58,566 nucleotides of DNA, taken from NCBI GenBank assembly GCA_964492425.1, contig CAZBKB010000004.1, positions 24,260 through 82,825 of the forward strand, read 5' to 3'. Made by a program: the position numbers and the translations under genes. Below are positions 1-58,566 of the stretch, piece by piece. Numbering within the stretch: the stretch's first letter is position 1; every line of letters begins with the position of its first letter. This stretch comes from an uncultured Gammaproteobacteria bacterium. Lineage in GTDB: Bacteria > Patescibacteriota > Microgenomatia > Curtissbacterales > GWA2-41-24. The notes below the pieces were generated by a model. The model had not been told where the DNA came from and searched no databases. It saw nothing but the letters and a program-made list of their open reading frames with translations.

Positions 1-533
1 AGGATACTATATCCAACAATTCCGATTTCTATCCAATTAATAAAGTAGCTGGAAAAAACGAAGGCGATTCCTGACATTAAGCTTGGCCACTTAGACAAAC
101 CGAGACTCTTGGTGAATAGGTACGTAAAATAAATGGTAAATGGCACTTGAAGAATGATAAATATAATCCACGCTTCGAACATCGGCAATAGCAGAAATAA
201 TATATTAATAGGATTAAATATGAACGTTTGGATATTCGCTAGGTGTGGAGTACCTGAAAAACTGTACGGATTCCATAGAGGCAAGCTAAAATTAGTTTTA
301 ATTTCATCAAATGTTAATTTATGCCATGGGAGGTGCTGCCTGATTGCATCCATGGCAATAAATTCTTTGTGAGTTGTCCATGAATTGTATCCTTCCCAAC
401 CACCTGAATACCAAGGGAAGTTAAAAGATACAAGTAAATCTCCCGGGTAAGGAAATTCTGCTCTTGTAAAGATTTTAAAAAAAGTTAGACAGGTTACTAG
501 TATTATTAAAATAAAGGGCCAATAATTCTTCAT
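1..533 (-). CDS. YfhO-like GT-C membrane glycosyltransferase, N-terminal part (gene continues beyond the left edge)
   Basis: Absent from the ORF track because it has no in-window stop. My reverse-strand translation from ATG 531-533 stays open to position 1 (177 codons): MKNYWPFILIILVTCLTFF...YPGDLLVSFNFPWYSGGWEGYNSW...IRQHLPW...LPLWNPYSFSGTPHLANIQTFIFNPINILF. It has multiple hydrophobic helices and the pattern resembles the bacterial YfhO family. Confidence 0.5.
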   Translation of the reverse strand, partial: MKNYWPFILIILVTCLTFFKIFTRAEFPYPGDLLVSFNFPWYSGGWEGYNSWTTHKEFIAMDAIRQHLPWHKLTFDEIKTNFSLPLWNPYSFSGTPHLANIQTFIFNPINILFLLLPMFEAWIIFIILQVPFTIYFTYLFTKSLGLSKWPSLMSGIAFVFSSYFINWIEIGIVGYSI

Positions 534-538
534 GGTTT

Positions 539-2023
539 TTAAAATGTGTGCTTTTCTAGAACAATATCGCCCGAAAACGCTTTTTCCTCAAGCAGAGTTG
601 ATTTATCACGTGTTTTGTCTACATACCATCCTTCGTTAAAATATTTTTTCGATGAATATTCACGAATGATTAAATAAAATATTTGTTGGTTTTCTTTCGG
701 TTTTTCGATCAAACCTTTCCTGTTATACCAATAAAGCAGATAATCGAATGGTGGATCGAAAATAGCCGGAGAATAAACGTAAATAGAATAATTTTTGGGC
801 TTTTGAGATTCAATATAATTCACCACTCTTTGTGCATTAATATACATTCCGCCACCAGTAATTTTTGTTTCATTAAATCTGCTAAAAAGACCGTTGGGTA
901 AATTAAGTAATAATACAATGATAATAAAAATAATAGATGTTACTTTTAAATAGTAAGTTTTTAATGACTGTTTTAGTATTATTGCTGCTAAAATAACGAA
1001 CGTTGTAGGGAGACCTATCAAATAATAATCCCAAATTCTGTCTTTAAAAAAAGTGAAGAAGATTATAGAAAATATAATTAGTGAAAGCAGATAATCTACG
1101 AGGGTTTTTATGTTCTTTTCAAAAGTTGGTTTTTTATAAACAACGATTAATGTCAATATAAAAAATGATAGAAGAAGGAAAGAGAGTAGGTTATTCGCAT
1201 AAAGGAATGTTTGCGAAAACAAATTGAAATAAGAATCGAGTCTCTGTAAGAATCTGATATAAATTACGGCTTCCTCACCATATATTTTAGGTGAATGTAA
1301 GTATGATACTGCTGCTTTAGTTTCCAAAAAATTATTTCTTATTTCAAATAATATTTGTGGTATCCAAAGAATAATTATCCCTATGAGGGTCCATACTAAA
1401 TTTTTCGTAAATAAATATTTTCTGTATATTAATATTGAAAGAAATGTCCAAAGAGTGATCATTACTCCAAAAGCTACTTCTCCCTGCAAAATTATTTGCG
1501 AGGACAGGCCGTATAGAAAATAGTATGGAGTACTTTTGGTTTTTAGAATATTGTAAAAGCTAAAAAATAAAAGGGTCATAAAAACAGGAACAAGAGTTGG
1601 ACTCCAGATAAAGGTTGGCGATAACATCCAAAATGATGAGACAAGTGAAAGATAAGAAAAAAATGCCGATAAAATAAACGACCCAGTTATATATCTTAAA
1701 AATAGATATAATGCGATTGATGTTGCCAAGCCAATAAACGTAAATACAATGGCTACAAATGTGGGATTACCACCTGATATGAGAACCGGTATAGATAGAA
1801 TGTAATACCACCAAGGACCATAGAATATTCCTGGCAGACCTGTGGTTGGACCTATTAAAGTAATATTTTTTTCGAAAACAATCTTTGATGCTTCGAGAAG
1901 ATCTCTTCCCTGATCGTAAGTAAAATCGAACGCGCCGTTATATGCTAAATAGGTTTTTAACTTAAGATAAAGGAGCGATAAAAAGCCTAAAAATAATATA
2001 TCCTTATTGAACAATTTTTTCAT
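539..2023 (-). CDS. GT-C fold polytopic membrane glycosyltransferase (ArnT/PMT-like, GT39/GT83-like)
   Basis: 494 aa with more than 10 predicted TM helices. First-loop acidic motif FTYDQGRDLL...LIGPTTGLPGIFYGPWWYY is shared with the ORFs at 3217, 6365 and 29037. ATG at 2021-2023. Confidence 0.7.
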   Translation of the reverse strand: MKKLFNKDILFLGFLSLLYLKLKTYLAYNGAFDFTYDQGRDLLEASKIVFEKNITLIGPTTGLPGIFYGPWWYYILSIPVLISGGNPTFVAIVFTFIGLATSIALYLFLRYITGSFILSAFFSYLSLVSSFWMLSPTFIWSPTLVPVFMTLLFFSFYNILKTKSTPYYFLYGLSSQIILQGEVAFGVMITLWTFLSILIYRKYLFTKNLVWTLIGIIILWIPQILFEIRNNFLETKAAVSYLHSPKIYGEEAVIYIRFLQRLDSYFNLFSQTFLYANNLLSFLLLSFFILTLIVVYKKPTFEKNIKTLVDYLLSLIIFSIIFFTFFKDRIWDYYLIGLPTTFVILAAIILKQSLKTYYLKVTSIIFIIIVLLLNLPNGLFSRFNETKITGGGMYINAQRVVNYIESQKPKNYSIYVYSPAIFDPPFDYLLYWYNRKGLIEKPKENQQIFYLIIREYSSKKYFNEGWYVDKTRDKSTLLEEKAFSGDIVLEKHTF

Positions 2024-3212
2024 AATATTTTTTTAACAATATTATCAGTATGGTAATTGCGGGTAATATTACTATTACTGTTTGCATAAAGAGAATTGTA
2101 TTCGGCTGGGACCATTCACCATATAAGAGAAAGGGTGTGTACCTCAACATGGAGGAGAATCCTATGACTATTGACAAAGCAAGTAAAAATGTTTTTTTTG
2201 GCAAAAAAGAAACTAAAGGTAGCGTCCAAAAAAGGTACCAAGGTTGAAATTGTGTTTGGAGACTCCCAGCTGATATAAAAGGCACTGTCACCCTAAATGT
2301 TGAAAATATCCAAGTGAATGTTGAATATACAATAATGTTGATATATATGTAAGTTTCGATTTTGTTAAATTTAGTAAATCTAAAGATTAATAACGGCAGC
2401 AATGTTATTAATGAAAGGTATTTTACAAACGCCCCAATAATTATAGGCAGCGTTGATAATAAAATTTTGGAGTAAGTAAGAAAATAAATTGAAAGTATTA
2501 TAAAGAATGCGTGAATTATATCATTGTGAGCATTTGTTACACCCTCTATCAAGAAAACCGGGTTCATTGCGTATAAAGCCGTTCCGACTATAGATAAATT
2601 GTTTTTTAGTCTCTGGAGTATTTTGTAAATTAAGAGTGTGTTTAAAATGTGAAAAATGCCTATAAAAATTTTAAATGTAAATAACGTAAGCAAAAATTTT
2701 CCAAAACCCAAAAGTGATGGTAATGTCGAATATATAAGCCATAATGGACCGTACGGTGAATATCTATGTGTCCACCTCATAAATCTGATCCAATCATCAT
2801 TTGGAAAATCTAGAGGTTTATTTGAATAAGGATTCAAGTTGTATGTCGTGATTATTTTTGCATCGAACATATAGTTGAAAAGGTCCGAAGAGAGAAATGG
2901 ATATGAGGGAATCAATATTATTGTAATAAATAAGGTTGATACTAGAAGATATTTTAAAGAAAGCCTTTTTTTTATAAAAAGGATCAAATTCGTAATATAG
3001 TTTACATAAAACGCTAATAATAATAAAAAATAAAAAACCGTTGCATGAAGTCTTTGATAATAGCCAAAGTATTGAAGCTTGGAAATAATATTCAAAATTA
3101 GAGTGTTTTTGGTTAAAGTCAAGTTTAAATCTACGTAAGCATAGGTGAAAAGTGCAAGTACAATTGCAAGTGAAAGGTTGGTTGCGAGAAGTTTGTATTC
3201 TAATCGGCTCAC
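2004..3212 (-). CDS. GT-C fold membrane glycosyltransferase (DUF2029 / GT87 / MptB-PimE-like)
   Basis: 402 aa polytopic protein. Loop SSDLFNYMFDAKIITTYNLNPYSNKPL...RYSPYGPLWL resembles polyprenyl-phosphate-mannose-dependent mannosyltransferases. GTG start at 3210-3212, 4 nt after the upstream stop. Confidence 0.55.
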   Translation of the reverse strand: MSRLEYKLLATNLSLAIVLALFTYAYVDLNLTLTKNTLILNIISKLQYFGYYQRLHATVFYFLLLLAFYVNYITNLILFIKKRLSLKYLLVSTLFITIILIPSYPFLSSDLFNYMFDAKIITTYNLNPYSNKPLDFPNDDWIRFMRWTHRYSPYGPLWLIYSTLPSLLGFGKFLLTLFTFKIFIGIFHILNTLLIYKILQRLKNNLSIVGTALYAMNPVFLIEGVTNAHNDIIHAFFIILSIYFLTYSKILLSTLPIIIGAFVKYLSLITLLPLLIFRFTKFNKIETYIYINIIVYSTFTWIFSTFRVTVPFISAGSLQTQFQPWYLFWTLPLVSFLPKKTFLLALSIVIGFSSMLRYTPFLLYGEWSQPNTILFMQTVIVILPAITILIILLKKYYEKIVQ

Positions 3213-3216
3213 GTGA

Positions 3217-4650
3217 CTATTTTATAGAAACTACATGAAAAGGTTCAAATATCTGTAATTTTACTGCCTTTTCCCCTGTTTCATACTTACTCAGGCTATG
3301 CTCCTGTAGATCTGAATATTCAATTATATAGATGCTTTGCGACTCATTATTTATTGGAACTTTCGACCATTTAGATAAATATTTAAAGCCGTAATTTATC
3401 GGAAGAGGTATTTCATAAGAAAGACTTATGTTTTTACCTTGTGAATCCTCTTTAATATAAGAGATAATATTTTTCTTAAGGTTAATAGAAAAAGGATTTT
3501 TAAAGTATTTTATGGGTGTATAAAAGTTAACAAAAATAACCAGGATAAAGAAAATTAAGAAAATAGAAATTGATCTTTTTACGAGGCCATTATATAAATT
3601 CCCGACTAATATTAATGCTGCTGGAATTGAAACTAAAAAATAATACTCAGGTATATGCTCTTTATAAAATAGAAGGCCTATTAATGGTGTAAGAAGAAAA
3701 ATAAGGGTTTCCTTAACAAAAGTTTTATTTAAATGTATACGAATGTAATAAGATAAAGTAATTAATAACATAACTAGAGTAATACTTTGTCTATGCGGAA
3801 TTATCACGGTTTCTGTTACAACATTTAAAAAGTTAATAACTGTATCTGAAAATTTAGATAAGTCCGCATGGTTACTTGAAAATAATAGTGAGCTTAGTTT
3901 TTTTGTCATTAATAAGTTATGTCTAATTTCAAAAGCAAAATATGTAGACAGGGGCAGCAGAAATGTCAGAATGGATATAATAATTTGCCGGGCAGTAAAT
4001 TTCGTCTTATTGATTAGAAAAATCAGAATTACTGCAGGAATTTGCAGGAGTAACGTGAGATGCACATGATATCCTAGCGATAAGCTAAGAGTCAAAAATG
4101 GTAATAAGAAATACTTTTTTAAATAAGCAACATTATAAGTAAGATACATTACTAAAATAGATAATAGTGAAATGTAAGAGATGGGGCTTGCTGAAATATC
4201 GTATGAAATAAGTCTTGCAGAAATTATATAAATTAGCACAGATAACAATGCTTGAGTAGTATTTGAGATATCTTTAACAAATATGAACAGGAGGACGACA
4301 GCAAAAGCGGAAAACATGACCGCCTGGTAACCTAATGCGATTGGATCTAATTTAAAGGCGTAAAGAAAGATGGCATGTGACCAATTTAATAATGGGCCTG
4401 CGAATATGCCTCCGGTTGAAGTTTCTATGCCGATTAAGGTGGGTTTGTGGTTTATTATTAAACTCCAGGCAGCCTCTGCAGCTTTTTCCTGATCGTGATC
4501 AAATCCCAATCTGTCTGAAAAATTATAAAGACGAGTTGTTAAAAACAATGCCAGAAGAGCGAGCAAAAGTAAAAGAGAAAAATTCGTTTTTCTAGGGAGA
4601 TTCAGAATCTGGGAGAGACTTAGTTTAGCTGTAAATTCCGCGAAGATCAT
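3217..4650 (-). CDS. GT-C fold polytopic membrane glycosyltransferase (ArnT/PMT-like paralog)
   Basis: 477 aa, multi-TM. Motif GFDHDQEKAAEAAWSLIINHKPTLIGIETSTGGIFAGPLLNW is paralogous to 539, 6365 and 29037. Confidence 0.65.
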   Translation of the reverse strand: MIFAEFTAKLSLSQILNLPRKTNFSLLLLLALLALFLTTRLYNFSDRLGFDHDQEKAAEAAWSLIINHKPTLIGIETSTGGIFAGPLLNWSHAIFLYAFKLDPIALGYQAVMFSAFAVVLLFIFVKDISNTTQALLSVLIYIISARLISYDISASPISYISLLSILVMYLTYNVAYLKKYFLLPFLTLSLSLGYHVHLTLLLQIPAVILIFLINKTKFTARQIIISILTFLLPLSTYFAFEIRHNLLMTKKLSSLLFSSNHADLSKFSDTVINFLNVVTETVIIPHRQSITLVMLLITLSYYIRIHLNKTFVKETLIFLLTPLIGLLFYKEHIPEYYFLVSIPAALILVGNLYNGLVKRSISIFLIFFILVIFVNFYTPIKYFKNPFSINLKKNIISYIKEDSQGKNISLSYEIPLPINYGFKYLSKWSKVPINNESQSIYIIEYSDLQEHSLSKYETGEKAVKLQIFEPFHVVSIK

Positions 4651-5380
4651 TTAAGCGAACACGTACGACATCCCTAAACATCCTGAGAGAATCTTTAAGG
4701 GGACTTACCCTGCTTGTTGCAACGTGATGCCATATTATTGGTACTTCTTTAATTTTGAACTTGTGCTTTTTGGCAATGAATAGAAGTTCTACATCGAATG
4801 CTGTCACTAATGCACCGTGAACTTTTTTGCCCTTGCCATAGACTTTGAGTTCACCAAATAAATTCTTTGCTACATCACCTTTAAAGCATTTAAAACCCGC
4901 TTGAGTATCCCAAATTCCTCGAACTGCAATAATTTGTACGATAATATTAAACACTAAACCCATGATGTGCCTATGTAGAGGCTCTTTTTCCCTTTTTGCC
5001 CCTGGAAGTTGTCTGGAACCAATAACAATGTCATATTCTGGGAAAAACGGCATTAATTTCTCAACTTCTTTGATAGGTGTAGCTTGGTCAAAATCGGTAA
5101 AGAGTATATAGTCTCCTTTTGCCTCTTCCACGCCTTTTTTTACCGTTTCCGCTTTACCTTGATGAGGGTTTTTTATAATACGGATGTTGTCATATTTTTT
5201 AGCAAACTTATCACCAAGTGCTGCGGTATTATCTTCAGATCCGTCATCCACTATAAGAATCTCATATGGGTAACTTTGCGCTGCAAGGTATTTAGCGACT
5301 TCATCAACTGTCTCTTTTTTGAAGTTTGGCTCCTCGTTATATGCTGGAATGATTACAGAAATATGTGGTTTGTCAGACAT
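4625..5380 (-). CDS. GT2 polyprenyl/dolichyl-phosphate glycosyltransferase (ALG5/DPG-synthase-like)
   Basis: Motifs ISVIIPAYNEE, DDGSEDNT, FTDFDQATP, WDTQAGFKCF. The track ORF begins at a TTG (5425) that overlaps pyrB, so I prefer ATG 5378-5380 (MSDKPHISVIIP...). Confidence 0.85.
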   Translation of the reverse strand: MSDKPHISVIIPAYNEEPNFKKETVDEVAKYLAAQSYPYEILIVDDGSEDNTAALGDKFAKKYDNIRIIKNPHQGKAETVKKGVEEAKGDYILFTDFDQATPIKEVEKLMPFFPEYDIVIGSRQLPGAKREKEPLHRHIMGLVFNIIVQIIAVRGIWDTQAGFKCFKGDVAKNLFGELKVYGKGKKVHGALVTAFDVELLFIAKKHKFKIKEVPIIWHHVATSRVSPLKDSLRMFRDVVRVRLNDLRGIYS

Positions 5381-5408
5381 TTTTTTAATTATCTTATTAT
5401 GAAAGTAT

Positions 5409-6356
5409 TTAGACGTTTTTGTCAAAGAGATAAAGAAGTATTGCCATCCTCACATATAAACCATTTTGCACCTGATCAAAATATTTTGCCCTAGAATCTT
5501 TATCTACCTCCTGCGTTATTTCGTTTATACGAGGAAGTGGGTGCATAATTATCGCATTCTTTTTAACAAGTGCTAAAGTTTTTTTGTCAATTATATATTT
5601 GCCGAAATATTTTAGGTATTCACTCTCGCCCGTTTTTTCATTTACAAATCGCTCTTTTTGTATTCTTGTTTGATAAATAACATCAGCGTTTCTTACAGCT
5701 GATTTTAAATCTTCAGTCTCTGAAAATTTAATTTTCTTCTCCTCTAACAATTTTTTGATCGACACAGGTATAGCAAGTGCAGGAGGAGCAACGTAAATAA
5801 GTTCAAAATTACTATATAGACGAAATAATTGACTCAGGGAATGTATTGTTCTACCGTTTGCTAAATCTCCAACCATGGCTATTATTATTTTGGGTAATTT
5901 TGACTTCTTGAGGATTCCAAGGTTTGAAAAAACTGTATATAAATCCAAGAGAGCCTGTGTTGGATGCTCCCCTTTACCATCACCCGCATTAATGATGGGC
6001 ACTTCTGAATACTCTGATGCTATTTGGGACGCTCCTTCTGTAAAATGCCTCAATACTATTACATCTGCATAACAATTAATTACCCTTATTGTGTCCTCCA
6101 GGGTTTCACCTTTTGCTGCTGATGAGAATTCCGATGCATTTTCTGTTGAAATTACCTGTCCTCCTAACCTTAACATTGCAGATTCAAATGACAATCTTGT
6201 TCTTGTAGAAGGTTCATAAAAAAGGGTTGCCATAACTTTACCCCTCAAAGCGGTAAATGGGTTTTTGGACCTTTGTATTTTCTCAGTGATCTTAAATATC
6301 CCGGAGACAAATTTTTTGTCGAATTGACTTGCAGAAATGATATGGCTTTTAGTCAT
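5409..6356 (-). CDS. pyrB: aspartate carbamoyltransferase catalytic chain
   Basis: 315 aa with ATCase signatures FYEPSTRTRLSFE, HPTQALLD and HPLPR. Confidence 0.9.
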   Translation of the reverse strand: MTKSHIISASQFDKKFVSGIFKITEKIQRSKNPFTALRGKVMATLFYEPSTRTRLSFESAMLRLGGQVISTENASEFSSAAKGETLEDTIRVINCYADVIVLRHFTEGASQIASEYSEVPIINAGDGKGEHPTQALLDLYTVFSNLGILKKSKLPKIIIAMVGDLANGRTIHSLSQLFRLYSNFELIYVAPPALAIPVSIKKLLEEKKIKFSETEDLKSAVRNADVIYQTRIQKERFVNEKTGESEYLKYFGKYIIDKKTLALVKKNAIIMHPLPRINEITQEVDKDSRAKYFDQVQNGLYVRMAILLYLFDKNV

Positions 6357-6364
6357 CTCGTAAA

Positions 6365-7864
6365 TTATATTCCTTTTTCTACAGGCTTACCAATCAAATT
6401 TCTACTTGATTCATGATGGGATAGTCTAAAAATTTTAAAGTTATATTCCGAAATATTCCATTCACTTTCAATTTGAGCCATACCAAAACCAGCAATTTCC
6501 CAAACTGGATGTCCAAGTGGAGTACACTTTTGATCTTCGCATATGATTATAAGCTGTTCGGTGATGTTGTCTTCAAGTTTAGTTGGCTCATGGCCTAATA
6601 TATCGAGAAAATAACGGTAAGCATGATCTGAATTGCTCTGAGAAATCATCGCAAAATTGTAGGGCTTGCCTTCTGATTTTTCTATCACGAGATTAGCTAA
6701 ACTTTGGGTTTGTTGAATAAGCCGGTTGGGAGCAGTCGTGTAAAAACCTTGCGATAAAAAGAACAAAAAAATTACAAAAGAAGATAATAGAATAAATATT
6801 CTTGTGACTTTACGACGCCACAAAATCGAAACTAGAAGTCCAAACATTATAAACGGAGCTGGATAAATGCTCCCAAAATAATAATCGTTAAGTTGTCCAG
6901 CATAAAGCCTTATAAAGAATACTCCGGCAATAAAATATATGATTGCAATTGAAAAAATGATTCTTTGGGATGATTTCCAGCTACTTATCAAACCGGCCAG
7001 AACAATAAGAGAAGAGGTCCAAAGATACATTTTTGTAAACGGTGTGTTCTCAATTTTTGTAATCCATTTAAGCAAGATGTTTGCGCTATCTGCTACAGCC
7101 CATGTGATATTTCCCTTATAATCGATAGTACTTCCACGAGATACAAATTCAAATATAGTTTTAAAATTTGGGAAGCTATTCTTAATTTCAAATATCAAAA
7201 AGGGTGAGAATGTAATTAAAATACCAATAAGTATGAGAACAGGACTAATCAGGATTCGTTTAAATTTTTCATTGAATAAAACAATAAGAGACGAGACAGG
7301 GGCTAATATTAAACTTAGATAATGAAGTTGAATTGCAACGCCAAAACATGCCCCGACCCCGAGATAATAAATGAGTTTCCTCTTTTTAATAGCCAGGTAG
7401 ACAAAGTAGATAAGCAAAAGTGAAAAGAATGGCATGGGATTTGGGTTCCACGAAGATCTTGAATACCTAACGATAAGAGGCGTGGCGGCATATAAAAAAC
7501 TTGTAAGAATTGCCGGCCAAAATCCTGTTGTATCCTTTAAAAATTTATAGAGCAATAAAACCGTTGATATACCAAAAATTGCAACCATATATGAAGGTCC
7601 TACAGGATCAAATCTGGACAGTAATATAAATGGTGCTGCCATCCAGTAATATATTGGTCCAAGATAGAAACCACCAACAGAGGCGGTAGGCCCAAGAAAT
7701 GGAATATCTCTATTTAAGATAATGTTCCTTAGCACAATCATGTCCCTGCCTTCGTCTCCTAAAAAGACTACGTAATCTCTTATTTTGTAAAATCGGAAAA
7801 AAACAGCCACTATTATTAACAAGATAACTAATACTGTCTGCAACTTCTTATCTGTCAAAATCAT
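6365..7864 (-). CDS. GT-C fold polytopic membrane glycosyltransferase (ArnT/PMT-like paralog)
   Basis: 499 aa, multi-TM. Motif FLGDEGRDMIVLRNIILNRDIPFLGPTASVGGFYLGPIYYW. Confidence 0.7.
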   Translation of the reverse strand: MILTDKKLQTVLVILLIIVAVFFRFYKIRDYVVFLGDEGRDMIVLRNIILNRDIPFLGPTASVGGFYLGPIYYWMAAPFILLSRFDPVGPSYMVAIFGISTVLLLYKFLKDTTGFWPAILTSFLYAATPLIVRYSRSSWNPNPMPFFSLLLIYFVYLAIKKRKLIYYLGVGACFGVAIQLHYLSLILAPVSSLIVLFNEKFKRILISPVLILIGILITFSPFLIFEIKNSFPNFKTIFEFVSRGSTIDYKGNITWAVADSANILLKWITKIENTPFTKMYLWTSSLIVLAGLISSWKSSQRIIFSIAIIYFIAGVFFIRLYAGQLNDYYFGSIYPAPFIMFGLLVSILWRRKVTRIFILLSSFVIFLFFLSQGFYTTAPNRLIQQTQSLANLVIEKSEGKPYNFAMISQSNSDHAYRYFLDILGHEPTKLEDNITEQLIIICEDQKCTPLGHPVWEIAGFGMAQIESEWNISEYNFKIFRLSHHESSRNLIGKPVEKGI

Positions 7865-7914
7865 GTTTCAAATTTTATATTACATGGAGAATTATCTTAT
7901 TTGGACAGTTATTA

Positions 7915-9105
7915 TTATTGCTTTTCTTTCCAGATCCAAATTAGATTTACAAAATAGTTGAAGAACAGACCAGTAGCAACACCTACTGCAAGACCTATTT
8001 GTTCATGAAGATTTAAAATATGGGCAAAAAACAAGATTGAAAATAATTGGATTATTGGGCTGCCAATAGAAGTAAGATTAAACTTTGCAAACCTGAGAAA
8101 TGGCGAACCCATGTGAGACCTATCCTTAAATGTCCAGTTATCATGCATTAAAAAATTAAAAATTATGGATAGCTCGATAGAGATGACAGATGCAATAAAT
8201 AATCTATCCAAACTAAAAAATAAAATCTTTGGAGCATTTTCTATTGTGGAAATAAAGTTTAATACTGGCCGGGTTAATACGGGATACGAATAAATAGCCC
8301 CCCTATACAAAAGACCAAGGACAACTGCATTAATTAGGTAGCTAATGCATCCTACCAGCGCAAATTTTATGAAAGTTCTTGATCGTTCAAGGCGAACTTT
8401 AAAGCCAAATTTTATTACATCCAGTGTATAGGCGACAATTTTAGCTTTTGAATACCCTTTTTTTCGATCCTTAAAAGTGATGGGGATTTCTTCAATTTTT
8501 GCTCCCGCTTTTATTGCCGCATATAAAAACGCCGGTTGAATTATATAGGTCTTGGATTTCCAAGGAACCTTTGAGAAATCTATTTTTTCAAACAGTTTTT
8601 TTGTGAATACACGATACGAGTTAGTATATTCTGAAATATTGAATGTGCCCCAGGCTATTTTTGAAAATAGGGCTGACCCTCGGGTAAACAATCTCCTGTG
8701 CCAGCCGAGAAGGTTTTTACCTCCTTTTGTAAGTCGCGAGCCTATGACTAGATCATTACCTTCTATAATCTTTTTTATCATTTGGGGGAGTGTCGATGGA
8801 TCATGAGAAAGGTCACTATCCATTTGTGCCAGCATATCCGCTTTTAGCCTACTTATTGCATAACGATGACCTTTTACTATGCCTATTCCTAAACCCCTCT
8901 CTTTTACATCCAGATAGTGCACTTTTGGATTAGTTTTAGTAATCTTTTTTACAATTTCCCCTGTTTTATCAGGTGAATGGCTATCTGAGACTAACACATG
9001 CAAGTCAATACTGGAAATCTTTTTTGCTTGCTCAAGAACAAGTTTGATTATCTCTTCGACATTTTCTTCCTCATTATAGGTGGGGATATTGACTACCAGC
9101 CTCAT
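7915..9105 (-). CDS. GT2 polyprenyl-phosphate (mannosyl-type) transferase fused to a C-terminal GtrA-like 4-TM domain
   Basis: N-terminal part has [13 protein letters not shown] and [10 protein letters not shown] (DPM1-like). C-terminal part [18 protein letters not shown]...[11 protein letters not shown] matches the GtrA family pattern. ATGA overlap with gmd. Confidence 0.85.
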
Positions 9106-10079
9106 TTGGAATTTTTCTTTAGAAGTTTGACGTCTGCTTCCACCATCACTTTTACCAACTCTTTAAAAGAAACTTTTGGGGTCCAGCCTAAAACTTTTTT
9201 TGCTTTCGATGCATCACCAATTAAAAAATCTACTTCAGCCGGCCGCATAAATTCTTTAGAAATTTTTACGTGTTTTTTCCAATTCTTTTCACCAATAACT
9301 TCAAATGCGACTTTTATAAATTCTTCTACGGAGTGATTTTCACCTGTTGCTATAACATAATCATCGGCTATTTCTTGTTGCAACATGAGCCACATAGCTT
9401 CTACATAATCTCCTGCAAAACCCCAATCACGTTTGGCATCGAGATTGCCTAGAGTTAAATATTCCTGCAAGCCTAATTTAATTCTTGCTACGCCGTGAGA
9501 AATTTTTCTTGTTACAAATTCCAAACCTCGTCTTGGGGATTCGTGATTGAATAATATGCCGGGTACGGCGAATAAATTATAAGACTCTCTGTAATTTATG
9601 GTGATCCAATGAGCATATACTTTTGCCACACCATAAGGACTTCTAGGATGAAAAGTCGTTCTTTCTGTTTGTGGACTCTCTGCTACTTGTCCAAACATTT
9701 CTGATGATGACGCTTGATAAAATCTCGTTTTTGGTTTTACCTGTCTTATTGCTTCAAGCATCCTGGTTGCGCCGAGTGCAGTAAATTCACCTGTTAAAAC
9801 AGGCTGGGACCAAGAAGTTGCCACAAAACTCTGGGCAGCCAAATTGTAAATTTCGTCAGGGTTTGAATATTCAACTGCAGAGGTTAATGATTGTTGATCC
9901 AGGAGATCACCAGGAATAAGTTCTATCTTGTCTTGCATATGTTTTATCCTCTCGTAATTTGGAGTTGATGTACGTCTGGTGAGCCCGAACACTTTGTAAT
10001 TTTTTGCAAGTAAAAACTCAGCTAAATATGAACCATCTTGGCCAGTTATACCTGTTATGAGTGCTTTTTTTTGTGCCAT
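9102..10079 (-). CDS. gmd: GDP-mannose 4,6-dehydratase
   Basis: [24 protein letters not shown]..., [27 protein letters not shown]. Confidence 0.95.
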
Positions 10080-11032
10080 CAGTTTTTTATTTTATCCCTT
10101 TCGTATTCAATTGTATCAAATAATGTTTTTTCTAGAGGTATTGTTGGTTCCCAACCAGTATCTTTTTTAAATTTGGAATAATCACAGTAAATTCGTTGTA
10201 TCTCGACCTTCCTGAATAAACTCCTATCTTGAACTATTTTAACCTCAACACTTGATAGTGAAATTAGTTTAGTAAGTATATCAGCTATTCTAACAGCTTT
10301 TGCTGAACCCAAGTTGTAAACATCACCAACTCTACCTTTATCCAGTGCAAGTAAATAAGCTTTTACAATGTCCCTCACATCTGTGATGTCCCGCCATGTG
10401 TTTAAGTTTCCAACTTTGATTATTCCTTTTCCTATTGTTTCAATTTTTGCTATTTGGGAAGCAAACGCCGGAACTACAAATTTTGTTGATTGACGAGGGC
10501 CTATGTGGTTAAAAGGTCTTACTCGGACAATATTAAGCCCATTGTTTAAAAAGAACTGATACCCCAGCATGTCTTGTGCAACTTTCGATACTGCGTAAGG
10601 CGAGGTTGGTGCGAGTGGTGTGTCTTCATTTACCGGTAAATATTTTTTTTCAACATCTCCATATTCATCAGCAGAACCAACTATTAGAATTTTTACTTTT
10701 GATTTTTGTCTTGCAACTTCCTCAAGTAAATTTATTTGTCCAAATATATTGTTTTTAAGAGTAAGCTGAGGATAGTGAAAACTTTGGGCCGGTGATGAAA
10801 ACGCAGCTAAGTGAAACAGATAATTATAATCTTTGAAATCTATCTTCTTTAAGCTACGTTTTTTCAGAAGGTCAATTTCAATTTTACTAATCTTTTTTGT
10901 AAATTGTTTTAGATTCTCAATTGAGTGTTTGGGATGAATAAGAGTTGTAACTTGAATATTATTTTTATTAAGATACTCTGTAAGATGGCTACCGACGAAA
11001 CCAGCCGCTCCTGTAATAAGCGCTTTTTTCAT
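10079..11032 (-). CDS. rmd: GDP-4-dehydro-6-deoxy-D-mannose reductase (Rmd-like SDR)
   Basis: [50 protein letters not shown] and a C-terminal ...[11 protein letters not shown] closely follow the Pseudomonas Rmd pattern. ATGA overlaps on both sides (gmd, ugd). Confidence 0.75.
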
Positions 11033-12333
11033 CGACCGACGGTAAAATAACTAAAACCGATTTCTTTCATCTTTATAGTGTCATATATATTCCGTCCATC
11101 GATAATAATTGCTCTTTTTAAGCTATTTTTAATCTTTTGTAAGTCCATTCCAAGAAATTCTGGCCACTCAGTTACAATAACAAGTGCGTCTTGGCCTTTC
11201 GCTGCGTCATAAACATCTTTTGCATACTTTTGCTTTGGAAATATCTTTCTTGCTGTATCTATCGCCTTCGGATCATAAAGAGTCAAATCTGCACCTAAAT
11301 TAAGAAGTGACTGGATTATTTTTATAGATGGTGCATCTCTCATGTCATCTGTATTGGGCTTAAATGCGAGACCTAATATTGCTATTTTTATCTTTTCTAA
11401 ATTGGGTGTTATATTGTCGGTTGCCCCAACGGCTGTCCTAATTTTTGTTATAAACTTATCAATCTGACTATTGTTGATTGCATCTACACTTCTTAAAAGA
11501 TCAAAATTATAGTCGAAACTATTGGCTTGTGCTATAAATGCCAACACATCCTTAGGAAGACAAGATCCCCCATAACCAATCCCAGGTTGCAGAAATGAAG
11601 AGCCGATCCTTTTATCTGTACCTATCCCTAGTAGTACTTTCTGAACATCAGCACCTGTTTTTTCACAAATAGTTGCAAGAGCATTTGCATAGGAAATTTT
11701 TGTTGCCAAGAACGCGTTGGAGGCATATTTGATAAGCTGAGCAGAACGCATGTCACAAATGATTCTTTCTCCCGGTAATACTGCATGCAATTCTAATAAA
11801 ATTTTTTGCGCTCTTTTACTTGTAGTTCCAATTACAATACGGTCAGGGTGAAAAGCATCAGTAAGTGCAGTTCCCTCTCTTAGGAATTCCGGTGAAGCAG
11901 CAAATTCGAAATCTACTCGGGCATGTTTTTTTACGATTCTTTCCAAATCGTCTTCAAAACCGATAGGGAAAGTACTTTTTATAACAACAACTGTGTAATC
12001 TTTTAAATTTTTTGCAGTTTCTTCGACAGCACTAAACAGGTAAGTTAAATCTGCCTCGCCATTTTTGGAGGGAGGAGTTCCAACACAAATAAAAACTGCT
12101 TGAGATTTAGGAACTGACTGTGAATACGAGGTTGTGAAGATTAACCTTTTTTCTTTTGCGTTTTTTGATAAGTATTCATATAACCCAGTTTCGAAGAATG
12201 GTATCTTACCTCGTTTGAGTGATTCTATCCTTTCCTTTGAAGTGTCTATACAGTAAACATCGTTTCCTAGCTCTGCAAAGAGAGCTGCTGTAACTAACCC
12301 TACATATCCTGCACCGATTACTGATATTGTCAT
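11029..12333 (-). CDS. ugd: UDP-glucose 6-dehydrogenase
   Basis: ISVIGAGYVGLVTAA, GGSCLPKDV, 434 aa, UDP-glucose/GDP-mannose dehydrogenase family. Confidence 0.85.
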   Translation of the reverse strand: MTISVIGAGYVGLVTAALFAELGNDVYCIDTSKERIESLKRGKIPFFETGLYEYLSKNAKEKRLIFTTSYSQSVPKSQAVFICVGTPPSKNGEADLTYLFSAVEETAKNLKDYTVVVIKSTFPIGFEDDLERIVKKHARVDFEFAASPEFLREGTALTDAFHPDRIVIGTTSKRAQKILLELHAVLPGERIICDMRSAQLIKYASNAFLATKISYANALATICEKTGADVQKVLLGIGTDKRIGSSFLQPGIGYGGSCLPKDVLAFIAQANSFDYNFDLLRSVDAINNSQIDKFITKIRTAVGATDNITPNLEKIKIAILGLAFKPNTDDMRDAPSIKIIQSLLNLGADLTLYDPKAIDTARKIFPKQKYAKDVYDAAKGQDALVIVTEWPEFLGMDLQKIKNSLKRAIIIDGRNIYDTIKMKEIGFSYFTVGR

Positions 12334-12374
12334 TATTTACTGGCTATCCTGATATTTTAGTCAAATAAAAGAAT

Positions 12375-13283
12375 TTAAATCAATTCTCCTTTTTTTTGGG
12401 CAAGTATTATTTCAATACCATTCTCCCAAGATGTTGGCATAAATCCTAACTTCGGTAATTTTTCAACTTTTAAGCCTCCTATTAAGGGTCGGGGTGTGGA
12501 ATTTTCTCTTTTAAGGATTTCTGCAAGAGAAGCATTCGTCAATTTTTTGGGATTTTTACCAAATTTCTTTAATAATTGCTTAGCAAAAACATATGGGGAA
12601 CAACTTTTTAAACTGGCTAAATGGTATATCCCTTTGTTATCTGTTTTCAATAAAGTTTGAATAGCTGGAGCAAGATCATCTATAAATGTTGGAGTTGTCA
12701 ATTGATCAAAAAATAGTGGGTATAAGTTATTTTGCTCATATTTTTCTAATATGCTTCGTACAAAATCTTTTTTATATTTAAATTTTGATCGATACGGGTA
12801 GGTTATTCTTAAAATTATGTAATCATCTATTGTTGTAGCTTCGTCTTCAGAAATTTTTTTCGTTAAACCATACCAGCTAATTTTTTTTTCATCTTGATTG
12901 AATGCCTCAGTTTCAGGATATGGCCCGTTTTGCCCATCAAATACAAAGTCTGTTGAGATCAGGAGTAGTTTTCGCTTACTATGTCTGCAAGCATCGACTA
13001 CGTTTTTCGTACCTTTTACATTTATTTCCCATACAATTCCATGTTTATCGCCTCTTTGTTTTTCTGCCTCATCAACGTCTGTGTAAGCAGAAAAAAGTAT
13101 TACAGTTGAAAATTGATGTTGTTGAAAAAAAGTTTTTACCGAATTGTTATTTGTTATATCTACTGAAATTTTCCCGTCTAAGTCTGCTTTTATTAACTTG
13201 AAATCGTTTTGAAGTTCACAAAAACGGGAACCCACCATGGAGCTTGCACCAATTACAGCTACTTTTTGTTGATTAGTTGCCAA
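12375..13283 (-). CDS. rmlD: dTDP-4-dehydrorhamnose reductase-like SDR
   Basis: VAVIGASSMVGSRF Rossmann motif, YGLTKKISE (YxxxK), about 300 aa, positioned in an rml operon. Apparent TTG start overlaps the rmlC stop. Confidence 0.6.
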   Translation of the reverse strand: MATNQQKVAVIGASSMVGSRFCELQNDFKLIKADLDGKISVDITNNNSVKTFFQQHQFSTVILFSAYTDVDEAEKQRGDKHGIVWEINVKGTKNVVDACRHSKRKLLLISTDFVFDGQNGPYPETEAFNQDEKKISWYGLTKKISEDEATTIDDYIILRITYPYRSKFKYKKDFVRSILEKYEQNNLYPLFFDQLTTPTFIDDLAPAIQTLLKTDNKGIYHLASLKSCSPYVFAKQLLKKFGKNPKKLTNASLAEILKRENSTPRPLIGGLKVEKLPKLGFMPTSWENGIEIILAQKKGELI

Positions 13284-13794
13284 AGTCTTCCCTTACCTTA
13301 TTCCAGTTAAGCTCATTATCATGATTTACTCGGCCTTCATCGTGTGGGTTGTAAAGCTTTGTTGGAAAATTCGCAAGCATCGCGGGTGTTTTTGAAATTA
13401 CCACAAAGCCATGATATGTCTCTTCGGGAATAATAACCATGTACATTTCGTCTTCATTTTCCGGACCCATTGTGAACAAATTTAATTTGCTTTTAGTAAC
13501 AGAGCCTTCTCGAGGGTCAAAAACAGCAGTTACAATTCTGCCAGACACACAGATAAATCTGTCTTTTTGATACCTGTGCACATGCCACTTGTTTTCATCT
13601 CGTGCTACAGATGGAGGTGTTTGCGAAATATATTGCATCTTGAAGGGCATTTCGGAAGTTAAAACGTCTTTCCAATCTTCTCGCAAGGTTTCAACCAATG
13701 TGCCTGTCGGATCTTTATGAAGAGTAAGTTTTCTTAAAATGACACCTTCTATTAACTGTTCAGTGCTTTTTAGATTAAAATAGCTGTAATTCAT
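13273..13794 (-). CDS. rmlC: dTDP-4-dehydrorhamnose 3,5-epimerase-like cupin
   Basis: 173 aa cupin with HVHRYQKDRFICVSGRIVTAVFDPREGS...IIPEETYHGF, located between rmlB and rmlD. Confidence 0.65.
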   Translation of the reverse strand: MNYSYFNLKSTEQLIEGVILRKLTLHKDPTGTLVETLREDWKDVLTSEMPFKMQYISQTPPSVARDENKWHVHRYQKDRFICVSGRIVTAVFDPREGSVTKSKLNLFTMGPENEDEMYMVIIPEETYHGFVVISKTPAMLANFPTKLYNPHDEGRVNHDNELNWNKVREDFGN

Positions 13795-14804
13795 TATTTT
13801 CTTATATATTGTTTGTCGTAATAATCATTAAAGGCTTTGTTTTTAAGTTCTTTCCACCAAGATTTATTATTCTGATACCAGCTGATTGTTAATTTAAGAG
13901 CCTCGTCAAAGGAAAAGTTTGATTCCCAATTTAACTCTTTCTTAATTTTAGCAGCATTTATTGCATATCTCCTATCGTGGCCTGGCCTGTCGCGTACGTA
14001 TTCAATCTTTGTTTCGGGCAGTTTCATAATTTTCAAAATTCTTTTAATAACGCTAATATTGGGAATATCATTATTTACTCCCACACAATAAGTTTCACCG
14101 ACCTTGCCTTTTTGGATTATTGCATCAATTGAGGATGCGTGATCCTCGACATACAACCAGTCGCGTACATAAAGACCATCTCCGTAAACTGGAACATTTT
14201 TGCCTTCAATCAAGTTCGTAATGGTAAGGGAGATTAATTTTTCCGGATACTGATATGGGCCAAAGTTGTTAGAACAATTGCTTATGGTGATCGGCAGTCC
14301 ATATGTTTCAAAATAAGCTCTGACTAAATGATCTGATGCAGCTTTTGTTGCAGAATAAGGGCTATTTGGCTGGTATTTTGTTGTTTCGTCGAATTTTTCC
14401 TTTGAAGTGAGCGCTAATGCACCGAATACTTCGTCTGTAGAGACATGGTGAAACCTTCTTATTTTCTCTTTACGCGCCGCATCTAGAAGAATTTGTGTTC
14501 CCAAAACGTTGGTTAATACAAATGGTGCCGGATCTAGAATCGACCGATCAACATGCGATTCTGCGGCAAAATTTACAAGAACATCAACACCACGAATCAC
14601 CTCACTTACGTCATGTATATTGGCAATATCCCCTTCTTTAAATTTGTAACCGGGTAAATTTTCTACATCTTTTAAACTATCGAGATTGCCAGCATAAGTT
14701 AATTTATCAAAATTGATAATTTCATCACTGGGGTATTTTTTTAACCAGTAGCGAATAAAATTGGAGCCAATAAAACCTGCTCCTCCAGTTATTAGTAGTT
14801 TCAT
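13794..14804 (-). CDS. rmlB: dTDP-glucose 4,6-dehydratase
   Basis: MKLLITGGAGFIGSNF..., STDEVFG, YSATKAASDH. I start it at ATG 14802-14804, which forms a TAATG overlap with the rmlA stop; the 17-codon upstream extension in the track is unlikely. Confidence 0.9.
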   Translation of the reverse strand: MKLLITGGAGFIGSNFIRYWLKKYPSDEIINFDKLTYAGNLDSLKDVENLPGYKFKEGDIANIHDVSEVIRGVDVLVNFAAESHVDRSILDPAPFVLTNVLGTQILLDAARKEKIRRFHHVSTDEVFGALALTSKEKFDETTKYQPNSPYSATKAASDHLVRAYFETYGLPITISNCSNNFGPYQYPEKLISLTITNLIEGKNVPVYGDGLYVRDWLYVEDHASSIDAIIQKGKVGETYCVGVNNDIPNISVIKRILKIMKLPETKIEYVRDRPGHDRRYAINAAKIKKELNWESNFSFDEALKLTISWYQNNKSWWKELKNKAFNDYYDKQYIRK

Positions 14805-15556
14805 TAAAATGTAGTGAGTTCTTTTTCTCTGTCCCCCAAAAGTTTGCGAGCCCAAAACACATTTGAACGGTATAGGCTTTCGAAAGTTCCCGCATCAGAC
14901 CAGAACCCTGAAAGGTTTGCCCATCTTAGTTTACCTTCATTTATGTATAGATTATTGACATCGGTTATCTCTAGTTGTCCTCTGGTTGAAGGTTCAATTT
15001 TTGAACAATAAGAAAATACTTTATTGTCATAAATATATACACCGGTTACTGCTAAATTACTTTTAGGCTTACTCGGTTTTTCTTCAATACCCACAACTTT
15101 TGTATTATCTACATGATCAAGTTCGGCAATCCCAAACCTTTGAGGATCATCTACCTCTTTCAAAAAAATTACCGCTCCGTCTTTGAAATTTTTCACTTCT
15201 TGAGATATATCGGTATCAGTACAATTATCCCCCAATATGACAGTTATGGGTTTTTCGTCTGCAAAGCTTTTGGCAAGTTTCAGCGCATCTGCAATTCCCC
15301 CATCACCTAAGTTTTGGTAAGCATACTCAATGTGTTTTATACCAAAGTCTGTACCATTTTGAAGAACTCTTATAAAGTCGCCAGCGTGTGGACCTCCGAC
15401 TACTATTAAGATTTCGTAAATCCCAGCCTTCGTCAAGGTTTGGATTGGGTAATATATCATTGGTTTGTCATATACGGGCAGGAGATGTTTGTTTGTTGCG
15501 TAGGTTAAGGGGTAAAGGCGGGTACCTAAACCGCCTGCTAGAATTACGCCTTTCAT
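14804..15556 (-). CDS. rmlA: glucose-1-phosphate thymidylyltransferase (short form)
   Basis: MKGVILAGGLGTRLYPLTYATNKHLLPVYDKPMIYYPI..., 250 aa. Confidence 0.85.
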   Translation of the reverse strand: MKGVILAGGLGTRLYPLTYATNKHLLPVYDKPMIYYPIQTLTKAGIYEILIVVGGPHAGDFIRVLQNGTDFGIKHIEYAYQNLGDGGIADALKLAKSFADEKPITVILGDNCTDTDISQEVKNFKDGAVIFLKEVDDPQRFGIAELDHVDNTKVVGIEEKPSKPKSNLAVTGVYIYDNKVFSYCSKIEPSTRGQLEITDVNNLYINEGKLRWANLSGFWSDAGTFESLYRSNVFWARKLLGDREKELTTF

Positions 15557-15600
15557 GATTTACAACAATTATAATATATGATGCTTGTGTTGAGAAAGGT

Positions 15601-16650
15601 TTAAGGGTCAAGCTCACAATTGTTTTCGGATTCTGCCTCGCATTGATCAGTTCCACCATCACCATTGGCTGAATCCCCAAAACCTGTTCCACCAATCAAA
15701 ATATCGTTTTGTCCCCCACCCTTAAGACTATCGTTACCGTCGTCTCCAAAAATTTCGTCTTCTCCTCCATCACCTTTTAGAAAATCATGACTTTCATTTC
15801 CGTGGATTTTGTCATTGTGACCGCCACCCTCAATGTGATCACCGCCGGCTCCGCCAAAGATAGTGTCTTGACCACTGTCGCCTCTGATATTATCCCCACT
15901 CTCTTGTCCTAGGATTACGTCGCTGCCTTCCCCGCCTTTTATAGAATCGCCTCCGGGGCCACCCAGGATACAGTCGTCCCCACCTTTACCGTCAATCGAA
16001 TCACCACCCTCAAAACCCAGAATTAGATCATTGCCAGATGTTCCTTTTAACCGGTCTCCTATTGAGGTTCCAAAAATTGGGCTATTTGAGAACCCGATTT
16101 GTTCACATTCGTCTGGAAGGTCGATAGAGATTCCGATAATGATATCAAAAATCACCTGGGTATTTTGAAAATCATTTCCTGCTTCTTCTTTAAAAATTGC
16201 TTTAAATGTGTAAGTTATAGAAGTCGCCGGGTTAATGTCTGAGAGAAAAATCCCGTTTATCGGATTACCTTCCGTAAAGAAATCCGCAAGAGTTTTAGGA
16301 CCTGACGAACTTGTGCCACCATAAATATCAGTTCCACTTTCGGTGATTACAAAATCAAACGCTTGCGACAAATTAGCACTGTCATTAACTGACGATGACC
16401 TAACACCAACCGGACGGATTCCTGAACCGTTGTTTGTAACGTTAACATCGTGGCTTACCGATTGCCCAGGTACCATACCGGTAACGGTAAAAATCGGGTT
16501 GCCTTCCGGTACACCCCAATCTACTGATAAATCACCAACTGCGTATACTGTAGAGCTGTCAAGTAATTGAGACGTGAATAAATTGACCGCAAACACGATT
16601 GCCAAAACTGAAATTGCTATTTTTATTAATCTTGATTTAAGTTTTTTCAT
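15601..16650 (-). CDS. secreted protein: TasA/camelysin-like N-terminal domain fused to RTX-type Ca-binding repeats
   Basis: Signal peptide MKKLKSRLIKIAISVLAIVFAVNLF. The N-terminal domain (...MVPGQSVSHDVNVTNNGS...TYTFKAIFKEEAGNDFQNTQVIFD) resembles TasA-family beta-sandwich proteins. The C-terminal part carries GGxGxDxxx nonapeptides. Start ATG 16648-16650 lies just after the sipW-like stop. Confidence 0.7.
   Translation of the reverse strand: MKKLKSRLIKIAISVLAIVFAVNLFTSQLLDSSTVYAVGDLSVDWGVPEGNPIFTVTGMVPGQSVSHDVNVTNNGSGIRPVGVRSSSVNDSANLSQAFDFVITESGTDIYGGTSSSGPKTLADFFTEGNPINGIFLSDINPATSITYTFKAIFKEEAGNDFQNTQVIFDIIIGISIDLPDECEQIGFSNSPIFGTSIGDRLKGTSGNDLILGFEGGDSIDGKGGDDCILGGPGGDSIKGGEGSDVILGQESGDNIRGDSGQDTIFGGAGGDHIEGGGHNDKIHGNESHDFLKGDGGEDEIFGDDGNDSLKGGGQNDILIGGTGFGDSANGDGGTDQCEAESENNCELDP
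15649..16044 (-). repeat. about 13 tandem RTX/hemolysin-type nonapeptide repeats (27-nt period) inside the CDS
   Basis: GTSGNDLIL GFEGGDSID GKGGDDCIL GGPGGDSIK GGEGSDVIL GQESGDNIR GDSGQDTIF GGAGGDHIE GGGHNDKIH GNESHDFLK GDGGEDEIF GDDGNDSLK GGGQNDILI. Confidence 0.75.
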
Positions 16651-16651
16651 G

Positions 16652-17953
16652 TTATGGTGCACTGTTTACCGCCTTCGGGGTCGCTGATTCTCCAGCGCCT
16701 ACATCAATATTCGTTTGCGTGGTAGCTGTGTGCCAATTTGTTGAAACTGTACCGTCACCCGGAACAGAATTTCTCTCCATAGATTTTTTGGGTGTCTGGC
16801 CAGGGGGATCGTCACCAAAAAACCAAGCACCGTTGATATTTGCAATATCAATTGTATTTCCTAAATTATTCTTTAGGGTTAATTGCTCTCCATTATTTTG
16901 GAGGCTAACACCGCTTGTTTGAAAGTCTGGTGTTACGCTTATAATAGATGTGGATTCAATATCATTACTAATCAGAAATAAACCATTTGCAGAAATAATA
17001 TGACCTAAAGGGATAGTTATAATCCTTGCCGGTCCACTGCCTTCACCTAGGTTTTCTACAACCCAACTCGAAAGATCGATTGCATTGCCAGTCATATTTC
17101 TTAATTCAATCCACTCGTCTGCACTGTTTCCTTGAGAGCCGGCCCACATAATTTCATTTATGACAACAGACCTTACCTGGACAACCGGTGAGGGGCTTGG
17201 AGAAGGGCTTGGGGTAGGCGTTGGTGTTGGGGAAGAGAAAATTTGTGCCGTTATAAAAGTGTTAGTGAGAGAAGATGCAGAGTCCGAAAAAAATGCGTAG
17301 GAATTATGGAAAAACATTATTCCTAAAACAAATGGGAACAGGACTCGAAGGCTAATGGGGCCTAGCAAAGCTCCTTTTTCTACTTCGAATTGGGGATCTT
17401 CCAAAAGCATTCTTCTGGCCCTCATAATTTTAATTATTTCTTTAACGAGGTTGATAGATTCTATGCCAATTACTAAAAGTGCCGGGATTAAAACCAAAAG
17501 TGCAAAACCTTGTTTGGTTTTTGCAAACGCAAAAAGTTCGCCAGCTTTGGGTATCGTTAATACGGATTTTCCAATGATTAAATCTTCACTAACAAGTTGA
17601 GTATCTGGTGAATTATTAGCGTCTCCTTGGGTTTGATATAAGATTTTGCTATTTGTGACTCGCTTTGAAACAACCCTGTGGGTTGTAACAACATTTGCAT
17701 TTTTGTCACCTTTAAACGCAATTATATCCCCTTCCTTATATTTGCCAATATCTTTTGGGAGGGGGCTATTTATCCCTTTTGCAAGATTGACAACGATTAA
17801 GTCTCCAGCTTTAACTGTTGGTTCCATAGAACCTGAGCGAACAATTAGTGCTTTGTTGCCAAAAATAGGTATGGCGACGTAAGTTAATATTGCCGCGATG
17901 ATAACTAATAAAGTAACCAGCGTATAATTTACAAACTTAAAAAAAGTTTTCAT
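16652..17953 (-). CDS. SipW-like (archaeal/ER-type) signal peptidase I fused to an internal SipW-class signal peptide, PT/SP linker and lamin-tail domain (LTD)
   Basis: N-TM, SGSMEPTVKAGDLIVV (Ser box), TTHRVV, QGDANNSPD, then a C-TM. This is followed by ...LRVLFPFVLGIMFFHNSYAFFSDSASSLTNTFITAQ, then SSPTPTPTPSPSPSPSP, then VVINEIMWAGSQGNSADEWIELRNMTGNAIDLSSWVV (LTD). Start ATG 17951-17953 (MKTFFKF); the 27-codon track extension crosses a hairpin. Confidence 0.8.
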   Translation of the reverse strand: MKTFFKFVNYTLVTLLVIIAAILTYVAIPIFGNKALIVRSGSMEPTVKAGDLIVVNLAKGINSPLPKDIGKYKEGDIIAFKGDKNANVVTTHRVVSKRVTNSKILYQTQGDANNSPDTQLVSEDLIIGKSVLTIPKAGELFAFAKTKQGFALLVLIPALLVIGIESINLVKEIIKIMRARRMLLEDPQFEVEKGALLGPISLRVLFPFVLGIMFFHNSYAFFSDSASSLTNTFITAQIFSSPTPTPTPSPSPSPSPVVQVRSVVINEIMWAGSQGNSADEWIELRNMTGNAIDLSSWVVENLGEGSGPARIITIPLGHIISANGLFLISNDIESTSIISVTPDFQTSGVSLQNNGEQLTLKNNLGNTIDIANINGAWFFGDDPPGQTPKKSMERNSVPGDGTVSTNWHTATTQTNIDVGAGESATPKAVNSAP

Positions 17954-17988
17954 TTTCACAAATATCTGATATAAATCTTGATTGCAGT

Positions 17989-18026
17989 TGGGCGGGAAGC
18001 GAATTAGGACAGGAGCAACCCGCCCA
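17989..18026 (-). promoter_or_regulatory. GC-rich stem-loop between the TasA-like gene and the sipW-like gene (attenuator or RNA-stability hairpin candidate)
   Basis: Perfect 8-bp arms TGGGCGGG (17989-17996) and CCCGCCCA (18019-18026) with a 22-nt loop that contains the AATTAGGACA motif. No U-tract follows on the minus-strand transcript. Confidence 0.4.
18000..18011. repeat. copy 1 of the CGAATTAGGACA motif
   Basis: aagcGAATTAGGACAgg, read on the plus strand. Confidence 0.6.
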
Positions 18027-18079
18027 GTCTGCATCTATTTACGATTTAAAGAGCCTGTCCTTCTCTATGATCACCCCTC

Positions 18080-18703
18080 TTATGGGGTTTGCGTGCCAGT
18101 GAATACGCCGTCAAACTTGACGCTTGAGTTTGCGTACGTATTATCCAAAGAACTCGGTAACGCAACATGCGCGGTGCATTCTGCTTCGTCAGGACCCGAA
18201 CCATCTTCATCACCATCATCTGGCGCTAATGAGCCAAGAACACCTGATCCGGCATCCCAAGCATTTATAGAAGATGGACCACTTGTTGGAAAGGTCGTAT
18301 CTAAAGTACCGTCATCATCAGAGTCGGTTCTGCATGTAAAAGCTACCGTCATTTGATTAGCTATGTCCGCATTTTCAATTGTCACAACATTATCAAATTC
18401 CGCAGTAAGATCTAAACCGATTAATGCTGAGCTGTTGTTTTTCAGCCAGAAAACATAATCTTTTTCAAATCCTGGGAATAAACCTGTTTCGTTTATTGCT
18501 GGTGCTGAAATATCATTTGCATAAGTCCCTGGAGATTCTTCATCAGGTGCTATTTGCAGATCAGCGCTTCCAGTCGAGAAAGTATTTTCTTCACTTGTTG
18601 ACGTATCGCTGAAAAAAGCAAAAGTTGCACCAACTATCAGAGCGGCTGCCGCAGCAATTGACGCAATTGAAAGTGCGATGCGAGAATTTAATGGAAAACC
18701 CAT
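18080..18703 (-). CDS. TasA/camelysin-like secreted protein with a SipW-class signal peptide
   Basis: N-terminus ...IASIAAAAALIVGATFAFFSDTSTSEENTFSTGSADLQI matches the signal peptide plus FxD...NTFxxG signature of SipW-dependent proteins. Strong SD AAGGAGG sits 7 nt upstream of the ATG (plus-strand cctcctt at 18711-18717). Confidence 0.75.
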   Translation of the reverse strand: MGFPLNSRIALSIASIAAAAALIVGATFAFFSDTSTSEENTFSTGSADLQIAPDEESPGTYANDISAPAINETGLFPGFEKDYVFWLKNNSSALIGLDLTAEFDNVVTIENADIANQMTVAFTCRTDSDDDGTLDTTFPTSGPSSINAWDAGSGVLGSLAPDDGDEDGSGPDEAECTAHVALPSSLDNTYANSSVKFDGVFTGTQTP

Positions 18704-18778
18704 ATAACTGCCTCCTTTCTATATAAATTTTGCGCACTGTCAGATTTCTTTGGGAAAAGATGTAGACAAGATTGTATT

Positions 18779-18790
18779 TGTCCTAATTCG
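18779..18790. repeat. copy 2 of the CGAATTAGGACA motif (inverted orientation)
   Basis: Plus strand tgtcctaattcg is the reverse complement of cgaattaggaca. Located in the 271-bp region upstream of the TasA-like gene. Confidence 0.6.
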
Positions 18791-18921
18791 TTTAAGGTCT
18801 CCTTCGCAAAAGCTTCGGACGACCAGGCAGTTTTTTTCGGCATTGATTATCTGGCGAAGTGTTTTTTAAGCAGGCCAAAAATCTATGCAAGCTTATTAAA
18901 AATATTTATGAACATTAAGTC

Positions 18922-18931
18922 AATTAGGACA
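18922..18931. repeat. copy 3 of the AATTAGGACA motif
   Basis: aagtcAATTAGGACAaa on the plus strand. Confidence 0.6.
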
Positions 18932-18974
18932 AAGTGGGTAGAAAAGAGATCAGAAAGGTTTAATGAAATCAGCG

Positions 18975-19394
18975 CTAACGTTGGATAATCTTTCTCATTC
19001 TAGGGGTAGTGACAACTTTTTTACAAGAGTGTAAATTTGAGTCAGGTTTTTTGTGAATAAAGCGGGCTTCTTCTATTTTCTCCTCGAACTTGTATCTAAT
19101 ACGAAGAACGTCATCGTCCATAAATGGGATTGGTTTCGTAGGGTCTATAAGGGCAGGCCTTGCGACTAAATCACCAGTACTTGGATCTTCACCGCAAATA
19201 CCAATATCAAGAACATGTGAAACATCACCTTCGATTTCGACCCGACCAGCGGAGTCTGCAGCATTACATAAGACAATGACAGCAAGGTCTTCGTTTAGGA
19301 AAAACCTCCCTGAGCCGGCCTCGGGTATTTCAAGCGTTTCTATGTGAATTGCTTTTTGTGATTCTCCGAAACAAAATATTCTTTGTTCAACCAT
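18975..19394 (-). CDS. hypothetical cytoplasmic protein with a basic C-terminus
   Basis: ORF with no signal peptide and no family I recognise: MVEQRIFCFGESQKAIHIETLEIPEAGSGRFFL...KKVVTTPRMRKIIQR. Preferred start is ATG 19392-19394, preceded by AAAGG. Confidence 0.4.
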   Translation of the reverse strand: MVEQRIFCFGESQKAIHIETLEIPEAGSGRFFLNEDLAVIVLCNAADSAGRVEIEGDVSHVLDIGICGEDPSTGDLVARPALIDPTKPIPFMDDDVLRIRYKFEEKIEEARFIHKKPDSNLHSCKKVVTTPRMRKIIQR

Positions 19395-19444
19395 TAAAAC
19401 CTTTAAAAAAGTATGCACTAGTTCGCCACATATGCATACCAATT

Positions 19445-19467
19445 AAAAACTGCCCCACTTGGCGCAG
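19445..19467 (-). terminator. intrinsic terminator candidate downstream of the galE-like gene
   Basis: Minus-strand RNA CUGCGCC-AAGU-GGGGCAG followed by UUUUU. The 7-bp stem has one G-G mismatch. Confidence 0.45.
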
Positions 19468-19505
19468 TTATTTTCTGTAATTATAAATAGATACTAGTTT
19501 ATTTA

Positions 19506-20420
19506 TCAATTATGGGACTTGTAGTAATCTATAGTTTTTTTGAGGCCTTCAGTTAGATTTACCTTTGCGTTCCAACCAACTATTCTATGTAACTTCTGGC
19601 TAGATGCGCAGTTTGCTTTTACGTCCCCTTGTCTTTTGCCAAGATCGTTTATAGGTACCTTATAACCGACAATTTTGAATATTTCATCTATCAAATCTTT
19701 TACCTTAATACCTTTTTCTGTACCGATATTAAAAATTTGATATCCTGTGAGGTTTAACACATCTATATGTGCCTGAACAAGGTCGTCTATGTAAATAAAA
19801 TCGCGGATTTGCTCACCTTTCCAATAAAGCGGGAGAGCAGTCTTTTTAAGTGTCGATTTTATAAAGTTTGGGATCGCATGTGTTTCCGGATCATGCTGCT
19901 CCCCTGGGCCATAAGGGTTAAAATAGCGAAGAATTATTGAATCAAAACCGTAAACCGCGTTATAAGTTTGCATATAAGATTCTATGGCGGCTTTGGATGC
20001 ACCATAAGGGTTGTCCGGATGAACAGGCGCATCTTCTTTTATTGGCAAATTTTTTGGTGTGCCGTAAACAGTAGCGGACGATGAGAAAATCATTTTTTTT
20101 ACGCCAACTTTTCTCATTGACTCCATGAATTTTATTGTTCCCAGGAAATTATTTCTACTATATAGGATAGGATCTTTTACAGAATCGGGCACAACTATGA
20201 GGCCTGCCATATGAATTACCGCATCTACATCTCTTAGCGCTTCCTCTGCTTTCTCACTGTTTGCAATATCACCAACTATTAATTTGGCTCTTGGGTCAAC
20301 TGATTCTTTGTGGCCTTTGACTAAATTATCAAGGACTACCACTCTGTGGTTCAATTTAAGAAGCAGCTGAACAACGTGCGAACCAATAAAGCCGGCTCCA
20401 CCTGTTACAAGTACCTTCAT
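19506..20420 (-). CDS. NAD-dependent epimerase (UDP-glucose 4-epimerase-like)
   Basis: MKVLVTGGAGFIGSHVV, SSSATVYG, YGASKAA, RYFNPYGPGE; 304 aa. Confidence 0.75.
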   Translation of the reverse strand: MKVLVTGGAGFIGSHVVQLLLKLNHRVVVLDNLVKGHKESVDPRAKLIVGDIANSEKAEEALRDVDAVIHMAGLIVVPDSVKDPILYSRNNFLGTIKFMESMRKVGVKKMIFSSSATVYGTPKNLPIKEDAPVHPDNPYGASKAAIESYMQTYNAVYGFDSIILRYFNPYGPGEQHDPETHAIPNFIKSTLKKTALPLYWKGEQIRDFIYIDDLVQAHIDVLNLTGYQIFNIGTEKGIKVKDLIDEIFKIVGYKVPINDLGKRQGDVKANCASSQKLHRIVGWNAKVNLTEGLKKTIDYYKSHN

Positions 20421-20501
20421 AGATTTTGCATGTAATATGATTTAAAAACCATCCTCTGGTCACTCTGTTTTGCGTTTATTTCGCTCTTGTAGGCATTTTA
20501 C

Positions 20502-20519
20502 AAAAAACCCATAAGGGCT
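20502..20519 (-). terminator. weak intrinsic terminator candidate after the tsa operon
   Basis: Minus strand AGCCC-UUAU-GGGUU followed by UUUU. The stem is short. Confidence 0.25.
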
Positions 20520-20527
20520 GCAAAAGA

Positions 20528-20563
20528 CTAGAAACCGACGCCGCCAGTTACAAGTATTTTCAT
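20528..20563 (-). pseudogene. 11-codon relic of an SDR epimerase gene start (MKILVTGGVGF-stop)
   Basis: ATGAAAATACTTGTAACTGGCGGCGTCGGTTTCTAG. Its ATG forms an ATGA overlap with the tsaB-like stop. It mirrors the start of the intact epimerase 140 bp downstream (MKVLVTGGAGFIGS) but differs at many third-codon positions. Confidence 0.3.
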
Positions 20564-20895
20564 CAGTAATCAAACTTACTTTTATCGTAAACTGGTAAGA
20601 CTATTTTACCTTTTTTACCGTTGACTGGAATGTTTAGGGCAAAACATAATGCGTTTGCAACAGTTACCCCAACACGTGTGCCTGTAAATGACCCTGGACC
20701 GGGATTAACATCGATCGATTTTATGTCGGTAATTTCAAGTTTATTTTTTTTAAGAATTTTATCTATCATTGGCAGTAGGACCTGTGATCCAACTTTTTGG
20801 GTTTCCACAAGAGTGGAAATTAAATTTTTATCAGCAACCAGTTCAACTTTTACGTTCTTTGTATCAGTGGTGTCAATTTTAAGAGTGACTTTCAT
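20563..20895 (-). CDS. tsaB: TsaB-like protein, half-length (N-terminal subdomain only)
   Basis: 110 aa with ...INPGPGSFTGTRVGVTVANALCFALNIP. Canonical TsaB is roughly twice this size. Confidence 0.65.
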   Translation of the reverse strand: MKVTLKIDTTDTKNVKVELVADKNLISTLVETQKVGSQVLLPMIDKILKKNKLEITDIKSIDVNPGPGSFTGTRVGVTVANALCFALNIPVNGKKGKIVLPVYDKSKFDY

Positions 20896-21452
20896 TTAAC
20901 GTTTAGGGCACCATATCTTACTATTTTGAATGGGATTGTTGTAGCATCGATAACCGTAGACTCTTCTTTAAGTTCGCAATCTCCTTTGACGGTAAAATCT
21001 GCTAACCTTTTAAAGTTTTCATCTAGATCTTCATAGGTTCTTGGGGCTTCTTTCGTGTGAAAGTTTGCAGATGTTCCGATTAAGGGGGCACCTGCACCTA
21101 CAATTAGAGCTTTTGCAATAGCAGATTTCGGCATTCGAATTCCTATTTTTTTCAGGTCATGTTTGCTTTTAAGCAATACTGTTAGTGCACCTGGCCAGTG
21201 TTTATTTATCAGCTGCTGTGCCGGGCCTGTAACTTTTGCGATTTGATGAAGTGGGCTTAGGTCACTGATTAGAATCGGAAAATTTTGACGACTAGCTTTT
21301 ATTTTTTTTATTCTCGTTTTTGCCAACAAATTGTTCCAAATACAACCTATCCCATAAACAGTATCTGTCGGGAATATTACAACCCCACCTCTTTTTAGGA
21401 TAGTTATAGCTTTATCTATGTCTTTCGATTTTGATCCTTCTTTTTTTCTCAT
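20892..21452 (-). CDS. tsaC: L-threonylcarbamoyladenylate synthase (YrdC/Sua5 family)
   Basis: GGVVIFPTDTVYGIGC, ...GTSANFH..., 186 aa. Confidence 0.85.
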   Translation of the reverse strand: MRKKEGSKSKDIDKAITILKRGGVVIFPTDTVYGIGCIWNNLLAKTRIKKIKASRQNFPILISDLSPLHQIAKVTGPAQQLINKHWPGALTVLLKSKHDLKKIGIRMPKSAIAKALIVGAGAPLIGTSANFHTKEAPRTYEDLDENFKRLADFTVKGDCELKEESTVIDATTIPFKIVRYGALNVK

Positions 21453-21843
21453 CTATTTTTTCTATAGAAATATCGACTCTCTTTTTGGGGAGAGAATTCT
21501 TGATTTTTTCTGCCCATTCCAAAACGATAATTGCATCCTGTGAAAACACCTCTTGCAAACCAAGTGATTCGAAGTCTGATTTTTCTTCACCACGGTAAAG
21601 ATCTAGATGGTAGAAAGTTAATAGTTTCTTTTTGAAAGTGAAAGGATAACTTCTCATAAACACAAAGGTGGGGGAAGTAATGTTCCTTTTTATTTTTAAT
21701 CCTTTTGCCAAACCTTGTACGAAAACAGTCTTTCCAGCGCCTAAATCACCATACAAGGCTATTACGTCACCAGGTACAAGATCTTGTGTAAGTCTTTGCG
21801 CTACTTTTTGAGTTTCCTTTGGTGAATTTGTTTTAATTTCCAT
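21412..21843 (-). CDS. tsaE: tRNA t6A biosynthesis ATPase TsaE
   Basis: GDVIALYGDLGAGKTVFVQGLAKGL, ...SPTFVF..., HLDLYR. Confidence 0.85.
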   Translation of the reverse strand: MEIKTNSPKETQKVAQRLTQDLVPGDVIALYGDLGAGKTVFVQGLAKGLKIKRNITSPTFVFMRSYPFTFKKKLLTFYHLDLYRGEEKSDFESLGLQEVFSQDAIIVLEWAEKIKNSLPKKRVDISIEKIDEKKRRIKIERHR

Positions 21844-22190
21844 ATTAAATATGCAGATATATTAGCACCAGAGGCGTCAAATCCCAAGTCTAGAAAGCTT
21901 GCACTTCTTCCTAGCACAAAATGTTGATGGTACTCGTCTGTGACAGCATAAATCAACGTGAGAATGTAAGCACTTGAAAAATTCCTGTTTGTTGACCGAA
22001 AGATTAGTGCATAAAGAACTGCATATTCACTTACATGGGCGATTTTCTTTATGACAAAATCCCAAAAGAAAAATTCGCTGACCTTTACTTGTTTTATAGA
22101 CGAGAATAAAAATATAACTACTGCCCATAAAAAAACAGGCAGCCAAAGGTTTAAAAAATCCGATTTGTTCTTATTGCTCTTTTTGTTCAA
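21801..22190 (-). CDS. VanZ-like membrane protein
   Basis: 4 TM helices, ...IAHVSEYAVL...TDEYHQHFVLGRSASFLDLGFDASG. The start appears to be TTG, so the start is uncertain. Confidence 0.65.
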   Translation of the reverse strand: MNKKSNKNKSDFLNLWLPVFLWAVVIFLFSSIKQVKVSEFFFWDFVIKKIAHVSEYAVLYALIFRSTNRNFSSAYILTLIYAVTDEYHQHFVLGRSASFLDLGFDASGANISAYLIWKLKQIHQRKLKK

Positions 22191-23070
22191 ATTGTTCCCT
22201 TCCCTTTTGAATTTGTAAATGTTGTTGATGTCTTCTTTGCCACAAAAAGCCAGCAGCCGAAAGGCCTATTAAGACTGCACCAGATCCGACAAGAATACCT
22301 GCAACTTGCCTAGAAGCATGTAGGGCTGCAGATGATGGACTTGGAGCAGCAAGTTGATTAGGGTCTAGTTGGGCTATCGAGTTTTCTATTTTGGGAGAAT
22401 TAAGAGCTTCTGGCTGCGGTGAGACTTTTGCTGCTGTTCCTAAAATTTTTGGTGACGGAGTTGGTGTTTTTTTTGAAGAATTTTTGGGAGAACTCTTTGA
22501 TGTTGGTGTTTGTGTTAAAATTTCTGTAGAAGTTTTAGGTATATCTGAGCTATTCGATTCACTAGAGTCGGGTTCTGGCTTAGATGACGTTTGGGTTGTG
22601 AGTTCAATGGCTACTGTATTATCTGAGGAACCAGAACTACTGTTACTATTGCCTGAATATCTCCATGCCTTTATATCGTATATTCCTGGACCTTTATAAT
22701 CCGAATCACTTGTATCAACTTTAATTGTTAGAGTGCCAGACCAATTCCCGCTTTGGGGTTTAAATGAGAATAAGTTTGATTTAATATTTTCCTTGCCAGG
22801 AGAACCATCGTACTGATACCAATTACCATTGTCATTTTTGGTAAAACCGAAGTATCTCTGTTGGTCTTGGCTGGTAAAAGCTGCTTGAAGATAGCATGTA
22901 CCATCTAAACAGCTGTTTGCAGTCAAGCCGGAAATCGAAACATCTATTGTTACTGTATCATTATCTGATTGGGGGTTTGCAAGAGAAAATTCAATTGCAG
23001 CAAAAATTGGTTTCGGCACCAATACGCTGATTGCTGCAAACACCAGAAAAATGGTGGTGATTTTTAACAT
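22171..23070 (-). CDS. surface protein: signal peptide, beta-rich domain, S/T/P-rich linker, C-terminal TM anchor
   Basis: MLKITTIFLVFAAISVLV signal peptide, a low-complexity SSKPEPDSSESNSSDIPKTSTE...SPKNSSKKTPTPSPK linker, and a C-terminal VAGILVGSGAVLIGLSAAGFLWQRRHQQ. No LPXTG motif. Confidence 0.55.
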   Translation of the reverse strand: MLKITTIFLVFAAISVLVPKPIFAAIEFSLANPQSDNDTVTIDVSISGLTANSCLDGTCYLQAAFTSQDQQRYFGFTKNDNGNWYQYDGSPGKENIKSNLFSFKPQSGNWSGTLTIKVDTSDSDYKGPGIYDIKAWRYSGNSNSSSGSSDNTVAIELTTQTSSKPEPDSSESNSSDIPKTSTEILTQTPTSKSSPKNSSKKTPTPSPKILGTAAKVSPQPEALNSPKIENSIAQLDPNQLAAPSPSSAALHASRQVAGILVGSGAVLIGLSAAGFLWQRRHQQHLQIQKGREQFEQKEQ

Positions 23071-23107
23071 GTGATTAGAAATTAAGTTTTTAGCTAACTT
23101 TTGTCAA

Positions 23108-24292
23108 CTAGTTAGGAATCATGTGAAGGTAGAGGGTGTCCAAACCGTCGTTATGTTTAATTCTTGCGTATATGAGCGGTCCATAGCTGCATCCCCCATA
23201 TGAACCACCGTAGAGCTTTCCGTCTTTTACCGCTGTAACGGTGGCAGCTGTGGAAGGTCCTTTAGACATGTCTATCCCATAATGAGGTTTGCCACTATAT
23301 GCTCCTGAATTCGCATATGACGTATAACCAAACCCCTGGTTGATTTGGACCGGTGCACTAAGTGGCCATGGTAAATCACCATGTGGATTAATCGACCCCA
23401 CTGCCGTCTCGTCGTTATTCCAATAAGTAAAACTGGTAGAGGAATTTAAGTAGTTATTTGGGTCCTCAATTGAACCATTTTTATGAGTTTCAAAATGTAG
23501 ATGTGTACCAGTAGAGCAACCTGATTGACCCATGATTATTGACCCGATTGTATCCCCCTGCTTAACATCTCGCATAAAGGTTTCTTTTCCCCCGCCAAAG
23601 GCGATCGCTATTTCAGCTTGGGCTTGCGCGAGTAGTCTCTGATATCTTGCTTCGTCATTTTTAGTAATTAGCAGAAATGATTGTTTGTCTACCTTTTGCC
23701 TGTCCAAATCTACTTTTAGTGCTTCAAGTTTGGTTTTTTGCTCTTCAATCGCGGCCTGTTTTAACTCTCTTTCATCCTTTTGGTTTGCATAGTTGGAGCG
23801 TGTTTGCTGAAGGCTTGCCAGAATTTTCTTATCATTTTCCTGAACTTGTCTGAGATACTGAAGCTTTAGGAGGATATCTGAAAAACCGTTTGAGGATATT
23901 ACAAGTTCTAGATCTGATACAAAACTTTGCTGATAAGTTGCTACAACTCTCTTTTTTACTAATTCTTCAAGCTTATCAATAGACTCTGTTACATATCCTA
24001 TTCTGAATCCCAAGATTCCGATTTCTTTCTCAAGTTGCTGGATTGTACTTTCTGCATCGTTTATTTTTAGTTGGGTTACTTTTATTTGTGTATCAAACTG
24101 GGCAATTTGCGAAGAGAGTGTTTTTTTTTGGTTGCTCAGATCTGAAATTTTACCTGAGAAGATGTTTATACAGTCACTGACATTACTTGAAGGGTTTTTC
24201 TCACAATCCTCAAGTGTGACAGCAAGTGAAGATCTTAATCCAAAGAGGAGGGTGAGTGAGATGAAGAGCAAAAAAACGATTGTTTTTTTCAT
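23108..24292 (-). CDS. coiled-coil M23/LytM peptidoglycan endopeptidase (EnvC/PcsB-like partner of FtsEX) with an atypical motif order
   Basis: Signal peptide, a long coiled coil (residues ~45-230), then GDTIGSIIMGQSGCSTGTHLHFE, followed further downstream by GKPHYGIDM...DTLYLHM at the very C-terminus. ATGA overlap with ftsX. Confidence 0.85.
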   Translation of the reverse strand: MKKTIVFLLFISLTLLFGLRSSLAVTLEDCEKNPSSNVSDCINIFSGKISDLSNQKKTLSSQIAQFDTQIKVTQLKINDAESTIQQLEKEIGILGFRIGYVTESIDKLEELVKKRVVATYQQSFVSDLELVISSNGFSDILLKLQYLRQVQENDKKILASLQQTRSNYANQKDERELKQAAIEEQKTKLEALKVDLDRQKVDKQSFLLITKNDEARYQRLLAQAQAEIAIAFGGGKETFMRDVKQGDTIGSIIMGQSGCSTGTHLHFETHKNGSIEDPNNYLNSSTSFTYWNNDETAVGSINPHGDLPWPLSAPVQINQGFGYTSYANSGAYSGKPHYGIDMSKGPSTAATVTAVKDGKLYGGSYGGCSYGPLIYARIKHNDGLDTLYLHMIPN

Positions 24293-25161
24293 TTAATCTT
24301 CAAATATCTATAGAGGGCAATCGCTGCTCCGATTATACCAATGGAGGCAGCGGCTAGCATTTCCCCCAGCCAGAGATAAATGAAGAAAAGAGGGTCTATT
24401 GGAAAAACCCGAATTGGCCCCAAAAAATCCTGGATATTTGGTGAATAAAATAAGATGAGACCATAAACGAGAAAAACTGCAATGCTTGAACCAATGATTC
24501 CGTAAAGCGCGCCTTCCAGAAAAAATGGTTTTGCAATGTACCATTTTGTCGCACCCACCAAGTTCATAATGCCTATTTCTTCACGACGCAAAGCAATACG
24601 CATACCAATAACCATTATTATTATAAGGAAGGAGACACCAAGTAGTGTTGATACAAATATTATTCCGCCTGTTCTAATAGTTTTCGTCCATTTGACTAAT
24701 TGTTCAACCAGATTTTCGGGGGTAATGACCCGTTCAACTTGAGACTGGTCGCGAACTAAATTTGTAACCTGGTTGATATCCTGGGCACGGTTTACCGATA
24801 TATCTATACTTGCAGGTAAAAAGTCAGCGGTTACAGACTCTAAAAGTAATGGCTCGTCTTTTTTTCTCTCTCTATAAATCGCCAGTGCTTCTTCTTTGGA
24901 AACATATTTTATGTTCTTTGACAGACCCGTTGATTCAACTTTTCTTATTACATCATTTATTTGTGTTTCTGTTATCTCGTCTTTAAAAAAGGCAATTACT
25001 TGAGGCCTTTGCTCAATGTAATTAAGCACTATCTGACCTCCAACAATCAGTATTACAAATAAGGAGGAAATGAAGAAGGTTAATGACATTGCCATCGTGG
25101 CAGCGAGAGCTTGATAAGGACTTCTTCTTATTACTTTTAGAGATTGTTTAACTTGCCTCAT
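24289..25161 (-). CDS. ftsX: cell division permease FtsX
   Basis: 290 aa with the 4-TM FtsX topology and a large first extracytoplasmic loop. Adjacent to ftsE. Confidence 0.85.
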   Translation of the reverse strand: MRQVKQSLKVIRRSPYQALAATMAMSLTFFISSLFVILIVGGQIVLNYIEQRPQVIAFFKDEITETQINDVIRKVESTGLSKNIKYVSKEEALAIYRERKKDEPLLLESVTADFLPASIDISVNRAQDINQVTNLVRDQSQVERVITPENLVEQLVKWTKTIRTGGIIFVSTLLGVSFLIIIMVIGMRIALRREEIGIMNLVGATKWYIAKPFFLEGALYGIIGSSIAVFLVYGLILFYSPNIQDFLGPIRVFPIDPLFFIYLWLGEMLAAASIGIIGAAIALYRYLKIK

Positions 25162-25834
25162 ATTTCCCTTCTTTCTCGTCTTTTACTATTTTACCCTTAT
25201 CGAGAACAATTACTCTCTTTTTGAAGTGATTAACTATCTGGGCGTTATGAGTTGCCATAATTATTGTAGTCTTATCATCATGATTTATTTTTTCCAAGAG
25301 TTCGACTATTTCCTTTGCGGTTCTTGGGTCTAAGTCGCCAGTAGGCTCGTCCGCTAAAAGAAACTGCGGTTTTGCAACTATGGCCCTGGCAATTGCTGTC
25401 CTTTGGACTTCTCCACCAGAGAGTTGAAGCGGAAAATTGTCAGCTTTCTCAAGAAGGCCTACTTTTTCCAGTGTCGTAGATACTTCTCTTTCTACGAGCG
25501 ACTCTTTTTGCGACATGACTTCAAGAGGAACAGCGACATTTTCAAAAACAGTTTTCGTTAGAAGAAGTTTAAAATCCTGGAATACGGTACCTATTTGACG
25601 CCTAATAAAGGGTATTTTACCAGCGGGAATTTTAAGAATATCCTGATTGTTAATAAGAATTTTTCCTGTAGATGGTAGAATTTCTCTAGTAATTAGTTTC
25701 AGTAGGGTCGATTTGCCAGCTCCAGATGCGCCGACAATAAAAACAAAATCTTGGTCTTCAATTGTTAAATTGATATCATCTATTGCAACCTGACCTGAGG
25801 GATACTTTTTACTGACAGATTCAAATTTGATCAT
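25148..25834 (-). CDS. ftsE: cell division ATP-binding protein FtsE
   Basis: GASGAGKST (Walker A), LSGGEVQR (signature), LLADEPTGDLD (Walker B). Confidence 0.9.
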   Translation of the reverse strand: MIKFESVSKKYPSGQVAIDDINLTIEDQDFVFIVGASGAGKSTLLKLITREILPSTGKILINNQDILKIPAGKIPFIRRQIGTVFQDFKLLLTKTVFENVAVPLEVMSQKESLVEREVSTTLEKVGLLEKADNFPLQLSGGEVQRTAIARAIVAKPQFLLADEPTGDLDPRTAKEIVELLEKINHDDKTTIIMATHNAQIVNHFKKRVIVLDKGKIVKDEKEGKYEAS

Positions 25835-25848
25835 GGGGCTTGAGCGAA

Positions 25849-26325
25849 TTATTTAATTTCTTCTACTTTACCTACATCCATAAGCCAACCGACTTGCTTT
25901 GAACCAAAGGTTTCACCATAAACCTTGACATGTTTACCGGCAAATTCGTCAAGATCCAAAACAGATGATGTGAGAAATGCAGTCTGAGATTCACCACCAG
26001 GGCGAATTAGCTTGTGGGTACCTTGGGCGTATTTATCAATATCATCATTTTTTTCTATTGTACCCTCTGCTTGATCCTTAAACGTTTGTGCGAAAGATTC
26101 CTGAATTTTCGGATCCAAATTCTCTTCATTGGCAATAGATGTCGCTTGGTTTTGGCTTTTTTGCCTCGATGTGAGGACAAGCCCACTAAATACACCCAAT
26201 CCTATGATTGCAATGATAATTATTATCGGAACGACCTTCGATATTGGAGTTAGGGGTTTTGACGATGGTACAGCCCTTAAAGGAATTGTATGCTTTACTG
26301 GTGTTTCTGCGGCAGATTCTTCCAT
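25849..26325 (-). CDS. hypothetical single-pass membrane protein
   Basis: 158 aa. TM helix VVPIIIIIAIIGLGVFSGLVL followed by a soluble C-terminal domain. First gene after a good promoter-like element. Confidence 0.5.
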   Translation of the reverse strand: MEESAAETPVKHTIPLRAVPSSKPLTPISKVVPIIIIIAIIGLGVFSGLVLTSRQKSQNQATSIANEENLDPKIQESFAQTFKDQAEGTIEKNDDIDKYAQGTHKLIRPGGESQTAFLTSSVLDLDEFAGKHVKVYGETFGSKQVGWLMDVGKVEEIK

Positions 26326-26365
26326 ATGCTTTAGCCTGGCAATTTTGTCTTTTTACTTAGAGTCA

Positions 26366-26395
26366 ATTATAGCAGTATAGTTTGGGTACCATCAA
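26366..26395 (-). promoter_or_regulatory. sigma70-like promoter candidate for the 25849-ftsEX-M23 unit
   Basis: Minus strand TTGATG, 18-nt spacer, TGcTATAAT (extended -10). Plus-strand catcaa at 26390-26395 and attata at 26366-26371. Confidence 0.4.
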
Positions 26396-26398
26396 CAG

Positions 26399-27484
26399 TT
26401 AAGAATTGAGGGAGACTTCGTGTTTTATAAACTCATCTAATTCTCCATCTAGCACCGCTTGAGCATCCGTAGATTCATAGTTTGTCCTTAAGTCTTTGAC
26501 TAATTTGTACGGATGAAGCACATAAGACCTGATTTGATTACCCCAGCCTGGCATTACATGCCCACCTTTTATTTTTTCCTTTTCCTTTTTCTCTTCTTCT
26601 TGTTTTATGACCCATAGTTTTGCTTTAAGAAGTTTCATAGCGTTTTCCCTGTTTTGAGCTTGGTACCTTTGCGTTTGACAGGTTACTATGATTCCTGTTG
26701 GTTTATGCCTGAGCCTTACTGCAGTAGACACCTTATTTACGTTTTGTCCTCCGTGTCCTCCTGACCTGTAGGCTTCAAATTCAATGTCTTCATCCTTTAA
26801 TTCTATTGCGTCATCTACTTCGTCTAGTTGAGGCATAATTTCAACCAGAGCAAAAGACGTTTGCCTGAGTTGATCTGCATTAAATGGTGATTGTCTGACC
26901 AAACGGTGTACACCTGCTTCACCTTTAAGGAGGCCATAGGCATAGATCTCGTCGACTGAAATAGTTACGGTTTTAAATCCAGCTTCTTCTCCCGGTATTT
27001 CATCTACAACTTCAAAATTCCAGTCATTTTTTGAAAAATATTTTTGATACATACGTGATAACATTTCTACCCAGTCCATAGCCTCAGTTCCTCCCTGGCC
27101 AGCATGAATTGAGAGTATAGCCGGATTCTTATCATACTGACTAGAAAGAAACATTCTTATTTCGAGTCTGGACATCATTTTTTCTATCCTTTTTAGCTCT
27201 GTTTCAATCTCTGCATCCAAGTCTTCGTCTGCTTTTGAAAGTTTTGTCATTTCGCGTATATCTCTCAAATCTTCTTTTAGGCTTTTAAAATCCGAGAGGT
27301 CTTTTTGAACAGACGCAATTTTTTTCATTATTTTTTTTGCGTTTTGTGTATCGCTCCAAAAGTCCCCTTTCAGGCTCTGTGCTTCTAACTCTCTGAGCTC
27401 TTGTTGCTTTTTGTGCAGGTTAATATTTTTCTCGACTATTTCTAACCTATTTATAAGCTCAGAGAGTTTCTGCTCGATATCCAT
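26399..27484 (-). CDS. prfB: peptide chain release factor 2
   Basis: SPF tripeptide (VRQSPFNA) and GGQ motif ([16 protein letters not shown]). Uninterrupted 361-aa ORF. Confidence 0.9.
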
Positions 27485-27513
27485 GTTATTCAGATTATAT
27501 ATAATTTGAGGCT

Positions 27514-28290
27514 TTAGCGTACCAAAAATGGAATAAGTAACAATAGCAACCCTAACGCTACTCTGTAAACAATAAATACATTAAGGCTGCGGGTTGATAA
27601 ATATTTTAAAAAATATTTAATGGTTAAGTAACCAAATATGAAAGAGGTAGTAATACCTACAATCAGTAAGCTGATATCTGACGCTTGACCATCTGATAAA
27701 GCCTCAGTAAACTTTTTTAAGCCTGCTCCTGCAATTATTGGGCCAGAAAGTAGAAATGCAAATTGTGCTGCACTTTCCCTGGTTAAACCAATGAATAAGC
27801 CAGCGGATATTGTTGCCCCAGAACGGGAAATGCCAGGAATCAGAGCAAGAGCTTGTGCAAACCCAATAACCATTGAGTCAAAAAGTGTAATTTTGGCACT
27901 ATCTTTCTTCTTTTGGCCAATTTGTTCGGCATAAAATATAACCGCTGAGAAAATGATAAGAGCAGCGCCGATAATGGTCAGGTTTCTAAGTTCGTTTTCG
28001 ATAAAACCTTCAAGCAGAAAGCCAAAAACTATTGCTGGGACCGTTCCAATTATTATTTTCTTATAAAGCTGATTTTTTAATATTAGGATGCTTATGTAAT
28101 CTTTTGCAAAAAATATAAGAACAGCCAGTAGTGTTCCCAGGTGAATTGAGGCATCAAAACCTAACCCGAATTGGTCTTGAGGCAAGTTAAAAACTTTTTG
28201 AAATATGACAAGGTGGGCAGTTGATGAAACAGGCAAAAATTCTGTAAGTCCCTGCAGGGCGCCGGCAAGTATTGCAATTAAGTAATCCAT
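27514..28290 (-). CDS. uppP: undecaprenyl-diphosphate phosphatase
   Basis: [13 protein letters not shown], ...[10 protein letters not shown]...; 258 aa, 8 TM helices. Confidence 0.9.
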
Positions 28291-28299
28291 ACATTAACT

Positions 28300-28980
28300 T
28301 TAATTTACAAAACGATATTTAAGAAGAACTAAAACTGCACGCAATCCATCTTTAATACCAATTTTTTTACCCTCTTTGTAGCTTCTACTTTTATAACTAA
28401 TTGGTATTTCTATTATTTTGAAGCCGCTTTTTATAAATTTGCAGGTTATTTCTGGTTCAAACCCAAAACGATCTTCATGCAATTTAATGTCTTTTAAGGT
28501 TTCACGCCTAAATGCCTTATAACAAGTTTCCATATCGGATATGTAGTGCCGAAACAAAATCTTAGTAAGAAATGACAACCCAATATTGCCAAAATAAAAA
28601 AGATGATAGCGTGGGTGGTGAGATTTATTGAGAAAACGAGAACCATAAACTACTTTGATTTTACTATCACTAAATAGCTTTAAGATTTTAATATGTTCCC
28701 TCGGGTCATATTCTAGATCAGCGTCATGAATCAAGATAATGTCTCCCTTGGCCTTTGCAATAGCTTTTCTTATGGAATACCCTTTTCCGTGATTTACAGA
28801 ATTTTCTATATAAATAATGTCTCTAGTTGACTTTATAATTTTTGCAGAATTATCTTTTGACCCGTCATTGACAACAATTATTTCTTTCTCGAATGGATGC
28901 TTTACTTCTTTAACACTTTTAATAACCCGGGCGACAGTTTTTTCTTCGTTGTATACCGGAATAATAATTGAGCACTTCAT
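28300..28980 (-). CDS. GT2 glycosyltransferase (polyprenyl-phosphate glycosyltransferase-like)
   Basis: CSIIIPVYNEE, VNDGSKDNS, HDADLEYDP. Confidence 0.8.
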   Translation of the reverse strand: MKCSIIIPVYNEEKTVARVIKSVKEVKHPFEKEIIVVNDGSKDNSAKIIKSTRDIIYIENSVNHGKGYSIRKAIAKAKGDIILIHDADLEYDPREHIKILKLFSDSKIKVVYGSRFLNKSHHPRYHLFYFGNIGLSFLTKILFRHYISDMETCYKAFRRETLKDIKLHEDRFGFEPEITCKFIKSGFKIIEIPISYKSRSYKEGKKIGIKDGLRAVLVLLKYRFVN

Positions 28981-29036
28981 TGAATTTAGTTAGTAAAGTA
29001 ACAGTATTAATGTTAATATGTCAACGATAGTGCCTC

Positions 29037-30611
29037 ATGCAAGCCATGGTTAAAAAGACTCAATTTAAATCTTTTAACAGGTTTTTCCCCAATAATAGAT
29101 TGATCGTTTCCTTTTTTATCATAGGTATTATTTTAAGACTTGTTTTTTTCAAGAGCCACGTGTGGCTTGGAAGCGATATCACCCGCGATATATCCATTAG
29201 CCTAGAAGCTCTCGAACGAGGAGAAGTTCCTTTAACGGGCTCATTTAGTAGTGCAGGGCCATTTGTTTTTGGTCCAACGCTATATTGGCTGTACATGTTT
29301 ACGTTCTTACTTTTTCCTTTCAGTTTGCTTACACCATGGTACACTGCTTTTGTTGTCAGTATTTTGGTAATTGGTTGCTTCTATTATTTAGCAAATAAGT
29401 CAGAAAGTAGAATATTATTTGGATTCACTGCACTGATTACTGCTATATCGCCACAACTGGTACAGATTGCATCATCTCCGACACAGCATACATATGTATT
29501 GATTTTTACGCTATTTTCACTCATTTTGTTATATAACTTTTACAGTACTAGAAAGTTGTTTTGGGCTTTTTTAGGAGGTATATCAATAGGTCTTGCAATC
29601 AATATGCATTACCAGGCCCTTAATCTTTTGGCCCTTCCTGTGATAGTGTTGTTCTTTAAAGCAGCAAATTTCAAAAAGAGAATTGTATCTCTGCTTGTGG
29701 TTGCCTGCGGTATAGCGATCGCAATTTTGCCTCTTTCTATATGGGATTTTGGACAGTCTTTTGCAAATTTTAGAAATCTACTGGACTATCTTTTGATTGG
29801 GCAGGGTAGAGTTTATGTTCCCAACAGCTGGAAACTATATCTTTTTGAATATCTACCGAATAACTGGGCGTATGTAACCGGTTTGCCATCTTTTTTCGGC
29901 CTCATACTGCTTTTTGGGGGAAGCTTGGTCTGGTTCTTTGATTTTATACGTACAAGAAAATTATCCTTCATTTTCCTTATCAATACTGTTTTTCTTTTTA
30001 TGTTGTTTTTGGGTAGATACTACCGTGGAGAGAGATTTCCTGGATACACAATGTATATGCTCCCATTCATGATTATATTTTCTACTTGGACGATAAGTAA
30101 AATATTGGATTTTATTCCAGATGTAACGTGGGGAAATAATTTAAAATATTCCTTAATCGTGATTTTATCACTATCGATAATATTTTCCAGTTTTACCCAG
30201 CTTAGAGGAAAGTTGCAAGAAAATCCCAGTTATTCTGAAATTAAAAATGCAACTGCGAAGCTCATCGCAGAATATCCTGGAGAAAAGTTTAGGGTTTTAA
30301 ATCTGGCAAGTACTAATCCTGACGCAAGTTACGCAGTAACCGTTTACTTACAACATAAAAGATTTTATGCATTCGATAATTCTTTGAAAGTTGGTTTTTG
30401 TAACGGGTGTCCAGAAAGTATAAATAAATTAGGGGAACTATTTGGGACTTCTTATTTTAAGATTGATGATGATAAATTAAATACTGCCTGGCAGGGAGTT
30501 AGCCAGAGGGAAATTTACGATTCAACAATTGGGTGGCTGAGCAAACACCAACTGAAGTCTACCTTTCAACTTGATAAATATTTAAATGAGAAATTATTTT
30601 CGCTAATTTAA
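29037..30611 (+). CDS. GT-C fold polytopic membrane glycosyltransferase (ArnT/PMT-like paralog)
   Basis: 524 aa, multi-TM. Motif WLGSDITRDISISLEALERGEVPLTGSFSSAGPFVFGPTLYW. Divergent from the GT2 at 28300. Alternative ATG at 29046. Confidence 0.7.
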   Translation: MQAMVKKTQFKSFNRFFPNNRLIVSFFIIGIILRLVFFKSHVWLGSDITRDISISLEALERGEVPLTGSFSSAGPFVFGPTLYWLYMFTFLLFPFSLLTPWYTAFVVSILVIGCFYYLANKSESRILFGFTALITAISPQLVQIASSPTQHTYVLIFTLFSLILLYNFYSTRKLFWAFLGGISIGLAINMHYQALNLLALPVIVLFFKAANFKKRIVSLLVVACGIAIAILPLSIWDFGQSFANFRNLLDYLLIGQGRVYVPNSWKLYLFEYLPNNWAYVTGLPSFFGLILLFGGSLVWFFDFIRTRKLSFIFLINTVFLFMLFLGRYYRGERFPGYTMYMLPFMIIFSTWTISKILDFIPDVTWGNNLKYSLIVILSLSIIFSSFTQLRGKLQENPSYSEIKNATAKLIAEYPGEKFRVLNLASTNPDASYAVTVYLQHKRFYAFDNSLKVGFCNGCPESINKLGELFGTSYFKIDDDKLNTAWQGVSQREIYDSTIGWLSKHQLKSTFQLDKYLNEKLFSLI

Positions 30612-33574
30612 CCTTTATGCTCGAGTGCGCCGATCAGGCCGCATCTTTTCCATTTTAAACCAGAACCACACGGGCATGGGTCATTCCTGCCGATTTTTTC
30701 GACTTTTAGTGGAGTGGTTTTTGATGAGAACGGATTATCGGGAGATAACACTTGCTGACTGCCAGATTTTTCTAGAGCTTCCAGTCGAGCTATTTCGGCA
30801 TTCAACTGTTCATCTGTCATTTCATTTGGATCACTGGTAGTCCTGCTGTGGTCTTGTTGATCATTTTGTGACTGCTCTTTCTCGAGGCGGGCAATTTCCG
30901 CATTAAGTTCCTCGTCTGTCAATTCCATCGGATCTTTATCAACTGATTTTTGGCTCCGTGATAATTCCTGAACATTGCTTTGATTTTCCTGATCTGTTTT
31001 ATTACGTATTTGGTTTATTTGTGGATGAACTTCTACACCACGTTCTTCCACCTTTTCAATCTCAGGCTGCCTGCTAACTTGGATTCTGAAAATACGGTGG
31101 ACAATCTCTGAGTCTATTGTTGCCATTAGTTTTTCAAATAAACTGAAAGCCTCCTGTTTATATTCGACCAGGGGATCTCTTTGTCCGGCTGCACGCAGAC
31201 CTATCCCTTCTCTTAGATCATCTAATGAGTCGAGGTGTTGTATCCACAAGGTGTCTATTACAGACAGTGTTGTAAATTTTTCAATATCACGTAGTGATTT
31301 TTCGCCAAGTGATTTTTCCCTCTCTTTATAAACATTTTCGATAACCCCCATTAGAAACTCAGTTAGCTTTTCATCACTCGCATGTTTTTGTGCGTCTTTT
31401 GCTAGACTATTGGCAGAAGACTGATCAAAAGGGACGATAGTTATAAATTCTTTAATTATTGCTTCTACATTTGGGGTTGATCCTTCCTTTATATTTGCCA
31501 GGATCAAATTGTTAAGCTCCCGCTCGACCCTGTCTAAAGTTTCATTCTTTAGCGTGTCTTGAGCCTTTGGATCATTTACCGACTCTAAAATCTTGTTTCT
31601 GGCACCGTAGATTATTTCCCGTTGGCGGTTTGCCACATCATCGTATTCAACTAAGTGTTTGCGGATATCAAAATTGTGGGTTTCAACTTTAACCTGAGCG
31701 TTCTCAATTGCTTTACTGACCATTCCATGTTCTATGGGAGTATCCTCTGGTAATTTAAATGCCGTCATAATTTTGGCTATTTGTTCTCCACCAAATAAGC
31801 GCATGATTTCGTCTTCTAGGGAAACATAAAAGCGACTTGAGCCTGGATCTCCTTGACGTCCGGAGCGACCGCGAAGTTGATTGTCAATTCGTCTTGCCTC
31901 ATGTCTTTCTGTTCCTATAACATGCAAGCCTCCAATTTTAACAACTTCATTATGGTCTTTCTGCCATTTTTCGTATTCCTTGCCTTTTACAGTTGGTCTT
32001 CCCAATCTATCCGTTGGTGGTGAACCACCTAAAATTATGTCGACACCACGCCCGGCTATATTTGTTGCCAAGGTGACATTGTCACGGACACCGGAGGATG
32101 CTATTATTTCTGCTTCTTTCTGATGGTTTTTAGCATTGAGCACTTGATGTGGAATTCCTTTTCTCTTCAGAAGGCTTGATAAAAACTCGTTTTTTTCAAT
32201 TGATGTTGTACCTATCAAAACAGGTTGACCTTTGGAATGTTTCTCAGCAACGTCATTTGCAACTGCCGTAAACTTTGTCTTAGTTGTTTTATAAACAACA
32301 TCGGACATATCTTTTCTAATAGTTGGCTTATTTGTTGGGATTGTAACCACTTCCAGTTTGTAGATTTTGAAGAATTCTTCTGCTTCTGTTGCTGCAGTTC
32401 CAGTCATACCTCCTAATTTTTCGTAAAGCCTAAAGTAATTTTGGAAAGAAATTGTAGCTAATGTTTGAGATTCTTTTTGAACTGCGACTCCCTCTTTTGC
32501 TTCTATCGCCTGATGCAAACCTTCTGACCAACGTCTACCTTGCATTAATCTCCCTGTAAACTCATCGACAATTATTATTTCTCCGTCTTTTACAACATAG
32601 TCTTTGTCTTTATGGTAGAGGGTTCTGGCCCTTAGAGATTGCTGGATATGGTGGATTGTCCCGAAATCTTTTTCGTAAAGGTTCTCTACCCCCAGTCTCT
32701 TTTCTACTTTGGTGATACCGTGCTCTGTAAGGTTTGCGGTTTTTAATTTTTCGTCTATGACATAATCGGTGTCCGGTGACAGTTCTTGGACTAACTTTGC
32801 AAACTGGAAATACTTATCGGTTGCTTCGGCAGAAGGCGCGGAAATTATAAGCGGTGTCCTTGCTTCATCAATAAGAATTGAATCCGCTTCGTCAACAATA
32901 GCATAGTGATGAGTGCGCTGTGCTTTATCTTTCAGGTCCCAGACCATATTGTCGCGCAAGAAGTCGAATCCGAATTCGTTGTTTGTTCCGTAAGTTATAT
33001 CAGCAGAGTATGCTTCTTTTTTGTCTACTGGCTTAAGATGTCTGAGACGCCAATCCGTTTGGGTCTTATCTTCATATTTTGGGTCATAAACAAATGCTTT
33101 TTCCTGCATAATGCAGCCGGCTGTTACACCAAGAGCTTCGTAGATAGGTCCCATCCAACCAAGACCAACACGTGCCAAGTAGTCGTTAACTGTTGCTAAG
33201 TGAACACCCTTGCCAGTTAGAGAATTAAGGTAAAGTGGGAGGGAGGCTGTTAAAGTTTTTCCTTCACCGGTTTTTTGTTCAGCAACCTTGCCTTGGTGGA
33301 GAACTATGCCTCCAATTAGCTGAACATCGTAGTGACGCTGGTTTAAAGTTCTTTTTCCTGCTTCTCTAACTGCTGCAAAAGTTTCCGGTAGGAGATCATC
33401 CAACGAGTCGCCCCTTCCATGACGAAGTTTGAATTGTGCCGTTAATGCCTTAAGCTGAATATCTGTGAGTTTTGAAAACTTTTTTTCAAGAGCATTAATA
33501 TCATCAACAAGAGGCTGAAGCTTATTTACCTGTTTTTCGTTTGAATCTAAAAATTTATTTAAAATATTAAACAT
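30608..33574 (-). CDS. secA: preprotein translocase ATPase SecA
   Basis: 988 aa with ...QKTGEGKTLTA..., DEADSILIDEARTPLIIS, and a C-terminal zinc motif CPCGSGLKWKRCG. Confidence 0.95.
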   Translation of the reverse strand: MFNILNKFLDSNEKQVNKLQPLVDDINALEKKFSKLTDIQLKALTAQFKLRHGRGDSLDDLLPETFAAVREAGKRTLNQRHYDVQLIGGIVLHQGKVAEQKTGEGKTLTASLPLYLNSLTGKGVHLATVNDYLARVGLGWMGPIYEALGVTAGCIMQEKAFVYDPKYEDKTQTDWRLRHLKPVDKKEAYSADITYGTNNEFGFDFLRDNMVWDLKDKAQRTHHYAIVDEADSILIDEARTPLIISAPSAEATDKYFQFAKLVQELSPDTDYVIDEKLKTANLTEHGITKVEKRLGVENLYEKDFGTIHHIQQSLRARTLYHKDKDYVVKDGEIIIVDEFTGRLMQGRRWSEGLHQAIEAKEGVAVQKESQTLATISFQNYFRLYEKLGGMTGTAATEAEEFFKIYKLEVVTIPTNKPTIRKDMSDVVYKTTKTKFTAVANDVAEKHSKGQPVLIGTTSIEKNEFLSSLLKRKGIPHQVLNAKNHQKEAEIIASSGVRDNVTLATNIAGRGVDIILGGSPPTDRLGRPTVKGKEYEKWQKDHNEVVKIGGLHVIGTERHEARRIDNQLRGRSGRQGDPGSSRFYVSLEDEIMRLFGGEQIAKIMTAFKLPEDTPIEHGMVSKAIENAQVKVETHNFDIRKHLVEYDDVANRQREIIYGARNKILESVNDPKAQDTLKNETLDRVERELNNLILANIKEGSTPNVEAIIKEFITIVPFDQSSANSLAKDAQKHASDEKLTEFLMGVIENVYKEREKSLGEKSLRDIEKFTTLSVIDTLWIQHLDSLDDLREGIGLRAAGQRDPLVEYKQEAFSLFEKLMATIDSEIVHRIFRIQVSRQPEIEKVEERGVEVHPQINQIRNKTDQENQSNVQELSRSQKSVDKDPMELTDEELNAEIARLEKEQSQNDQQDHSRTTSDPNEMTDEQLNAEIARLEALEKSGSQQVLSPDNPFSSKTTPLKVEKIGRNDPCPCGSGLKWKRCGLIGALEHKG

Positions 33575-33576
33575 GG

Positions 33577-33729
33577 TTATTTACTTTTTGATCTTTCTAT
33601 TATTCGATTCCACAAAACTTTTGTCGACCTTCCATATTCATGGGTGATTGAATGTTTTTTAGGTGTCAGTTTTTTGATGCGGTTGCGCTTTTTAACACGT
33701 AAAGTTTTCGTTTCAGGCAGGAAATTCAT
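33577..33729 (-). CDS. small basic ORF (50 aa) immediately upstream of secA
   Basis: Below the track's size cut-off. My translation: MNFLPETKTLRVKKRNRIKKLTPKKHSITHEYGRSTKVLWNRIIERSKSK. Its stop TAA ends 2 nt before the secA ATG. No convincing SD and no family recognised. Confidence 0.25.
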   Translation of the reverse strand: MNFLPETKTLRVKKRNRIKKLTPKKHSITHEYGRSTKVLWNRIIERSKSK

Positions 33730-33745
33730 AACAGACAATTTTACC

Positions 33746-35020
33746 TCAGGCTGGAATTTTATTAAAGCCGGTGTATTTTTGGAGAACCTTCGGGATTAAA
33801 ATAGAGCCGTCTTTTTGCTGGTAATTTTCCATGATGGCAATTAATGTCCTGCCGATTGCAAATGCGGTTCCGTTTAAAATATGAACATATTGTTTTACAA
33901 TTTGTCCGCCGGATATTCGAGCTCCTCGGCCTGCTTGAACAACTGTTGAGCTAGGCATTTTCCAATTAAAATTAATATTTAATCTTCTGGCTTGGAAATC
34001 GCCGGTTGTGGAAACGGAATGGGTTTCGCGGTACTGGTTTTGTGAAGGTAGCCAGGTTTCGATATCGTATTTTCTTGATGCCGGAAAGCCTAAATCACCT
34101 GATGCGATATCAATAACCTGATAGGCAAGACCCAAGTCGCTAACAAACTTTTCCTCTAGTGAAAGTAGAAATTGATGTTCTTCATCTTCTTTTTCGGGCG
34201 TCGTAAATGAAACCATTTCTACTTTGTCGAACTGGTGGACTCGGAAAATCCCCTTTGTGTCTTTACCGTAAGATCCCGCTTCCCTGCGGAAAGCTGTTGA
34301 AAATGCCGCATATCTTTTGGGAAGATCGGACTGGTTAAATGTTTCGTCCATATGCATTGGGACAACAGAGTGTTCGGCCGTTCCGACCAAAAAGTGGTCA
34401 TCGACCCTGTAACCTTCACCACTTTCATACTCAGGATAGCCTAAACCTTGCATCGCTTTTTTGTTAATTAAAACCGGGGGTATGATCGGAATAAATTCGA
34501 CCTGCTTCAACTTGTCAAATACATAAGAAGTCAGGGCAAATTCCAAATCTACTAATTCATTTTTTAAAAACACAAAACGGCTACCTGAGATTTTGGAGGC
34601 TCGATCTGTATCGATGAGATCCAATTTTATCCCAAGTTGAAGATGGTCCAATGGTTTGAAATCAAATTTTGGAAGTTTCCCAACTTTTTTTATAACTTTC
34701 TTTTTAGCTTCATCGCCTATTGGCACATCATCTTTTGCCGGGTTTGGGATCTGGCGGATTAGTTTGTAAAATTCTTCTTGGAGATTTTCGAGTTGGTTTT
34801 CCTTTTGCTTAAGGTCTGATTTAATTTGTGCGCCTTTTTTTTCGTCGCGGGCATCTGCCGCTTGTTTGCGGTTGGACCTTAGTTGATCTACTTCTTCAAT
34901 TAATTTGCGGCGGTCTGTGTCAACTTTTAAGAGTTTCTCAACATCAATTTCATATCCCTTTTGTTTGGACTTTTCGGCAACTAATTTTGGATTTTCGCGA
35001 ATGAATTTGATGTCTAGCAT
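33746..35020 (-). CDS. serS: seryl-tRNA synthetase
   Basis: MLDIKFIRENP..., N-terminal coiled-coil arm, class II core ...FRREAGS...; 424 aa. Confidence 0.95.
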   Translation of the reverse strand: MLDIKFIRENPKLVAEKSKQKGYEIDVEKLLKVDTDRRKLIEEVDQLRSNRKQAADARDEKKGAQIKSDLKQKENQLENLQEEFYKLIRQIPNPAKDDVPIGDEAKKKVIKKVGKLPKFDFKPLDHLQLGIKLDLIDTDRASKISGSRFVFLKNELVDLEFALTSYVFDKLKQVEFIPIIPPVLINKKAMQGLGYPEYESGEGYRVDDHFLVGTAEHSVVPMHMDETFNQSDLPKRYAAFSTAFRREAGSYGKDTKGIFRVHQFDKVEMVSFTTPEKEDEEHQFLLSLEEKFVSDLGLAYQVIDIASGDLGFPASRKYDIETWLPSQNQYRETHSVSTTGDFQARRLNINFNWKMPSSTVVQAGRGARISGGQIVKQYVHILNGTAFAIGRTLIAIMENYQQKDGSILIPKVLQKYTGFNKIPA

Positions 35021-35054
35021 AATTAGTTCATAGTTGATAGTTTATGGTTCTTAG

Positions 35055-35651
35055 TTATTTGTGTGACAATTGCCAAGAACGTTCCGGCTCAACTTCGTCT
35101 TTTAAGATCATTTCGACTGCCATCTTGTGCCAGGGAATTTTGGTGATGTGATAAACCTCCTTAAAATATTTTAGCGCGCTTTGGGCGCCAGGTACACCTT
35201 TGGCTTGGGCCAGGGCATCTAAATTATCGGCAACCTTGCAAAGACGTGCTTCCAGTGTTTTTCGCTGCATGTATTCTCCAACTAACTCGATGATTTCTTT
35301 ATTTGACGGTAGGTCCTTAACCAGCCATTTGAGGCCCTCTTCTTCTATCGGAGCAAAAGCTCCTTTGGCCATACCTTTGACAAAGGTGCCGACATCGCCG
35401 ACTATCGTTTCTGCCATGTCGTGGAATATGGCCATTTTTACCGCGCGGTTTACATTAATTTTGACACCGTTTTTTTTCATTTCGGATGCCAGAAAGTAAA
35501 CCAGTATAGCAGTGGTCCAGGAATGAGCAGCAACAGAATCTGCTTCCTGCCTTTTGAATCCCATGGCAATGAAACCCTGACGAGGAAGTTCTTTAGCCCA
35601 TTGGAGTGTTAAAAAGACCTTGAGTATTTTTTTTAGGGTAAGTTTGTTCAT
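35055..35651 (-). CDS. HD-domain phosphohydrolase (YfbR-like 5'-deoxynucleotidase family)
   Basis: SVAAHSWTTAILVYFLA ... IFHDMAETIVGDV. Confidence 0.65.
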   Translation of the reverse strand: MNKLTLKKILKVFLTLQWAKELPRQGFIAMGFKRQEADSVAAHSWTTAILVYFLASEMKKNGVKINVNRAVKMAIFHDMAETIVGDVGTFVKGMAKGAFAPIEEEGLKWLVKDLPSNKEIIELVGEYMQRKTLEARLCKVADNLDALAQAKGVPGAQSALKYFKEVYHITKIPWHKMAVEMILKDEVEPERSWQLSHK

Positions 35652-35699
35652 ATTAGGATTAAATGATAAGAAGATAAGAGTGATGAGTCTTTTCTTCGA

Positions 35700-36080
35700 T
35701 TATTTTTGCCTCCTTAAAGAATTTAATGTGGCAATCAGCATACTTATTGTTTGTGAATTCAGATTTATAATAACATCTACCTCTTTTGAATACTTTGGGT
35801 AAATTTCTTTTATTAATTCCAACCAGTATTCAGTTTCCCTGGCAGAACCAAGAGCCATTTGTATAAACCTTGCATATTCTTTACCCTTATACTTCCCAAA
35901 CCCTTCTGCTATATTGGCTCCGACTGACATGCAAGACCTCAGAATTTGATCTATTATTACCCATGCGATTTTTTCATTTGGAATACTTCTTGTTAAATGG
36001 ACAATAAGTAAGGTTGCCTGCTTTGCAGTTTGCCAAAACTTAAGGTCTTTATAAGAATTAATTTTACTTTGATTCATCAT
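35700..36080 (-). CDS. four-helix-bundle protein ('23S rRNA intervening sequence protein' family)
   Basis: ...LKFWQTAKQATLLIVHLTRSIP..., SVGANIAEGFGKY, ALGSARETEYWLELI. Confidence 0.8.
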   Translation of the reverse strand: MMNQSKINSYKDLKFWQTAKQATLLIVHLTRSIPNEKIAWVIIDQILRSCMSVGANIAEGFGKYKGKEYARFIQMALGSARETEYWLELIKEIYPKYSKEVDVIINLNSQTISMLIATLNSLRRQK

Positions 36081-36103
36081 TCTTATCCTGTTATCTTCTT
36101 ATC

Positions 36104-36673
36104 TTAAAGACCAAGTTCTTCAGCGTGATTTTGCATAGCTGACAAAGTCAGGGCCATAAATTCTTCCAGTGGAATCGAAAGTTCCTCCTCGCAGGTTTTG
36201 ATTTGATCACGGTTGGCTCCGGCAGCAAAGGATTTATCTTTGAATTTACGAAGGACTGATTCAGTGGTTACTGACTTTAATTTTTTTTCTGGTTGAACAA
36301 GAGCGCAGGCAACTATCAGTCCAGTCAGCTCGTCTACTGCATAAATGGATTTGGCAATTAAAGTATTTCTTGGCGCTTTATCGCAATGGCCACAGATAGC
36401 GTTAATGATGATTTGATCCGCGTTTAGCTCTTTTAATAATTTAGTCGTCTCTTCGGTGTGAAGCTCGAGTGATTTATTGGTTTTTTCGTAATCGGCATCA
36501 TGCAGCAAACCTACAATTTCCCAATCTTCTTTGGTTAATTCCGTAGATTTGTTTTTTGATTTGAAGTAATCATATAGCGCTGCCATTGCAAAACCACATG
36601 CCTTGCCATGTTTTACCATCTGTGGGGAGTTTTTCAACTCTTCGAGGATTCTTAGCGCATTACCTTTGGTCAT
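36104..36673 (-). CDS. HD/HDIG-domain protein
   Basis: HGKACGFAMAALYDYF ... VGLLHDADYEKT. ATGA overlap with lysS. Confidence 0.65.
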   Translation of the reverse strand: MTKGNALRILEELKNSPQMVKHGKACGFAMAALYDYFKSKNKSTELTKEDWEIVGLLHDADYEKTNKSLELHTEETTKLLKELNADQIIINAICGHCDKAPRNTLIAKSIYAVDELTGLIVACALVQPEKKLKSVTTESVLRKFKDKSFAAGANRDQIKTCEEELSIPLEEFMALTLSAMQNHAEELGL

Positions 36674-38115
36674 TTATCTTGCGGTTTGACCGTCGGGAAA
36701 AATACTGTTTCACGGATGGGTTTATCAACTAAAACTGCAAAAAATCTTTGGGACATGCCAAAGCCGACAGCAGGGGGCATTCCATATTCCAATGCCTCAA
36801 TAAAATCTTTATCATACATTTGGGCTTCCTGGTCACCTGCTTTTCTTAGTTCTTGCTGTTCTTTGAACCTCTCTTGTTGATCCTGGGGATTATTCAGCTC
36901 GGACCAACCATTTCCGACTTCGGTTCCAGCAGCCAGAACTTGAACTCGTTGTACTTTCTGGGGGTTTTTGTCATCTCTTTTGGCAAGCGGGGACACCGCA
37001 ACTGGATGATTTAAAAGAAGAGAAGGTTGAATAATTTTTGGGCGAATTGTTTTTTTATAAATAAGATCGATTAACCTTCCTTCGCCTAGATTTTTGCCTG
37101 GTTTTGCGCCAATTTTTTCTGCAATAATATACAACTCTTCTTTTTTAGGATTTTTGGAAAGATCAATACCAGTCTCATCTTTAAAAGCATGAAAATAGTC
37201 TACTTGTTGCCACTTTCTGCTCCAATCTATATCTTTTTTTCCGTGTCTAGATTTTTCGGAGCCTAAAGTTTCTTTTACAATAAAGCGGTAATACTTTTCG
37301 ATAAAGCTTATCAGCTCCTGATAATCTGCATAGGCCCAGTAAAATTCCATTTGCAGATAATCCTGCAAATGTTCGGCATCGATACCTTCATTCCTAAAGA
37401 TTTTGCCAATCTCGAAAATTTTTTCAAAACCTCCTACGAGAAGCCTTTTTTGGTAAAGCTCGAGTGATATTCGAAGATAAAAATCGCGGTTTTGGGCATT
37501 GTGATGGGTAATAAAAGGTTTGGCATCGGCACCTCCGGGAATTGCCTCAAGTGCTGGTGTCTCCACTTCCAAAAAATTATTATCAATTAAAAAATTTCTG
37601 GCAGCATTCCAAAATTTAGTTTTTTTGACAAACAAATCTATAGCTTGGGGATTTGTTATTAAATCGAGATATCTTTTTCTTAGGCGGGTTTCGACATCTT
37701 TTAGCCCATAGAAAGAGGAGGGGATTGGACGGATGGATTTCGTAAGCAGTTTGAAACCATCTACAAAGATTGTGATTTGGCCGGCCTGGGTCTTTTTGAC
37801 CTCACCAGAAACTTGGATGAAGTCGCCTATGTCAAGAAGGGTTAATAGTTCGTTGTTGATATCCGAAAGTTTATCTTTGGAGAAGAAAAGCTGGATCTTG
37901 CCAGATTCGTCAGCAAGGTCTGCAAAAGTTGAACCGCCGTGACCTCGAAGACCAACAAGCCGACCGGCCGTTTGCACATTTTTGCCGTGGGATTTTAGAC
38001 ATTCCCCTACCGTTTGTTTTTTCGTTACTTTTGCAGGGAACGGATCAATTTTTAGCTTTTGGATTTTTGCCAGTTTTTCGAGGCGAATTTTCCTCAGGTT
38101 GTCTATAGGCTCCAT
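36670..38115 (-). CDS. lysS: lysyl-tRNA synthetase, class II
   Basis: OB-fold N-domain (VGLRGHGGSTFADLADESGKIQLFF) and class II motifs FLEVETPAL, FRNEGID; 481 aa. Confidence 0.95.
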   Translation of the reverse strand: MEPIDNLRKIRLEKLAKIQKLKIDPFPAKVTKKQTVGECLKSHGKNVQTAGRLVGLRGHGGSTFADLADESGKIQLFFSKDKLSDINNELLTLLDIGDFIQVSGEVKKTQAGQITIFVDGFKLLTKSIRPIPSSFYGLKDVETRLRKRYLDLITNPQAIDLFVKKTKFWNAARNFLIDNNFLEVETPALEAIPGGADAKPFITHHNAQNRDFYLRISLELYQKRLLVGGFEKIFEIGKIFRNEGIDAEHLQDYLQMEFYWAYADYQELISFIEKYYRFIVKETLGSEKSRHGKKDIDWSRKWQQVDYFHAFKDETGIDLSKNPKKEELYIIAEKIGAKPGKNLGEGRLIDLIYKKTIRPKIIQPSLLLNHPVAVSPLAKRDDKNPQKVQRVQVLAAGTEVGNGWSELNNPQDQQERFKEQQELRKAGDQEAQMYDKDFIEALEYGMPPAVGFGMSQRFFAVLVDKPIRETVFFPTVKPQDK

Positions 38116-38152
38116 GGCCTACAGTATACGAAAGAGAATGCAGTTTGGCAAT

Positions 38153-39589
38153 TTATTGTTGGGCAGTTGTGCTTTCCAAATAAGTCCTATGACGAGGACC
38201 TGTTCTGTTAATTTTTTCGTCTAAGTCTGGAAATGATATATTTCCATTAAAGGGTTCCAATGGGCCTGCGAATTTTTTACCACCTTGTTCTGACCTTAAC
38301 GACATAACAAAGTCCCATTGCTGTTTAGGATTTGTGGGGGAACTTACAAGATGCCTTAAATACTTTTTTCTGCCTTCTGAATTTAGTGCTTGTGCGTACT
38401 GTCGTTGATGAAAAAATCCTGCTCCGTAAGCCATTAAATATGTAGATTTTGTAACATCTTTTGTCCTGCTGGCAATTTGCCTTCGAATTTCATCTTCTGG
38501 TTCTGCTGGGCAGTATTGATGCATGTATTCGACCATTTGTTCGTCTGTGGCACCGTTTTCATTAACTAAAATGTGGATATTGTTGTATACCATTTGTCTT
38601 AATCCTTCTTGCTCTATCTCTATTTCAGTTTCTAAATCCAAGTGCCCTCGCACCGCTTCAGAGAAATGGTGGATGGAATTTGCCATGCCTTCCGATGTAA
38701 CCTGGCCGGGGTCATGAACAGATGTTAAACCAATTGCCGGAAACAACTCGCCCTTCCTTATTCCTTGAAGCCAACCAAACATTTGATAGAAATGCCAAAA
38801 TTCATGCCTAACCATTGCCTTGATTTTACCTTGAGTTCTTTTGTAGTCATGGTTTTTGTGAGCGTTATACTTTAGTTCAAAACTATTGACATTACCGGAC
38901 GCCCATTGAATCCAGTAGTCATCAACTTTTACAACCGAAATTTTAACCGGATGATCAAATTTTAAACCCACAGTATCAGCTAAATCTTGTAAATATTGCT
39001 TAGACTCAACTCGAATTAAATCTCCAACTTGATCTTCGTCAACTTTTGTCTCATCTCGATATCTTTCGATCTCTTGCCTGGTATAAGAAATCCCTTTATC
39101 ACTATATAAGATTCTAACTATCTCTCTTTGAGCATCAAGATCAGCACTGCTAATCATCTCAGGAGTCAAACCCATTGTTAATTCCACAAAATCGTGATTG
39201 TCAAATACTGCACCCATTCTTGCTTGTTGGAAGGTATCATGTGCGATCAGCTTACTTTTAAGAAATGCGTATTGTGTCTTCGCGTTTCTAGAAAATGGAG
39301 TGCCAACTTCTTCAAGAGATTTTCTTCCTTCTAGTATTCTGCTTAGAATAACTTCTCTTTCTACTCTATCTGCTCTACTGTGAAGTATGCTTGCGTAGGC
39401 TTGGTCGGTCTCATCTTCAGGCAGTAAATCAAAATCCAAGATACCTTCTTTGGGGCCAGAAACATTCGAGGCCGCTCTCAAGCTTATTGTTAAAGTGTCA
39501 GAAAGCTCAAAAATTCTGCGCGTGGAGTTATCTCTCCCCAAGGAAGATCTATCAAATAATCTACCCAGTTGTCTATCAGGCATTGCCAT
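38153..39589 (-). CDS. putative gluzincin metallopeptidase (HExxH ... SEG), family uncertain (DUF1704/MATCAP-like?)
   Basis: 478 aa, no signal peptide. VRHEFWHFYQMFGW...GLTSVHDPGQVTSEGMANSIHHF. Confidence 0.45.
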   Translation of the reverse strand: MAMPDRQLGRLFDRSSLGRDNSTRRIFELSDTLTISLRAASNVSGPKEGILDFDLLPEDETDQAYASILHSRADRVEREVILSRILEGRKSLEEVGTPFSRNAKTQYAFLKSKLIAHDTFQQARMGAVFDNHDFVELTMGLTPEMISSADLDAQREIVRILYSDKGISYTRQEIERYRDETKVDEDQVGDLIRVESKQYLQDLADTVGLKFDHPVKISVVKVDDYWIQWASGNVNSFELKYNAHKNHDYKRTQGKIKAMVRHEFWHFYQMFGWLQGIRKGELFPAIGLTSVHDPGQVTSEGMANSIHHFSEAVRGHLDLETEIEIEQEGLRQMVYNNIHILVNENGATDEQMVEYMHQYCPAEPEDEIRRQIASRTKDVTKSTYLMAYGAGFFHQRQYAQALNSEGRKKYLRHLVSSPTNPKQQWDFVMSLRSEQGGKKFAGPLEPFNGNISFPDLDEKINRTGPRHRTYLESTTAQQ

Positions 39590-39636
39590 TTATAATGGTC
39601 CTTTGTTTAACTTCAAAGAGTGAGTATTGTAACTTT

Positions 39637-41001
39637 TTATATTAGTTCTTTCAAGTTTTCGGAGAATCTTTCAAAAATATTCAAGGAAGCATAACGTTCG
39701 GTGAACTTTTTGGCATCTTCGTAAGTGCCAACTGCAAGAATCCTTTCAAGTGTATCTGAGAGTTCATTTATTGACACAAACAGTTTAGTGAAGTTAGGCC
39801 AAGAAAAGCCGCCTGATTCACGGATTGCCCCGTTTTCTAAAAAAAAGTTTAGGGCAATTGCAAAGCCCTGTGCATAGTGAATAACGCTTGGTTCTTTTAG
39901 ATATGAGAGCCACCAAGAAAAGGCAAGGGTTATAAACATGACCATAATTGCTTCCAATTCTTTTTCGGTAATTGCGTTTTTTAGAAGAAGTGACCCGCAA
40001 GCTTTAACTCCGAAGACCGATGCCGATATTTCATCAAAGACAGGAAAGTATTCTTTAAGTCTTCTTTCAGCGTCGCGATATCGGAGTAGCGGGTGAGAAA
40101 TTTCATGGAGATATGAATTTCTGAGTGAACCTAATCTCAGAACATCTACTGGGTAATCTTCTTGAAATTTTTCTTCAAAGACCGCATGGAATATAGGATG
40201 CCTTTCTCTGTCGAACTTAAGCTTAAATGCCGGTTTAAATATGGTGATTTCTGAACCGTTTTTTTCCATTATGTTGACATCATTGGGAAGATTTGAGCTT
40301 GTGAACATGAAGCGGGCAATTAGACCCGAAAAGATAATTGTGTCATCTACTCTAATCTGGATTTTGTCGAGGAAATCGACTTTTTCGGAAGGTGCCAATA
40401 CACGTCTTCTTGAGCCAACAATGTAATTCTTAAACCTTACAGCGTCTTCCGTTAGCTTTACGTCCATTATGCCTACCCAAGATTGGCATGCGCATTTTAT
40501 GAAAAATAGCTTGTCAAGGTATCTTTCAACAGGACCTATTACAAAATTGATTTTGTAGGGTTTCATAGAAAGCCAATAAATATCACTGGCTTCGTAGTTA
40601 CCATCCAAAAGTGCGTTTGCCTGCACTTCCAGCCTTTTGGCAAAGTCCTTATTATCCGTTAATTTTGCCGCTTCTCTAATTAGCTTTGCAGTTTTTTTTA
40701 GTTGTGTTTTAAATTTAACGTGATAAGGGATAGCAATTAGTTTTCCCTTTTTGTCCCTTTCGACAACAGTAAAAGGTGAAAGGATATCCCCATTCTTTTT
40801 TGCAGCTTCTAAAATTTGATTTCTGGTTGCGTCCCTAGGGTAAAAATTTGCACCGTTATTTGTGTTGTTTTCTTGCTTTAGGTAAATTGGGGCAATAGAT
40901 TCTGCGGCCTTTATGAGTTTTTGGACAACCTTTTTTTCTGAAGGTGATAATTTTATCCCTTTTGCAGGAAATTTGACAATTGGACTTTTTCTTGGGGTCA
41001 T
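39637..41001 (-). CDS. putative Zn-hydrolase, DPP III (M49)-like bacterial family
   Basis: 454 aa. GANFYPRDAT..., ...DIYWLSMKPYKINFVIGPVERYLDKLF..., NSYLHEISHPLLRY. ATGA overlap with greA. Confidence 0.45.
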   Translation of the reverse strand: MTPRKSPIVKFPAKGIKLSPSEKKVVQKLIKAAESIAPIYLKQENNTNNGANFYPRDATRNQILEAAKKNGDILSPFTVVERDKKGKLIAIPYHVKFKTQLKKTAKLIREAAKLTDNKDFAKRLEVQANALLDGNYEASDIYWLSMKPYKINFVIGPVERYLDKLFFIKCACQSWVGIMDVKLTEDAVRFKNYIVGSRRRVLAPSEKVDFLDKIQIRVDDTIIFSGLIARFMFTSSNLPNDVNIMEKNGSEITIFKPAFKLKFDRERHPIFHAVFEEKFQEDYPVDVLRLGSLRNSYLHEISHPLLRYRDAERRLKEYFPVFDEISASVFGVKACGSLLLKNAITEKELEAIMVMFITLAFSWWLSYLKEPSVIHYAQGFAIALNFFLENGAIRESGGFSWPNFTKLFVSINELSDTLERILAVGTYEDAKKFTERYASLNIFERFSENLKELI

Positions 41002-41474
41002 TTTATCTCAAGGACTTTGAGTTTGCTCTTGACCGGACCGATTCCTACTTCGATGGTTTCGCCTGCCTTTAAACCTAAAAGAGCTTTACCAACCGGTGAC
41101 TCGTTGGAGATTTTATTCTTAGCAGGGTCAGCTTCTATTGAACCGACAATTGAAAATTCGTGGATTTCGTCATTCATTTGCACGACTACTGTCGAACCGA
41201 TAACTACTATATCCGCACCTTGCGCCTGCTGGATCAGTTGGGCTTTGGGTAAAACTTCTTCAATTTGGGCAATCCTGGCTTCGATTAAAGATTGCTCTTC
41301 TTTTGCCGCATCGTATTCGGAGTTTTCAGCGAGGTCACCAAACTCACGGGCTGTCTGGATCCTCTGGGCAATTTGCGGCCTTATTATTTGGGTGAGTCTT
41401 TCGTATTCAGTTTTGATGTGTTCTAAACCTTCTTGAGTGAGAATGAATTTTTTACTACCAATCTGAGCGTTCAT
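40998..41474 (-). CDS. greA: transcription elongation factor GreA
   Basis: ...AREFGDLAENSEYDAAKEEQ..., ISNESPVGKALLG; 158 aa. Confidence 0.9.
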   Translation of the reverse strand: MNAQIGSKKFILTQEGLEHIKTEYERLTQIIRPQIAQRIQTAREFGDLAENSEYDAAKEEQSLIEARIAQIEEVLPKAQLIQQAQGADIVVIGSTVVVQMNDEIHEFSIVGSIEADPAKNKISNESPVGKALLGLKAGETIEVGIGPVKSKLKVLEIK

Positions 41475-41519
41475 GGAGCAATTATTTTATTGCAAAAGGG
41501 GTAAATAGTCAAGAAAAAT

Positions 41520-42347
41520 TTATCTTTCCCTCTGGGAAAATGCGGGAGCTTCAGCTTCATATACACCCCTATGCACTTCGGGATCAAAATGCAATTCGTC
41601 ATAGGCACGCCTTAAATCATCCCTATATCGATAAATTTCGGCTGCAAGCTCTTTGTCCTCTAATGCGTCTGGATCTGCAATGAGTAACCCTTCTATGTTT
41701 TCTATCACAGCAATAGATTTAACACCGAATTTTTTCGCCGTTTTGCCTGTTTCATCAACCATGAATCCATAATGCCCAAATGCGGCAACAATTTCCCCAA
41801 TTGCGCCATGATTTATATCAATCCCCATGAAACCATTTCTCTCACAAAACTGTATATAATCTTTAGCGTCTTCAGGCGCACCATTCATTCCCATTTCGAC
41901 AATTCTCCCATCCCAACCATTTTCTTCGAAATGCTTTATCATCAAGTATTTGTACTCTCCGGAAACAATACCTGGCGGAAGTGTTGCTGTTGTCTCCGCC
42001 TGAAGATTATTTCTAACTATTAGGTCAAGTGTGGGTTTAGCAAATTTTTCTTCTCTGCCAAAATATTCATAACGATCCAGTACTGTAATTCTTGTCGCAG
42101 GATAATGAGTTTTTATTTCCCGCATCCAGTCGCTACCGACAATGCCTATATGGCCATATTGTCTAACTTTGGTTGGTATGTCTCCTGATCTCAATTGCAA
42201 AACTAGATTAATATCCTCGTTGCTATCTTCTGCTTTTCTTACGCGAGCCATTTCGTCTTCGCTTACATAAACAATGGGTCTACCAGCTTCCAGTAGAACT
42301 TCTTCTATTGTTCCGTTCATATTTTTAGGTGTGTGGACTTTTAGCAT
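41520..42347 (-). CDS. HisG-like (ATP phosphoribosyltransferase fold) protein
   Basis: MLKVHTPKNMNGTIEEVLLEAG..., LRSGDIPTKVRQYGHIGIVGSDWMRE, FMVDETGKTAKKFGV align by eye to HisG blocks. I prefer the start at ATG 42345-42347; the 49-codon upstream extension in the track runs almost into the tRNA. Confidence 0.45.
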   Translation of the reverse strand: MLKVHTPKNMNGTIEEVLLEAGRPIVYVSEDEMARVRKAEDSNEDINLVLQLRSGDIPTKVRQYGHIGIVGSDWMREIKTHYPATRITVLDRYEYFGREEKFAKPTLDLIVRNNLQAETTATLPPGIVSGEYKYLMIKHFEENGWDGRIVEMGMNGAPEDAKDYIQFCERNGFMGIDINHGAIGEIVAAFGHYGFMVDETGKTAKKFGVKSIAVIENIEGLLIADPDALEDKELAAEIYRYRDDLRRAYDELHFDPEVHRGVYEAEAPAFSQRER

Positions 42348-42506
42348 AGGCTTTAATAAAAATGGAGTATAGATGTTAGCATAAAAATGTATAAATTTCC
42401 AGTGCCACTTGAGAGTCTTTCTGTTGATCAGCTGAATAGCTTCAGTTATAATTAGCACTGTTTTGGATGTAGTACATCCGATTCTCAATCTCATATAGCG
42501 TCACTT

Positions 42507-42579
42507 GCCGCTTTCGTCTAGTGGCCCAGGACGCAGCGTTCTCAACGCTGGAACACCGGTTCGACTCCGGTAAGCGGCA
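42507..42579 (+). tRNA. tRNA-Glu (anticodon CUC)
   Basis: Manual cloverleaf: acceptor GCCGCTT/AAGCGGC, D-arm TCGTCTAGTGGCCCAGGAC (classic tRNA-Glu), anticodon stem CAGCG/CGCTG with loop TTCTCAA, T-arm ACCGG-TTCGACT-CCGGT. CCA is not encoded. Confidence 0.85.
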
Positions 42580-42682
42580 CAAAGATGACATTATGTAGAT
42601 ATCGATAGTTTGCAATTGTTTATAATTAAATAATTGTGGAGTTTGATTCTGGTTGTAGTCTGCCAGTTATTTAGTATTTGAA

Positions 42683-43354
42683 ATGTTGAATCTTTTAGTC
42701 TGCTTTATTATTTTGCTGTCGACTATTGTCACCCCGCTGCCGGTTTTTGGTGACACTCATTATGGCGAAGTTACCGGCGGGCAAGTAAATGAAGCGCTTG
42801 CCAATACTGCTCATGTTAGGTTTTTACCTCCAAATCCTCTTTACTACTTATCTCGGGTTAAGGAATTATTTAGCCGGTTTTTTACAGCGTCTGCTGTTGA
42901 AAGAGCAAGATTTGATTTTATGATCTCGTCGAAAAGACTCAAAGAGACATACCTTCTGTTTGAGCAAAGTAAATACAGTTCTGCAAATAATGCTTTAGCT
43001 GACTATAGTATTGCTACAAATAAAAGTGTTGAGCAGTTAAAAAAGGCCCGATCGCAAAACCAAGAAATTATACCGGTTGTTGAGGAGATTACAGATAAAT
43101 TGAATTACCATGAAATTTTGTTGATTTATCTAATTAAAAACGGTAATGATAACTTAAACATTCAAAATGTTTTAATTTCATTCGAAGTATATGTTGAGGA
43201 GTTAAATAACTTTAAGCCAGGAAATCGTGACAGGTTTAAGATTTTGAAAGAAGAGAAAGAGGGCGAAAGTTCTTCTTCTGCCAATTTAAATCCGTCATTG
43301 TATGAAACAGTTGAGCCAACAGCCTCAGCTGTCTCTAAAAAAGTTATTTATTAA
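42683..43354 (+). CDS. secreted/anchored hypothetical protein (DUF5667-like)
   Basis: N-terminal hydrophobic segment, then VRFLPPNPLYYLSRVKELFSRFFT...RARFDFMISSKRLKETY, which resembles the DUF5667 pattern common in CPR genomes. Confidence 0.5.
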   Translation: MLNLLVCFIILLSTIVTPLPVFGDTHYGEVTGGQVNEALANTAHVRFLPPNPLYYLSRVKELFSRFFTASAVERARFDFMISSKRLKETYLLFEQSKYSSANNALADYSIATNKSVEQLKKARSQNQEIIPVVEEITDKLNYHEILLIYLIKNGNDNLNIQNVLISFEVYVEELNNFKPGNRDRFKILKEEKEGESSSSANLNPSLYETVEPTASAVSKKVIY

Positions 43355-43366
43355 ACTTGATTATGA

Positions 43367-45382
43367 TTATATGAGGAAGGGAATTAGAAGAAGTGCAACA
43401 ATGTTGATTATTTTAATCATAGGGTTAATAGCTGGCCCAGCAGTGTCTTTGTAGGGATCACCTACAGTATCACCTGTTACTGCCGCTTTGTGAGCATTTG
43501 AACCTTTACCTCCAAGGTGACCAGATTCAATATATTTTTTAGCATTGTCCCAAGCTGCTCCTCCAGTCGTCATAGAAATTGCGACAAAAATTCCCGATAC
43601 TATTGCACCCATTAATAATCCGCCCAGAGCTTTGGGTCCAAGTGTAAGACCTATTACAATTGGCGCACTTAGGGGAATTAATGCCGGAATTATCATGAGT
43701 TTGATGGCTTTTTTGGTTACGATATCAACTGCTTTGTCGTATTGTGGTTTGGCCCTTCCTTTTAAAATACCTGGAATTTCCCTAAATTGTCTGCGAACTT
43801 CTTCAACGACTGCTCCACCGGCTTTTTGAACAGCCTCCATAGCAAAAGATGCAAACAGGAAAGGCAAAGCAGCACCAATAAATAACCCTACGACAACGTT
43901 TGGGTCCGAAAGTGAAAAGTCTACATGTCCGCCTGCTTTAGCTAATTCTTGCGAGTAAGATGCAAACAGGACGAGTGAAGCTAGTGCAGCCGATGCAATC
44001 GCGTACCCTTTGGTGACAGCTTTTGTTGTATTGCCAACTGCATCCAGCGGATCTGTAATGTTCCTTACCTCTTTGGGAAGTTGGGCCATTTCTGCTATCC
44101 CTCCAGCATTATCTGTAATTGGTCCATATGCATCTATGGCCACTATTATCCCGGTTAACGACAAAAGTGCCATTGCAGCTATTGCTACTCCATAAAGGCC
44201 AGCAAGCGAAAATGCAATAAGTATCCCTGCGGATATTACTATAATCGGCAAAAATGTTGACCTTAGTGAAATTGCAAGCCCAGCGATAATATTGGTTGCA
44301 TGACCAGTTGTTGATGCATTGGCGATAGATTTTACAGGATTAAAATTCGTCGATGTGTAATATTCTGTTATAAATACTATAAGGAGTGTGACTATTATTC
44401 CTACAACTGCAGAAAAGTAAATATTGACAGTGTCGATAACCCCATTGGCATTCATCATAATGACTGTAACTGGATAAAAACTTAAGATTGACAGTGAGGA
44501 TGCAACGATAAGACCGGAATAGAGTGCTCCCATGATACTTTTATTTTTTGGCAACCTGACAAAAAAGGTGGCAATGATTGATGAGATAATCGCTACCCCG
44601 CCGAGTGCAAGCGGGTAGAGAATTGCGTTTAATGCTCCCGGGAAGATGAGTGATCCAAGCAACATTGTAGCAATAAGTGTTACTGCATATGTTTCAAAAA
44701 GATCAGCAGCCATGCCTGCACAATCACCTACATTATCACCAACGTTATCTGCAATAACTGCAGGGTTTCTGGGGTCGTCTTCCGGAATTCCCATTTCTGT
44801 TTTTCCGACAAGATCTGCACCCACATCGGCACCTTTTGTGTAAATACCGCCACCGAGCCTTGCAAAAATTGATATTAGTGATCCGCCAAATCCTAAGCCA
44901 ATGAGCCCTTCAATATTCTGCGTTGCGCCATAAAAACCAGCAGTTGACAAAAGTGCCAATCCTACAACCAGGAAACCGGTTACAGCTCCACCAGAAAAAG
45001 CGACTGAGAGTGCCCTTGCGAGACCTTTTTTTGCCGCTTGGGCCGTTCTAACATTTGCCCTGACGGAAATATTCATTCCTATAAATCCCGATGCTGCAGA
45101 AGCAACTGCTCCTATTAAAAAACCGACTGCAGTCTCGAGGGTTAATAGTGACCAGATTGCTAAAAATATCACGATTGCTACTACTGCAACTGCGGAGTAT
45201 TGTCGTGTTAGATAAGCAGCAGCACCTTCTGCAATAGCGTCGGCTATTTGACGCATTCTTGCGCTACCGCTATCCATAGAAATGATTCTGAACGAAGTGA
45301 TTACCCCATATAAAATAGCTGCAGTTGCCGCTGCAAGCGCAAAAGGCAGAGCGAGTTGTGGGTTAATATCGATAAAGTTCAC
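43367..45382 (-). CDS. hppA: membrane-bound proton/sodium-translocating pyrophosphatase
   Basis: 671 aa, about 16 TM helices. [38 protein letters not shown] start. Confidence 0.95.
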
Positions 45383-45442
45383 AGTAAACGTGAGAAATCA
45401 TACCGATTCTCGAGTAATTTTGCAATACTATTGAAGTAAATA

Positions 45443-47869
45443 TTAGGCTGTGGTGGTTGGTGCCTGGAAAGATTCCTGGTCTTTTGAATTTTCTCTTTTG
45501 GCACTCTTCATGCCTCTTTCTTGAGGCAGCGCTTTTGTAAGGGCAACTTTGAGTACCTCATCCATGTGTTCTGCAAGAATAAACTGCAAGTCTCGTCTCA
45601 CGTTCTTTGGTATATCTTCCAAGTCTTTAGCATTTGGTTTTGGGAGAATAATGGTTCCAAGACCTGCCCTGTGAGCTGCTAATACTTTTTCTTTGACTCC
45701 TCCTATTTCCAAGACTCTTCCTCGCAAAGTCACCTCTCCAGTCATTCCAACTTCACGTCGTACAGAAATTTTTGTAAGAGCTGAAACTAGTGCTGTCGTT
45801 ATAGCAATACCTGCCGAAGGCCCTTCTTTTGGAACAGCACCTTCGGGAACATGTATGTGTACATCAATTTTTTGAACCTTATCTTCATTAAGTCCCAAAA
45901 CTTTTGCGCGTGATTTGACATAAGATAGAGCGGCTTGCGCAGACTCTTTCATAACATCTCCTAGTTGACCAGTTAATATAAGTTGACCCTTGCCTGGCAT
46001 TAAGGTAACTTCCACAAATAAGATTTCTCCGCCACTAGCCGTTACACTAAGTCCGGTGGACATGCCAATTTCATCTTGTTTTTCTGCAATTGCTTTAGTG
46101 AACTTATAAGGTCCAAGATAAGATTTAACTTGTTTTGGACTAATTTTTAACTTTTTATTTGTTATATATTTATTGGAGGCAATTTTTTTTGCAATTTTTC
46201 TGAGAACTGCGGCAATTTCGCGTTCTAACTCTCGTACTCCTGCTTCTCTGGTATATTTGGAAATTATTTCGCGAAGAGCTGTGTCTGTTATTTTTACTTT
46301 GTCTATTTTAAGTCCGTGAGATTCTACTTGCTTGGGTATAAGGAAGTCTTTTGCGATTCTGAATTTTTCTTCCTCAGTGTAACCGGGAAAGTTGATTACT
46401 TCAAGTCTATCACGCAGGGCAGGTGGTATTGTATCCAAAATGTTTGCTGTTGTAATAAACATTACATCCGATAGATCGTAGGGGACTTCCAAGTAGTGGT
46501 CCGAAAATTGATTATTTTGCTCCGGATCTAATGCCTCCAGAAGTGCTGACGAAGGATCACCTCTAAAGTCGGTACCGATTTTATCTATTTCGTCCAGCAT
46601 GAATACTGGGTTTTTTGCTCCAGAATTCTTAATCCCTTGAATTATTCTGCCAGGAAGAGCTCCAACATAGGTTCTCCTGTGACCTCGAATTTCCGCTTCA
46701 TCGTGGATGCCACCCAGAGACACTCTGATGAATTTGCGATCTAGTGATCTTGCAATCGATTTGCCTATAGAAGTCTTTCCAACACCTGGCGGACCGTAAA
46801 AGCAAAGTATAGGCCCCTTAATTTTCCCTACTAATTTGTGGACTGCTAGGTATTCCAAGATTCTTTCTTTAACTTTAGGTAAGCCATAATGGTCCTCATC
46901 TAAAACTTTTGCAGCCAAGTTTACATCCGCACTTTTTCTGTCAGTTACTTTCCATGGAAGATCAACCAACCATTCTAGATAAGTACGAATATAAGAAGAT
47001 TCTGGATTGTAGGAAGACATCTTGGCGAGTCTTGCCAATTCTCTTTCTGCCTTGACCATTACTTCCTCTGACATACCAGACGCTTTTATTTTCTTTTTAA
47101 ACTCTGTAATTTCTCTGGAGTCGTCGTCTTCCCCAAGTTCTTTTTCTATCGATTTCATTTTCTCGCGGAGAATCGCCTCTTTTGTGACCTTACCTACCCG
47201 TTCTTGGGTTTCAGTGTCGATTTTTGAAGAAATTTCTAAAATCCTAATTTCCCGTGTCAGGAGTTCAGAAAGTCTATTGAGGCGAGCTTTTGTGTCGACC
47301 ATTTCCAAGATTTGTTGTTTATCAGAAGTTTTAAGATCTATTGATGCGGCAATTATGTTAACCAGCTGGTTTGGATCATCTGTTGAGAAGATATGTATTG
47401 ACGATTCAAGTGTAAGTACACCTCCCAGTTCGCCGTATTTTTTAATTTTTGAAAGGGTGTTTCTAAAAAGGGCTTCTGTTTCTTCTGTCTTTTGGGATAA
47501 TTCTGGAATTTCTTCGACTTTGACAGCAAGGTATGGGTCTATTTGACTGAATTCTTTAAGGTATACACGTGTGAGACCCTCAACGGCTAAATTATATTCA
47601 TTATCAACTTTCCATAGGCGTCGAATTAAACCAACAGTACCCACCGAGTACATGTCATTGGGTGCCGGGTTTTCTATTCTCGGATTCCTTTGAGCAACAA
47701 ATACAGCCAATCGATCACCGGCCCATGCGCTATCCAGACCAAGCTTAACTTTTGGCCTTCCAACTGTTATCGGAACCATAGATGATGGAAAAACTACAGT
47801 ATCTCTGAGCGGAACTATTGGCAGCTCATTTTTGAGTCTTGGTCTTTGTTGATCAATAAACGTTGCCAT
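45443..47869 (-). CDS. lon: ATP-dependent Lon protease (LonA)
   Basis: LON N-domain, GPPGVGKTS, DEIDK, and protease site PKEGPSAGIAITTAL; 808 aa. Confidence 0.95.
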   Translation of the reverse strand: MATFIDQQRPRLKNELPIVPLRDTVVFPSSMVPITVGRPKVKLGLDSAWAGDRLAVFVAQRNPRIENPAPNDMYSVGTVGLIRRLWKVDNEYNLAVEGLTRVYLKEFSQIDPYLAVKVEEIPELSQKTEETEALFRNTLSKIKKYGELGGVLTLESSIHIFSTDDPNQLVNIIAASIDLKTSDKQQILEMVDTKARLNRLSELLTREIRILEISSKIDTETQERVGKVTKEAILREKMKSIEKELGEDDDSREITEFKKKIKASGMSEEVMVKAERELARLAKMSSYNPESSYIRTYLEWLVDLPWKVTDRKSADVNLAAKVLDEDHYGLPKVKERILEYLAVHKLVGKIKGPILCFYGPPGVGKTSIGKSIARSLDRKFIRVSLGGIHDEAEIRGHRRTYVGALPGRIIQGIKNSGAKNPVFMLDEIDKIGTDFRGDPSSALLEALDPEQNNQFSDHYLEVPYDLSDVMFITTANILDTIPPALRDRLEVINFPGYTEEEKFRIAKDFLIPKQVESHGLKIDKVKITDTALREIISKYTREAGVRELEREIAAVLRKIAKKIASNKYITNKKLKISPKQVKSYLGPYKFTKAIAEKQDEIGMSTGLSVTASGGEILFVEVTLMPGKGQLILTGQLGDVMKESAQAALSYVKSRAKVLGLNEDKVQKIDVHIHVPEGAVPKEGPSAGIAITTALVSALTKISVRREVGMTGEVTLRGRVLEIGGVKEKVLAAHRAGLGTIILPKPNAKDLEDIPKNVRRDLQFILAEHMDEVLKVALTKALPQERGMKSAKRENSKDQESFQAPTTTA

Positions 47870-47893
47870 GATTACTTATTTTAGCATCCTCTA

Positions 47894-47923
47894 GTTAGCA
47901 GAGAGCATACCATGAGTGCTAAC
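47894..47923. promoter_or_regulatory. CIRCE-like inverted repeat upstream of lon
   Basis: gTTAGCAgag-N10-GAGTGCTAAc. The right arm equals the CIRCE half-site GAGTGCTAA, the left arm matches 6/9, and the outer arms GTTAGCA/TGCTAAC are perfect. The spacer is 1 nt longer than canonical. It lies 25-54 nt upstream of the lon ATG and overlaps the lgt stop. Confidence 0.3.
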
Positions 47924-48683
47924 ATATGTCAACCTTTTTTTTGCCTTTAAGTTGGAATAATCCTAGTGATACTGCAATAATTGATAGTAACTGCGCGACT
48001 TTTATATTAGCAAACTGCCAGGTATCCATTCTGTAGAATTCCAGTGAAAATCTCACAGTTCCGTAAAGAATTAGATATAGAGCAAAGATTTGTCCCGGCT
48101 TTTTTAGTCGTTTAGAGAAGTACATAAGAGTGATAAAAATGAAAAGGTTTAACGCTGCTTCATAAAAAAATGTGGGGTGGAAATAAGGCGCCAGTAAATA
48201 CTGACTTGGACGATTTTGTGGATCTATATAAACCTTCCAAGGCATATTAGTCGGCTGACCAAAACCTTCTTGATTTACCCAGTTGCCAATCCGGCCAATT
48301 GCTTGGCCAACGGCCATTGAAGGGGCAGCAAGATCGAGAACGTTCGAAAACTTAATTTTCTTGACACGGCTAACATACAAAAAGCCTATAAAGACACCGA
48401 TTAATGCCCCCCAGATTCCCAAGCCGCCGTTTTGGATCTGGATAATCATCATTGGTTCTTTACTATAAGTTGACCAATAATCCAGGACGTGGTAAAGGCG
48501 TGCGCCAATTATCCCCACCAAGAGAGGGATTGCTAAAATCCAACTGTCGAAAATTTTTATATCAATTTTGTAAAGGTGAGCCCTTTTCTTTGCAACATAC
48601 CATCCGACAAGAACTGCTAGGGCAATAACCAAGCCGTATGTATGTATGGTGGCAGGGCCTATTTCTATTGTTTTAGGAATCAT
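47919..48683 (-). CDS. lgt: prolipoprotein diacylglyceryl transferase
   Basis: ...HTYGLVIALAVL..., GARLYHV, GRIGNWVNQEGFG; 254 aa. Confidence 0.9.
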   Translation of the reverse strand: MIPKTIEIGPATIHTYGLVIALAVLVGWYVAKKRAHLYKIDIKIFDSWILAIPLLVGIIGARLYHVLDYWSTYSKEPMMIIQIQNGGLGIWGALIGVFIGFLYVSRVKKIKFSNVLDLAAPSMAVGQAIGRIGNWVNQEGFGQPTNMPWKVYIDPQNRPSQYLLAPYFHPTFFYEAALNLFIFITLMYFSKRLKKPGQIFALYLILYGTVRFSLEFYRMDTWQFANIKVAQLLSIIAVSLGLFQLKGKKKVDIC

Positions 48684-49263
48684 TTTTCGATATGAATTTT
48701 ACTACAATTAATAATACAAGTATTGTTAAAAGTATGTTCGTTATTACTTTTTGGGTGAAAAATATAAAAAAGTCGAGTGAGAAAATGGTAACTAACGTAT
48801 CGCTTGGTGTAAAAAGCCAATCGTTATTTCTAAAGAATATTTTGTGAAAGACGGTAAATGCATTGTTAAAATTTAAGAGTGCGGAAATAAATATTAACAG
48901 GATTATGAGAGTTATGAAAATGAGACCCAAGATAATTCCTCTTTTCAACTGTGTAAACTTTTTTTTGCGACCAAGATAAAGTGAAGTTGCGATTAAGACA
49001 AACAGTGCAAGCACGTTTATGATTTTCGCCCAGTCTACTAATTTCTTTACATCTTGCATATGTGTATTCGCCTGAGGAGAAAAATAAGTTTTGTCGAGCG
49101 GAGTTCCTATCCTAAGGAATGAGACAATGTTGAGGGCATAGTGAATTTTTTCACCGTCTTTAAAATAAGTCTTGTAGGTATTGTCTGTAAAGGTCAGAGC
49201 AAGCAGATTTGTGAGAATGATTGTGACAGGTAGAGCCAAAGCTATTAATAGTTGAGGTTTCAT
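48673..49263 (-). CDS. DUF1461 / TIGR01906-type integral membrane protein (Lit-like, lipoprotein intramolecular transacylase family)
   Basis: 196 aa. ...ANTHMQDVKKLVDWAK... and FTVFHKIFFRNNDWLFTPSDTLVTIFSLDFF fit the two conserved DUF1461 blocks. 11-nt overlap with lgt. Confidence 0.55.
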   Translation of the reverse strand: MKPQLLIALALPVTIILTNLLALTFTDNTYKTYFKDGEKIHYALNIVSFLRIGTPLDKTYFSPQANTHMQDVKKLVDWAKIINVLALFVLIATSLYLGRKKKFTQLKRGIILGLIFITLIILLIFISALLNFNNAFTVFHKIFFRNNDWLFTPSDTLVTIFSLDFFIFFTQKVITNILLTILVLLIVVKFISKNDS

Positions 49264-49311
49264 ACGTACATATTAACAGTTGTTGCAAATAGACAATAGT
49301 GATTTAATTTT

Positions 49312-49863
49312 GTGGTGAAGATTTACACGAAAACCGGAGATAGTGGCACCACATCTCTATTTGGGGGAAAACGGGTTGATAAAAACTCGGCGCGGATTGA
49401 AGCCTACGGCTCTGTTGACGAGCTGAATTCTCTGATTGGGACAGTTGTTGCAGATACTCCACCTGCTAATGTTTTAAAAAAGTTAATACGTATTCAGAGT
49501 GAACTTTTTGTTCTGGGTACAGACCTAGCAACACCTGCTGACGTCAAGGCGAAAATGCCCAGAGTTACAAAAACTTTTATCAGGCAACTTGAGAGGGAAA
49601 TTGATGCATTCGATAAGACATTACCGGTACTTAAAAATTTCATTTTACCGGGAGGCGGAAAAGTTGGGTCAAAGCTTCACTTGGCAAGGACTGTGGCAAG
49701 ACGGGCTGAACGAAAAATTGTTGAATTGGTAAATGAGGAAAAAATTAATCAAAACAGTCTTATATATATTAACCGGCTTAGCGATTGGTTGTTTGTTTTG
49801 GCGCGATATATTAATTGGGAGGAAAATGCTAAAGAGGCTATTTGGAAGGGAAGAAGAAAATAA
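49312..49863 (+). CDS. ATP:cob(I)alamin adenosyltransferase, PduO type
   Basis: VKIYTKTGDSGTTSLFGG, ...GSVDELNS..., FILPGG, ...HLARTVARRAER.... GTG start. Confidence 0.85.
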   Translation: MVKIYTKTGDSGTTSLFGGKRVDKNSARIEAYGSVDELNSLIGTVVADTPPANVLKKLIRIQSELFVLGTDLATPADVKAKMPRVTKTFIRQLEREIDAFDKTLPVLKNFILPGGGKVGSKLHLARTVARRAERKIVELVNEEKINQNSLIYINRLSDWLFVLARYINWEENAKEAIWKGRRK

Positions 49864-49875
49864 TTTATTCAAATA

Positions 49876-50868
49876 TTATTGATTCCCACTAATTTCTTTG
49901 TAGCTGTCTGATGCCGAATCAAAAAATCCATCGTCAAGTATTTTGCCTTTTTCAAAATAATCTTTAATTTGTGGGAGAAGTTTTATAGCAAACTGAATTT
50001 GTCTTTTGTTTTTTCTACCTTCATCTTCTAGCGAAGCGTCTAACTTGCCTTTATTCCCTAAAATATCCTCTTCTATAATTCCATAATGGATAGCATAAAC
50101 AACTCCTTCTGAAAAATCTTGCGGAGGTATCCCTCTTTTGGAAAGTTCATCGCTTATCGGTGGAGAATAAGGATCGAATTGATTATGCAAGATTTCGTGA
50201 ACAACTGCTCCGGCTTCATGAGTAGGGTCTACTCTCTCCCTTGAAGTACTCAAAACCAGGTTGGGTTTTATCGCTTGAGAAAAACCTAATTCGTTGCCTA
50301 GAGGTGCCCAAAGAGAATATACCTGCTGGTCTTGCGCAAACGAAGTGTATAAACCTAAAAAATTTTTAAACTTGCTAACTACTTTGGTTAATCCCTTTTT
50401 ACCAATCTCTTCTTGAACTTGTGTAAACATTTCTTTTGAAGTTTTGTAATGGCTTGCAAATCTGGGATCAAAATGTTTTATGGCATCCGCCAGTTTCTGT
50501 CCATTATCCCCGTATTGCTGTATTAATGCTTGTTCTTGCTCGTCAACAGTTTGGTTGTTTTCGTTAAAAACAAGTTGATGAAACTTTTCCCAATCTTCGG
50601 GTGATTTGATAACTTGGTCTTGGGCATCTCTGAACTGCTGTAGTTTGAAAACGTCTTGGTCGTCTAGGCCAATTTCTGCTTCCCACCATTCCTTATATCT
50701 TGGATCTGCACTTTCTCTGTCACTATTTGCCAGATTATTAACAACCCAGTAAAGATTTGAGGGATAAGTTTCATGAAAAGTTATCCCTTCGGCTGTATGT
50801 ATGTCTTTTTCTTTTACCAAAGAATCTTGGGAGCGAATAGTTTCTGTTTCAGCGGATTCATCAATCAT
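49876..50868 (-). CDS. hypothetical HExxH protein (putative metallopeptidase)
   Basis: 330 aa, no signal peptide. AGAVVHEILHNQFDP...(26 aa)...FSEGVVYAIHYG. Confidence 0.45.
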   Translation of the reverse strand: MIDESAETETIRSQDSLVKEKDIHTAEGITFHETYPSNLYWVVNNLANSDRESADPRYKEWWEAEIGLDDQDVFKLQQFRDAQDQVIKSPEDWEKFHQLVFNENNQTVDEQEQALIQQYGDNGQKLADAIKHFDPRFASHYKTSKEMFTQVQEEIGKKGLTKVVSKFKNFLGLYTSFAQDQQVYSLWAPLGNELGFSQAIKPNLVLSTSRERVDPTHEAGAVVHEILHNQFDPYSPPISDELSKRGIPPQDFSEGVVYAIHYGIIEEDILGNKGKLDASLEDEGRKNKRQIQFAIKLLPQIKDYFEKGKILDDGFFDSASDSYKEISGNQ

Positions 50869-50905
50869 GTCGGCTGGTTTTTATTTATCTATAAATTATA
50901 GTCTA

Positions 50906-51408
50906 TCAAGTATTAAGAAGTTTTGATATTTCTTCTTGAGTTAAATTTCTAAACTTCCGAAGCGGTAAGCTTCCCAGTTTTAGCGACCCGATTGAAATTC
51001 GTTTAAGTTCTAGTATGTGCAGATGCAGTGTCGAAAGCATTCGGCGGATTTGGCGCTTTTTAACATCAAAAAGCGTGATTTCTACAATGCTGTGGTGGGG
51101 GAGAGATTGCGTTTTTATTTGGACATTTGACGGGACCAGTTCTAAAACATTTTTCTCCCATTTTATTTTGGCGGCGGTTGATGTGTAACCCTGAGGTTTG
51201 TTGAGGATAATATATACTTTTTCCTCTCCCTGCCTGTGACTTCTTTACCGTCTACTGATATCTTATCTTTTTCCGGGTCTACTTGTTGGCCTACTGTTAC
51301 AACCTCTTCGTTGATTTTTACTCTTCCCTCATCAACCATTTCATCTATCGAGCGGCAAGATGCCATGTCAATTGATGCTAAGTATTTATTGATGCGGATT
51401 GATGACAT
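50906..51408 (-). pseudogene. decayed RsuA/RluB-family pseudouridine synthase (frameshift plus loss of catalytic core)
   Basis: The S4 domain ORF (MSSIRINKYLA...VDPEKDKISVDGKEV) stops at 51163. The +2 frame continues YIILNKPQGYTSTAAK...VLELVPSNVQ and then jumps directly to ...IVEITLFDVKKRQIRRMLSTLHLHILELKRISIGSLKLGSLPLRKFRNLTQEEISKLL-stop (50906). The GRLDxxTxGLLLLTND catalytic block is absent. The frame change maps near the A5 run at 51218-51222. Confidence 0.6.
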
Positions 51409-51822
51409 TCAGAAGTCGATTTTCTTTCCTTTAGATTCTTTGGCAATTTGGCGCTTACCGGCTTTTGAATAAAATTCTGAAAGGACTTCTTCTTTCAAGT
51501 GTTCGAGGTCATGGACGTGGTTTAGAATTTGGATATAAGCATCGCGGGTTTTGTCGGAGCGACCTAGGGGTGTCAGGGTTGCCCTGAGTTCTTGAATACG
51601 GTTGTCTAGGGTATTTTTGAGTGTATGGATTTGTCCCTGCGGTGCAAGAGATCTAAAAACTGTGTTGGTTAACAAAACTTCCCAATGACCATTGTTTATG
51701 AAAAATTCCAACTCTTGGGTTTGTTCTCGAGTTACTTTTGAATCCTCTTTAACGGCCTGAACTTTTTCTGACAGGAGTTCGATAACATATCTTTTTGCAT
51801 CCTTTACCGATGGCTTTTTCAT
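51409..51822 (-). CDS. hypothetical protein
   Basis: 137 aa, predicted helical, no recognisable family. Sits between nrdJ and the pseudouridine synthase relic. Confidence 0.45.
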   Translation of the reverse strand: MKKPSVKDAKRYVIELLSEKVQAVKEDSKVTREQTQELEFFINNGHWEVLLTNTVFRSLAPQGQIHTLKNTLDNRIQELRATLTPLGRSDKTRDAYIQILNHVHDLEHLKEEVLSEFYSKAGKRQIAKESKGKKIDF

Positions 51823-51847
51823 GAGGGAATTATACAGCTTCGGAGTT

Positions 51848-54640
51848 TTAGCTGCACTTGGACCAGCCGCAGGTGGGGTTAACGCATTTGCGGCAGCCTT
51901 CTTGATATATAAGCGGTGAGGAACAATCAGGGCAGGAGTTGAACTTGGTTTCGATCATTTTTTCTTCGTGAATTACTGTCATTAGTCCTTCTCCCCCTGG
52001 TGTAAAGGTTATTTGTGAAAGTGACATTTGTTTTTCCGGTATATCTATGTATGATTTTACATTGCCGTTGGAATATCCATTAGTGTGCCCGTTAGTATGA
52101 CCATTTCCGTTTGACGCAAGAGAGTGTCTGTTCCCATCAGCAGACGTGGGTGATTTAATAATTTCTTCCTGTGTCATCTCCGATTCTTCCGTAACCGGCA
52201 GTTGCAGCTGTTTTGCTTTGGCAATTTCGAGAAGCGATTTACCGACAGCATCGAATGCACTAAGCACCGAGTCCGGCCCCAAACCATATGGAGTTCCGCA
52301 AGAAATTCCAACTAAATCTGTTGCAATTTCTTCTATTGAGGCGCCATATTTGAGGGCGCGCGAAGCAAGACGGCCGGTAACTTCTGCTGCTCCTGCAATG
52401 TATCCGCCAGTTTTGCCAATGTTTACAAAGACTTCAACAGGTGTGCCGTCACCATCGCGGAAAACTGATGTGTAGACCTGGCCTACATCTGCTTTTTTGC
52501 GTACTCTCATTCCCCAAGCTTCTTGTGGTGTTGGGCGTTTGGTAGGTACATTTGAAATTTCTTCCCGGGTCTCCTCATTGATTCCTCCTCCAGAGGCGGG
52601 CTGATGTTTTCTGGTCATCTGGTCGTAGTAAGACTTTTCTTTTTTAACTTCCAAAACCTGTTTCTGGCGGGAACCGTCACGATAGATTGTAATCATGTTG
52701 CAGCCAAGTTCGTAGCTTAGCCAGTAAGCTTCACGAACATCTTCGACAGTCGCTTCATTGGGGAAATTGATGGTTTTACTGATGCCATTATCTGTAAACT
52801 TTTGGAACGCGGCAGCCATTCTGACGTGGTCTTTTGGCGCAATATCAGCTGCAACCACATAAGTTTTTTTAAGTTCTTGGGGAATATCATCCAAGTTTTG
52901 GATAGATCCTCGGTTTTCTTCAACTTTATTTAAAAGATGTTCATTTTCCAAGCCCCTTTGCTTTAGGGTCTCTAGGAAATATGGGTTCGTTGTGAATAGT
53001 CTCTTTCCTTCTATTGTGTTTTTAGCATAAGTTAAGGCGAAGTGTGGTTCTATTCCACTAGAACAGTCAGCAAGAAGAGAAATCGTGCCAGTTGGTGCAA
53101 TTGTTGTTCTGGCACCATTTCTGGGTTTGATTTCGCCCGGCTTATCATAGTTTGACCCTTTGAATGCAGGGAAAACTCCACGGATTTTAGCCAGATTTAC
53201 ACTTGCAATATCCGATTCATGTTGCACAAACCTCATTATTTCTTCTGCCAGTTCAAAACCCTCTTGTGTGTCGTAGCCTATATCAAGTTTAACCAACATG
53301 TCAGCCCAGCCCATGACACCAAGACCAACACGGCGAATTTGGCTGGTCATTTTGTCGATTTCCTCAACAGGATATTCGTTCATGTCAAGGACGTTATCCA
53401 AAAAGTGGATTGCTATACGTATTGCCCGACGCATGTCATCCCAATTGATCTTTTGATCTGGCAATTTATCTTTGACCCTTCGATCATCCTCAGGGTAAAC
53501 GAACTTGGCGAGGTTGATTGAGCCCAATGTGCAGGCATCGTATGGTAGAAGCGGTTGCTCGGCACAAGGATTTGTTGCTTCTATAAGGCCTATATTCGGA
53601 GTTGGGTTTGCACGTGAGCTGTTAACACGATCTATTAAAATCATGCCTGGATCTCCATATTGCCAAGCGAGTTTGGTGATTAGGTCAAATATTTTCTTGG
53701 CGTTAAGGCGACCTGTAATCTCTTTTGTCCTTGGGTTAACCAAGTCATATCCTTCCCCTGCATGAGTTGCACGACACACTTTATAGAGTTTGCCAACTGC
53801 TTCTTCTACTCTGACATTTTTCAGATCAAGGTCGCGAATTGTGTATGCTTCTTTTAATTCGTTGATAATATCATCAACATAAAGCTCGCCTTCGATATAT
53901 TTTTCATCATCTTTTACTTTTTCCATAAATTCTTCTGTTACTGTCATTGAAATGTTGAAATTAGTAAGTGAAAATTCATCCACTTTGTGAACAGCAAAAC
54001 GTAAAATGTCTGGGTGGTTATAGTGTAGGATCCCCATGTTGGCTCCACGTCGGACCCCACCTTGGCGGATTTGAGAGGTTACATCGTTGTATGCTTGCAG
54101 AAAGGCAACCGGGCCAGTAGTTTTGCCTTTGCTGGTTCCTATCACGTCGTCTTTTGGCCTAAGTCTTGAGAATGAAAAGCCCGTCCCTCCGCCCATTTTG
54201 TGTATCATGGCCATATCGCGCATAGTTTTAAGGATCGACTCTAAATCGTCGTCGACAGGAAGAACGAAGCATGCGGAGAGTGACTGTCCTGTTTTGCCGG
54301 AATTAACCAGTGTTGGAGTGTTTGGAATAAATTTTTGAGAAGCCATGAGCTTGTAAAACTCACGAGCGCTTGTGTTGTGGTCTTTGGCACTACCGTAGAT
54401 TCTGTCCGCCGCACCGATATAATAAGCTACTCTCCAAAATAATTCTTTTGGAGTTTCTATTGGTTCGCCAGTCTCGTCGCGAAATGAATAGCGGGTCTTG
54501 GCAATGTAAGCTGCATTTTCGGATAAGGCCGGTTCAATGAGGTCAGCAGGAGGTTGTGGAATATTTCTGCCAGCTACTCTGGCCATATTCCTTTCTTTGT
54601 GCCTGAGGTTAACTTTGGTTGTGCTTGTTGTCTTTTTCAT
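51848..54640 (-). CDS. nrdJ: adenosylcobalamin-dependent ribonucleotide reductase, class II
   Basis: 930 aa. ...FIPNTPTLVNSG..., ATNPCAEQPLLPYDACTLGSINL, ...TIAPTGTISL..., and a C-terminal Cys4 zinc ribbon CPDCSSPLIYQEGCRKCVNPTCGWSKCS. ATGA overlap with nrdR. Confidence 0.9.
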   Translation of the reverse strand: MKKTTSTTKVNLRHKERNMARVAGRNIPQPPADLIEPALSENAAYIAKTRYSFRDETGEPIETPKELFWRVAYYIGAADRIYGSAKDHNTSAREFYKLMASQKFIPNTPTLVNSGKTGQSLSACFVLPVDDDLESILKTMRDMAMIHKMGGGTGFSFSRLRPKDDVIGTSKGKTTGPVAFLQAYNDVTSQIRQGGVRRGANMGILHYNHPDILRFAVHKVDEFSLTNFNISMTVTEEFMEKVKDDEKYIEGELYVDDIINELKEAYTIRDLDLKNVRVEEAVGKLYKVCRATHAGEGYDLVNPRTKEITGRLNAKKIFDLITKLAWQYGDPGMILIDRVNSSRANPTPNIGLIEATNPCAEQPLLPYDACTLGSINLAKFVYPEDDRRVKDKLPDQKINWDDMRRAIRIAIHFLDNVLDMNEYPVEEIDKMTSQIRRVGLGVMGWADMLVKLDIGYDTQEGFELAEEIMRFVQHESDIASVNLAKIRGVFPAFKGSNYDKPGEIKPRNGARTTIAPTGTISLLADCSSGIEPHFALTYAKNTIEGKRLFTTNPYFLETLKQRGLENEHLLNKVEENRGSIQNLDDIPQELKKTYVVAADIAPKDHVRMAAAFQKFTDNGISKTINFPNEATVEDVREAYWLSYELGCNMITIYRDGSRQKQVLEVKKEKSYYDQMTRKHQPASGGGINEETREEISNVPTKRPTPQEAWGMRVRKKADVGQVYTSVFRDGDGTPVEVFVNIGKTGGYIAGAAEVTGRLASRALKYGASIEEIATDLVGISCGTPYGLGPDSVLSAFDAVGKSLLEIAKAKQLQLPVTEESEMTQEEIIKSPTSADGNRHSLASNGNGHTNGHTNGYSNGNVKSYIDIPEKQMSLSQITFTPGGEGLMTVIHEEKMIETKFNSCPDCSSPLIYQEGCRKCVNPTCGWSKCS

Positions 54641-55095
54641 TTAAATCTTTTTGATAGGTTTTTTAACTCCTTCTCGAAGTCTTTAATATCTGCAAATTGC
54701 CTGTATACCGACGCGAACCTGATATATGCAATTTTGTCCAGCTTTTTAAGTTTTTTTGTCACGAGTTCACCTACCTCTTTGCTAGAAACCTCGCTTGACG
54801 TACCTTTTCTCAGTTCCGCTTCTATTTCATCTACTACTTTTTCAATACTCTCTGCTGATATCGGTCTTTTTTCACAAGACTTAATGATTCCACCTCTTAG
54901 CTTCCCACGGTCAAAAATTTCCCTTTTTCCGTCCTTTTTAATAATTAAAAGATCTAACGTTTCAACCCTTTCGAAAGTTGTAAACCTTCGACCACATTTT
55001 GTACATTCCCGGCGTCTTCGTGTCTCTTTGCCACTGGTCGCCTCACGTTTATCCAGTACCTTTGTCGTATCATGAGCACAGAACGGACAAATCAC
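54637..55095 (-). CDS. nrdR: transcriptional repressor NrdR
   Basis: Zinc ribbon MICPFCAHDTTKVLDKR...CTKCGRRFTTFE plus an ATP-cone. GTG start preceded by AAGGGA. Confidence 0.9.
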   Translation of the reverse strand: MICPFCAHDTTKVLDKREATSGKETRRRRECTKCGRRFTTFERVETLDLLIIKKDGKREIFDRGKLRGGIIKSCEKRPISAESIEKVVDEIEAELRKGTSSEVSSKEVGELVTKKLKKLDKIAYIRFASVYRQFADIKDFEKELKNLSKRFK

Positions 55096-55183
55096 ATTGA
55101 TTCCCTTACTTCTTTAGCTGCCCTTTTCTTGAAAAACATGTGCCTTCACCTGCAGACTGAATGTTTCACGGATTCCGCGAAAG

Positions 55184-55197
55184 CACAATATATTGTG
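55184..55197. promoter_or_regulatory. NrdR box 1 (perfect palindrome)
   Basis: CACAATATATTGTG matches the core of the NrdR-box consensus acaCwAtATaTwGtgt. Located 89 nt upstream of the nrdR start. Confidence 0.7.
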
Positions 55198-55213
55198 GTC
55201 TAACTCTAGAATG

Positions 55214-55229
55214 ACACCACATGTTGACA
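55214..55229. promoter_or_regulatory. NrdR box 2 (degenerate)
   Basis: ACACCACATGTTGACA matches about 10/16 of the consensus. Its centre is about 31 bp from box 1, the usual tandem spacing. A TTGACA hexamer (minus strand, 55232-55237) abuts it. Confidence 0.4.
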
Positions 55230-55297
55230 CTTGTCAATACCCTAATTTTTGTTGATTTTAATCTATTTTAAACCGAAGAAAACCCGAAGTCAATGCC

Positions 55298-55600
55298 TTA
55301 GTTTACAAACCCGAGAACATCTTTAGATTCTTGAGACATTTTGGCAGGGTTCCATGGCGGGTCGAATGTAAACTCAACTAGTACGTCGGATATTTCTTTA
55401 TGGCTTTTCAACCTTGAGGTAATATCGCGAACAAAATATGAGTCCAGTGGACAACCCGGGGTTGTTAAAGTCATTTGTACACTTACTCGTGACTGGTCTA
55501 TTGAAATGCTATAAATTAGACCTAAATCAACAATGTTTATGCCAAGTTCGGGATCAATACATTGCTTGAGCTTGTCCACCACTTCTTCTTGGGAAACCAT
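55298..55600 (-). CDS. DUF59 / SufT-like Fe-S assembly protein
   Basis: CIDPELGINIVDLGLIY...MTLTTPGCPL; 100 aa. Confidence 0.8.
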   Translation of the reverse strand: MVSQEEVVDKLKQCIDPELGINIVDLGLIYSISIDQSRVSVQMTLTTPGCPLDSYFVRDITSRLKSHKEISDVLVEFTFDPPWNPAKMSQESKDVLGFVN

Positions 55601-55684
55601 TTACTGTGTATAGCGTACTACACGTTCAGCTTTGAAGTCAATTTATGTTGAAGTTAATTCATATTCACAACGTCCTTGACTTAG

Positions 55685-56119
55685 ATGTATAAATTGCGTA
55701 ATCTAATATTCGACTGCGTGAATATAGATAAAATAATTGTTTTTTTGGCAACTTGGGCCTTGGTCAGTATTGCCCTGTTGATCCTATCCATTGTTTTTAA
55801 GTCACAGGTTGTTTTTGGCAATATGGATATTGCAGGTACGATGTCGGCGGTTGTTTGGTCTTTTGTTTTAACTTATCTTGGAAAAATTGCGCCCCAAGTG
55901 CTTTCACGTTTGGAATTAAAGGTTAAAGATGAAAGATACGCTATGGTTGTGACTACTATTCTCCTAATTCCTGTTATTTGGCTTCTAAAAAGGCTTGCAG
56001 TTTTTACCGGAGTAGGAATATCGAATAATTTTTTCGTGCTAGTTGTCGCAATCGTTGCGTCAATAGTTACTTTTTACAGTTTTAAATATTCAGAACACTA
56101 TCTGAAAAAGTTACAATAA
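55685..56119 (+). CDS. hypothetical 4-TM membrane protein
   Basis: 144 aa with four hydrophobic segments and no recognisable family. Confidence 0.5.
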   Translation: MYKLRNLIFDCVNIDKIIVFLATWALVSIALLILSIVFKSQVVFGNMDIAGTMSAVVWSFVLTYLGKIAPQVLSRLELKVKDERYAMVVTTILLIPVIWLLKRLAVFTGVGISNNFFVLVVAIVASIVTFYSFKYSEHYLKKLQ

Positions 56120-56145
56120 TTGTTCACAAGTTATTATTTTACCCA

Positions 56146-56694
56146 ATGTTAAAGCAGAATCTGAGACTAGAGCTGCTTAGGAAGAGACTGGGTCTTGATG
56201 ATACCTACATTCAGAATACAAGCAAAAAGGTAATCGTTAATTTATTTTCCAACATTTCTTTTAAAAATCAATCTAAAATACTTGTTTATTTACCAATAAA
56301 AAATGAGGTTGACACTAGTTTGTTGATTGAAAAGTTGACAAGTGAGGGAAAAGAATTATTTTTGCCAGCTTTATCGATGAAACATTGGATTGTAAGTAAG
56401 TTTGACCCCAACGGAGAAGTTGAAAAAGTATTCGGTGAAGTATATCAACCGCAAACAATAGTTAGTGTAGATGGGAGAAACATTGATATAGCAATTGTGC
56501 CAGGTATCGCTTTTTCAACAAGTGGCGCAAGGTTAGGCTTTGGTTTTGGAGTGTACGACAAACTGCTTGCTAGGACCTCTGCCATAAAGATAGGGCTTTG
56601 TTATGATTTTCAGCTAGTTGATGATGTTGATATTAGTCCCATGGATGTGAAGATGGACTTTGTAGTGAGTGAGGTGGGGTTTATAGATGTATGA
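56146..56694 (+). CDS. 5-formyltetrahydrofolate cyclo-ligase
   Basis: ...ILVYLPIKNEVDT..., IAIVPGIAFSTSGARLGFGFGVYDKLL. Confidence 0.85.
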   Translation: MLKQNLRLELLRKRLGLDDTYIQNTSKKVIVNLFSNISFKNQSKILVYLPIKNEVDTSLLIEKLTSEGKELFLPALSMKHWIVSKFDPNGEVEKVFGEVYQPQTIVSVDGRNIDIAIVPGIAFSTSGARLGFGFGVYDKLLARTSAIKIGLCYDFQLVDDVDISPMDVKMDFVVSEVGFIDV

Positions 56695-56730
56695 GAGTTG
56701 AGGGCCACTTTTCTTGAAGCGAATATAAAG

Positions 56731-57699
56731 TTACTTGACGATTACTGCGTTTGGGAGGAGTCTTCCGGGGCCTGCTTTATATCCACCTGAGTAAAGTGCA
56801 CTCGACCCGCCTCCATCCAGATTTAGAGCATCCGTTGCCCCCAGTGATTTAAAAATATTGGCAAGATCACGCATGTTAGCACTCCGGGCAACTACCAGAA
56901 ACAGCTTTCCACCGCCGAAGCCGATACCTGAACGTGTCCCTTTTGTCACTTTTAAGTTGTCGGATATTGCCCCTTCATCCAAAACTATGTTTCCTCCTGC
57001 CAAGAGTGACGGGTAATTTACAATGCCGCCTGTTATATTTGTAGGAGCTCCAACACAGTTTGCACAAGAGAAAAATTGTGCAGATCCGGGTCTAAAGACC
57101 ATCATACCCCGACCACCCCAGAAAAGAGTGTCTGATCTCATCCATTTGTTTTTGCGGTTGTTCCAGATGGGGAAATCGTAACTGCCAACTTTTCCTGAAC
57201 ACCATGAATAATCCGGTGGGCAAAAATAAGTGCCATTTATGCCTGCTTTGCCCCCATTTTCGCTTACATATTGGGCAAGGGGTTTTGTAGGACAATTGTT
57301 GCCGCAATCGTCATCGTTTGCACTGTCTGTAACTACCGTCACTGAACCCAGGTCATAAGTCACAACTGTATAATTGCCCCCCGAGGAAACATTAGGGTTT
57401 GAGACAGGTTTTGGCGAGGGTGATGGGGAAGGTGCGGCCAGAAACGAGATTTCAGATTCAATAAGAGGATCAGGTGATGATTCTTTGGTGGGTGAGGGCT
57501 GTGGGGTTGGGAGTTGAGCATCCTGGTTTATAGCTTCTAAACTTGTTTGTTTATCTTCAAGACTTGCTGATCTGGGGACAGTTTGCAATTTGCTAGGATC
57601 AACAATTTCTGCACCTTTGTTTTTCGTTGCTAAAGAAAGCAGTAAATAGCTTAAGAACAAAAGTGGCAAAAGGACGAGGATGGCAGCAAATCCACGCAT
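56731..57699 (-). CDS. secreted phosphodiester glycosidase family protein (DUF2233/NAGPA-like)
   Basis: Signal/anchor segment, P/S-rich linker (APSPSPSPKP), GINGTYF, ...TRSGIGFGGGKLFLVVAR..., ALNLDGGGSSALY. Confidence 0.7.
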   Translation of the reverse strand: MRGFAAILVLLPLLFLSYLLLSLATKNKGAEIVDPSKLQTVPRSASLEDKQTSLEAINQDAQLPTPQPSPTKESSPDPLIESEISFLAAPSPSPSPKPVSNPNVSSGGNYTVVTYDLGSVTVVTDSANDDDCGNNCPTKPLAQYVSENGGKAGINGTYFCPPDYSWCSGKVGSYDFPIWNNRKNKWMRSDTLFWGGRGMMVFRPGSAQFFSCANCVGAPTNITGGIVNYPSLLAGGNIVLDEGAISDNLKVTKGTRSGIGFGGGKLFLVVARSANMRDLANIFKSLGATDALNLDGGGSSALYSGGYKAGPGRLLPNAVIVK

Positions 57700-57799
57700 G
57701 TGATATTTAATTTATGATAACATTATATTCGATTTAACAGCGAAAAATTGTTAAAATAATGTTCTTTGCGGAGTCGCCCGCCTGCAACGCTATGCGTAG

Positions 57800-57822
57800 C
57801 ATTGCGGGCAGGTCTAACGGTA
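57800..57822 (+). repeat. duplicated 5' end (acceptor plus D-arm) of tRNA-Gln, upstream of GIY-YIG ORF 1
   Basis: cattgcgggcaggtctaacggta versus cattgcgggatcgtctaacggta at 58059-58081 (20/23 identical). The GIY-YIG ATG starts at the last base of the repeat. Confidence 0.75.
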
Positions 57823-58058
57823 TGTACTTTACGTATGTGTTAAAAAGTAAAAAAGATGGAAATTTATATACGGGTTGGACTGATAATCTAGAAAAGAGGG
57901 TCAAGGCTCACAATCAGAAACTGGTCATCGCAACCAAAAATAGAATTCCATTAATTTTGATTTACTATGAAGCATGTTTATCTAAGGAAAAAGCTATACT
58001 AAGAGAAAAACAATTGAAGACAGGTTTTGGTCGAGCTTACTTAAAGAAAAGGGTTTAA
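57822..58058 (+). CDS. GIY-YIG nuclease family protein (small URI-domain type)
   Basis: MYFTYVLKSKKDGNLYTGWTDNLEKRVKAHN... (GIY/YIG-type motifs, 78 aa). The longer track ORF from 57759 reads through the tRNA-like fragment and is rejected. Confidence 0.8.
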   Translation: MYFTYVLKSKKDGNLYTGWTDNLEKRVKAHNQKLVIATKNRIPLILIYYEACLSKEKAILREKQLKTGFGRAYLKKRV

Positions 58059-58061
58059 CAT

Positions 58062-58132
58062 TGCGGGATCGTCTAACGGTAGGACGACGGATTCTGGATC
58101 CGTCTATCTAGGTTCGAATCCTAGTCCCGCAG
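58062..58132 (+). tRNA. tRNA-Gln (anticodon CUG)
   Basis: Manual cloverleaf: acceptor TGCGGGA/TCCCGCA with discriminator G, D-arm GTCT-AACGGTA-GGAC, anticodon stem ACGGA/TCCGT with loop TTCTGGA, T-arm CTAGG-TTCGAAT-CCTAG. No encoded CCA. Confidence 0.85.
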
Positions 58133-58133
58133 C

Positions 58134-58193
58134 TCTTCCTCGCTTCGCTCGTCAGAGTCTTCGACCATTTTGACACAAATTAAGCGAGGAAGA
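58134..58193 (+). repeat. 12-bp perfect inverted repeat immediately 3' of tRNA-Gln
   Basis: TCTTCCTCGCTT (58134-58145) pairs with AAGCGAGGAAGA (58182-58193); 36-nt loop. Confidence 0.7.
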
Positions 58194-58231
58194 CATTGAG
58201 GAGCGCAGCGACGAAATGATACCCTTTCCAT

Positions 58232-58474
58232 ATGCCCTACTTTGTTTACATTGTTGAGTGCGCTGATAAAACTTATTATGTTGGTTGTACTAACAACATT
58301 GATAAAAGGTTAAAACAACATAACCAGTCAAAGTGGGGTGCTCATTACACAAAGATCAGAAGACCAGTCATTCTAAAATACTCCGCACAATTTGAAACGC
58401 TACTGGAAGCTCGTCGTAGAGAAAAGGAGATCAAAGGTTGGCGAAGAGAAAAGAAAGAGTCATTATGGAAGTAG
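58232..58474 (+). CDS. GIY-YIG nuclease family protein (small URI-domain type)
   Basis: MPYFVYIVECADKTYYVGCTNNIDKRLKQHN...; 80 aa, a divergent paralog of the ORF at 57822. Confidence 0.8.
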   Translation: MPYFVYIVECADKTYYVGCTNNIDKRLKQHNQSKWGAHYTKIRRPVILKYSAQFETLLEARRREKEIKGWRREKKESLWK

Positions 58475-58511
58475 CCTTCGTGTTATTTCGAAGTCGACTG
58501 TGCGAAGGATA

Positions 58512-58525
58512 CCTAGTCCCGCAGC
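58512..58525 (+). repeat. duplicated 3' end (T-arm/acceptor) of tRNA-Gln, downstream of GIY-YIG ORF 2
   Basis: cctagtcccgcagc is identical (14/14) to 58120-58133 at the 3' end of the intact tRNA. Confidence 0.75.
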
Positions 58526-58566
58526 AAACGAGCTGGTGTGGAACTTAACTCGTTAAAATCTTTTTA

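Follow-up and report, generated by a model that had tools for sequence, protein, structure and literature searches.

The question raised by this locus is what is built by three co-directional genes, here called (i), (ii) and (iii), on the minus strand of a candidate-phyla-radiation bacterium. A preliminary description, which covered part of the window (the whole stretch of 58,566 nucleotides that was analyzed), placed them behind a 271-bp region, as we confirm, and compared them with the tapA-sipW-tasA operon of Bacillus. Our analysis supports this analogy and corrects two points: a further part is fused to the peptidase, and the RTX protein has no donor strand. The reading that we favor, with moderate confidence, is that the operon encodes a secreted TasA-type donor-strand-exchange fiber with its own SipW-type peptidase, and that its three parts have differing roles in polymerization. 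The features are listed in Table 1.

Table 1. Features of the three-gene operon and its upstream region (positions in the window; a slash within a motif marks the cleavage site).
Feature	Position	Strand	Description
Upstream region of gene (i)	18704-18974	-	271 bp; candidate promoter blocks, then a leader of ~175 nt
10-mer TGTCCTAATT, copy 1	18922-18931	-	Overlaps the -35-like hexamer; candidate operator
-35-like TTGACT	18918-18923	-	Conserved; 17-nt spacer to TTTAAT
TTTAAT	18895-18900	-	Conserved; 17 nt from TTGACT
Block GATTTTTGGCCTGC	18870-18883	-	Conserved; kept in L001 and L003
10-mer, copy 2	18779-18788	+	Inverted, GAATTAGGACA on the coding strand; inside the 5′ leader
Shine–Dalgarno AAGGAGG	18711-18717	-	7 nt 5′ of the gene (i) ATG
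Gene (i)	18080-18703	-	TasA/camelysin-family protein, 207 aa, SipW-cognate signal peptide; proposed shaft (elongating) subunit
Signal peptide of (i)	18617-18703	-	Residues 1-29; predicted cleavage TFA/FF
Donor-strand-type segment of (i)	18566-18616	-	Residues 30-46: FFSDTSTSEENTFSTGS
Stem-loop between (i) and (ii)	about 17980-18035	-	GC-rich stem, conserved loop CUCCUGUCCUAAUUCGC
10-mer, copy 3	18002-18011		Within the hairpin loop CUCCUGUCCUAAUUCGC
Gene (ii)	16652-17953	-	433-aa fusion: SipW-type signal peptidase, donor-strand motif, lamin-tail domain
Peptidase part	17402-17953	-	Residues 1-184; helix 1 (2-27), catalytic domain, helix 2 (147-184); helices from the model
Cytoplasmic loop and third helix	17294-17401	-	Positive loop KIMRARR...; short hydrophobic helix ~200-220 ending NSYA; proposed internal signal peptide
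Internal donor-strand-type motif	17237-17293	-	Residues 221-239: FFSDSASSLTNTFITAQIF; pattern A/FFSD..S..N.F
Pro/Thr linker			Residues 240-257 of gene (ii), between internal motif and lamin-tail domain
Lamin-tail domain (Ig-like)	16655-17182	-	Residues 258-433; model confident
Gene (iii)	15601-16650	-	349 aa; signal peptide, VYA/VGDL after A37; TasA-like domain ~38-178; RTX repeats ~190-335; ending C..AE....CEL; proposed terminator/tip

The product of gene (i), whose length and N-terminus are as first described, belongs to the TasA/camelysin family and carries, behind its signal peptide, a conserved segment whose TasA counterpart is the donor strand. It scores 35.1 bits against Pfam PF12389 (cut-off 22.5) and 33.6 bits against TIGR04088 (cut-off 19). 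The PF12389 score needs the signal peptide and the motif, and the mature part alone has no Pfam match. When both are removed, hhalign aligns the mature domain with full-length Peptidase_M73 members (96.7%, E 3.5e-10, 146 columns). The AlphaFold2 model is a beta-sandwich (pLDDT 82.6). The structural comparison with TasA that had been proposed gave no match: Foldseek returned nothing in the PDB below E 0.001, with TasA (5OF1) absent from the top 50, and in a profile search against PDB sequences 5of1 scored no better than E 0.71. Cleavage would take place at the predicted site, where position -1 is A and position -3 is T, S, or A in all 22 family members. The segment behind this site has a conserved pattern with a hydrophobic residue at +2 (F/L/I in 22/22), D at +4 (18/22), N at +11, and F at +13. 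It corresponds to residues 28-38 of TasA, the donor strand of that protein (PMC9674648), and to the rule of an aromatic residue at +2 and an acidic one at +4 in donor strands (AbpX preprint). Residues 27-38 are disordered in the monomer model (pLDDT < 50).

Gene (ii) encodes an archaeal/ER-type (SipW-type) signal peptidase, both by profile and by fold. The SGSMEPT, THRVV, and GDAN boxes are present as reported, and the protein reaches 93.6 bits against TIGR02228, the archaeal-type signal peptidase I (cut-off 51.85). Its score against the bacterial-type TIGR02227 is under the cut-off (38.1 bits, cut-off 47); against the Bacillus SipW equivalog model it is 102.8 bits, below the cut-off of 190. 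The catalytic domain contains S42, H92, D111, and D117; among 48 homologues the last three do not vary, and S42 is kept in at least 90%. The best PDB matches of the model are human SEC11C/SEC11A (7p2q_A, E 8.5e-6; 7p2p_A, E 1.4e-5; both TM 0.60 on target). The start at 18034 of the listed open reading frame (16652-18034) has to be revised, as the homologues begin at the ATG at 17953 (MKTFFKF).

The peptidase, which had been described with an N- and a C-terminal membrane helix, is not a free enzyme. The second of these helices actually lies in the middle of the protein and is followed by 250 further residues; a TapA-like part, consisting of a third helix, a donor-strand-type motif, and a lamin-tail domain, had been overlooked. 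The hydrophobic region of the third helix comprises only ~13 residues and follows a loop with positive charge. Genomes with a split gene encode the lamin-tail domain in a protein of its own, and there this segment is the N-terminal signal peptide. Among 48 fusions, the internal site has A/S/G at -1 in 48 and T/S/A at -3 in 45, followed by D at +4 (44/48), S at +8 (44/48), N at +11 (47/48), and F/L/I at +13 (48/48), the same position-specific pattern as in the gene (i) family. A leave-one-out motif HMM ranks this motif second in the window, behind gene (i) (domain E 0.002). TIGR04088 does not match it, and stand-alone relatives remain under the threshold as well (15.0 and 14.6 bits, cut-off 19). 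The internal site looks like that of a cleavable SipW substrate, and cleavage would occur after A220. In the AlphaFold2 model of the fusion, the motif is disordered and does not dock in the active site. The lamin-tail domain scores 42.5 bits against PF00932 (cut-off 34.3) and resembles lamin Ig-fold structures in Foldseek (TM 0.53-0.71 on target among those below E 0.001).

More than 100 homologues of gene (ii) were found, many of them annotated from Patescibacteria. The fusion occurs in dozens of Patescibacteria protein clusters and is elsewhere split into adjacent genes; the fused and split loci come from Levy-, Roizman-, Gottesman-, Woese-, Ames-, Dojka-, Moran-, and Andersen-bacteria and from WWE3. 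Gene order is conserved across loci, and so are the stop/start coupling of (ii) to (iii) and the presence of a stable hairpin behind gene (i). In one locus (L084), the peptidase retains helix 3, the motif, and a short Pro/Thr tail, and the lamin-tail domain is instead found on the donor-less third protein. What stays constant is the donor-only element. The lamin-tail protein of some Parcubacteria-type loci includes a full TasA-like domain too, so that not every locus follows the donor-only design.

The third protein consists of a TasA-like acceptor domain and RTX repeats behind an ordinary AxA signal peptide, and has no donor strand. It had been described as a secreted protein with a TasA-like N-terminal domain and RTX repeats, and both of these assignments hold: the N-terminal domain aligns with the gene (i) family (hhalign probability 97.3%, E 2.4e-11) and with full-length M73 members (96.8%, E 2.4e-10), and the repeats score 62 bits against PF00353. 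The F-x-D...N-x-F signature that would go with a second TasA is missing. Gene (iii) has no TIGR04088 match, none of 31 aligned homologues has a donor motif, and 37 tip-type N-termini inspected by eye also lack it, all with a classical AxA-type signal peptide. A narrow motif HMM found it in 0 of 33 downstream tip genes; a permissive regular expression matched 1 of 35 third proteins and 37 of 41 upstream genes, at a background of 17%. Gene (iii) is an acceptor-only variant and not a second "TasA." Since both flanking proteins are significantly similar to the camelysin family and the peptidase is of the archaeal type, the proposal that two TasA-superfamily proteins, as major and minor components, flank a dedicated SipW-type peptidase is upheld by profiles and fold, within the limit that Foldseek did not match the TasA crystal structure.

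Several non-coding elements surround gene (i). The upstream blocks are shared with the related loci L001 and L003, although the proteins there are only ~50-60% identical, and TTGACT and TTTAAT would form the promoter. The 10-mer TGTCCTAATT occurs in four exact copies in the window (0.23 expected; four were reached in 0 of 100 shuffles), three of which are grouped around gene (i). Copy 2, conserved in L001 and present with two mismatches in L003, is complementary to the loop of the hairpin 3′ of gene (i). The Shine–Dalgarno sequence AAGGAGG previously noted for gene (i) is present; among six occurrences in the window (7.3 expected), it is by our own reading the only minus-strand copy directly before a start codon. 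The GC-rich hairpin between (i) and (ii) is real as well. At -27.7 kcal/mol in 60 nt, its local fold is more stable than any other in the intergenic regions of the window (runner-up -23.7), and the fold of the surrounding 141-nt region is just 1.3 sd better than shuffles. Its loop does not vary among the window, L001, L003, and L085, its stem has a compensatory change in L001 (G-C to A-U), and strong stem-loops stand at the equivalent position in 9 of 9 other loci examined. There is no T-run downstream and the hairpin is therefore not a canonical intrinsic terminator. The ATG of gene (iii) lies 1 nt past the stop codon of gene (ii).

Taken together, a polar fiber may be proposed. The peptidase would cut protein (i) after A29 and would also, in cis or in trans, release its own C-terminal part by a cut after A220. 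The released piece, with donor strand, linker, and lamin-tail domain, would act as a starter like Bacillus TapA, the N-terminus of which supplies the first strand (PMC10151520); insertion of its strand into the first shaft subunit would start polymerization. Shaft subunits (i) would then join by strand exchange. Their overproduction would be due to the strong ribosome-binding site and to the stable hairpin separating gene (i) from the weakly initiated, stop/start-coupled (ii)-(iii). Protein (iii) would accept a strand and, having none to donate, would end the fiber, thereby placing a calcium-binding RTX beta-roll at its end. The fiber would accordingly run from a donor-only starter over the shaft to an acceptor-only terminator or tip.

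Other explanations of gene (ii) and of the shared motif have to be weighed against this model. The long reading frame could be an artefact, in which a lost stop codon or an assembly error joined a peptidase gene to a lamin-tail-domain gene. The two parts are indeed separate, adjacent reading frames in 27 of 47 peptidase-bearing loci, but they are continuous in 18 of them, from various assemblies and lineages (the count includes one duplicate of L001), and full length in ~45 of the best 150 clusters at 50% identity, with conserved residues at the junction. These recurring fusions refute an artefact for practical purposes, and we give it hardly any credence. Alternatively, helix 3 could stay uncleaved as a membrane anchor. 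The peptidase-linked donor strand would then remain on the surface of the membrane, enter the first shaft subunit and tether the fiber to the cell, with the lamin-tail domain alongside, one polypeptide being both enzyme and anchor, comparable to archaeal Tafi TafF, where a membrane helix is followed by a beta-sandwich domain (PMC12337348). Residues 200-223 are predicted to be helical in the model, a piece cut from (ii) would have no evident cell-wall anchor, and TapA co-localizes with the membrane and has been proposed to associate with SipW (PMC10151520). The shortness of the hydrophobic stretch, its equivalence to an ordinary N-terminal signal peptide in split genomes, and positions -1 and -3 that resemble those of true substrates speak against an anchor, which we consider unlikely.

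A further explanation dispenses with a fiber. The peptidase would merely mature camelysin-like, lamin-tail-domain, and RTX proteins that act separately as adhesins, enzymes, or S-layer-like proteins, and the shared N-terminal motif would be just its recognition element. In its first definition (TIGR04088) the motif is a "SipW-cognate signal peptide," PF12389 was historically named a camelysin metallo-endopeptidase, and Foldseek gave no structural match to TasA fibers, all of which suit this idea. However, the motif sits past the cleavage site and is therefore retained on the mature protein; in the shaft family it fits the published donor-strand rules at +2 and +4, and the equivalent segment of TasA is a donor strand. 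A recognition role also leaves unexplained why the motif is lost in 34 of 35 third TasA-like proteins despite a retained acceptor domain. Overall, we judge this explanation to be quite improbable, and the donor-strand-exchange fiber remains our preferred reading.

The comparison with B. subtilis tapA-sipW-tasA is close in several respects. Both have a dedicated ER/archaeal-type signal peptidase linked to TasA-family substrates, a conserved post-cleavage N-terminal segment that is a donor strand in TasA, and one major subunit with low-level accessory proteins. In both, one accessory part combines a donor-strand-like N-terminus with a complete Ig-like domain; it is tightly coupled to the peptidase, by overlapping stop and start codons in Bacillus (PMC10151520) and by covalent fusion here. 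The order differs (a tasA-like gene, sipW fused to the TapA-like part, a cap), as does the peptidase, with its three helices and its fusion to the presumed substrate; for the TapA analogue, which contains a lamin-tail domain, no sequence relation to TapA was detected. We know of no Bacillus counterpart of the donor-less third protein with RTX repeats. The camelysin pili operon of B. cereus, sipW-calY1-bc1280-calY2, likewise combines SipW with two TasA/camelysin paralogues, but both CalY proteins carry the cognate motif, a peptidase fusion and lamin-tail or RTX domains are absent, and there is a separate chaperone-like factor, BC1280. One CalY paralogue is thought to fill the role of TapA there (PMC10151520).

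Chaperone-usher pili (Fim, Pap) offer a working analogy for polar donor-strand-exchange assembly, with a tip that has an acceptor groove and no donor extension. In the pap operon, a stem-loop follows the major-subunit gene and is linked to a large excess of major over minor subunits. The proteins are unrelated to ours, however, and chaperone, usher, and outer membrane are absent here. Archaeal TasA-superfamily and strand-donation pili (Tafi, with TafD/TafG, TafA/E, tip TafC, and anchor TafF; AbpA/AbpB; AbpX loci) are similarly multi-component, with an adjoining signal peptidase I, which is TafD in Tafi (PMC12337348). TasA-superfamily loci contain a signal peptidase, tip, and minor components (AbpX preprint), and the archaeal pili have distinct major, minor, tip, and anchor proteins with varying tip domains (PMC12337348; AbpX preprint; PMC9245690). 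The present system differs in its lineage, Patescibacteria, in Sec-type instead of Tat-type secretion, and in the fusion of the peptidase to a structural part; neither the ten helices of the AbpX-linked peptidase nor a helper such as TafG is seen.

The preliminary description took such a module to be functionally undescribed in the candidate phyla radiation. PF12389 TasA homologues in Patescibacteria had already been noted, whereas the module itself was not analyzed there (PMC9245690). Our literature search found no paper on this layout, with a peptidase fused to a presumed starter and a cap-like third protein. It is a variant of a known fiber system in a candidate-phyla-radiation bacterium, and an episymbiotic cell would probably use the fiber for surface attachment or to form a matrix.

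The minus-strand span 15601-18974 of the window holds three genes, referred to as (i), (ii) and (iii), whose features are collected in the table. That these genes link TasA-family proteins to a dedicated SipW-type signal peptidase is regarded as highly probable. Related loci from genome and metagenome scans are numbered with an L, homologous proteins with a P.

Features of the fibre module and its surroundings (positions in the window unless a locus is named)
Feature	Position	Strand	Details
Spacer between gene (i) and the previous ORF	18704-18974	-	271 bp
Conserved non-coding blocks	18870-18923; L001 4981-4994; L003 5080-5093	- (window)	AATTGACTTAAT, AGATTTTTGGCCTGC
Copies of the 10-mer TGTCCTAATT	18922-18931(-), 18779-18788(+), 18002-18011(-), 11434-11443(+)		four copies
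Shine-Dalgarno sequence of gene (i)	18711-18717	-	AAGGAGG, 7 nt 5' of the ATG
Gene (i)	18080-18703	-	207 aa; N-terminus MGFPLNSRIALSIASIAAAAALIVGATFAFFSDTSTSEENTFSTGSADLQI
Stem-loop between genes (i) and (ii)	~17980-18035	-	GCAGACUGGGCGGGUUG-CUCCUGUCCUAAUUCGC-UUCCCGCCCAACUGC
Gene (ii)	16652-18034 (ORF as listed); start ATG 17953	-	433 aa; begins MKTFFKF
Positively charged loop of gene (ii)	after the second helix		KIMRARRML...
Third hydrophobic helix of gene (ii)	residues ~200-220		short; ends NSYA
Donor-strand-like segment of gene (ii)	directly after the third helix		FFSDSASSLTNTFITAQIF
Pro/Thr linker, then lamin-tail domain of gene (ii)	C-terminal end		PF00932
Gene (iii)	15601-16650	-	349 aa; ATG 1 nt after the gene (ii) stop

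Gene (i), the proposed shaft gene, is assigned by profile to the TasA/camelysin family. The full-length protein matches Pfam PF12389 (Peptidase_M73/camelysin) over residues 6-137 with 35.1 bits (cut-off 22.5), a score that comes mainly from the N-terminus, since Pfam finds nothing in residues 47-207, the mature part on its own. AlphaFold2 models the protein with confidence as a beta-sandwich (pLDDT 82.6), with low order in the signal helix and in residues 27-38. When this model was compared with the PDB using Foldseek, no match below E 0.001 was found and TasA (5OF1) was outside the top 50; the weak matches were to a mixture of beta-sandwiches (lectins, carbohydrate-binding modules, the CFA/I and CS20 pilins and CanA). 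A sequence-profile search of the PDB reached 5of1_A only at E 0.71. Because TasA was not retrieved structurally, profile-profile comparison was relied on instead. With the signal peptide and motif cut from both sides, hhalign of the gene (i) homologues against six M73 proteins (four with a match along the entire Pfam profile) gave 96.7% (E 3.5e-10) over 146 columns, i.e., the whole domain. The N-terminus was compared separately with TIGR04088, the model of the SipW-dependent-type signal peptide, and scores 33.6 bits (cut-off 19), the outcome that the preliminary description had anticipated from a SipW-cognate model. Donor strands of the TasA superfamily are aromatic at +2 and acidic at +4 (AbpX preprint), and the mature gene (i) protein has F and D at these positions. 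Within its family, +2 is F, L or I in all 22 members and +4 is D in 18 of them. The Shine-Dalgarno sequence attributed to gene (i) is indeed present. With 6 copies vs 7.3 expected, AAGGAGG as a string is no rarity in the window, and in our reading of the window the copy of gene (i) is the sole minus-strand one that directly precedes a start codon.

The N-terminal half of gene (ii) is, by profile and modelled fold, predicted to be an archaeal/ER-type signal peptidase. The ATG at 17953 is the start in all homologues. The protein scores 93.6 bits on the archaeal-type signal peptidase I model TIGR02228 (cut-off 51.85), vs 38.1 bits on the bacterial-type TIGR02227, which is under the cut-off of 47, and 22.9 bits on the LepB model PRK10861. 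The top Foldseek matches are human SEC11C (7p2q_A, E 8.5e-6) and SEC11A (7p2p_A, E 1.4e-5), each with a TM score of 0.60 on the target, and the bacterial SpsB and LepB rank below them. All 48 homologues compared keep H92, D111 and D117, and the conservation of S42 is 90% or more; by analogy with SipW and Sec11, these four residues are taken to be catalytic (Ser-His(-Asp) instead of Ser-Lys). On the equivalog model of Bacillus SipW, NF046067, the protein reaches 102.8 bits, under the cut-off of 190, so that by sequence it is classed as a SipW-type peptidase, yet not as an equivalog of Bacillus SipW. The 58.6-kb window contains no second S26-type box and no further match to the peptidase profile. 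The preliminary description had proposed an enzyme of the archaeal/ER type and had named, as evidence against its module, a grouping with LepB-type enzymes together with the lack of any other signal peptidase in the genome; profile and fold both place the enzyme on the archaeal/ER side. What had been overlooked is the fusion of this peptidase to a third helix, a donor-like segment, a Pro/Thr linker and a lamin-tail domain. In a Roizmanbacteria locus (L078) a second, weak match to the peptidase profile (2e-07) lies at 7556-8230, approximately 350 nt 3' of the gene equivalent to (iii); it may be a LepB-type or second S26 enzyme.

Bacillus SipW has about 190 aa and two membrane helices, whereas three helices are predicted in the 433 aa of gene (ii), the second one at residues 147-184, and a lamin-tail domain follows. 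This domain scores 42.5 bits on PF00932 (cut-off 34.3), and Foldseek matches it to the Ig-fold of lamin A/C and B1 (TM 0.53-0.71 on the target, E < 0.001). The segment FFSDSASSLTNTF within gene (ii) corresponds, position by position, to FFSDTSTSEENTF of the gene (i) N-terminus. Among 48 fusion homologues, the putative cleavage site has A, S or G at -1 in every case and T, S or A at -3 in 45; in the motif behind it, +2 is F, Y or L (45/48), +4 is D (44/48), +8 is S (44/48), +11 is N (47/48) and +13 is F, L or I (48/48). The same pattern is repeated in the 22 gene (i) family members. A leave-one-out motif HMM, made from the gene (i) homologues minus the window protein, was run over 322 ORF segments of the window and placed the internal segment of gene (ii) second after gene (i) itself (domain E 0.002). 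TIGR04088 does not match residues 190-433 of gene (ii), and two relatives that stand alone, P0035 (15.0 bits) and P0099 (14.6 bits), stay under its cut-off of 19.

The fused form is widespread, with more than 100 homologues found. Of the 150 best-ranking cluster representatives (50% identity), approximately 45 match gene (ii) continuously over the full length. A scan that took one genome from each species gave 47 peptidase-bearing loci; 18 of these are fused, and in 27 the lamin-tail protein is encoded by a separate gene that lies directly 3' of, or overlaps, the peptidase gene. An assembly artefact as the origin of the fusion is ruled out by these 18 loci and by the continuous cluster representatives. 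In the split loci, the third helix and the motif form the N-terminal signal peptide of the lamin-tail protein. The query of the scan was a 12-sequence alignment, and many of the loci it returned encode lamin-tail-only proteins, because its patterns were derived from the lamin-tail domain. According to the record titles, module loci occur in Levy-, Roizman-, Gottesman-, Woese-, Ames-, Dojka-, Moran- and Andersen-bacteria and in WWE3. A Patescibacteria-type module is also carried by records titled uncultured Gammaproteobacteria, Cytophagia or Pseudomonadales (L004, L006, L007, L012, L016-L018, L022, L024 and others), titles that, from gene content and closest relatives, look like mislabelled taxonomy. 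Very large proteins are also common, with up to 17 lamin-tail-like stretches and reaching 6922 aa (L021, L024, L032, L035-L038, L040, L042, L051, L056, L060, L064 and L065; also P0215, P0216, P0230 and P0266), from records titled Kerfeld-, Berkel- and Falkow-bacteria as well as Elusimicrobiota, Latescibacterota and KSB1; no peptidase is linked to them within the stretch fetched.

In the proposed mechanism, the peptidase would cut the gene (i) protein after A29 and its own C-terminal part after A220, and the donor-only piece released in this way would start the polymerization of gene (i). The main alternative is that helix 3 of gene (ii) stays uncut and that the peptidase polypeptide itself anchors the fibre. 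The AlphaFold2 model of the fusion has the internal site disordered and not docked in the active site. The conserved small residues at -1 and -3 of the fusion homologues, the recurrence of the same pattern in the gene (i) family and the position of the helix and motif as a signal peptide in the split loci stand on the side of cleavage. With moderate confidence, the internal site is considered a cleaved, substrate-like element.

Gene (iii), the proposed tip gene, follows gene (ii) closely; the equivalents in L001 and L003 share 4 nt. The RTX nonapeptide repeats ascribed to its product, of the calcium-binding type, are there (PF00353, 62 bits, 4 stretches) and are kept in most homologues. Neither the full-length protein nor its N-domain (38-190) matches PF12389 directly. 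With hhalign, the N-domain matches the M73 proteins at 96.8% (E 2.4e-10, 113 columns) and the gene (i) family at 97.3% (E 2.4e-11). The TasA/camelysin similarity on which the preliminary description depended is thereby found by profile comparison in the products of both gene (i) and gene (iii). For the third protein only the domain homology held up; the donor signature is missing. TIGR04088 gives no match to it at E up to 10. Across 31 aligned homologues, the signal peptide terminates in an AxA site of the classical kind, with TAxA|VGDL as the consensus; the mature proteins begin at the strand equivalent to G-x-x-D-L of gene (i), and the F-S-D...N-x-F donor segment is absent. All 37 tip-type proteins of distant lineages that were read by eye likewise have an AxA-type signal peptide and lack the donor segment. 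A narrow motif HMM, which passed over many variant motifs obvious to the eye, detected the motif in 0/33 downstream tip genes; a permissive regular expression with a background of 17% detected it in 1/35 tip genes vs 37/41 genes upstream of the peptidase. A type I-secreted, RTX toxin-like protein was considered as well and was rejected on the basis of the N-terminal Sec-type signal peptide with its AxA site; scores on RTX toxin and serralysin models are far under the cut-offs, and the survey for transporter genes covered the immediate neighbours.

The C-terminal part of the tip proteins varies, with RTX repeats in 12, a lamin-tail domain in 4 and other sequences in 18. An instructive variant is L084: its shaft gene has the motif, nothing beyond helix 3, the motif and a short Pro/Thr tail follows the peptidase, and the lamin-tail domain is on the donor-less third protein. 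Because of this variant, the constant parts are taken to be a donor-plus-acceptor protein, a donor-only element tied to the peptidase and an acceptor-only protein, and the lamin-tail and RTX domains would decorate one fibre end or the other. The scheme has further variants: a full TasA-like domain is additionally present on the middle protein of some Parcubacteria-type loci.

Protein (iii), able to accept a strand and unable to donate one, would end the fibre and carry the RTX beta-roll. A major shaft subunit with two minor components fits with the strong ribosome-binding site of gene (i), with the conserved hairpin 3' of it and with the coupled, weakly initiated genes (ii) and (iii). The full scheme of initiator, shaft and terminator is a plausible, still tentative proposal; a role of the fibre in host attachment is speculative.

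The 271-bp region upstream of gene (i) and the hairpin behind it had both been pointed out before, and both are borne out. The hairpin, at -27.7 kcal/mol in 60 nt, is the strongest local fold among the intergenic regions of the window; the next-best value, -23.7, is common to two regions, one of which contains a tRNA gene. A hairpin follows the shaft gene in 9/9 further loci; L001 shows a compensatory G-C to A-U change, and close relatives share an invariant loop. An intrinsic terminator was rejected, as there is no T-run/U-run and the consensus scan missed the structure. Rfam has no family at E up to 1 in window 15400-19500. A metagenome scan with the 17-nt hairpin loop returned 17 contigs, of which L085 has a new hairpin sequence and carries the module, and L093 is a duplicate of L001; the remaining contigs, which include two more duplicate pairs, have no peptidase or fibre-gene match and are, by our estimate, chance matches in a very large collection.

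The 10-mer TGTCCTAATT is present in 4 copies in the window vs 0.23 expected, a number reached in 0/100 shuffles. Three copies surround gene (i): the first overlaps a -35-like hexamer, the second lies inverted within the leader, and the third is part of the 3' hairpin loop. These positions recur in L001 and L003, and the leader copy is complementary to the hairpin loop over 11 nt. The copies could be operator sites of one regulator, for which SinR at tapA offers a likeness, or they could form an RNA-RNA contact bracketing the shaft gene. Conservation of the non-coding blocks AATTGACTTAAT and AGATTTTTGGCCTGC between loci with a protein identity of only 50-60% suggests a promoter (TTGACT, 17 nt, TTTAAT) and the conserved start of a leader of approximately 175 nt. 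The leader of L001 and L003 has a short hairpin, ACCGC-loop-GCGG, followed by TTTTTTT; the corresponding hairpin of the window is weaker (GACAA...TTGTC). Sequestration of the Shine-Dalgarno sequence by the leader is predicted in the window and was discarded, as the aligned L001 sequence, examined by eye, does not keep the pairing. A 51-aa leader ORF of the window (18688-18843, minus strand) overlaps the start of gene (i), and at the equivalent place in L002 (5026-5184) a 52-aa gene is called in the JGI record. Both start with M..K/N-TAWS and have ...LNELGQ or LKELGQ in common, a similarity that may only reflect the conserved DNA blocks.

The gene order M73 protein, peptidase-LTD (lamin-tail domain) fusion and RTX protein is common to the window, the 722-kb groundwater contig L001 and L003, so that the synteny in related genomes that had been suggested as a check is found. 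The neighbouring genes are in the same order there too, with rmlA/B/C/D-like genes, a UDP-glucose dehydrogenase gene and epimerase genes 3' of the module, and an epimerase gene, t6A genes (TsaB-like, Sua5, TsaE), a VanZ-like gene and a PcsB-like M23 peptidase gene 5' of it. In the window, the 3' side (539-15556, minus strand) comprises a dTDP-rhamnose-type set (NTP-transferase, dehydratase, epimerase, reductase), then UDP-glucose dehydrogenase-like and epimerase genes, and long ORFs; the set lies directly 3' of the fibre module, a linkage conserved in L001 and L003. Glycosylation of the Pro/Thr linker in the lamin-tail part is a guess. The 299-aa product of 22171-23070 (minus strand), next to the VanZ-like gene, carries a signal peptide at the N-terminus and a membrane helix at the C-terminus, and its middle is rich in Ser, Thr and Pro. 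A lamin-tail domain is encoded at the equivalent position of L001 (800-1681); the window protein was rejected as a second lamin-tail protein, since neither Pfam nor our own lamin-tail profile finds the domain. The 155-aa ORF 5' of the module (18975-19442, minus strand) has no Pfam match, and its position is taken by a NUDIX hydrolase in L001 and by an unassigned 139-aa ORF in L003.

In TasA fibres, the mature N-terminal residues 28-38 insert into the next subunit, and a subunit extends its own strand only after being complemented itself; the N-terminus of TapA resembles a donor strand and was proposed as the source of the first strand (PMC9674648). The Ig fold of TapA is complete and the protein acts at initiation; the overlap of tapA with sipW has been taken as a hint of association (PMC10151520). 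Loci of the TasA superfamily often hold a signal peptidase, a tip and minor components (AbpX preprint). The archaeal Tafi loci have the peptidase TafD, the tip TafC and the anchor TafF (PMC12337348). PF12389 proteins in Patescibacteria were noted earlier (PMC9245690). The module of the window would work like the tapA-sipW-tasA system of Bacillus and the archaeal peptidase-linked strand-donation pili. No TapA-named family is among the Pfam and NCBIfam matches of gene (ii) or its C-terminal part, and the likeness is functional and architectural only, consisting of a donor-like N-terminus and a complete Ig-like domain; by these matches, this part would be an analogue of TapA and no homologue. A literature search found nothing on a peptidase-lamin-tail fusion, a donor-less TasA paralog or such a module in the CPR.

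Joined into one picture, the elements could form a minimal, chaperone-free three-gene fibre system, a reading that is possible and rather doubtful. It would consist of a self-processing peptidase polyprotein supplying one initiator per enzyme, a shaft of donor-plus-acceptor subunits and a donor-less terminator tipped with RTX repeats or a lamin-tail domain. The fibres on the surface of these ultra-small episymbionts would be polar, with a length set by the ratio of shaft to terminator, and they might serve as a host-attachment organelle; through the shared TGTCCTAATT, a dedicated regulator or an RNA-RNA contact would control shaft gene expression.

Patescibacteria (CPR) are mostly uncultured, tiny, host-attached cells, and apart from type IV pili little is known about the organelles on their surface. 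The module represents a compact operon for a putative second, TasA-type fibre that is conserved across many CPR lineages, and it offers candidates for attachment or matrix structures. The existence of fused and split peptidase/donor-only forms supports, as a 'Rosetta stone' argument, that SipW-type peptidases act with a TapA-like initiator, a partnership that in Bacillus is only hinted at by overlapping genes. We know of no described counterpart of the donor-less third subunit in bacterial TasA systems; it predicts a terminator or tip. Altogether, the module is a natural experiment on the start and stop of donor-strand fibres, and the labels 'signal peptidase I' and 'hypothetical protein' in many metagenome-assembled genomes could become more precise.

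Follow-up and report, generated by a model that had tools for sequence, protein, structure and literature searches.

A SipW-like signal peptidase fused to a lamin-tail protein with a TasA-like strand in an uncultured Patescibacterium

In a 58.6-kb stretch of DNA (the window, meaning here the whole stretch that was analysed) from an uncultured groundwater bacterium, a Patescibacterium, one reading frame appears to encode both a signal peptidase and a protein that looks like its own substrate. This raises the question of whether the enzyme and the substrate are truly joined in one gene and, if so, what such an arrangement could do.

One reading frame for a peptidase and a lamin-tail domain

The frame is single and uninterrupted, a gene call identical to it was obtained (P0001), and every part named in the original prediction was found within it (Table 1). 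The Pfam matches in the 433-aa ORF were Peptidase_S26 at aa 15–95 (34.9 against a cutoff of 22.9) and the lamin-tail domain (LTD) at aa 261–370 (42.7 bits against 34.3). The AF2 model had a mean pLDDT of 80; it gave all-beta strands at residues 263–409, mostly with pLDDT >85, whereas the linker, whose length varies among the homologues, had pLDDT <50, and the donor-strand motif was disordered in the monomer. The folds of the peptidase and the LTD were assigned from the profile matches together with the AF2 secondary structure. Rfam, tRNA and tandem-repeat scans of the 58.6-kb window returned nothing relevant to the fused locus.

Table 1. Features of the fused gene and its neighbours (positions in the window; aa numbering of the 433-aa ORF)
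Feature	Coordinates	Strand	Basis or remark
Whole fused ORF: SipW-like signal peptidase, internal signal peptide, donor-strand motif, PT/SP linker, LTD	16652..17953	-	433 aa
TM1, N-terminal membrane anchor, aa 9–32, predicted N terminus inside	17858..17929	-	hydropathy; AF2 helix 2–27
Extracytoplasmic catalytic domain, aa 33–146	17516..17857	-	TIGR02228 above cutoff; pLDDT >90
Catalytic residues Ser42; His92; Asp117	17828-17830; 17678-17680; 17603-17605	-	
TM2, aa 148–170, usual C-terminal anchor in SipW-type peptidases	17444..17512	-	hydropathy; AF2 helix 147–184
Basic cytoplasmic loop, aa 171–203, contains M177 and M182	17345..17443	-	
Internal signal peptide: h-region VLFPFVLGIMFF, aa 204–215; c-region HNSYA, aa 216–220	17294..17344	-	
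Donor-strand-like motif FFSDSASSLTNTFITAQ, aa 221–237, predicted new N terminus	17243..17293	-	
PT/SP-rich flexible linker SSPTPTPTPSPSPSPSP, aa 240–256	17186..17236	-	from sequence
LTD, Ig-like beta-sandwich, aa 261–410	~16724..17173	-	PF00932
Upstream gene, TasA/camelysin-like major subunit, SipW-type signal peptide and AFFSDTSTSEENTF	18080..18703	-	207 aa
Downstream gene (G3): ordinary signal peptide ..STVYA|VGDL, TasA-like core, RTX calcium-binding repeats	15601..16650	-	
Intergenic region with GC-rich hairpins, major-subunit gene to fused gene	17954..18079	-	MFE -42.9 kcal/mol, z = -2.8

Two details of the original prediction had to be adjusted. The internal peptide MRARRM...FITAQ is present as described, but its upper limit had been placed at 17368, about 57 nt too low (aa 177–237 correspond to 17425-17243). 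The two in-frame methionines also exist; their numbering as M204 and M209 came from a longer ORF of 460 aa that begins at an ATG at 18034, and they are M177 and M182 of the 433-aa ORF. The upstream ATG was rejected as the start because the homologues begin at an MK..K..N consensus that matches 17953.

The enzyme half matched the archaeal-type signal peptidase I model TIGR02228 at aa 11–165 (93.8 bits against a cutoff of 51.85). Its SGSMEP, HRV and GD..D boxes align with human SEC11A/C, so that S42, H92 and D117 stand opposite S56, H96 and D122 of SEC11A, the catalytic residues of that enzyme. In 66 homologues, M43, P45, H92 and D117 were invariant and S42 was at least 90% conserved. The fused peptidase thus has Ser-His(-Asp) boxes of the SGSMxP/HR/GD..D type and not the Ser-Lys dyad found in LepB-type enzymes; judged by these catalytic residues, it is an intact ER/archaeal-type (S26B, SipW-like) signal peptidase. 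The Bacillus SipW equivalog model NF046067 scored 103 bits, below its equivalog level of 190 bits; the enzyme is therefore called SipW-like here and not a SipW equivalog.

The results showed no sign of a stop codon or frameshift that separates two genes, the error against which the original prediction had warned. A Logan contig, assembled independently from the source groundwater run, was compared with the junction at the contig level and displayed 0 differences and 0 gaps over 16797-18800, and 84 of the 120 best database relatives carried the peptidase, the internal motif and the LTD in one protein. When the best 150 representatives at 50% identity were examined, 66 had all three parts and 9 more had variant motifs. 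The fusion is thus carried by at least 75 protein clusters (50% identity), apparently all from Patescibacteria, among them Levybacteria, Gottesmanbacteria and one complete Woesebacteria genome, and the full-length fused frame is kept down to 31% identity. It could be argued that a lost stop or a frameshift in assembly or sequencing merged two genes, as the relatives with split forms have a 4-nt ATGA overlap, where one indel could join the frames, and the depth of the source run is low (~7x). Against this, the independent assembly is identical and without indels, the same fused frame recurs in at least 75 clusters from many samples and sources, and both the loop and the motif are conserved at the protein level. 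An assembly artefact was rejected on the strength of the identical contig and the many fused relatives; its probability appears negligible.

Fused and split relatives

The peptidase–LTD architecture is a large conserved family rather than a one-off. In three related loci (L003, L007 and L008) the two halves are separate genes: a SipW-like peptidase of 178–192 aa, whose stop codon overlaps (ATGA) the start of an LTD preprotein of 226–292 aa with a normal N-terminal signal peptide and an A|[FY]FSD...N.F site (the bar marks the cleavage point). An LTD-protein gene lay immediately downstream in 26 of the 28 loci with an unfused peptidase, a count that carries ascertainment bias, since the loci were collected using the fused protein as the query. 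The peptidase chain of the split genomes stops shortly past the equivalent of TM2, and the stand-alone LTD proteins are up to 59% identical to the C-terminal half of the fused ORF. Alignment with the split pairs resolved the loop at aa 171–203 into the C-terminal tail of the peptidase followed by the former n-region of the substrate signal peptide.

The split neighbours in related Patescibacteria, with their ATGA overlap and their occurrence in 26 of 28 loci, lend support to the proposed joining of an enzyme gene and a substrate gene, and sequence comparison supports the more specific view that a SipW-type peptidase gene would have been joined to the former neighbour gene for a SipW-type preprotein. 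A rough NJ tree suggests at least two fusion events. A literature search for SipW or signal peptidase with a lamin tail domain, with Patescibacteria or with fusion found no description of such an architecture.

Related peptidases also carry other passengers. One protein of 680 aa (P0088) has no LTD, another of 1022 aa (L044) has extra domains before its LTD, and in peptidases of the L002 type the site is followed only by the strand and a PT tail of ~30 residues (~45 residues altogether).

The internal signal peptide and the loop before it

The segment that follows the loop has the features of a cleavable type I signal peptide: a basic n-region, a short h-region of only 12 residues, a polar c-region and small residues at -3 and -1. 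The cleavage point is predicted after Ala220 (A220|F221). In the family, position -1 was Ala in 85% and Ser in 14%, alike in internal sites (n=108) and in true N-terminal signals (n=56); the internal sites had A/S at -1 in 99% and T/S/A at -3 in 93%. A column profile showed that Phe at +2, Asp at +4 and the following Ser and Asn are equally conserved in both sets. TasA has an aromatic residue at P2 and Phe at P2', and the aromatic P2' makes the cleavage site dependent on an ER-type peptidase (PMC10269814). The SipW-type signal-peptide model TIGR04088 matched 18 of 40 homologous internal segments (best 1e-8); it did not match the internal segment of the window even at E <= 10, nor the C-terminal 257 aa.

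The original prediction had noted that the cleavage site must not face the cytoplasm. The loop between TM2 and the third hydrophobic segment (TM3) had on average 7.4 K+R against 3.0 D+E and was net positive in 65 of the 66 homologues, and the segment following TM3 was net negative. By the positive-inside rule, this places the site, as predicted, on the outer face beside the catalytic domain. The N-terminal tail before TM1 was net positive in 56 of the 66 homologues.

It is possible that no cleavage occurs, that TM3 is permanent, and that the motif, the linker and the LTD stay on the peptidase as a tethered adhesin or as a donor strand that anchors the fibre. The internal h-regions differ from free signal peptides in that they have a mid-helix Pro (73%) and K/R at the start (65%), features that could reflect a permanent membrane hairpin. 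There is also a parallel in the haloarchaeal TafD of the Tat-fimbriae, which is likewise a SipW-type peptidase dedicated to a donor-strand fibre and whose chain also has additional TM segments and, outside the cytoplasm, a second domain; by its description, it has four TM segments, a second domain that is not an LTD, and no described internal site or self-processing (PMC11821415). In addition, TapA has been proposed to act as a fibre anchor (PMC9674648). However, residues at -1 and -3 are small as often as in true cleavable signals, which is needless for an anchor, and the split orthologues are ordinary cleavable preproteins. With just 12 residues the h-region is also short, and as the strand follows 5 residues further on, it would be pressed to the membrane if left uncleaved. 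We therefore regard permanent tethering as unlikely.

Internal initiation at M177 or M182, suggested earlier as a way of producing the LTD protein separately, would yield an independent LTD preprotein and make the fusion only apparent at the protein level. The two ATGs are in frame within the loop, a weak GAGG lies ~9 nt 5' of the M182 codon, and 'RARRM' is kept in the closest homologues. On the other hand, the loop contains a Met in only 18 of the 66 fused homologues, a Shine-Dalgarno sequence is absent before M177, the product from M182 would have an acidic n-region (MLLEDPQFEVEK) and thus a poor export signal, and the full-length frame is conserved to 31% identity. Since the loop Met is not conserved, internal initiation was rejected as a general mechanism, and overall this explanation is highly improbable. 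In this particular gene, the weak GAGG before M182 leaves some room for it.

The donor-strand motif, the neighbouring genes and a proposed role in fibre assembly

Translation of the 58.6-kb window in six frames gave exactly two occurrences of the pattern [AS][FYL][FY][ST]D-x6/7-N-x-[FL] (shuffled mean 0.03), one in the fused ORF and one in the upstream TasA-like protein (18619-18578), so that the signature that the two had been said to have in common was borne out. In TasA, the donor strand consists of the first 11 mature residues (PMC9674648). The motif of the fused ORF, in which conservation of D224, S228 and N231 is 90% or higher, sits where TasA has its donor strand, at residues 28–38 (PMC9674648), and the 'FxD...NxF block', previously read as the feature before which SipW substrates are cut, appears to correspond to that strand.

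The upstream gene matched PF12389 (35.1 bits against 22.5) and TIGR04088 (33.6 bits against 19) and has a strong AGGAGG ribosome-binding site. It is closer to the fused ORF than the 400 bp originally given, as it ends 126 nt before the start of that ORF. The GC-rich hairpins in the interval between them are a possible attenuator. In a promoter and terminator scan around the locus, the sites were no more numerous than in shuffled controls. A gene of the TasA/camelysin family adjoined the peptidase gene in 26 of 38 peptidase loci of the same query-biased collection, and the three-gene order of TasA-like protein, peptidase(-LTD) and G3 is conserved in L001 and other loci. The N-domain family of G3 was related to the TasA-like family by hhalign (probability 99%, E = 9e-18), and the TasA-like HMM matched G3 at 1.4e-9; PF12389 gave a sub-threshold match (E = 0.11) to the N-domain of the L002 orthologue. 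The repeats of G3 are of the HemolysinCabind type. In this family, the N-terminal STAYA|xGDL is conserved and the mature N terminus begins at the GDL strand, past the donor-strand position. G3 therefore lacks a donor strand and has a TasA-like core without being a canonical subunit.

The layout of the released part would be TapA-like, with a SipW-type site, a strand resembling the donor strand of the major subunit, and then the Ig-like LTD. NCBIfam and Pfam, which may or may not include a TapA model, gave no TapA-type family with either the whole protein or its C-terminal 257 aa. By analogy, the LTD protein is probably best viewed as a counterpart of TapA and not as a member of its family.

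On balance, we consider it probable that self-cleavage at A220|F221, whether in cis or in trans, frees a TapA-like protein that primes or caps TasA-like fibres. We infer the cleavage, its cis or trans course and the fibre-priming role from the features described above. In the proposed sequence of events, the N terminus would lie inside, TM1 would cross the membrane, the catalytic domain would be outside, and TM2 would lead back to the basic loop inside. The short h-region would then cross outward and place ...HNSYA|FFSD... on the outer face near the active site, where the bond between Ala220 and Phe221 would be cut either within one chain or between neighbouring molecules. The enzyme, with its three helices, would remain membrane-bound, and a product of ~213 aa would be freed, consisting of the N-terminal strand FFSDSASSLTNTF, the PT/SP linker and the LTD. 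The freed strand, a match to the donor strand in the upstream TasA-like protein, would insert into the first TasA-like subunit, as the analogy with TapA suggests; in this way it would prime or cap a fibre of the donor-strand-exchange type, one end of which would bear the LTD. G3, the strand-less TasA-like core with RTX repeats, would receive the last strand left free at the opposite end, and it is likely that G3 caps that end. The effect of the fusion would be that one initiator is delivered per peptidase molecule at the place where the subunits are processed. One aspect counts against the arrangement: after a cut in cis, the enzyme would keep the signal peptide attached, as a potential competitor of the TasA-like substrates.

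The product might instead be cleaved off as a secreted or adhesive protein unrelated to fibres, with FFSD...N.F serving merely as a recognition element of the peptidase. Many large extracellular proteins that are otherwise unrelated contain an LTD, 53 of the 150 best representatives were LTD-only, and the 680-aa and 1022-aa proteins mentioned above show that other passengers exist. Yet conservation reaches position +19, which exceeds what signal peptidases usually read. The strand also covaries with its TasA-like equivalent from the same genome: the identity between LTD-type and TasA-like strands was 0.547 within a locus and 0.427 across loci (p ~2e-4, n=15), a covariation that could reflect a shared peptidase specificity and not a shared acceptor groove. 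In many Patescibacteria, moreover, the LTD protein retains a full TasA-like core. The L002-type proteins, with only the strand and a PT tail, parallel the finding that residues 44–57 of TapA are enough for biofilm formation (PMC10151520). A release with no connection to fibres is thus quite improbable, and the freeing of a TapA-like fibre component is preferred.

This fibre-priming reading can be extended, speculatively and with a rather low expectation that it holds, to a polar donor-strand-exchange fibre that has a dedicated piece for each end and is assembled on the signal peptidase itself. Each peptidase would cut its own chain once, in cis, and release one initiator of strand and LTD at the spot where the subunits emerge and undergo processing. 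It would then serve as an assembly platform that fixes initiator and enzyme at one to one, in a role similar to that of ushers or pilus sortases. At its other end, the fibre would be terminated or anchored by the TasA-like/RTX protein that lacks the strand, and the LTD-tipped fibre could serve episymbiotic Patescibacteria as an attachment organelle.

SEC11, of the same class (S26B, Ser-His-Asp), cuts viral and eukaryotic polyproteins after an internal hydrophobic segment that is preceded by other TM helices and thereby frees a lumenal or extracellular domain. In those cases, the enzyme and the substrate are distinct proteins, whereas here the site lies within the enzyme's own chain. LexA and UmuD (family S24), which belong to the same clan as the fused peptidase (clan SF), contain the very bond that they cleave, in cis or in trans, and self-cleavage has been reported for Bacillus type I signal peptidases. 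LexA-type cleavage differs in being cytoplasmic, in using a Ser-Lys dyad and in regulating a repressor; it is not a signal-peptide-type release of a secreted domain.

The closest comparison is with the tapA-sipW-tasA system of B. subtilis, in which a minor protein processed by the same peptidase likewise combines a TasA-like strand with a complete, non-polymerising Ig domain (PMC9674648, PMC10151520). TapA has a complete Ig fold and an abundance about that of SipW, and the tapA stop codon overlaps the sipW start (PMC10151520), so that B. subtilis and the split Patescibacteria loci share a translational overlap of the accessory gene and the peptidase gene. The differences are that the accessory protein is here attached to the C terminus of the peptidase, which makes its signal peptide internal; that the gene order is tasA-like, sipW::accessory and acceptor-only gene; that the Ig-type domain is an LTD without sequence similarity to TapA; that the third component, the strand-less TasA-like core with RTX repeats, has no described B. 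subtilis counterpart; and that the host is an uncultured Patescibacterium. In the sipW-calY1-bc1280-calY2 locus of B. cereus, a SipW gene is similarly clustered with TasA/camelysin paralogues, one of which has been proposed to take the role of TapA (PMC10151520), but that locus has no peptidase fusion, no LTD and other accessory factors.

If the protein cuts itself, the SEC11/SipW class would include a self-processing membrane protease with a signal peptide and a passenger in its own chain, and such an enzyme would provide a simple natural model for the reading of internal signals by ER-type signal peptidases. At least 75 clusters, which are labelled just 'signal peptidase I' if they are named, could receive a more precise annotation. 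The TasA/TapA type of donor-strand fibre would be extended to Patescibacteria, a group of ultra-small bacteria that are mostly uncultured and in many cases episymbiotic, with a putative parts list of a major subunit, a donor-only initiator joined to the peptidase, and an acceptor-only cap. The fusion suggests a way in which the initiator may be kept scarce and co-located with processing.

The fused gene and its peptidase half

The protein encoded by the fused ORF carries two domains, each scoring over its Pfam cutoff (Peptidase_S26 at residues 15–95 and LTD at residues 261–370). Its N-terminal half is a signal peptidase I of the archaeal/ER type (NCBIfam TIGR02228, 93.8 bits with a cutoff of 51.85), and its nearest named relative in NCBIfam is Bacillus SipW (103 bits, under the equivalog cutoff of 190). 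The SGSMEP, HRV, and GD..D boxes matched human SEC11A and SEC11C in the alignment, and the catalytic residues were therefore assigned as Ser42, His92, and Asp117. Across 66 full-length homologues, His92 and Asp117 do not vary, and conservation of Ser42 is 90% or more.

The 433-aa numbering is used here since the homologues start at an MK..K..N consensus that fits 17953. An in-frame ATG at 18034, 81 nt upstream, would add 27 residues (MQTGRVAPVLIRFPPNCNQDLYQIFVK) and was rejected as the start; the longer ORF beginning there explains the numbers M204 and M209 in the original prediction. The layout was derived from hydropathy and an AlphaFold2 model (mean pLDDT 80).

Features of the locus and of the fused protein
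Feature	Position	Strand	Description
G3 (downstream gene)	15601–16650	−	Signal peptide, TasA-like core, RTX calcium-binding repeats
Fused ORF	16652–17953	−	433 aa
Stretch of PT/SP linker DNA	17197–17230		Matches short parts of unrelated contigs
Internal signal-peptide-like segment	17425–17243		
Predicted cut, A220|F221	Between codons 17296–17294 and 17293–17291		
Spacer	17954–18079	−	126 nt
TasA-like gene	18080–18703		Upstream neighbor
TM1	aa 9–32		Hydropathy and AlphaFold2
Catalytic domain	Between TM1 and TM2		Well folded in AlphaFold2 model
TM2	Inside helix 147–184		Hydropathy and AlphaFold2
Basic loop	After TM2, before short helix		Hydropathy and AlphaFold2
Short helix	aa 200–217		Hydropathy and AlphaFold2
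Disordered stretch	aa 218–258		AlphaFold2
LTD	C-terminal		All-beta, confidently modelled (AlphaFold2)

An assembly artefact, a concern of the original prediction, is effectively excluded: an independent Logan contig of the source groundwater run covers 16797–18800, including the junction, with 0 differences and 0 gaps relative to the window. The DNA of the PT/SP linker resembles short parts of unrelated contigs in the runs examined, and the depth of these contigs was higher (19–27x) in three of four runs and about 7x in the fourth. The linker-coding sequence is a shared low-complexity element and a possible source of assembly mis-joins; no mis-join was seen at the linker of the window.

The internal segment and its predicted cleavage

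In the fused protein, the basic loop (KEIIKIMRARRM...) is followed by a 12-residue hydrophobic run (VLFPFVLGIMFF), the polar c-region HNSYA, and FFSDSASSLTNTF. The TasA/camelysin-like protein encoded upstream, which matches PF12389 and the SipW-dependent signal peptide model TIGR04088, has the N terminus ...GATFA FFSDTSTSEENTF. The block pattern occurs exactly twice in the six frames of the window, in these two proteins (0.03 occurrences in shuffled sequence), which confirms the resemblance noticed in the original prediction. All the parts it had named were recovered, with corrected coordinates for the segment (see the table) and for the TasA-like gene, which ends 126 nt upstream of the ORF.

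When internal sites (n = 108) and true N-terminal signals of neighboring TasA-like and LTD proteins (n = 56) were aligned to one profile, their column compositions were almost alike, and the register was that of B. subtilis TasA (..TWA|AF..). The internal sites differ from free signal peptides in two respects: 73% have a Pro in mid-helix, and in 65% the h-region starts with a basic residue.

Composition of internal sites and N-terminal signals
Position	Internal sites	N-terminal signals
−1	A 85%, S 14%	A 85%, S 14%
−3, T/S/A	93%	98%
+2, Phe	62%	80%
+4, Asp	95%	91%
Conserved Ser	89%	76%
Conserved Asn	98%	98%

In TasA, P2 is aromatic and P2' is Phe, and this Phe makes the site a poor substrate of LepB-type enzymes, dependent on the ER-type SipW (PMC10269814). 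TIGR04088 matched 18 of 40 homologous internal segments (best E-value 1e-8) and gave no match with the window's own segment, a more diverged copy. The fused proteins of two related loci (L009 and L014) have variant sites devoid of the Asp and Asn, e.g. ..VTYA|SFTSGQAAVTGVTL and ..PVHA|YFSAQARLTNITL, and in another locus (L010) an unusual variant is common to the TasA-like and the fused protein (YFSDVAVIGGSTFS vs YFSDTASILGTTFS).

The loop between TM2 and TM3 contains on average 7.4 K+R and 3.0 D+E residues and is net positive in 65 of the 66 homologues, and the segment after TM3 is net negative. By these charges the site should lie on the outer face, where the catalytic domain also is, and this part of the proposed topology is borne out. 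On the basis of these sequence features, the peptidase is predicted to cut its own chain at A220|F221, which would free the strand, the linker, and the LTD. That the chain instead stays uncleaved, with the LTD membrane-tethered or serving as an anchor, is in our judgment unlikely; an extended SipW-like enzyme has a precedent in the archaeal peptidase TafD, which has four TM segments and, outside, a second domain (PMC11821415). Internal initiation at a Met in the loop, the other route to a separate LTD protein put forward originally, is unlikely in general because such a Met is present in only 18 of the 66 homologues, but with a weak GAGG before M182 it may still apply to the gene of the window.

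Fused and split forms in related genomes

A word-indexed search of 5.8 billion proteins with the fused protein returned dozens of full-length relatives (31–63% identity), the named ones being Patescibacteria proteins labelled only 'signal peptidase I'. Among the top 120 relatives, 84 had the peptidase, the internal motif, and the LTD, 17 had the peptidase and motif with a different or merely short passenger, and 12 were stand-alone LTD proteins whose N-terminal signal peptide contained the motif. An exhaustive phmmer run against 1.84 billion representatives (50% identity) produced 276 matches at E <= 1e-30; the best 150 of these included 66 with peptidase, motif, and LTD and nine more with peptidase, LTD, and a variant motif. 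Species-representative genomes place the fused form in Levybacteria, a complete Woesebacteria genome (CP011214), Gottesmanbacteria, and other Patescibacteria. The species-representative MAG records of ten loci (L005, L007, L009, L012, L014, L017, L025, L031, L038, and L056) are titled 'uncultured Gammaproteobacteria' or 'Pseudomonadales'; because their gene content is of the Patescibacteria type, these titles look like placeholders or mis-assignments.

The proposed fusion of enzyme and substrate genes is borne out by split pairs in L003, L007, and L008 (a Levybacterium), where a separate peptidase of 178–192 aa ends soon after TM2 and an ATGA overlap joins its stop to the start of a 226–292-aa LTD protein. 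The latter begins with an ordinary signal peptide, e.g. MKKFFILTILFLFAVGLISYRVTMA|YFSDTAQSTNNVF..., followed by the PT linker and the LTD. Changing a single base in an overlap of this kind would yield the TM2-loop-TM3 arrangement of the window. Local profiles were run on six-frame ORFs of 70 related loci, of which 38 (window included) had the peptidase: fused to LTD in nine, with motif and PT tail alone in one, and split in 28, with the LTD-protein gene directly downstream in 26 of the 28; these counts are biased to LTD neighbors, as the loci were gathered using the fused protein as query. A rough neighbor-joining tree placed the window inside a fused clade and further fused forms elsewhere, a pattern suggesting that fusion happened more than once.

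L001, a 722-kb groundwater contig, has the gene order of the window (TasA-like, fused peptidase-LTD, RTX-repeat protein) and a fused protein 54% identical. The fibre locus has dTDP-sugar (rfb-type) genes on one side and, on the other, a sugar-epimerase gene and then Sua5/TsaB-type genes (window 13794–15556 and 19506–21452). This flanking synteny is repeated on the L001 contig; the locus is thus a stable chromosomal feature and not an island.

Other passengers also occur. In L002 (4001–6072), a 251-aa peptidase with TM3 and the cleavage and donor-strand motif stops after some 30 residues of PT tail (about 45 residues past the site) and lacks the LTD, which is encoded by the next gene, where a strand-less TasA-like core precedes it; the database contains at least eight short forms of this kind (P0094, P0095, P0100, P0102, P0107, P0108, P0113, and P0116). 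In L044 (2090–5158), from a Gottesmanbacterium, the peptidase-TM-cleavage-site module belongs to a protein of about 1022 aa, in which several additional domains precede the LTD, and in P0088, P0079, P0101, and P0104 to proteins of 340–680 aa without LTD. As an architecture, 'peptidase plus passenger' may be a device of general use.

A predicted fibre role

The donor strand in TasA fibres, by which the next subunit is completed, consists of the first 11 mature residues (28–38) (PMC9674648). A substrate of SipW, TapA has a TasA-like N-terminal strand, and its residues 44–57 alone are enough for biofilm formation; its Ig fold is complete and unable to enter the filament, its scarcity is about that of SipW, and the tapA stop codon overlaps the sipW start (PMC10151520). 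The predicted C-terminal product (strand, flexible linker, and complete Ig-like LTD) follows the same logic, although it has no sequence similarity to TapA, and the strand and PT tail of the L002 peptidase recall the sufficiency of the TapA peptide. The released piece would be a donor-only piece of the TasA-like fibre. In many lineages, the downstream LTD protein keeps a full TasA-like core between strand and LTD, so the version in the window looks like a core-less minor subunit of the TasA family. Identity between LTD-type and TasA-like strands was 0.547 within and 0.427 between loci (15 loci, permutation p ~2e-4), a resemblance that fits recognition by a common partner. Cleavage that has no part in a fibre we regard as distinctly improbable.

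The N-terminal domain of G3 is homologous to the TasA-like family (hhalign of two disjoint alignments, probability 99%, E = 9e-18; TasA-like HMM, 1.4e-9) and precedes the RTX repeats. The signal peptide of G3 is of the ordinary kind and its site, ..STAYA|xGDL.., is conserved; mature G3 begins at the GDL strand, which in TasA-like proteins comes after the donor strand; it is thus an acceptor core without a donor strand, and G3 may be the acceptor-only cap or anchor of the fibre. L002, L005, L007, and L008 have the G3-type core joined to LTD, not to RTX repeats.

A strong ribosome-binding site (AGGAGG) precedes the TasA-like gene and none precedes the fused gene, and the spacer is predicted to form GC-rich hairpins (MFE −42.9, z = −2.8), namely CCCCAUAAGAGGGG, located at the stop codon, and a stem of GGGCGGG/CCCGCCC. 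These signals are compatible with much subunit and little peptidase-initiator, and together they could act as an attenuator that keeps the subunit-to-initiator ratio high.

Full-text literature searches on SipW or signal peptidase with lamin tail domain, Patescibacteria, or fusion turned up no account of the architecture; one paper mentions no more than the existence of TasA homologues in Patescibacteria (PMC9245690). We infer from the parts list that each of the three genes encodes one component (a normal subunit, a donor-only piece, or an acceptor-only piece), which together meet the needs of a polar donor-strand fibre with two unlike ends. The locus would be a variant of the TasA/TapA/SipW system with predicted self-processing and a predicted fibre role.
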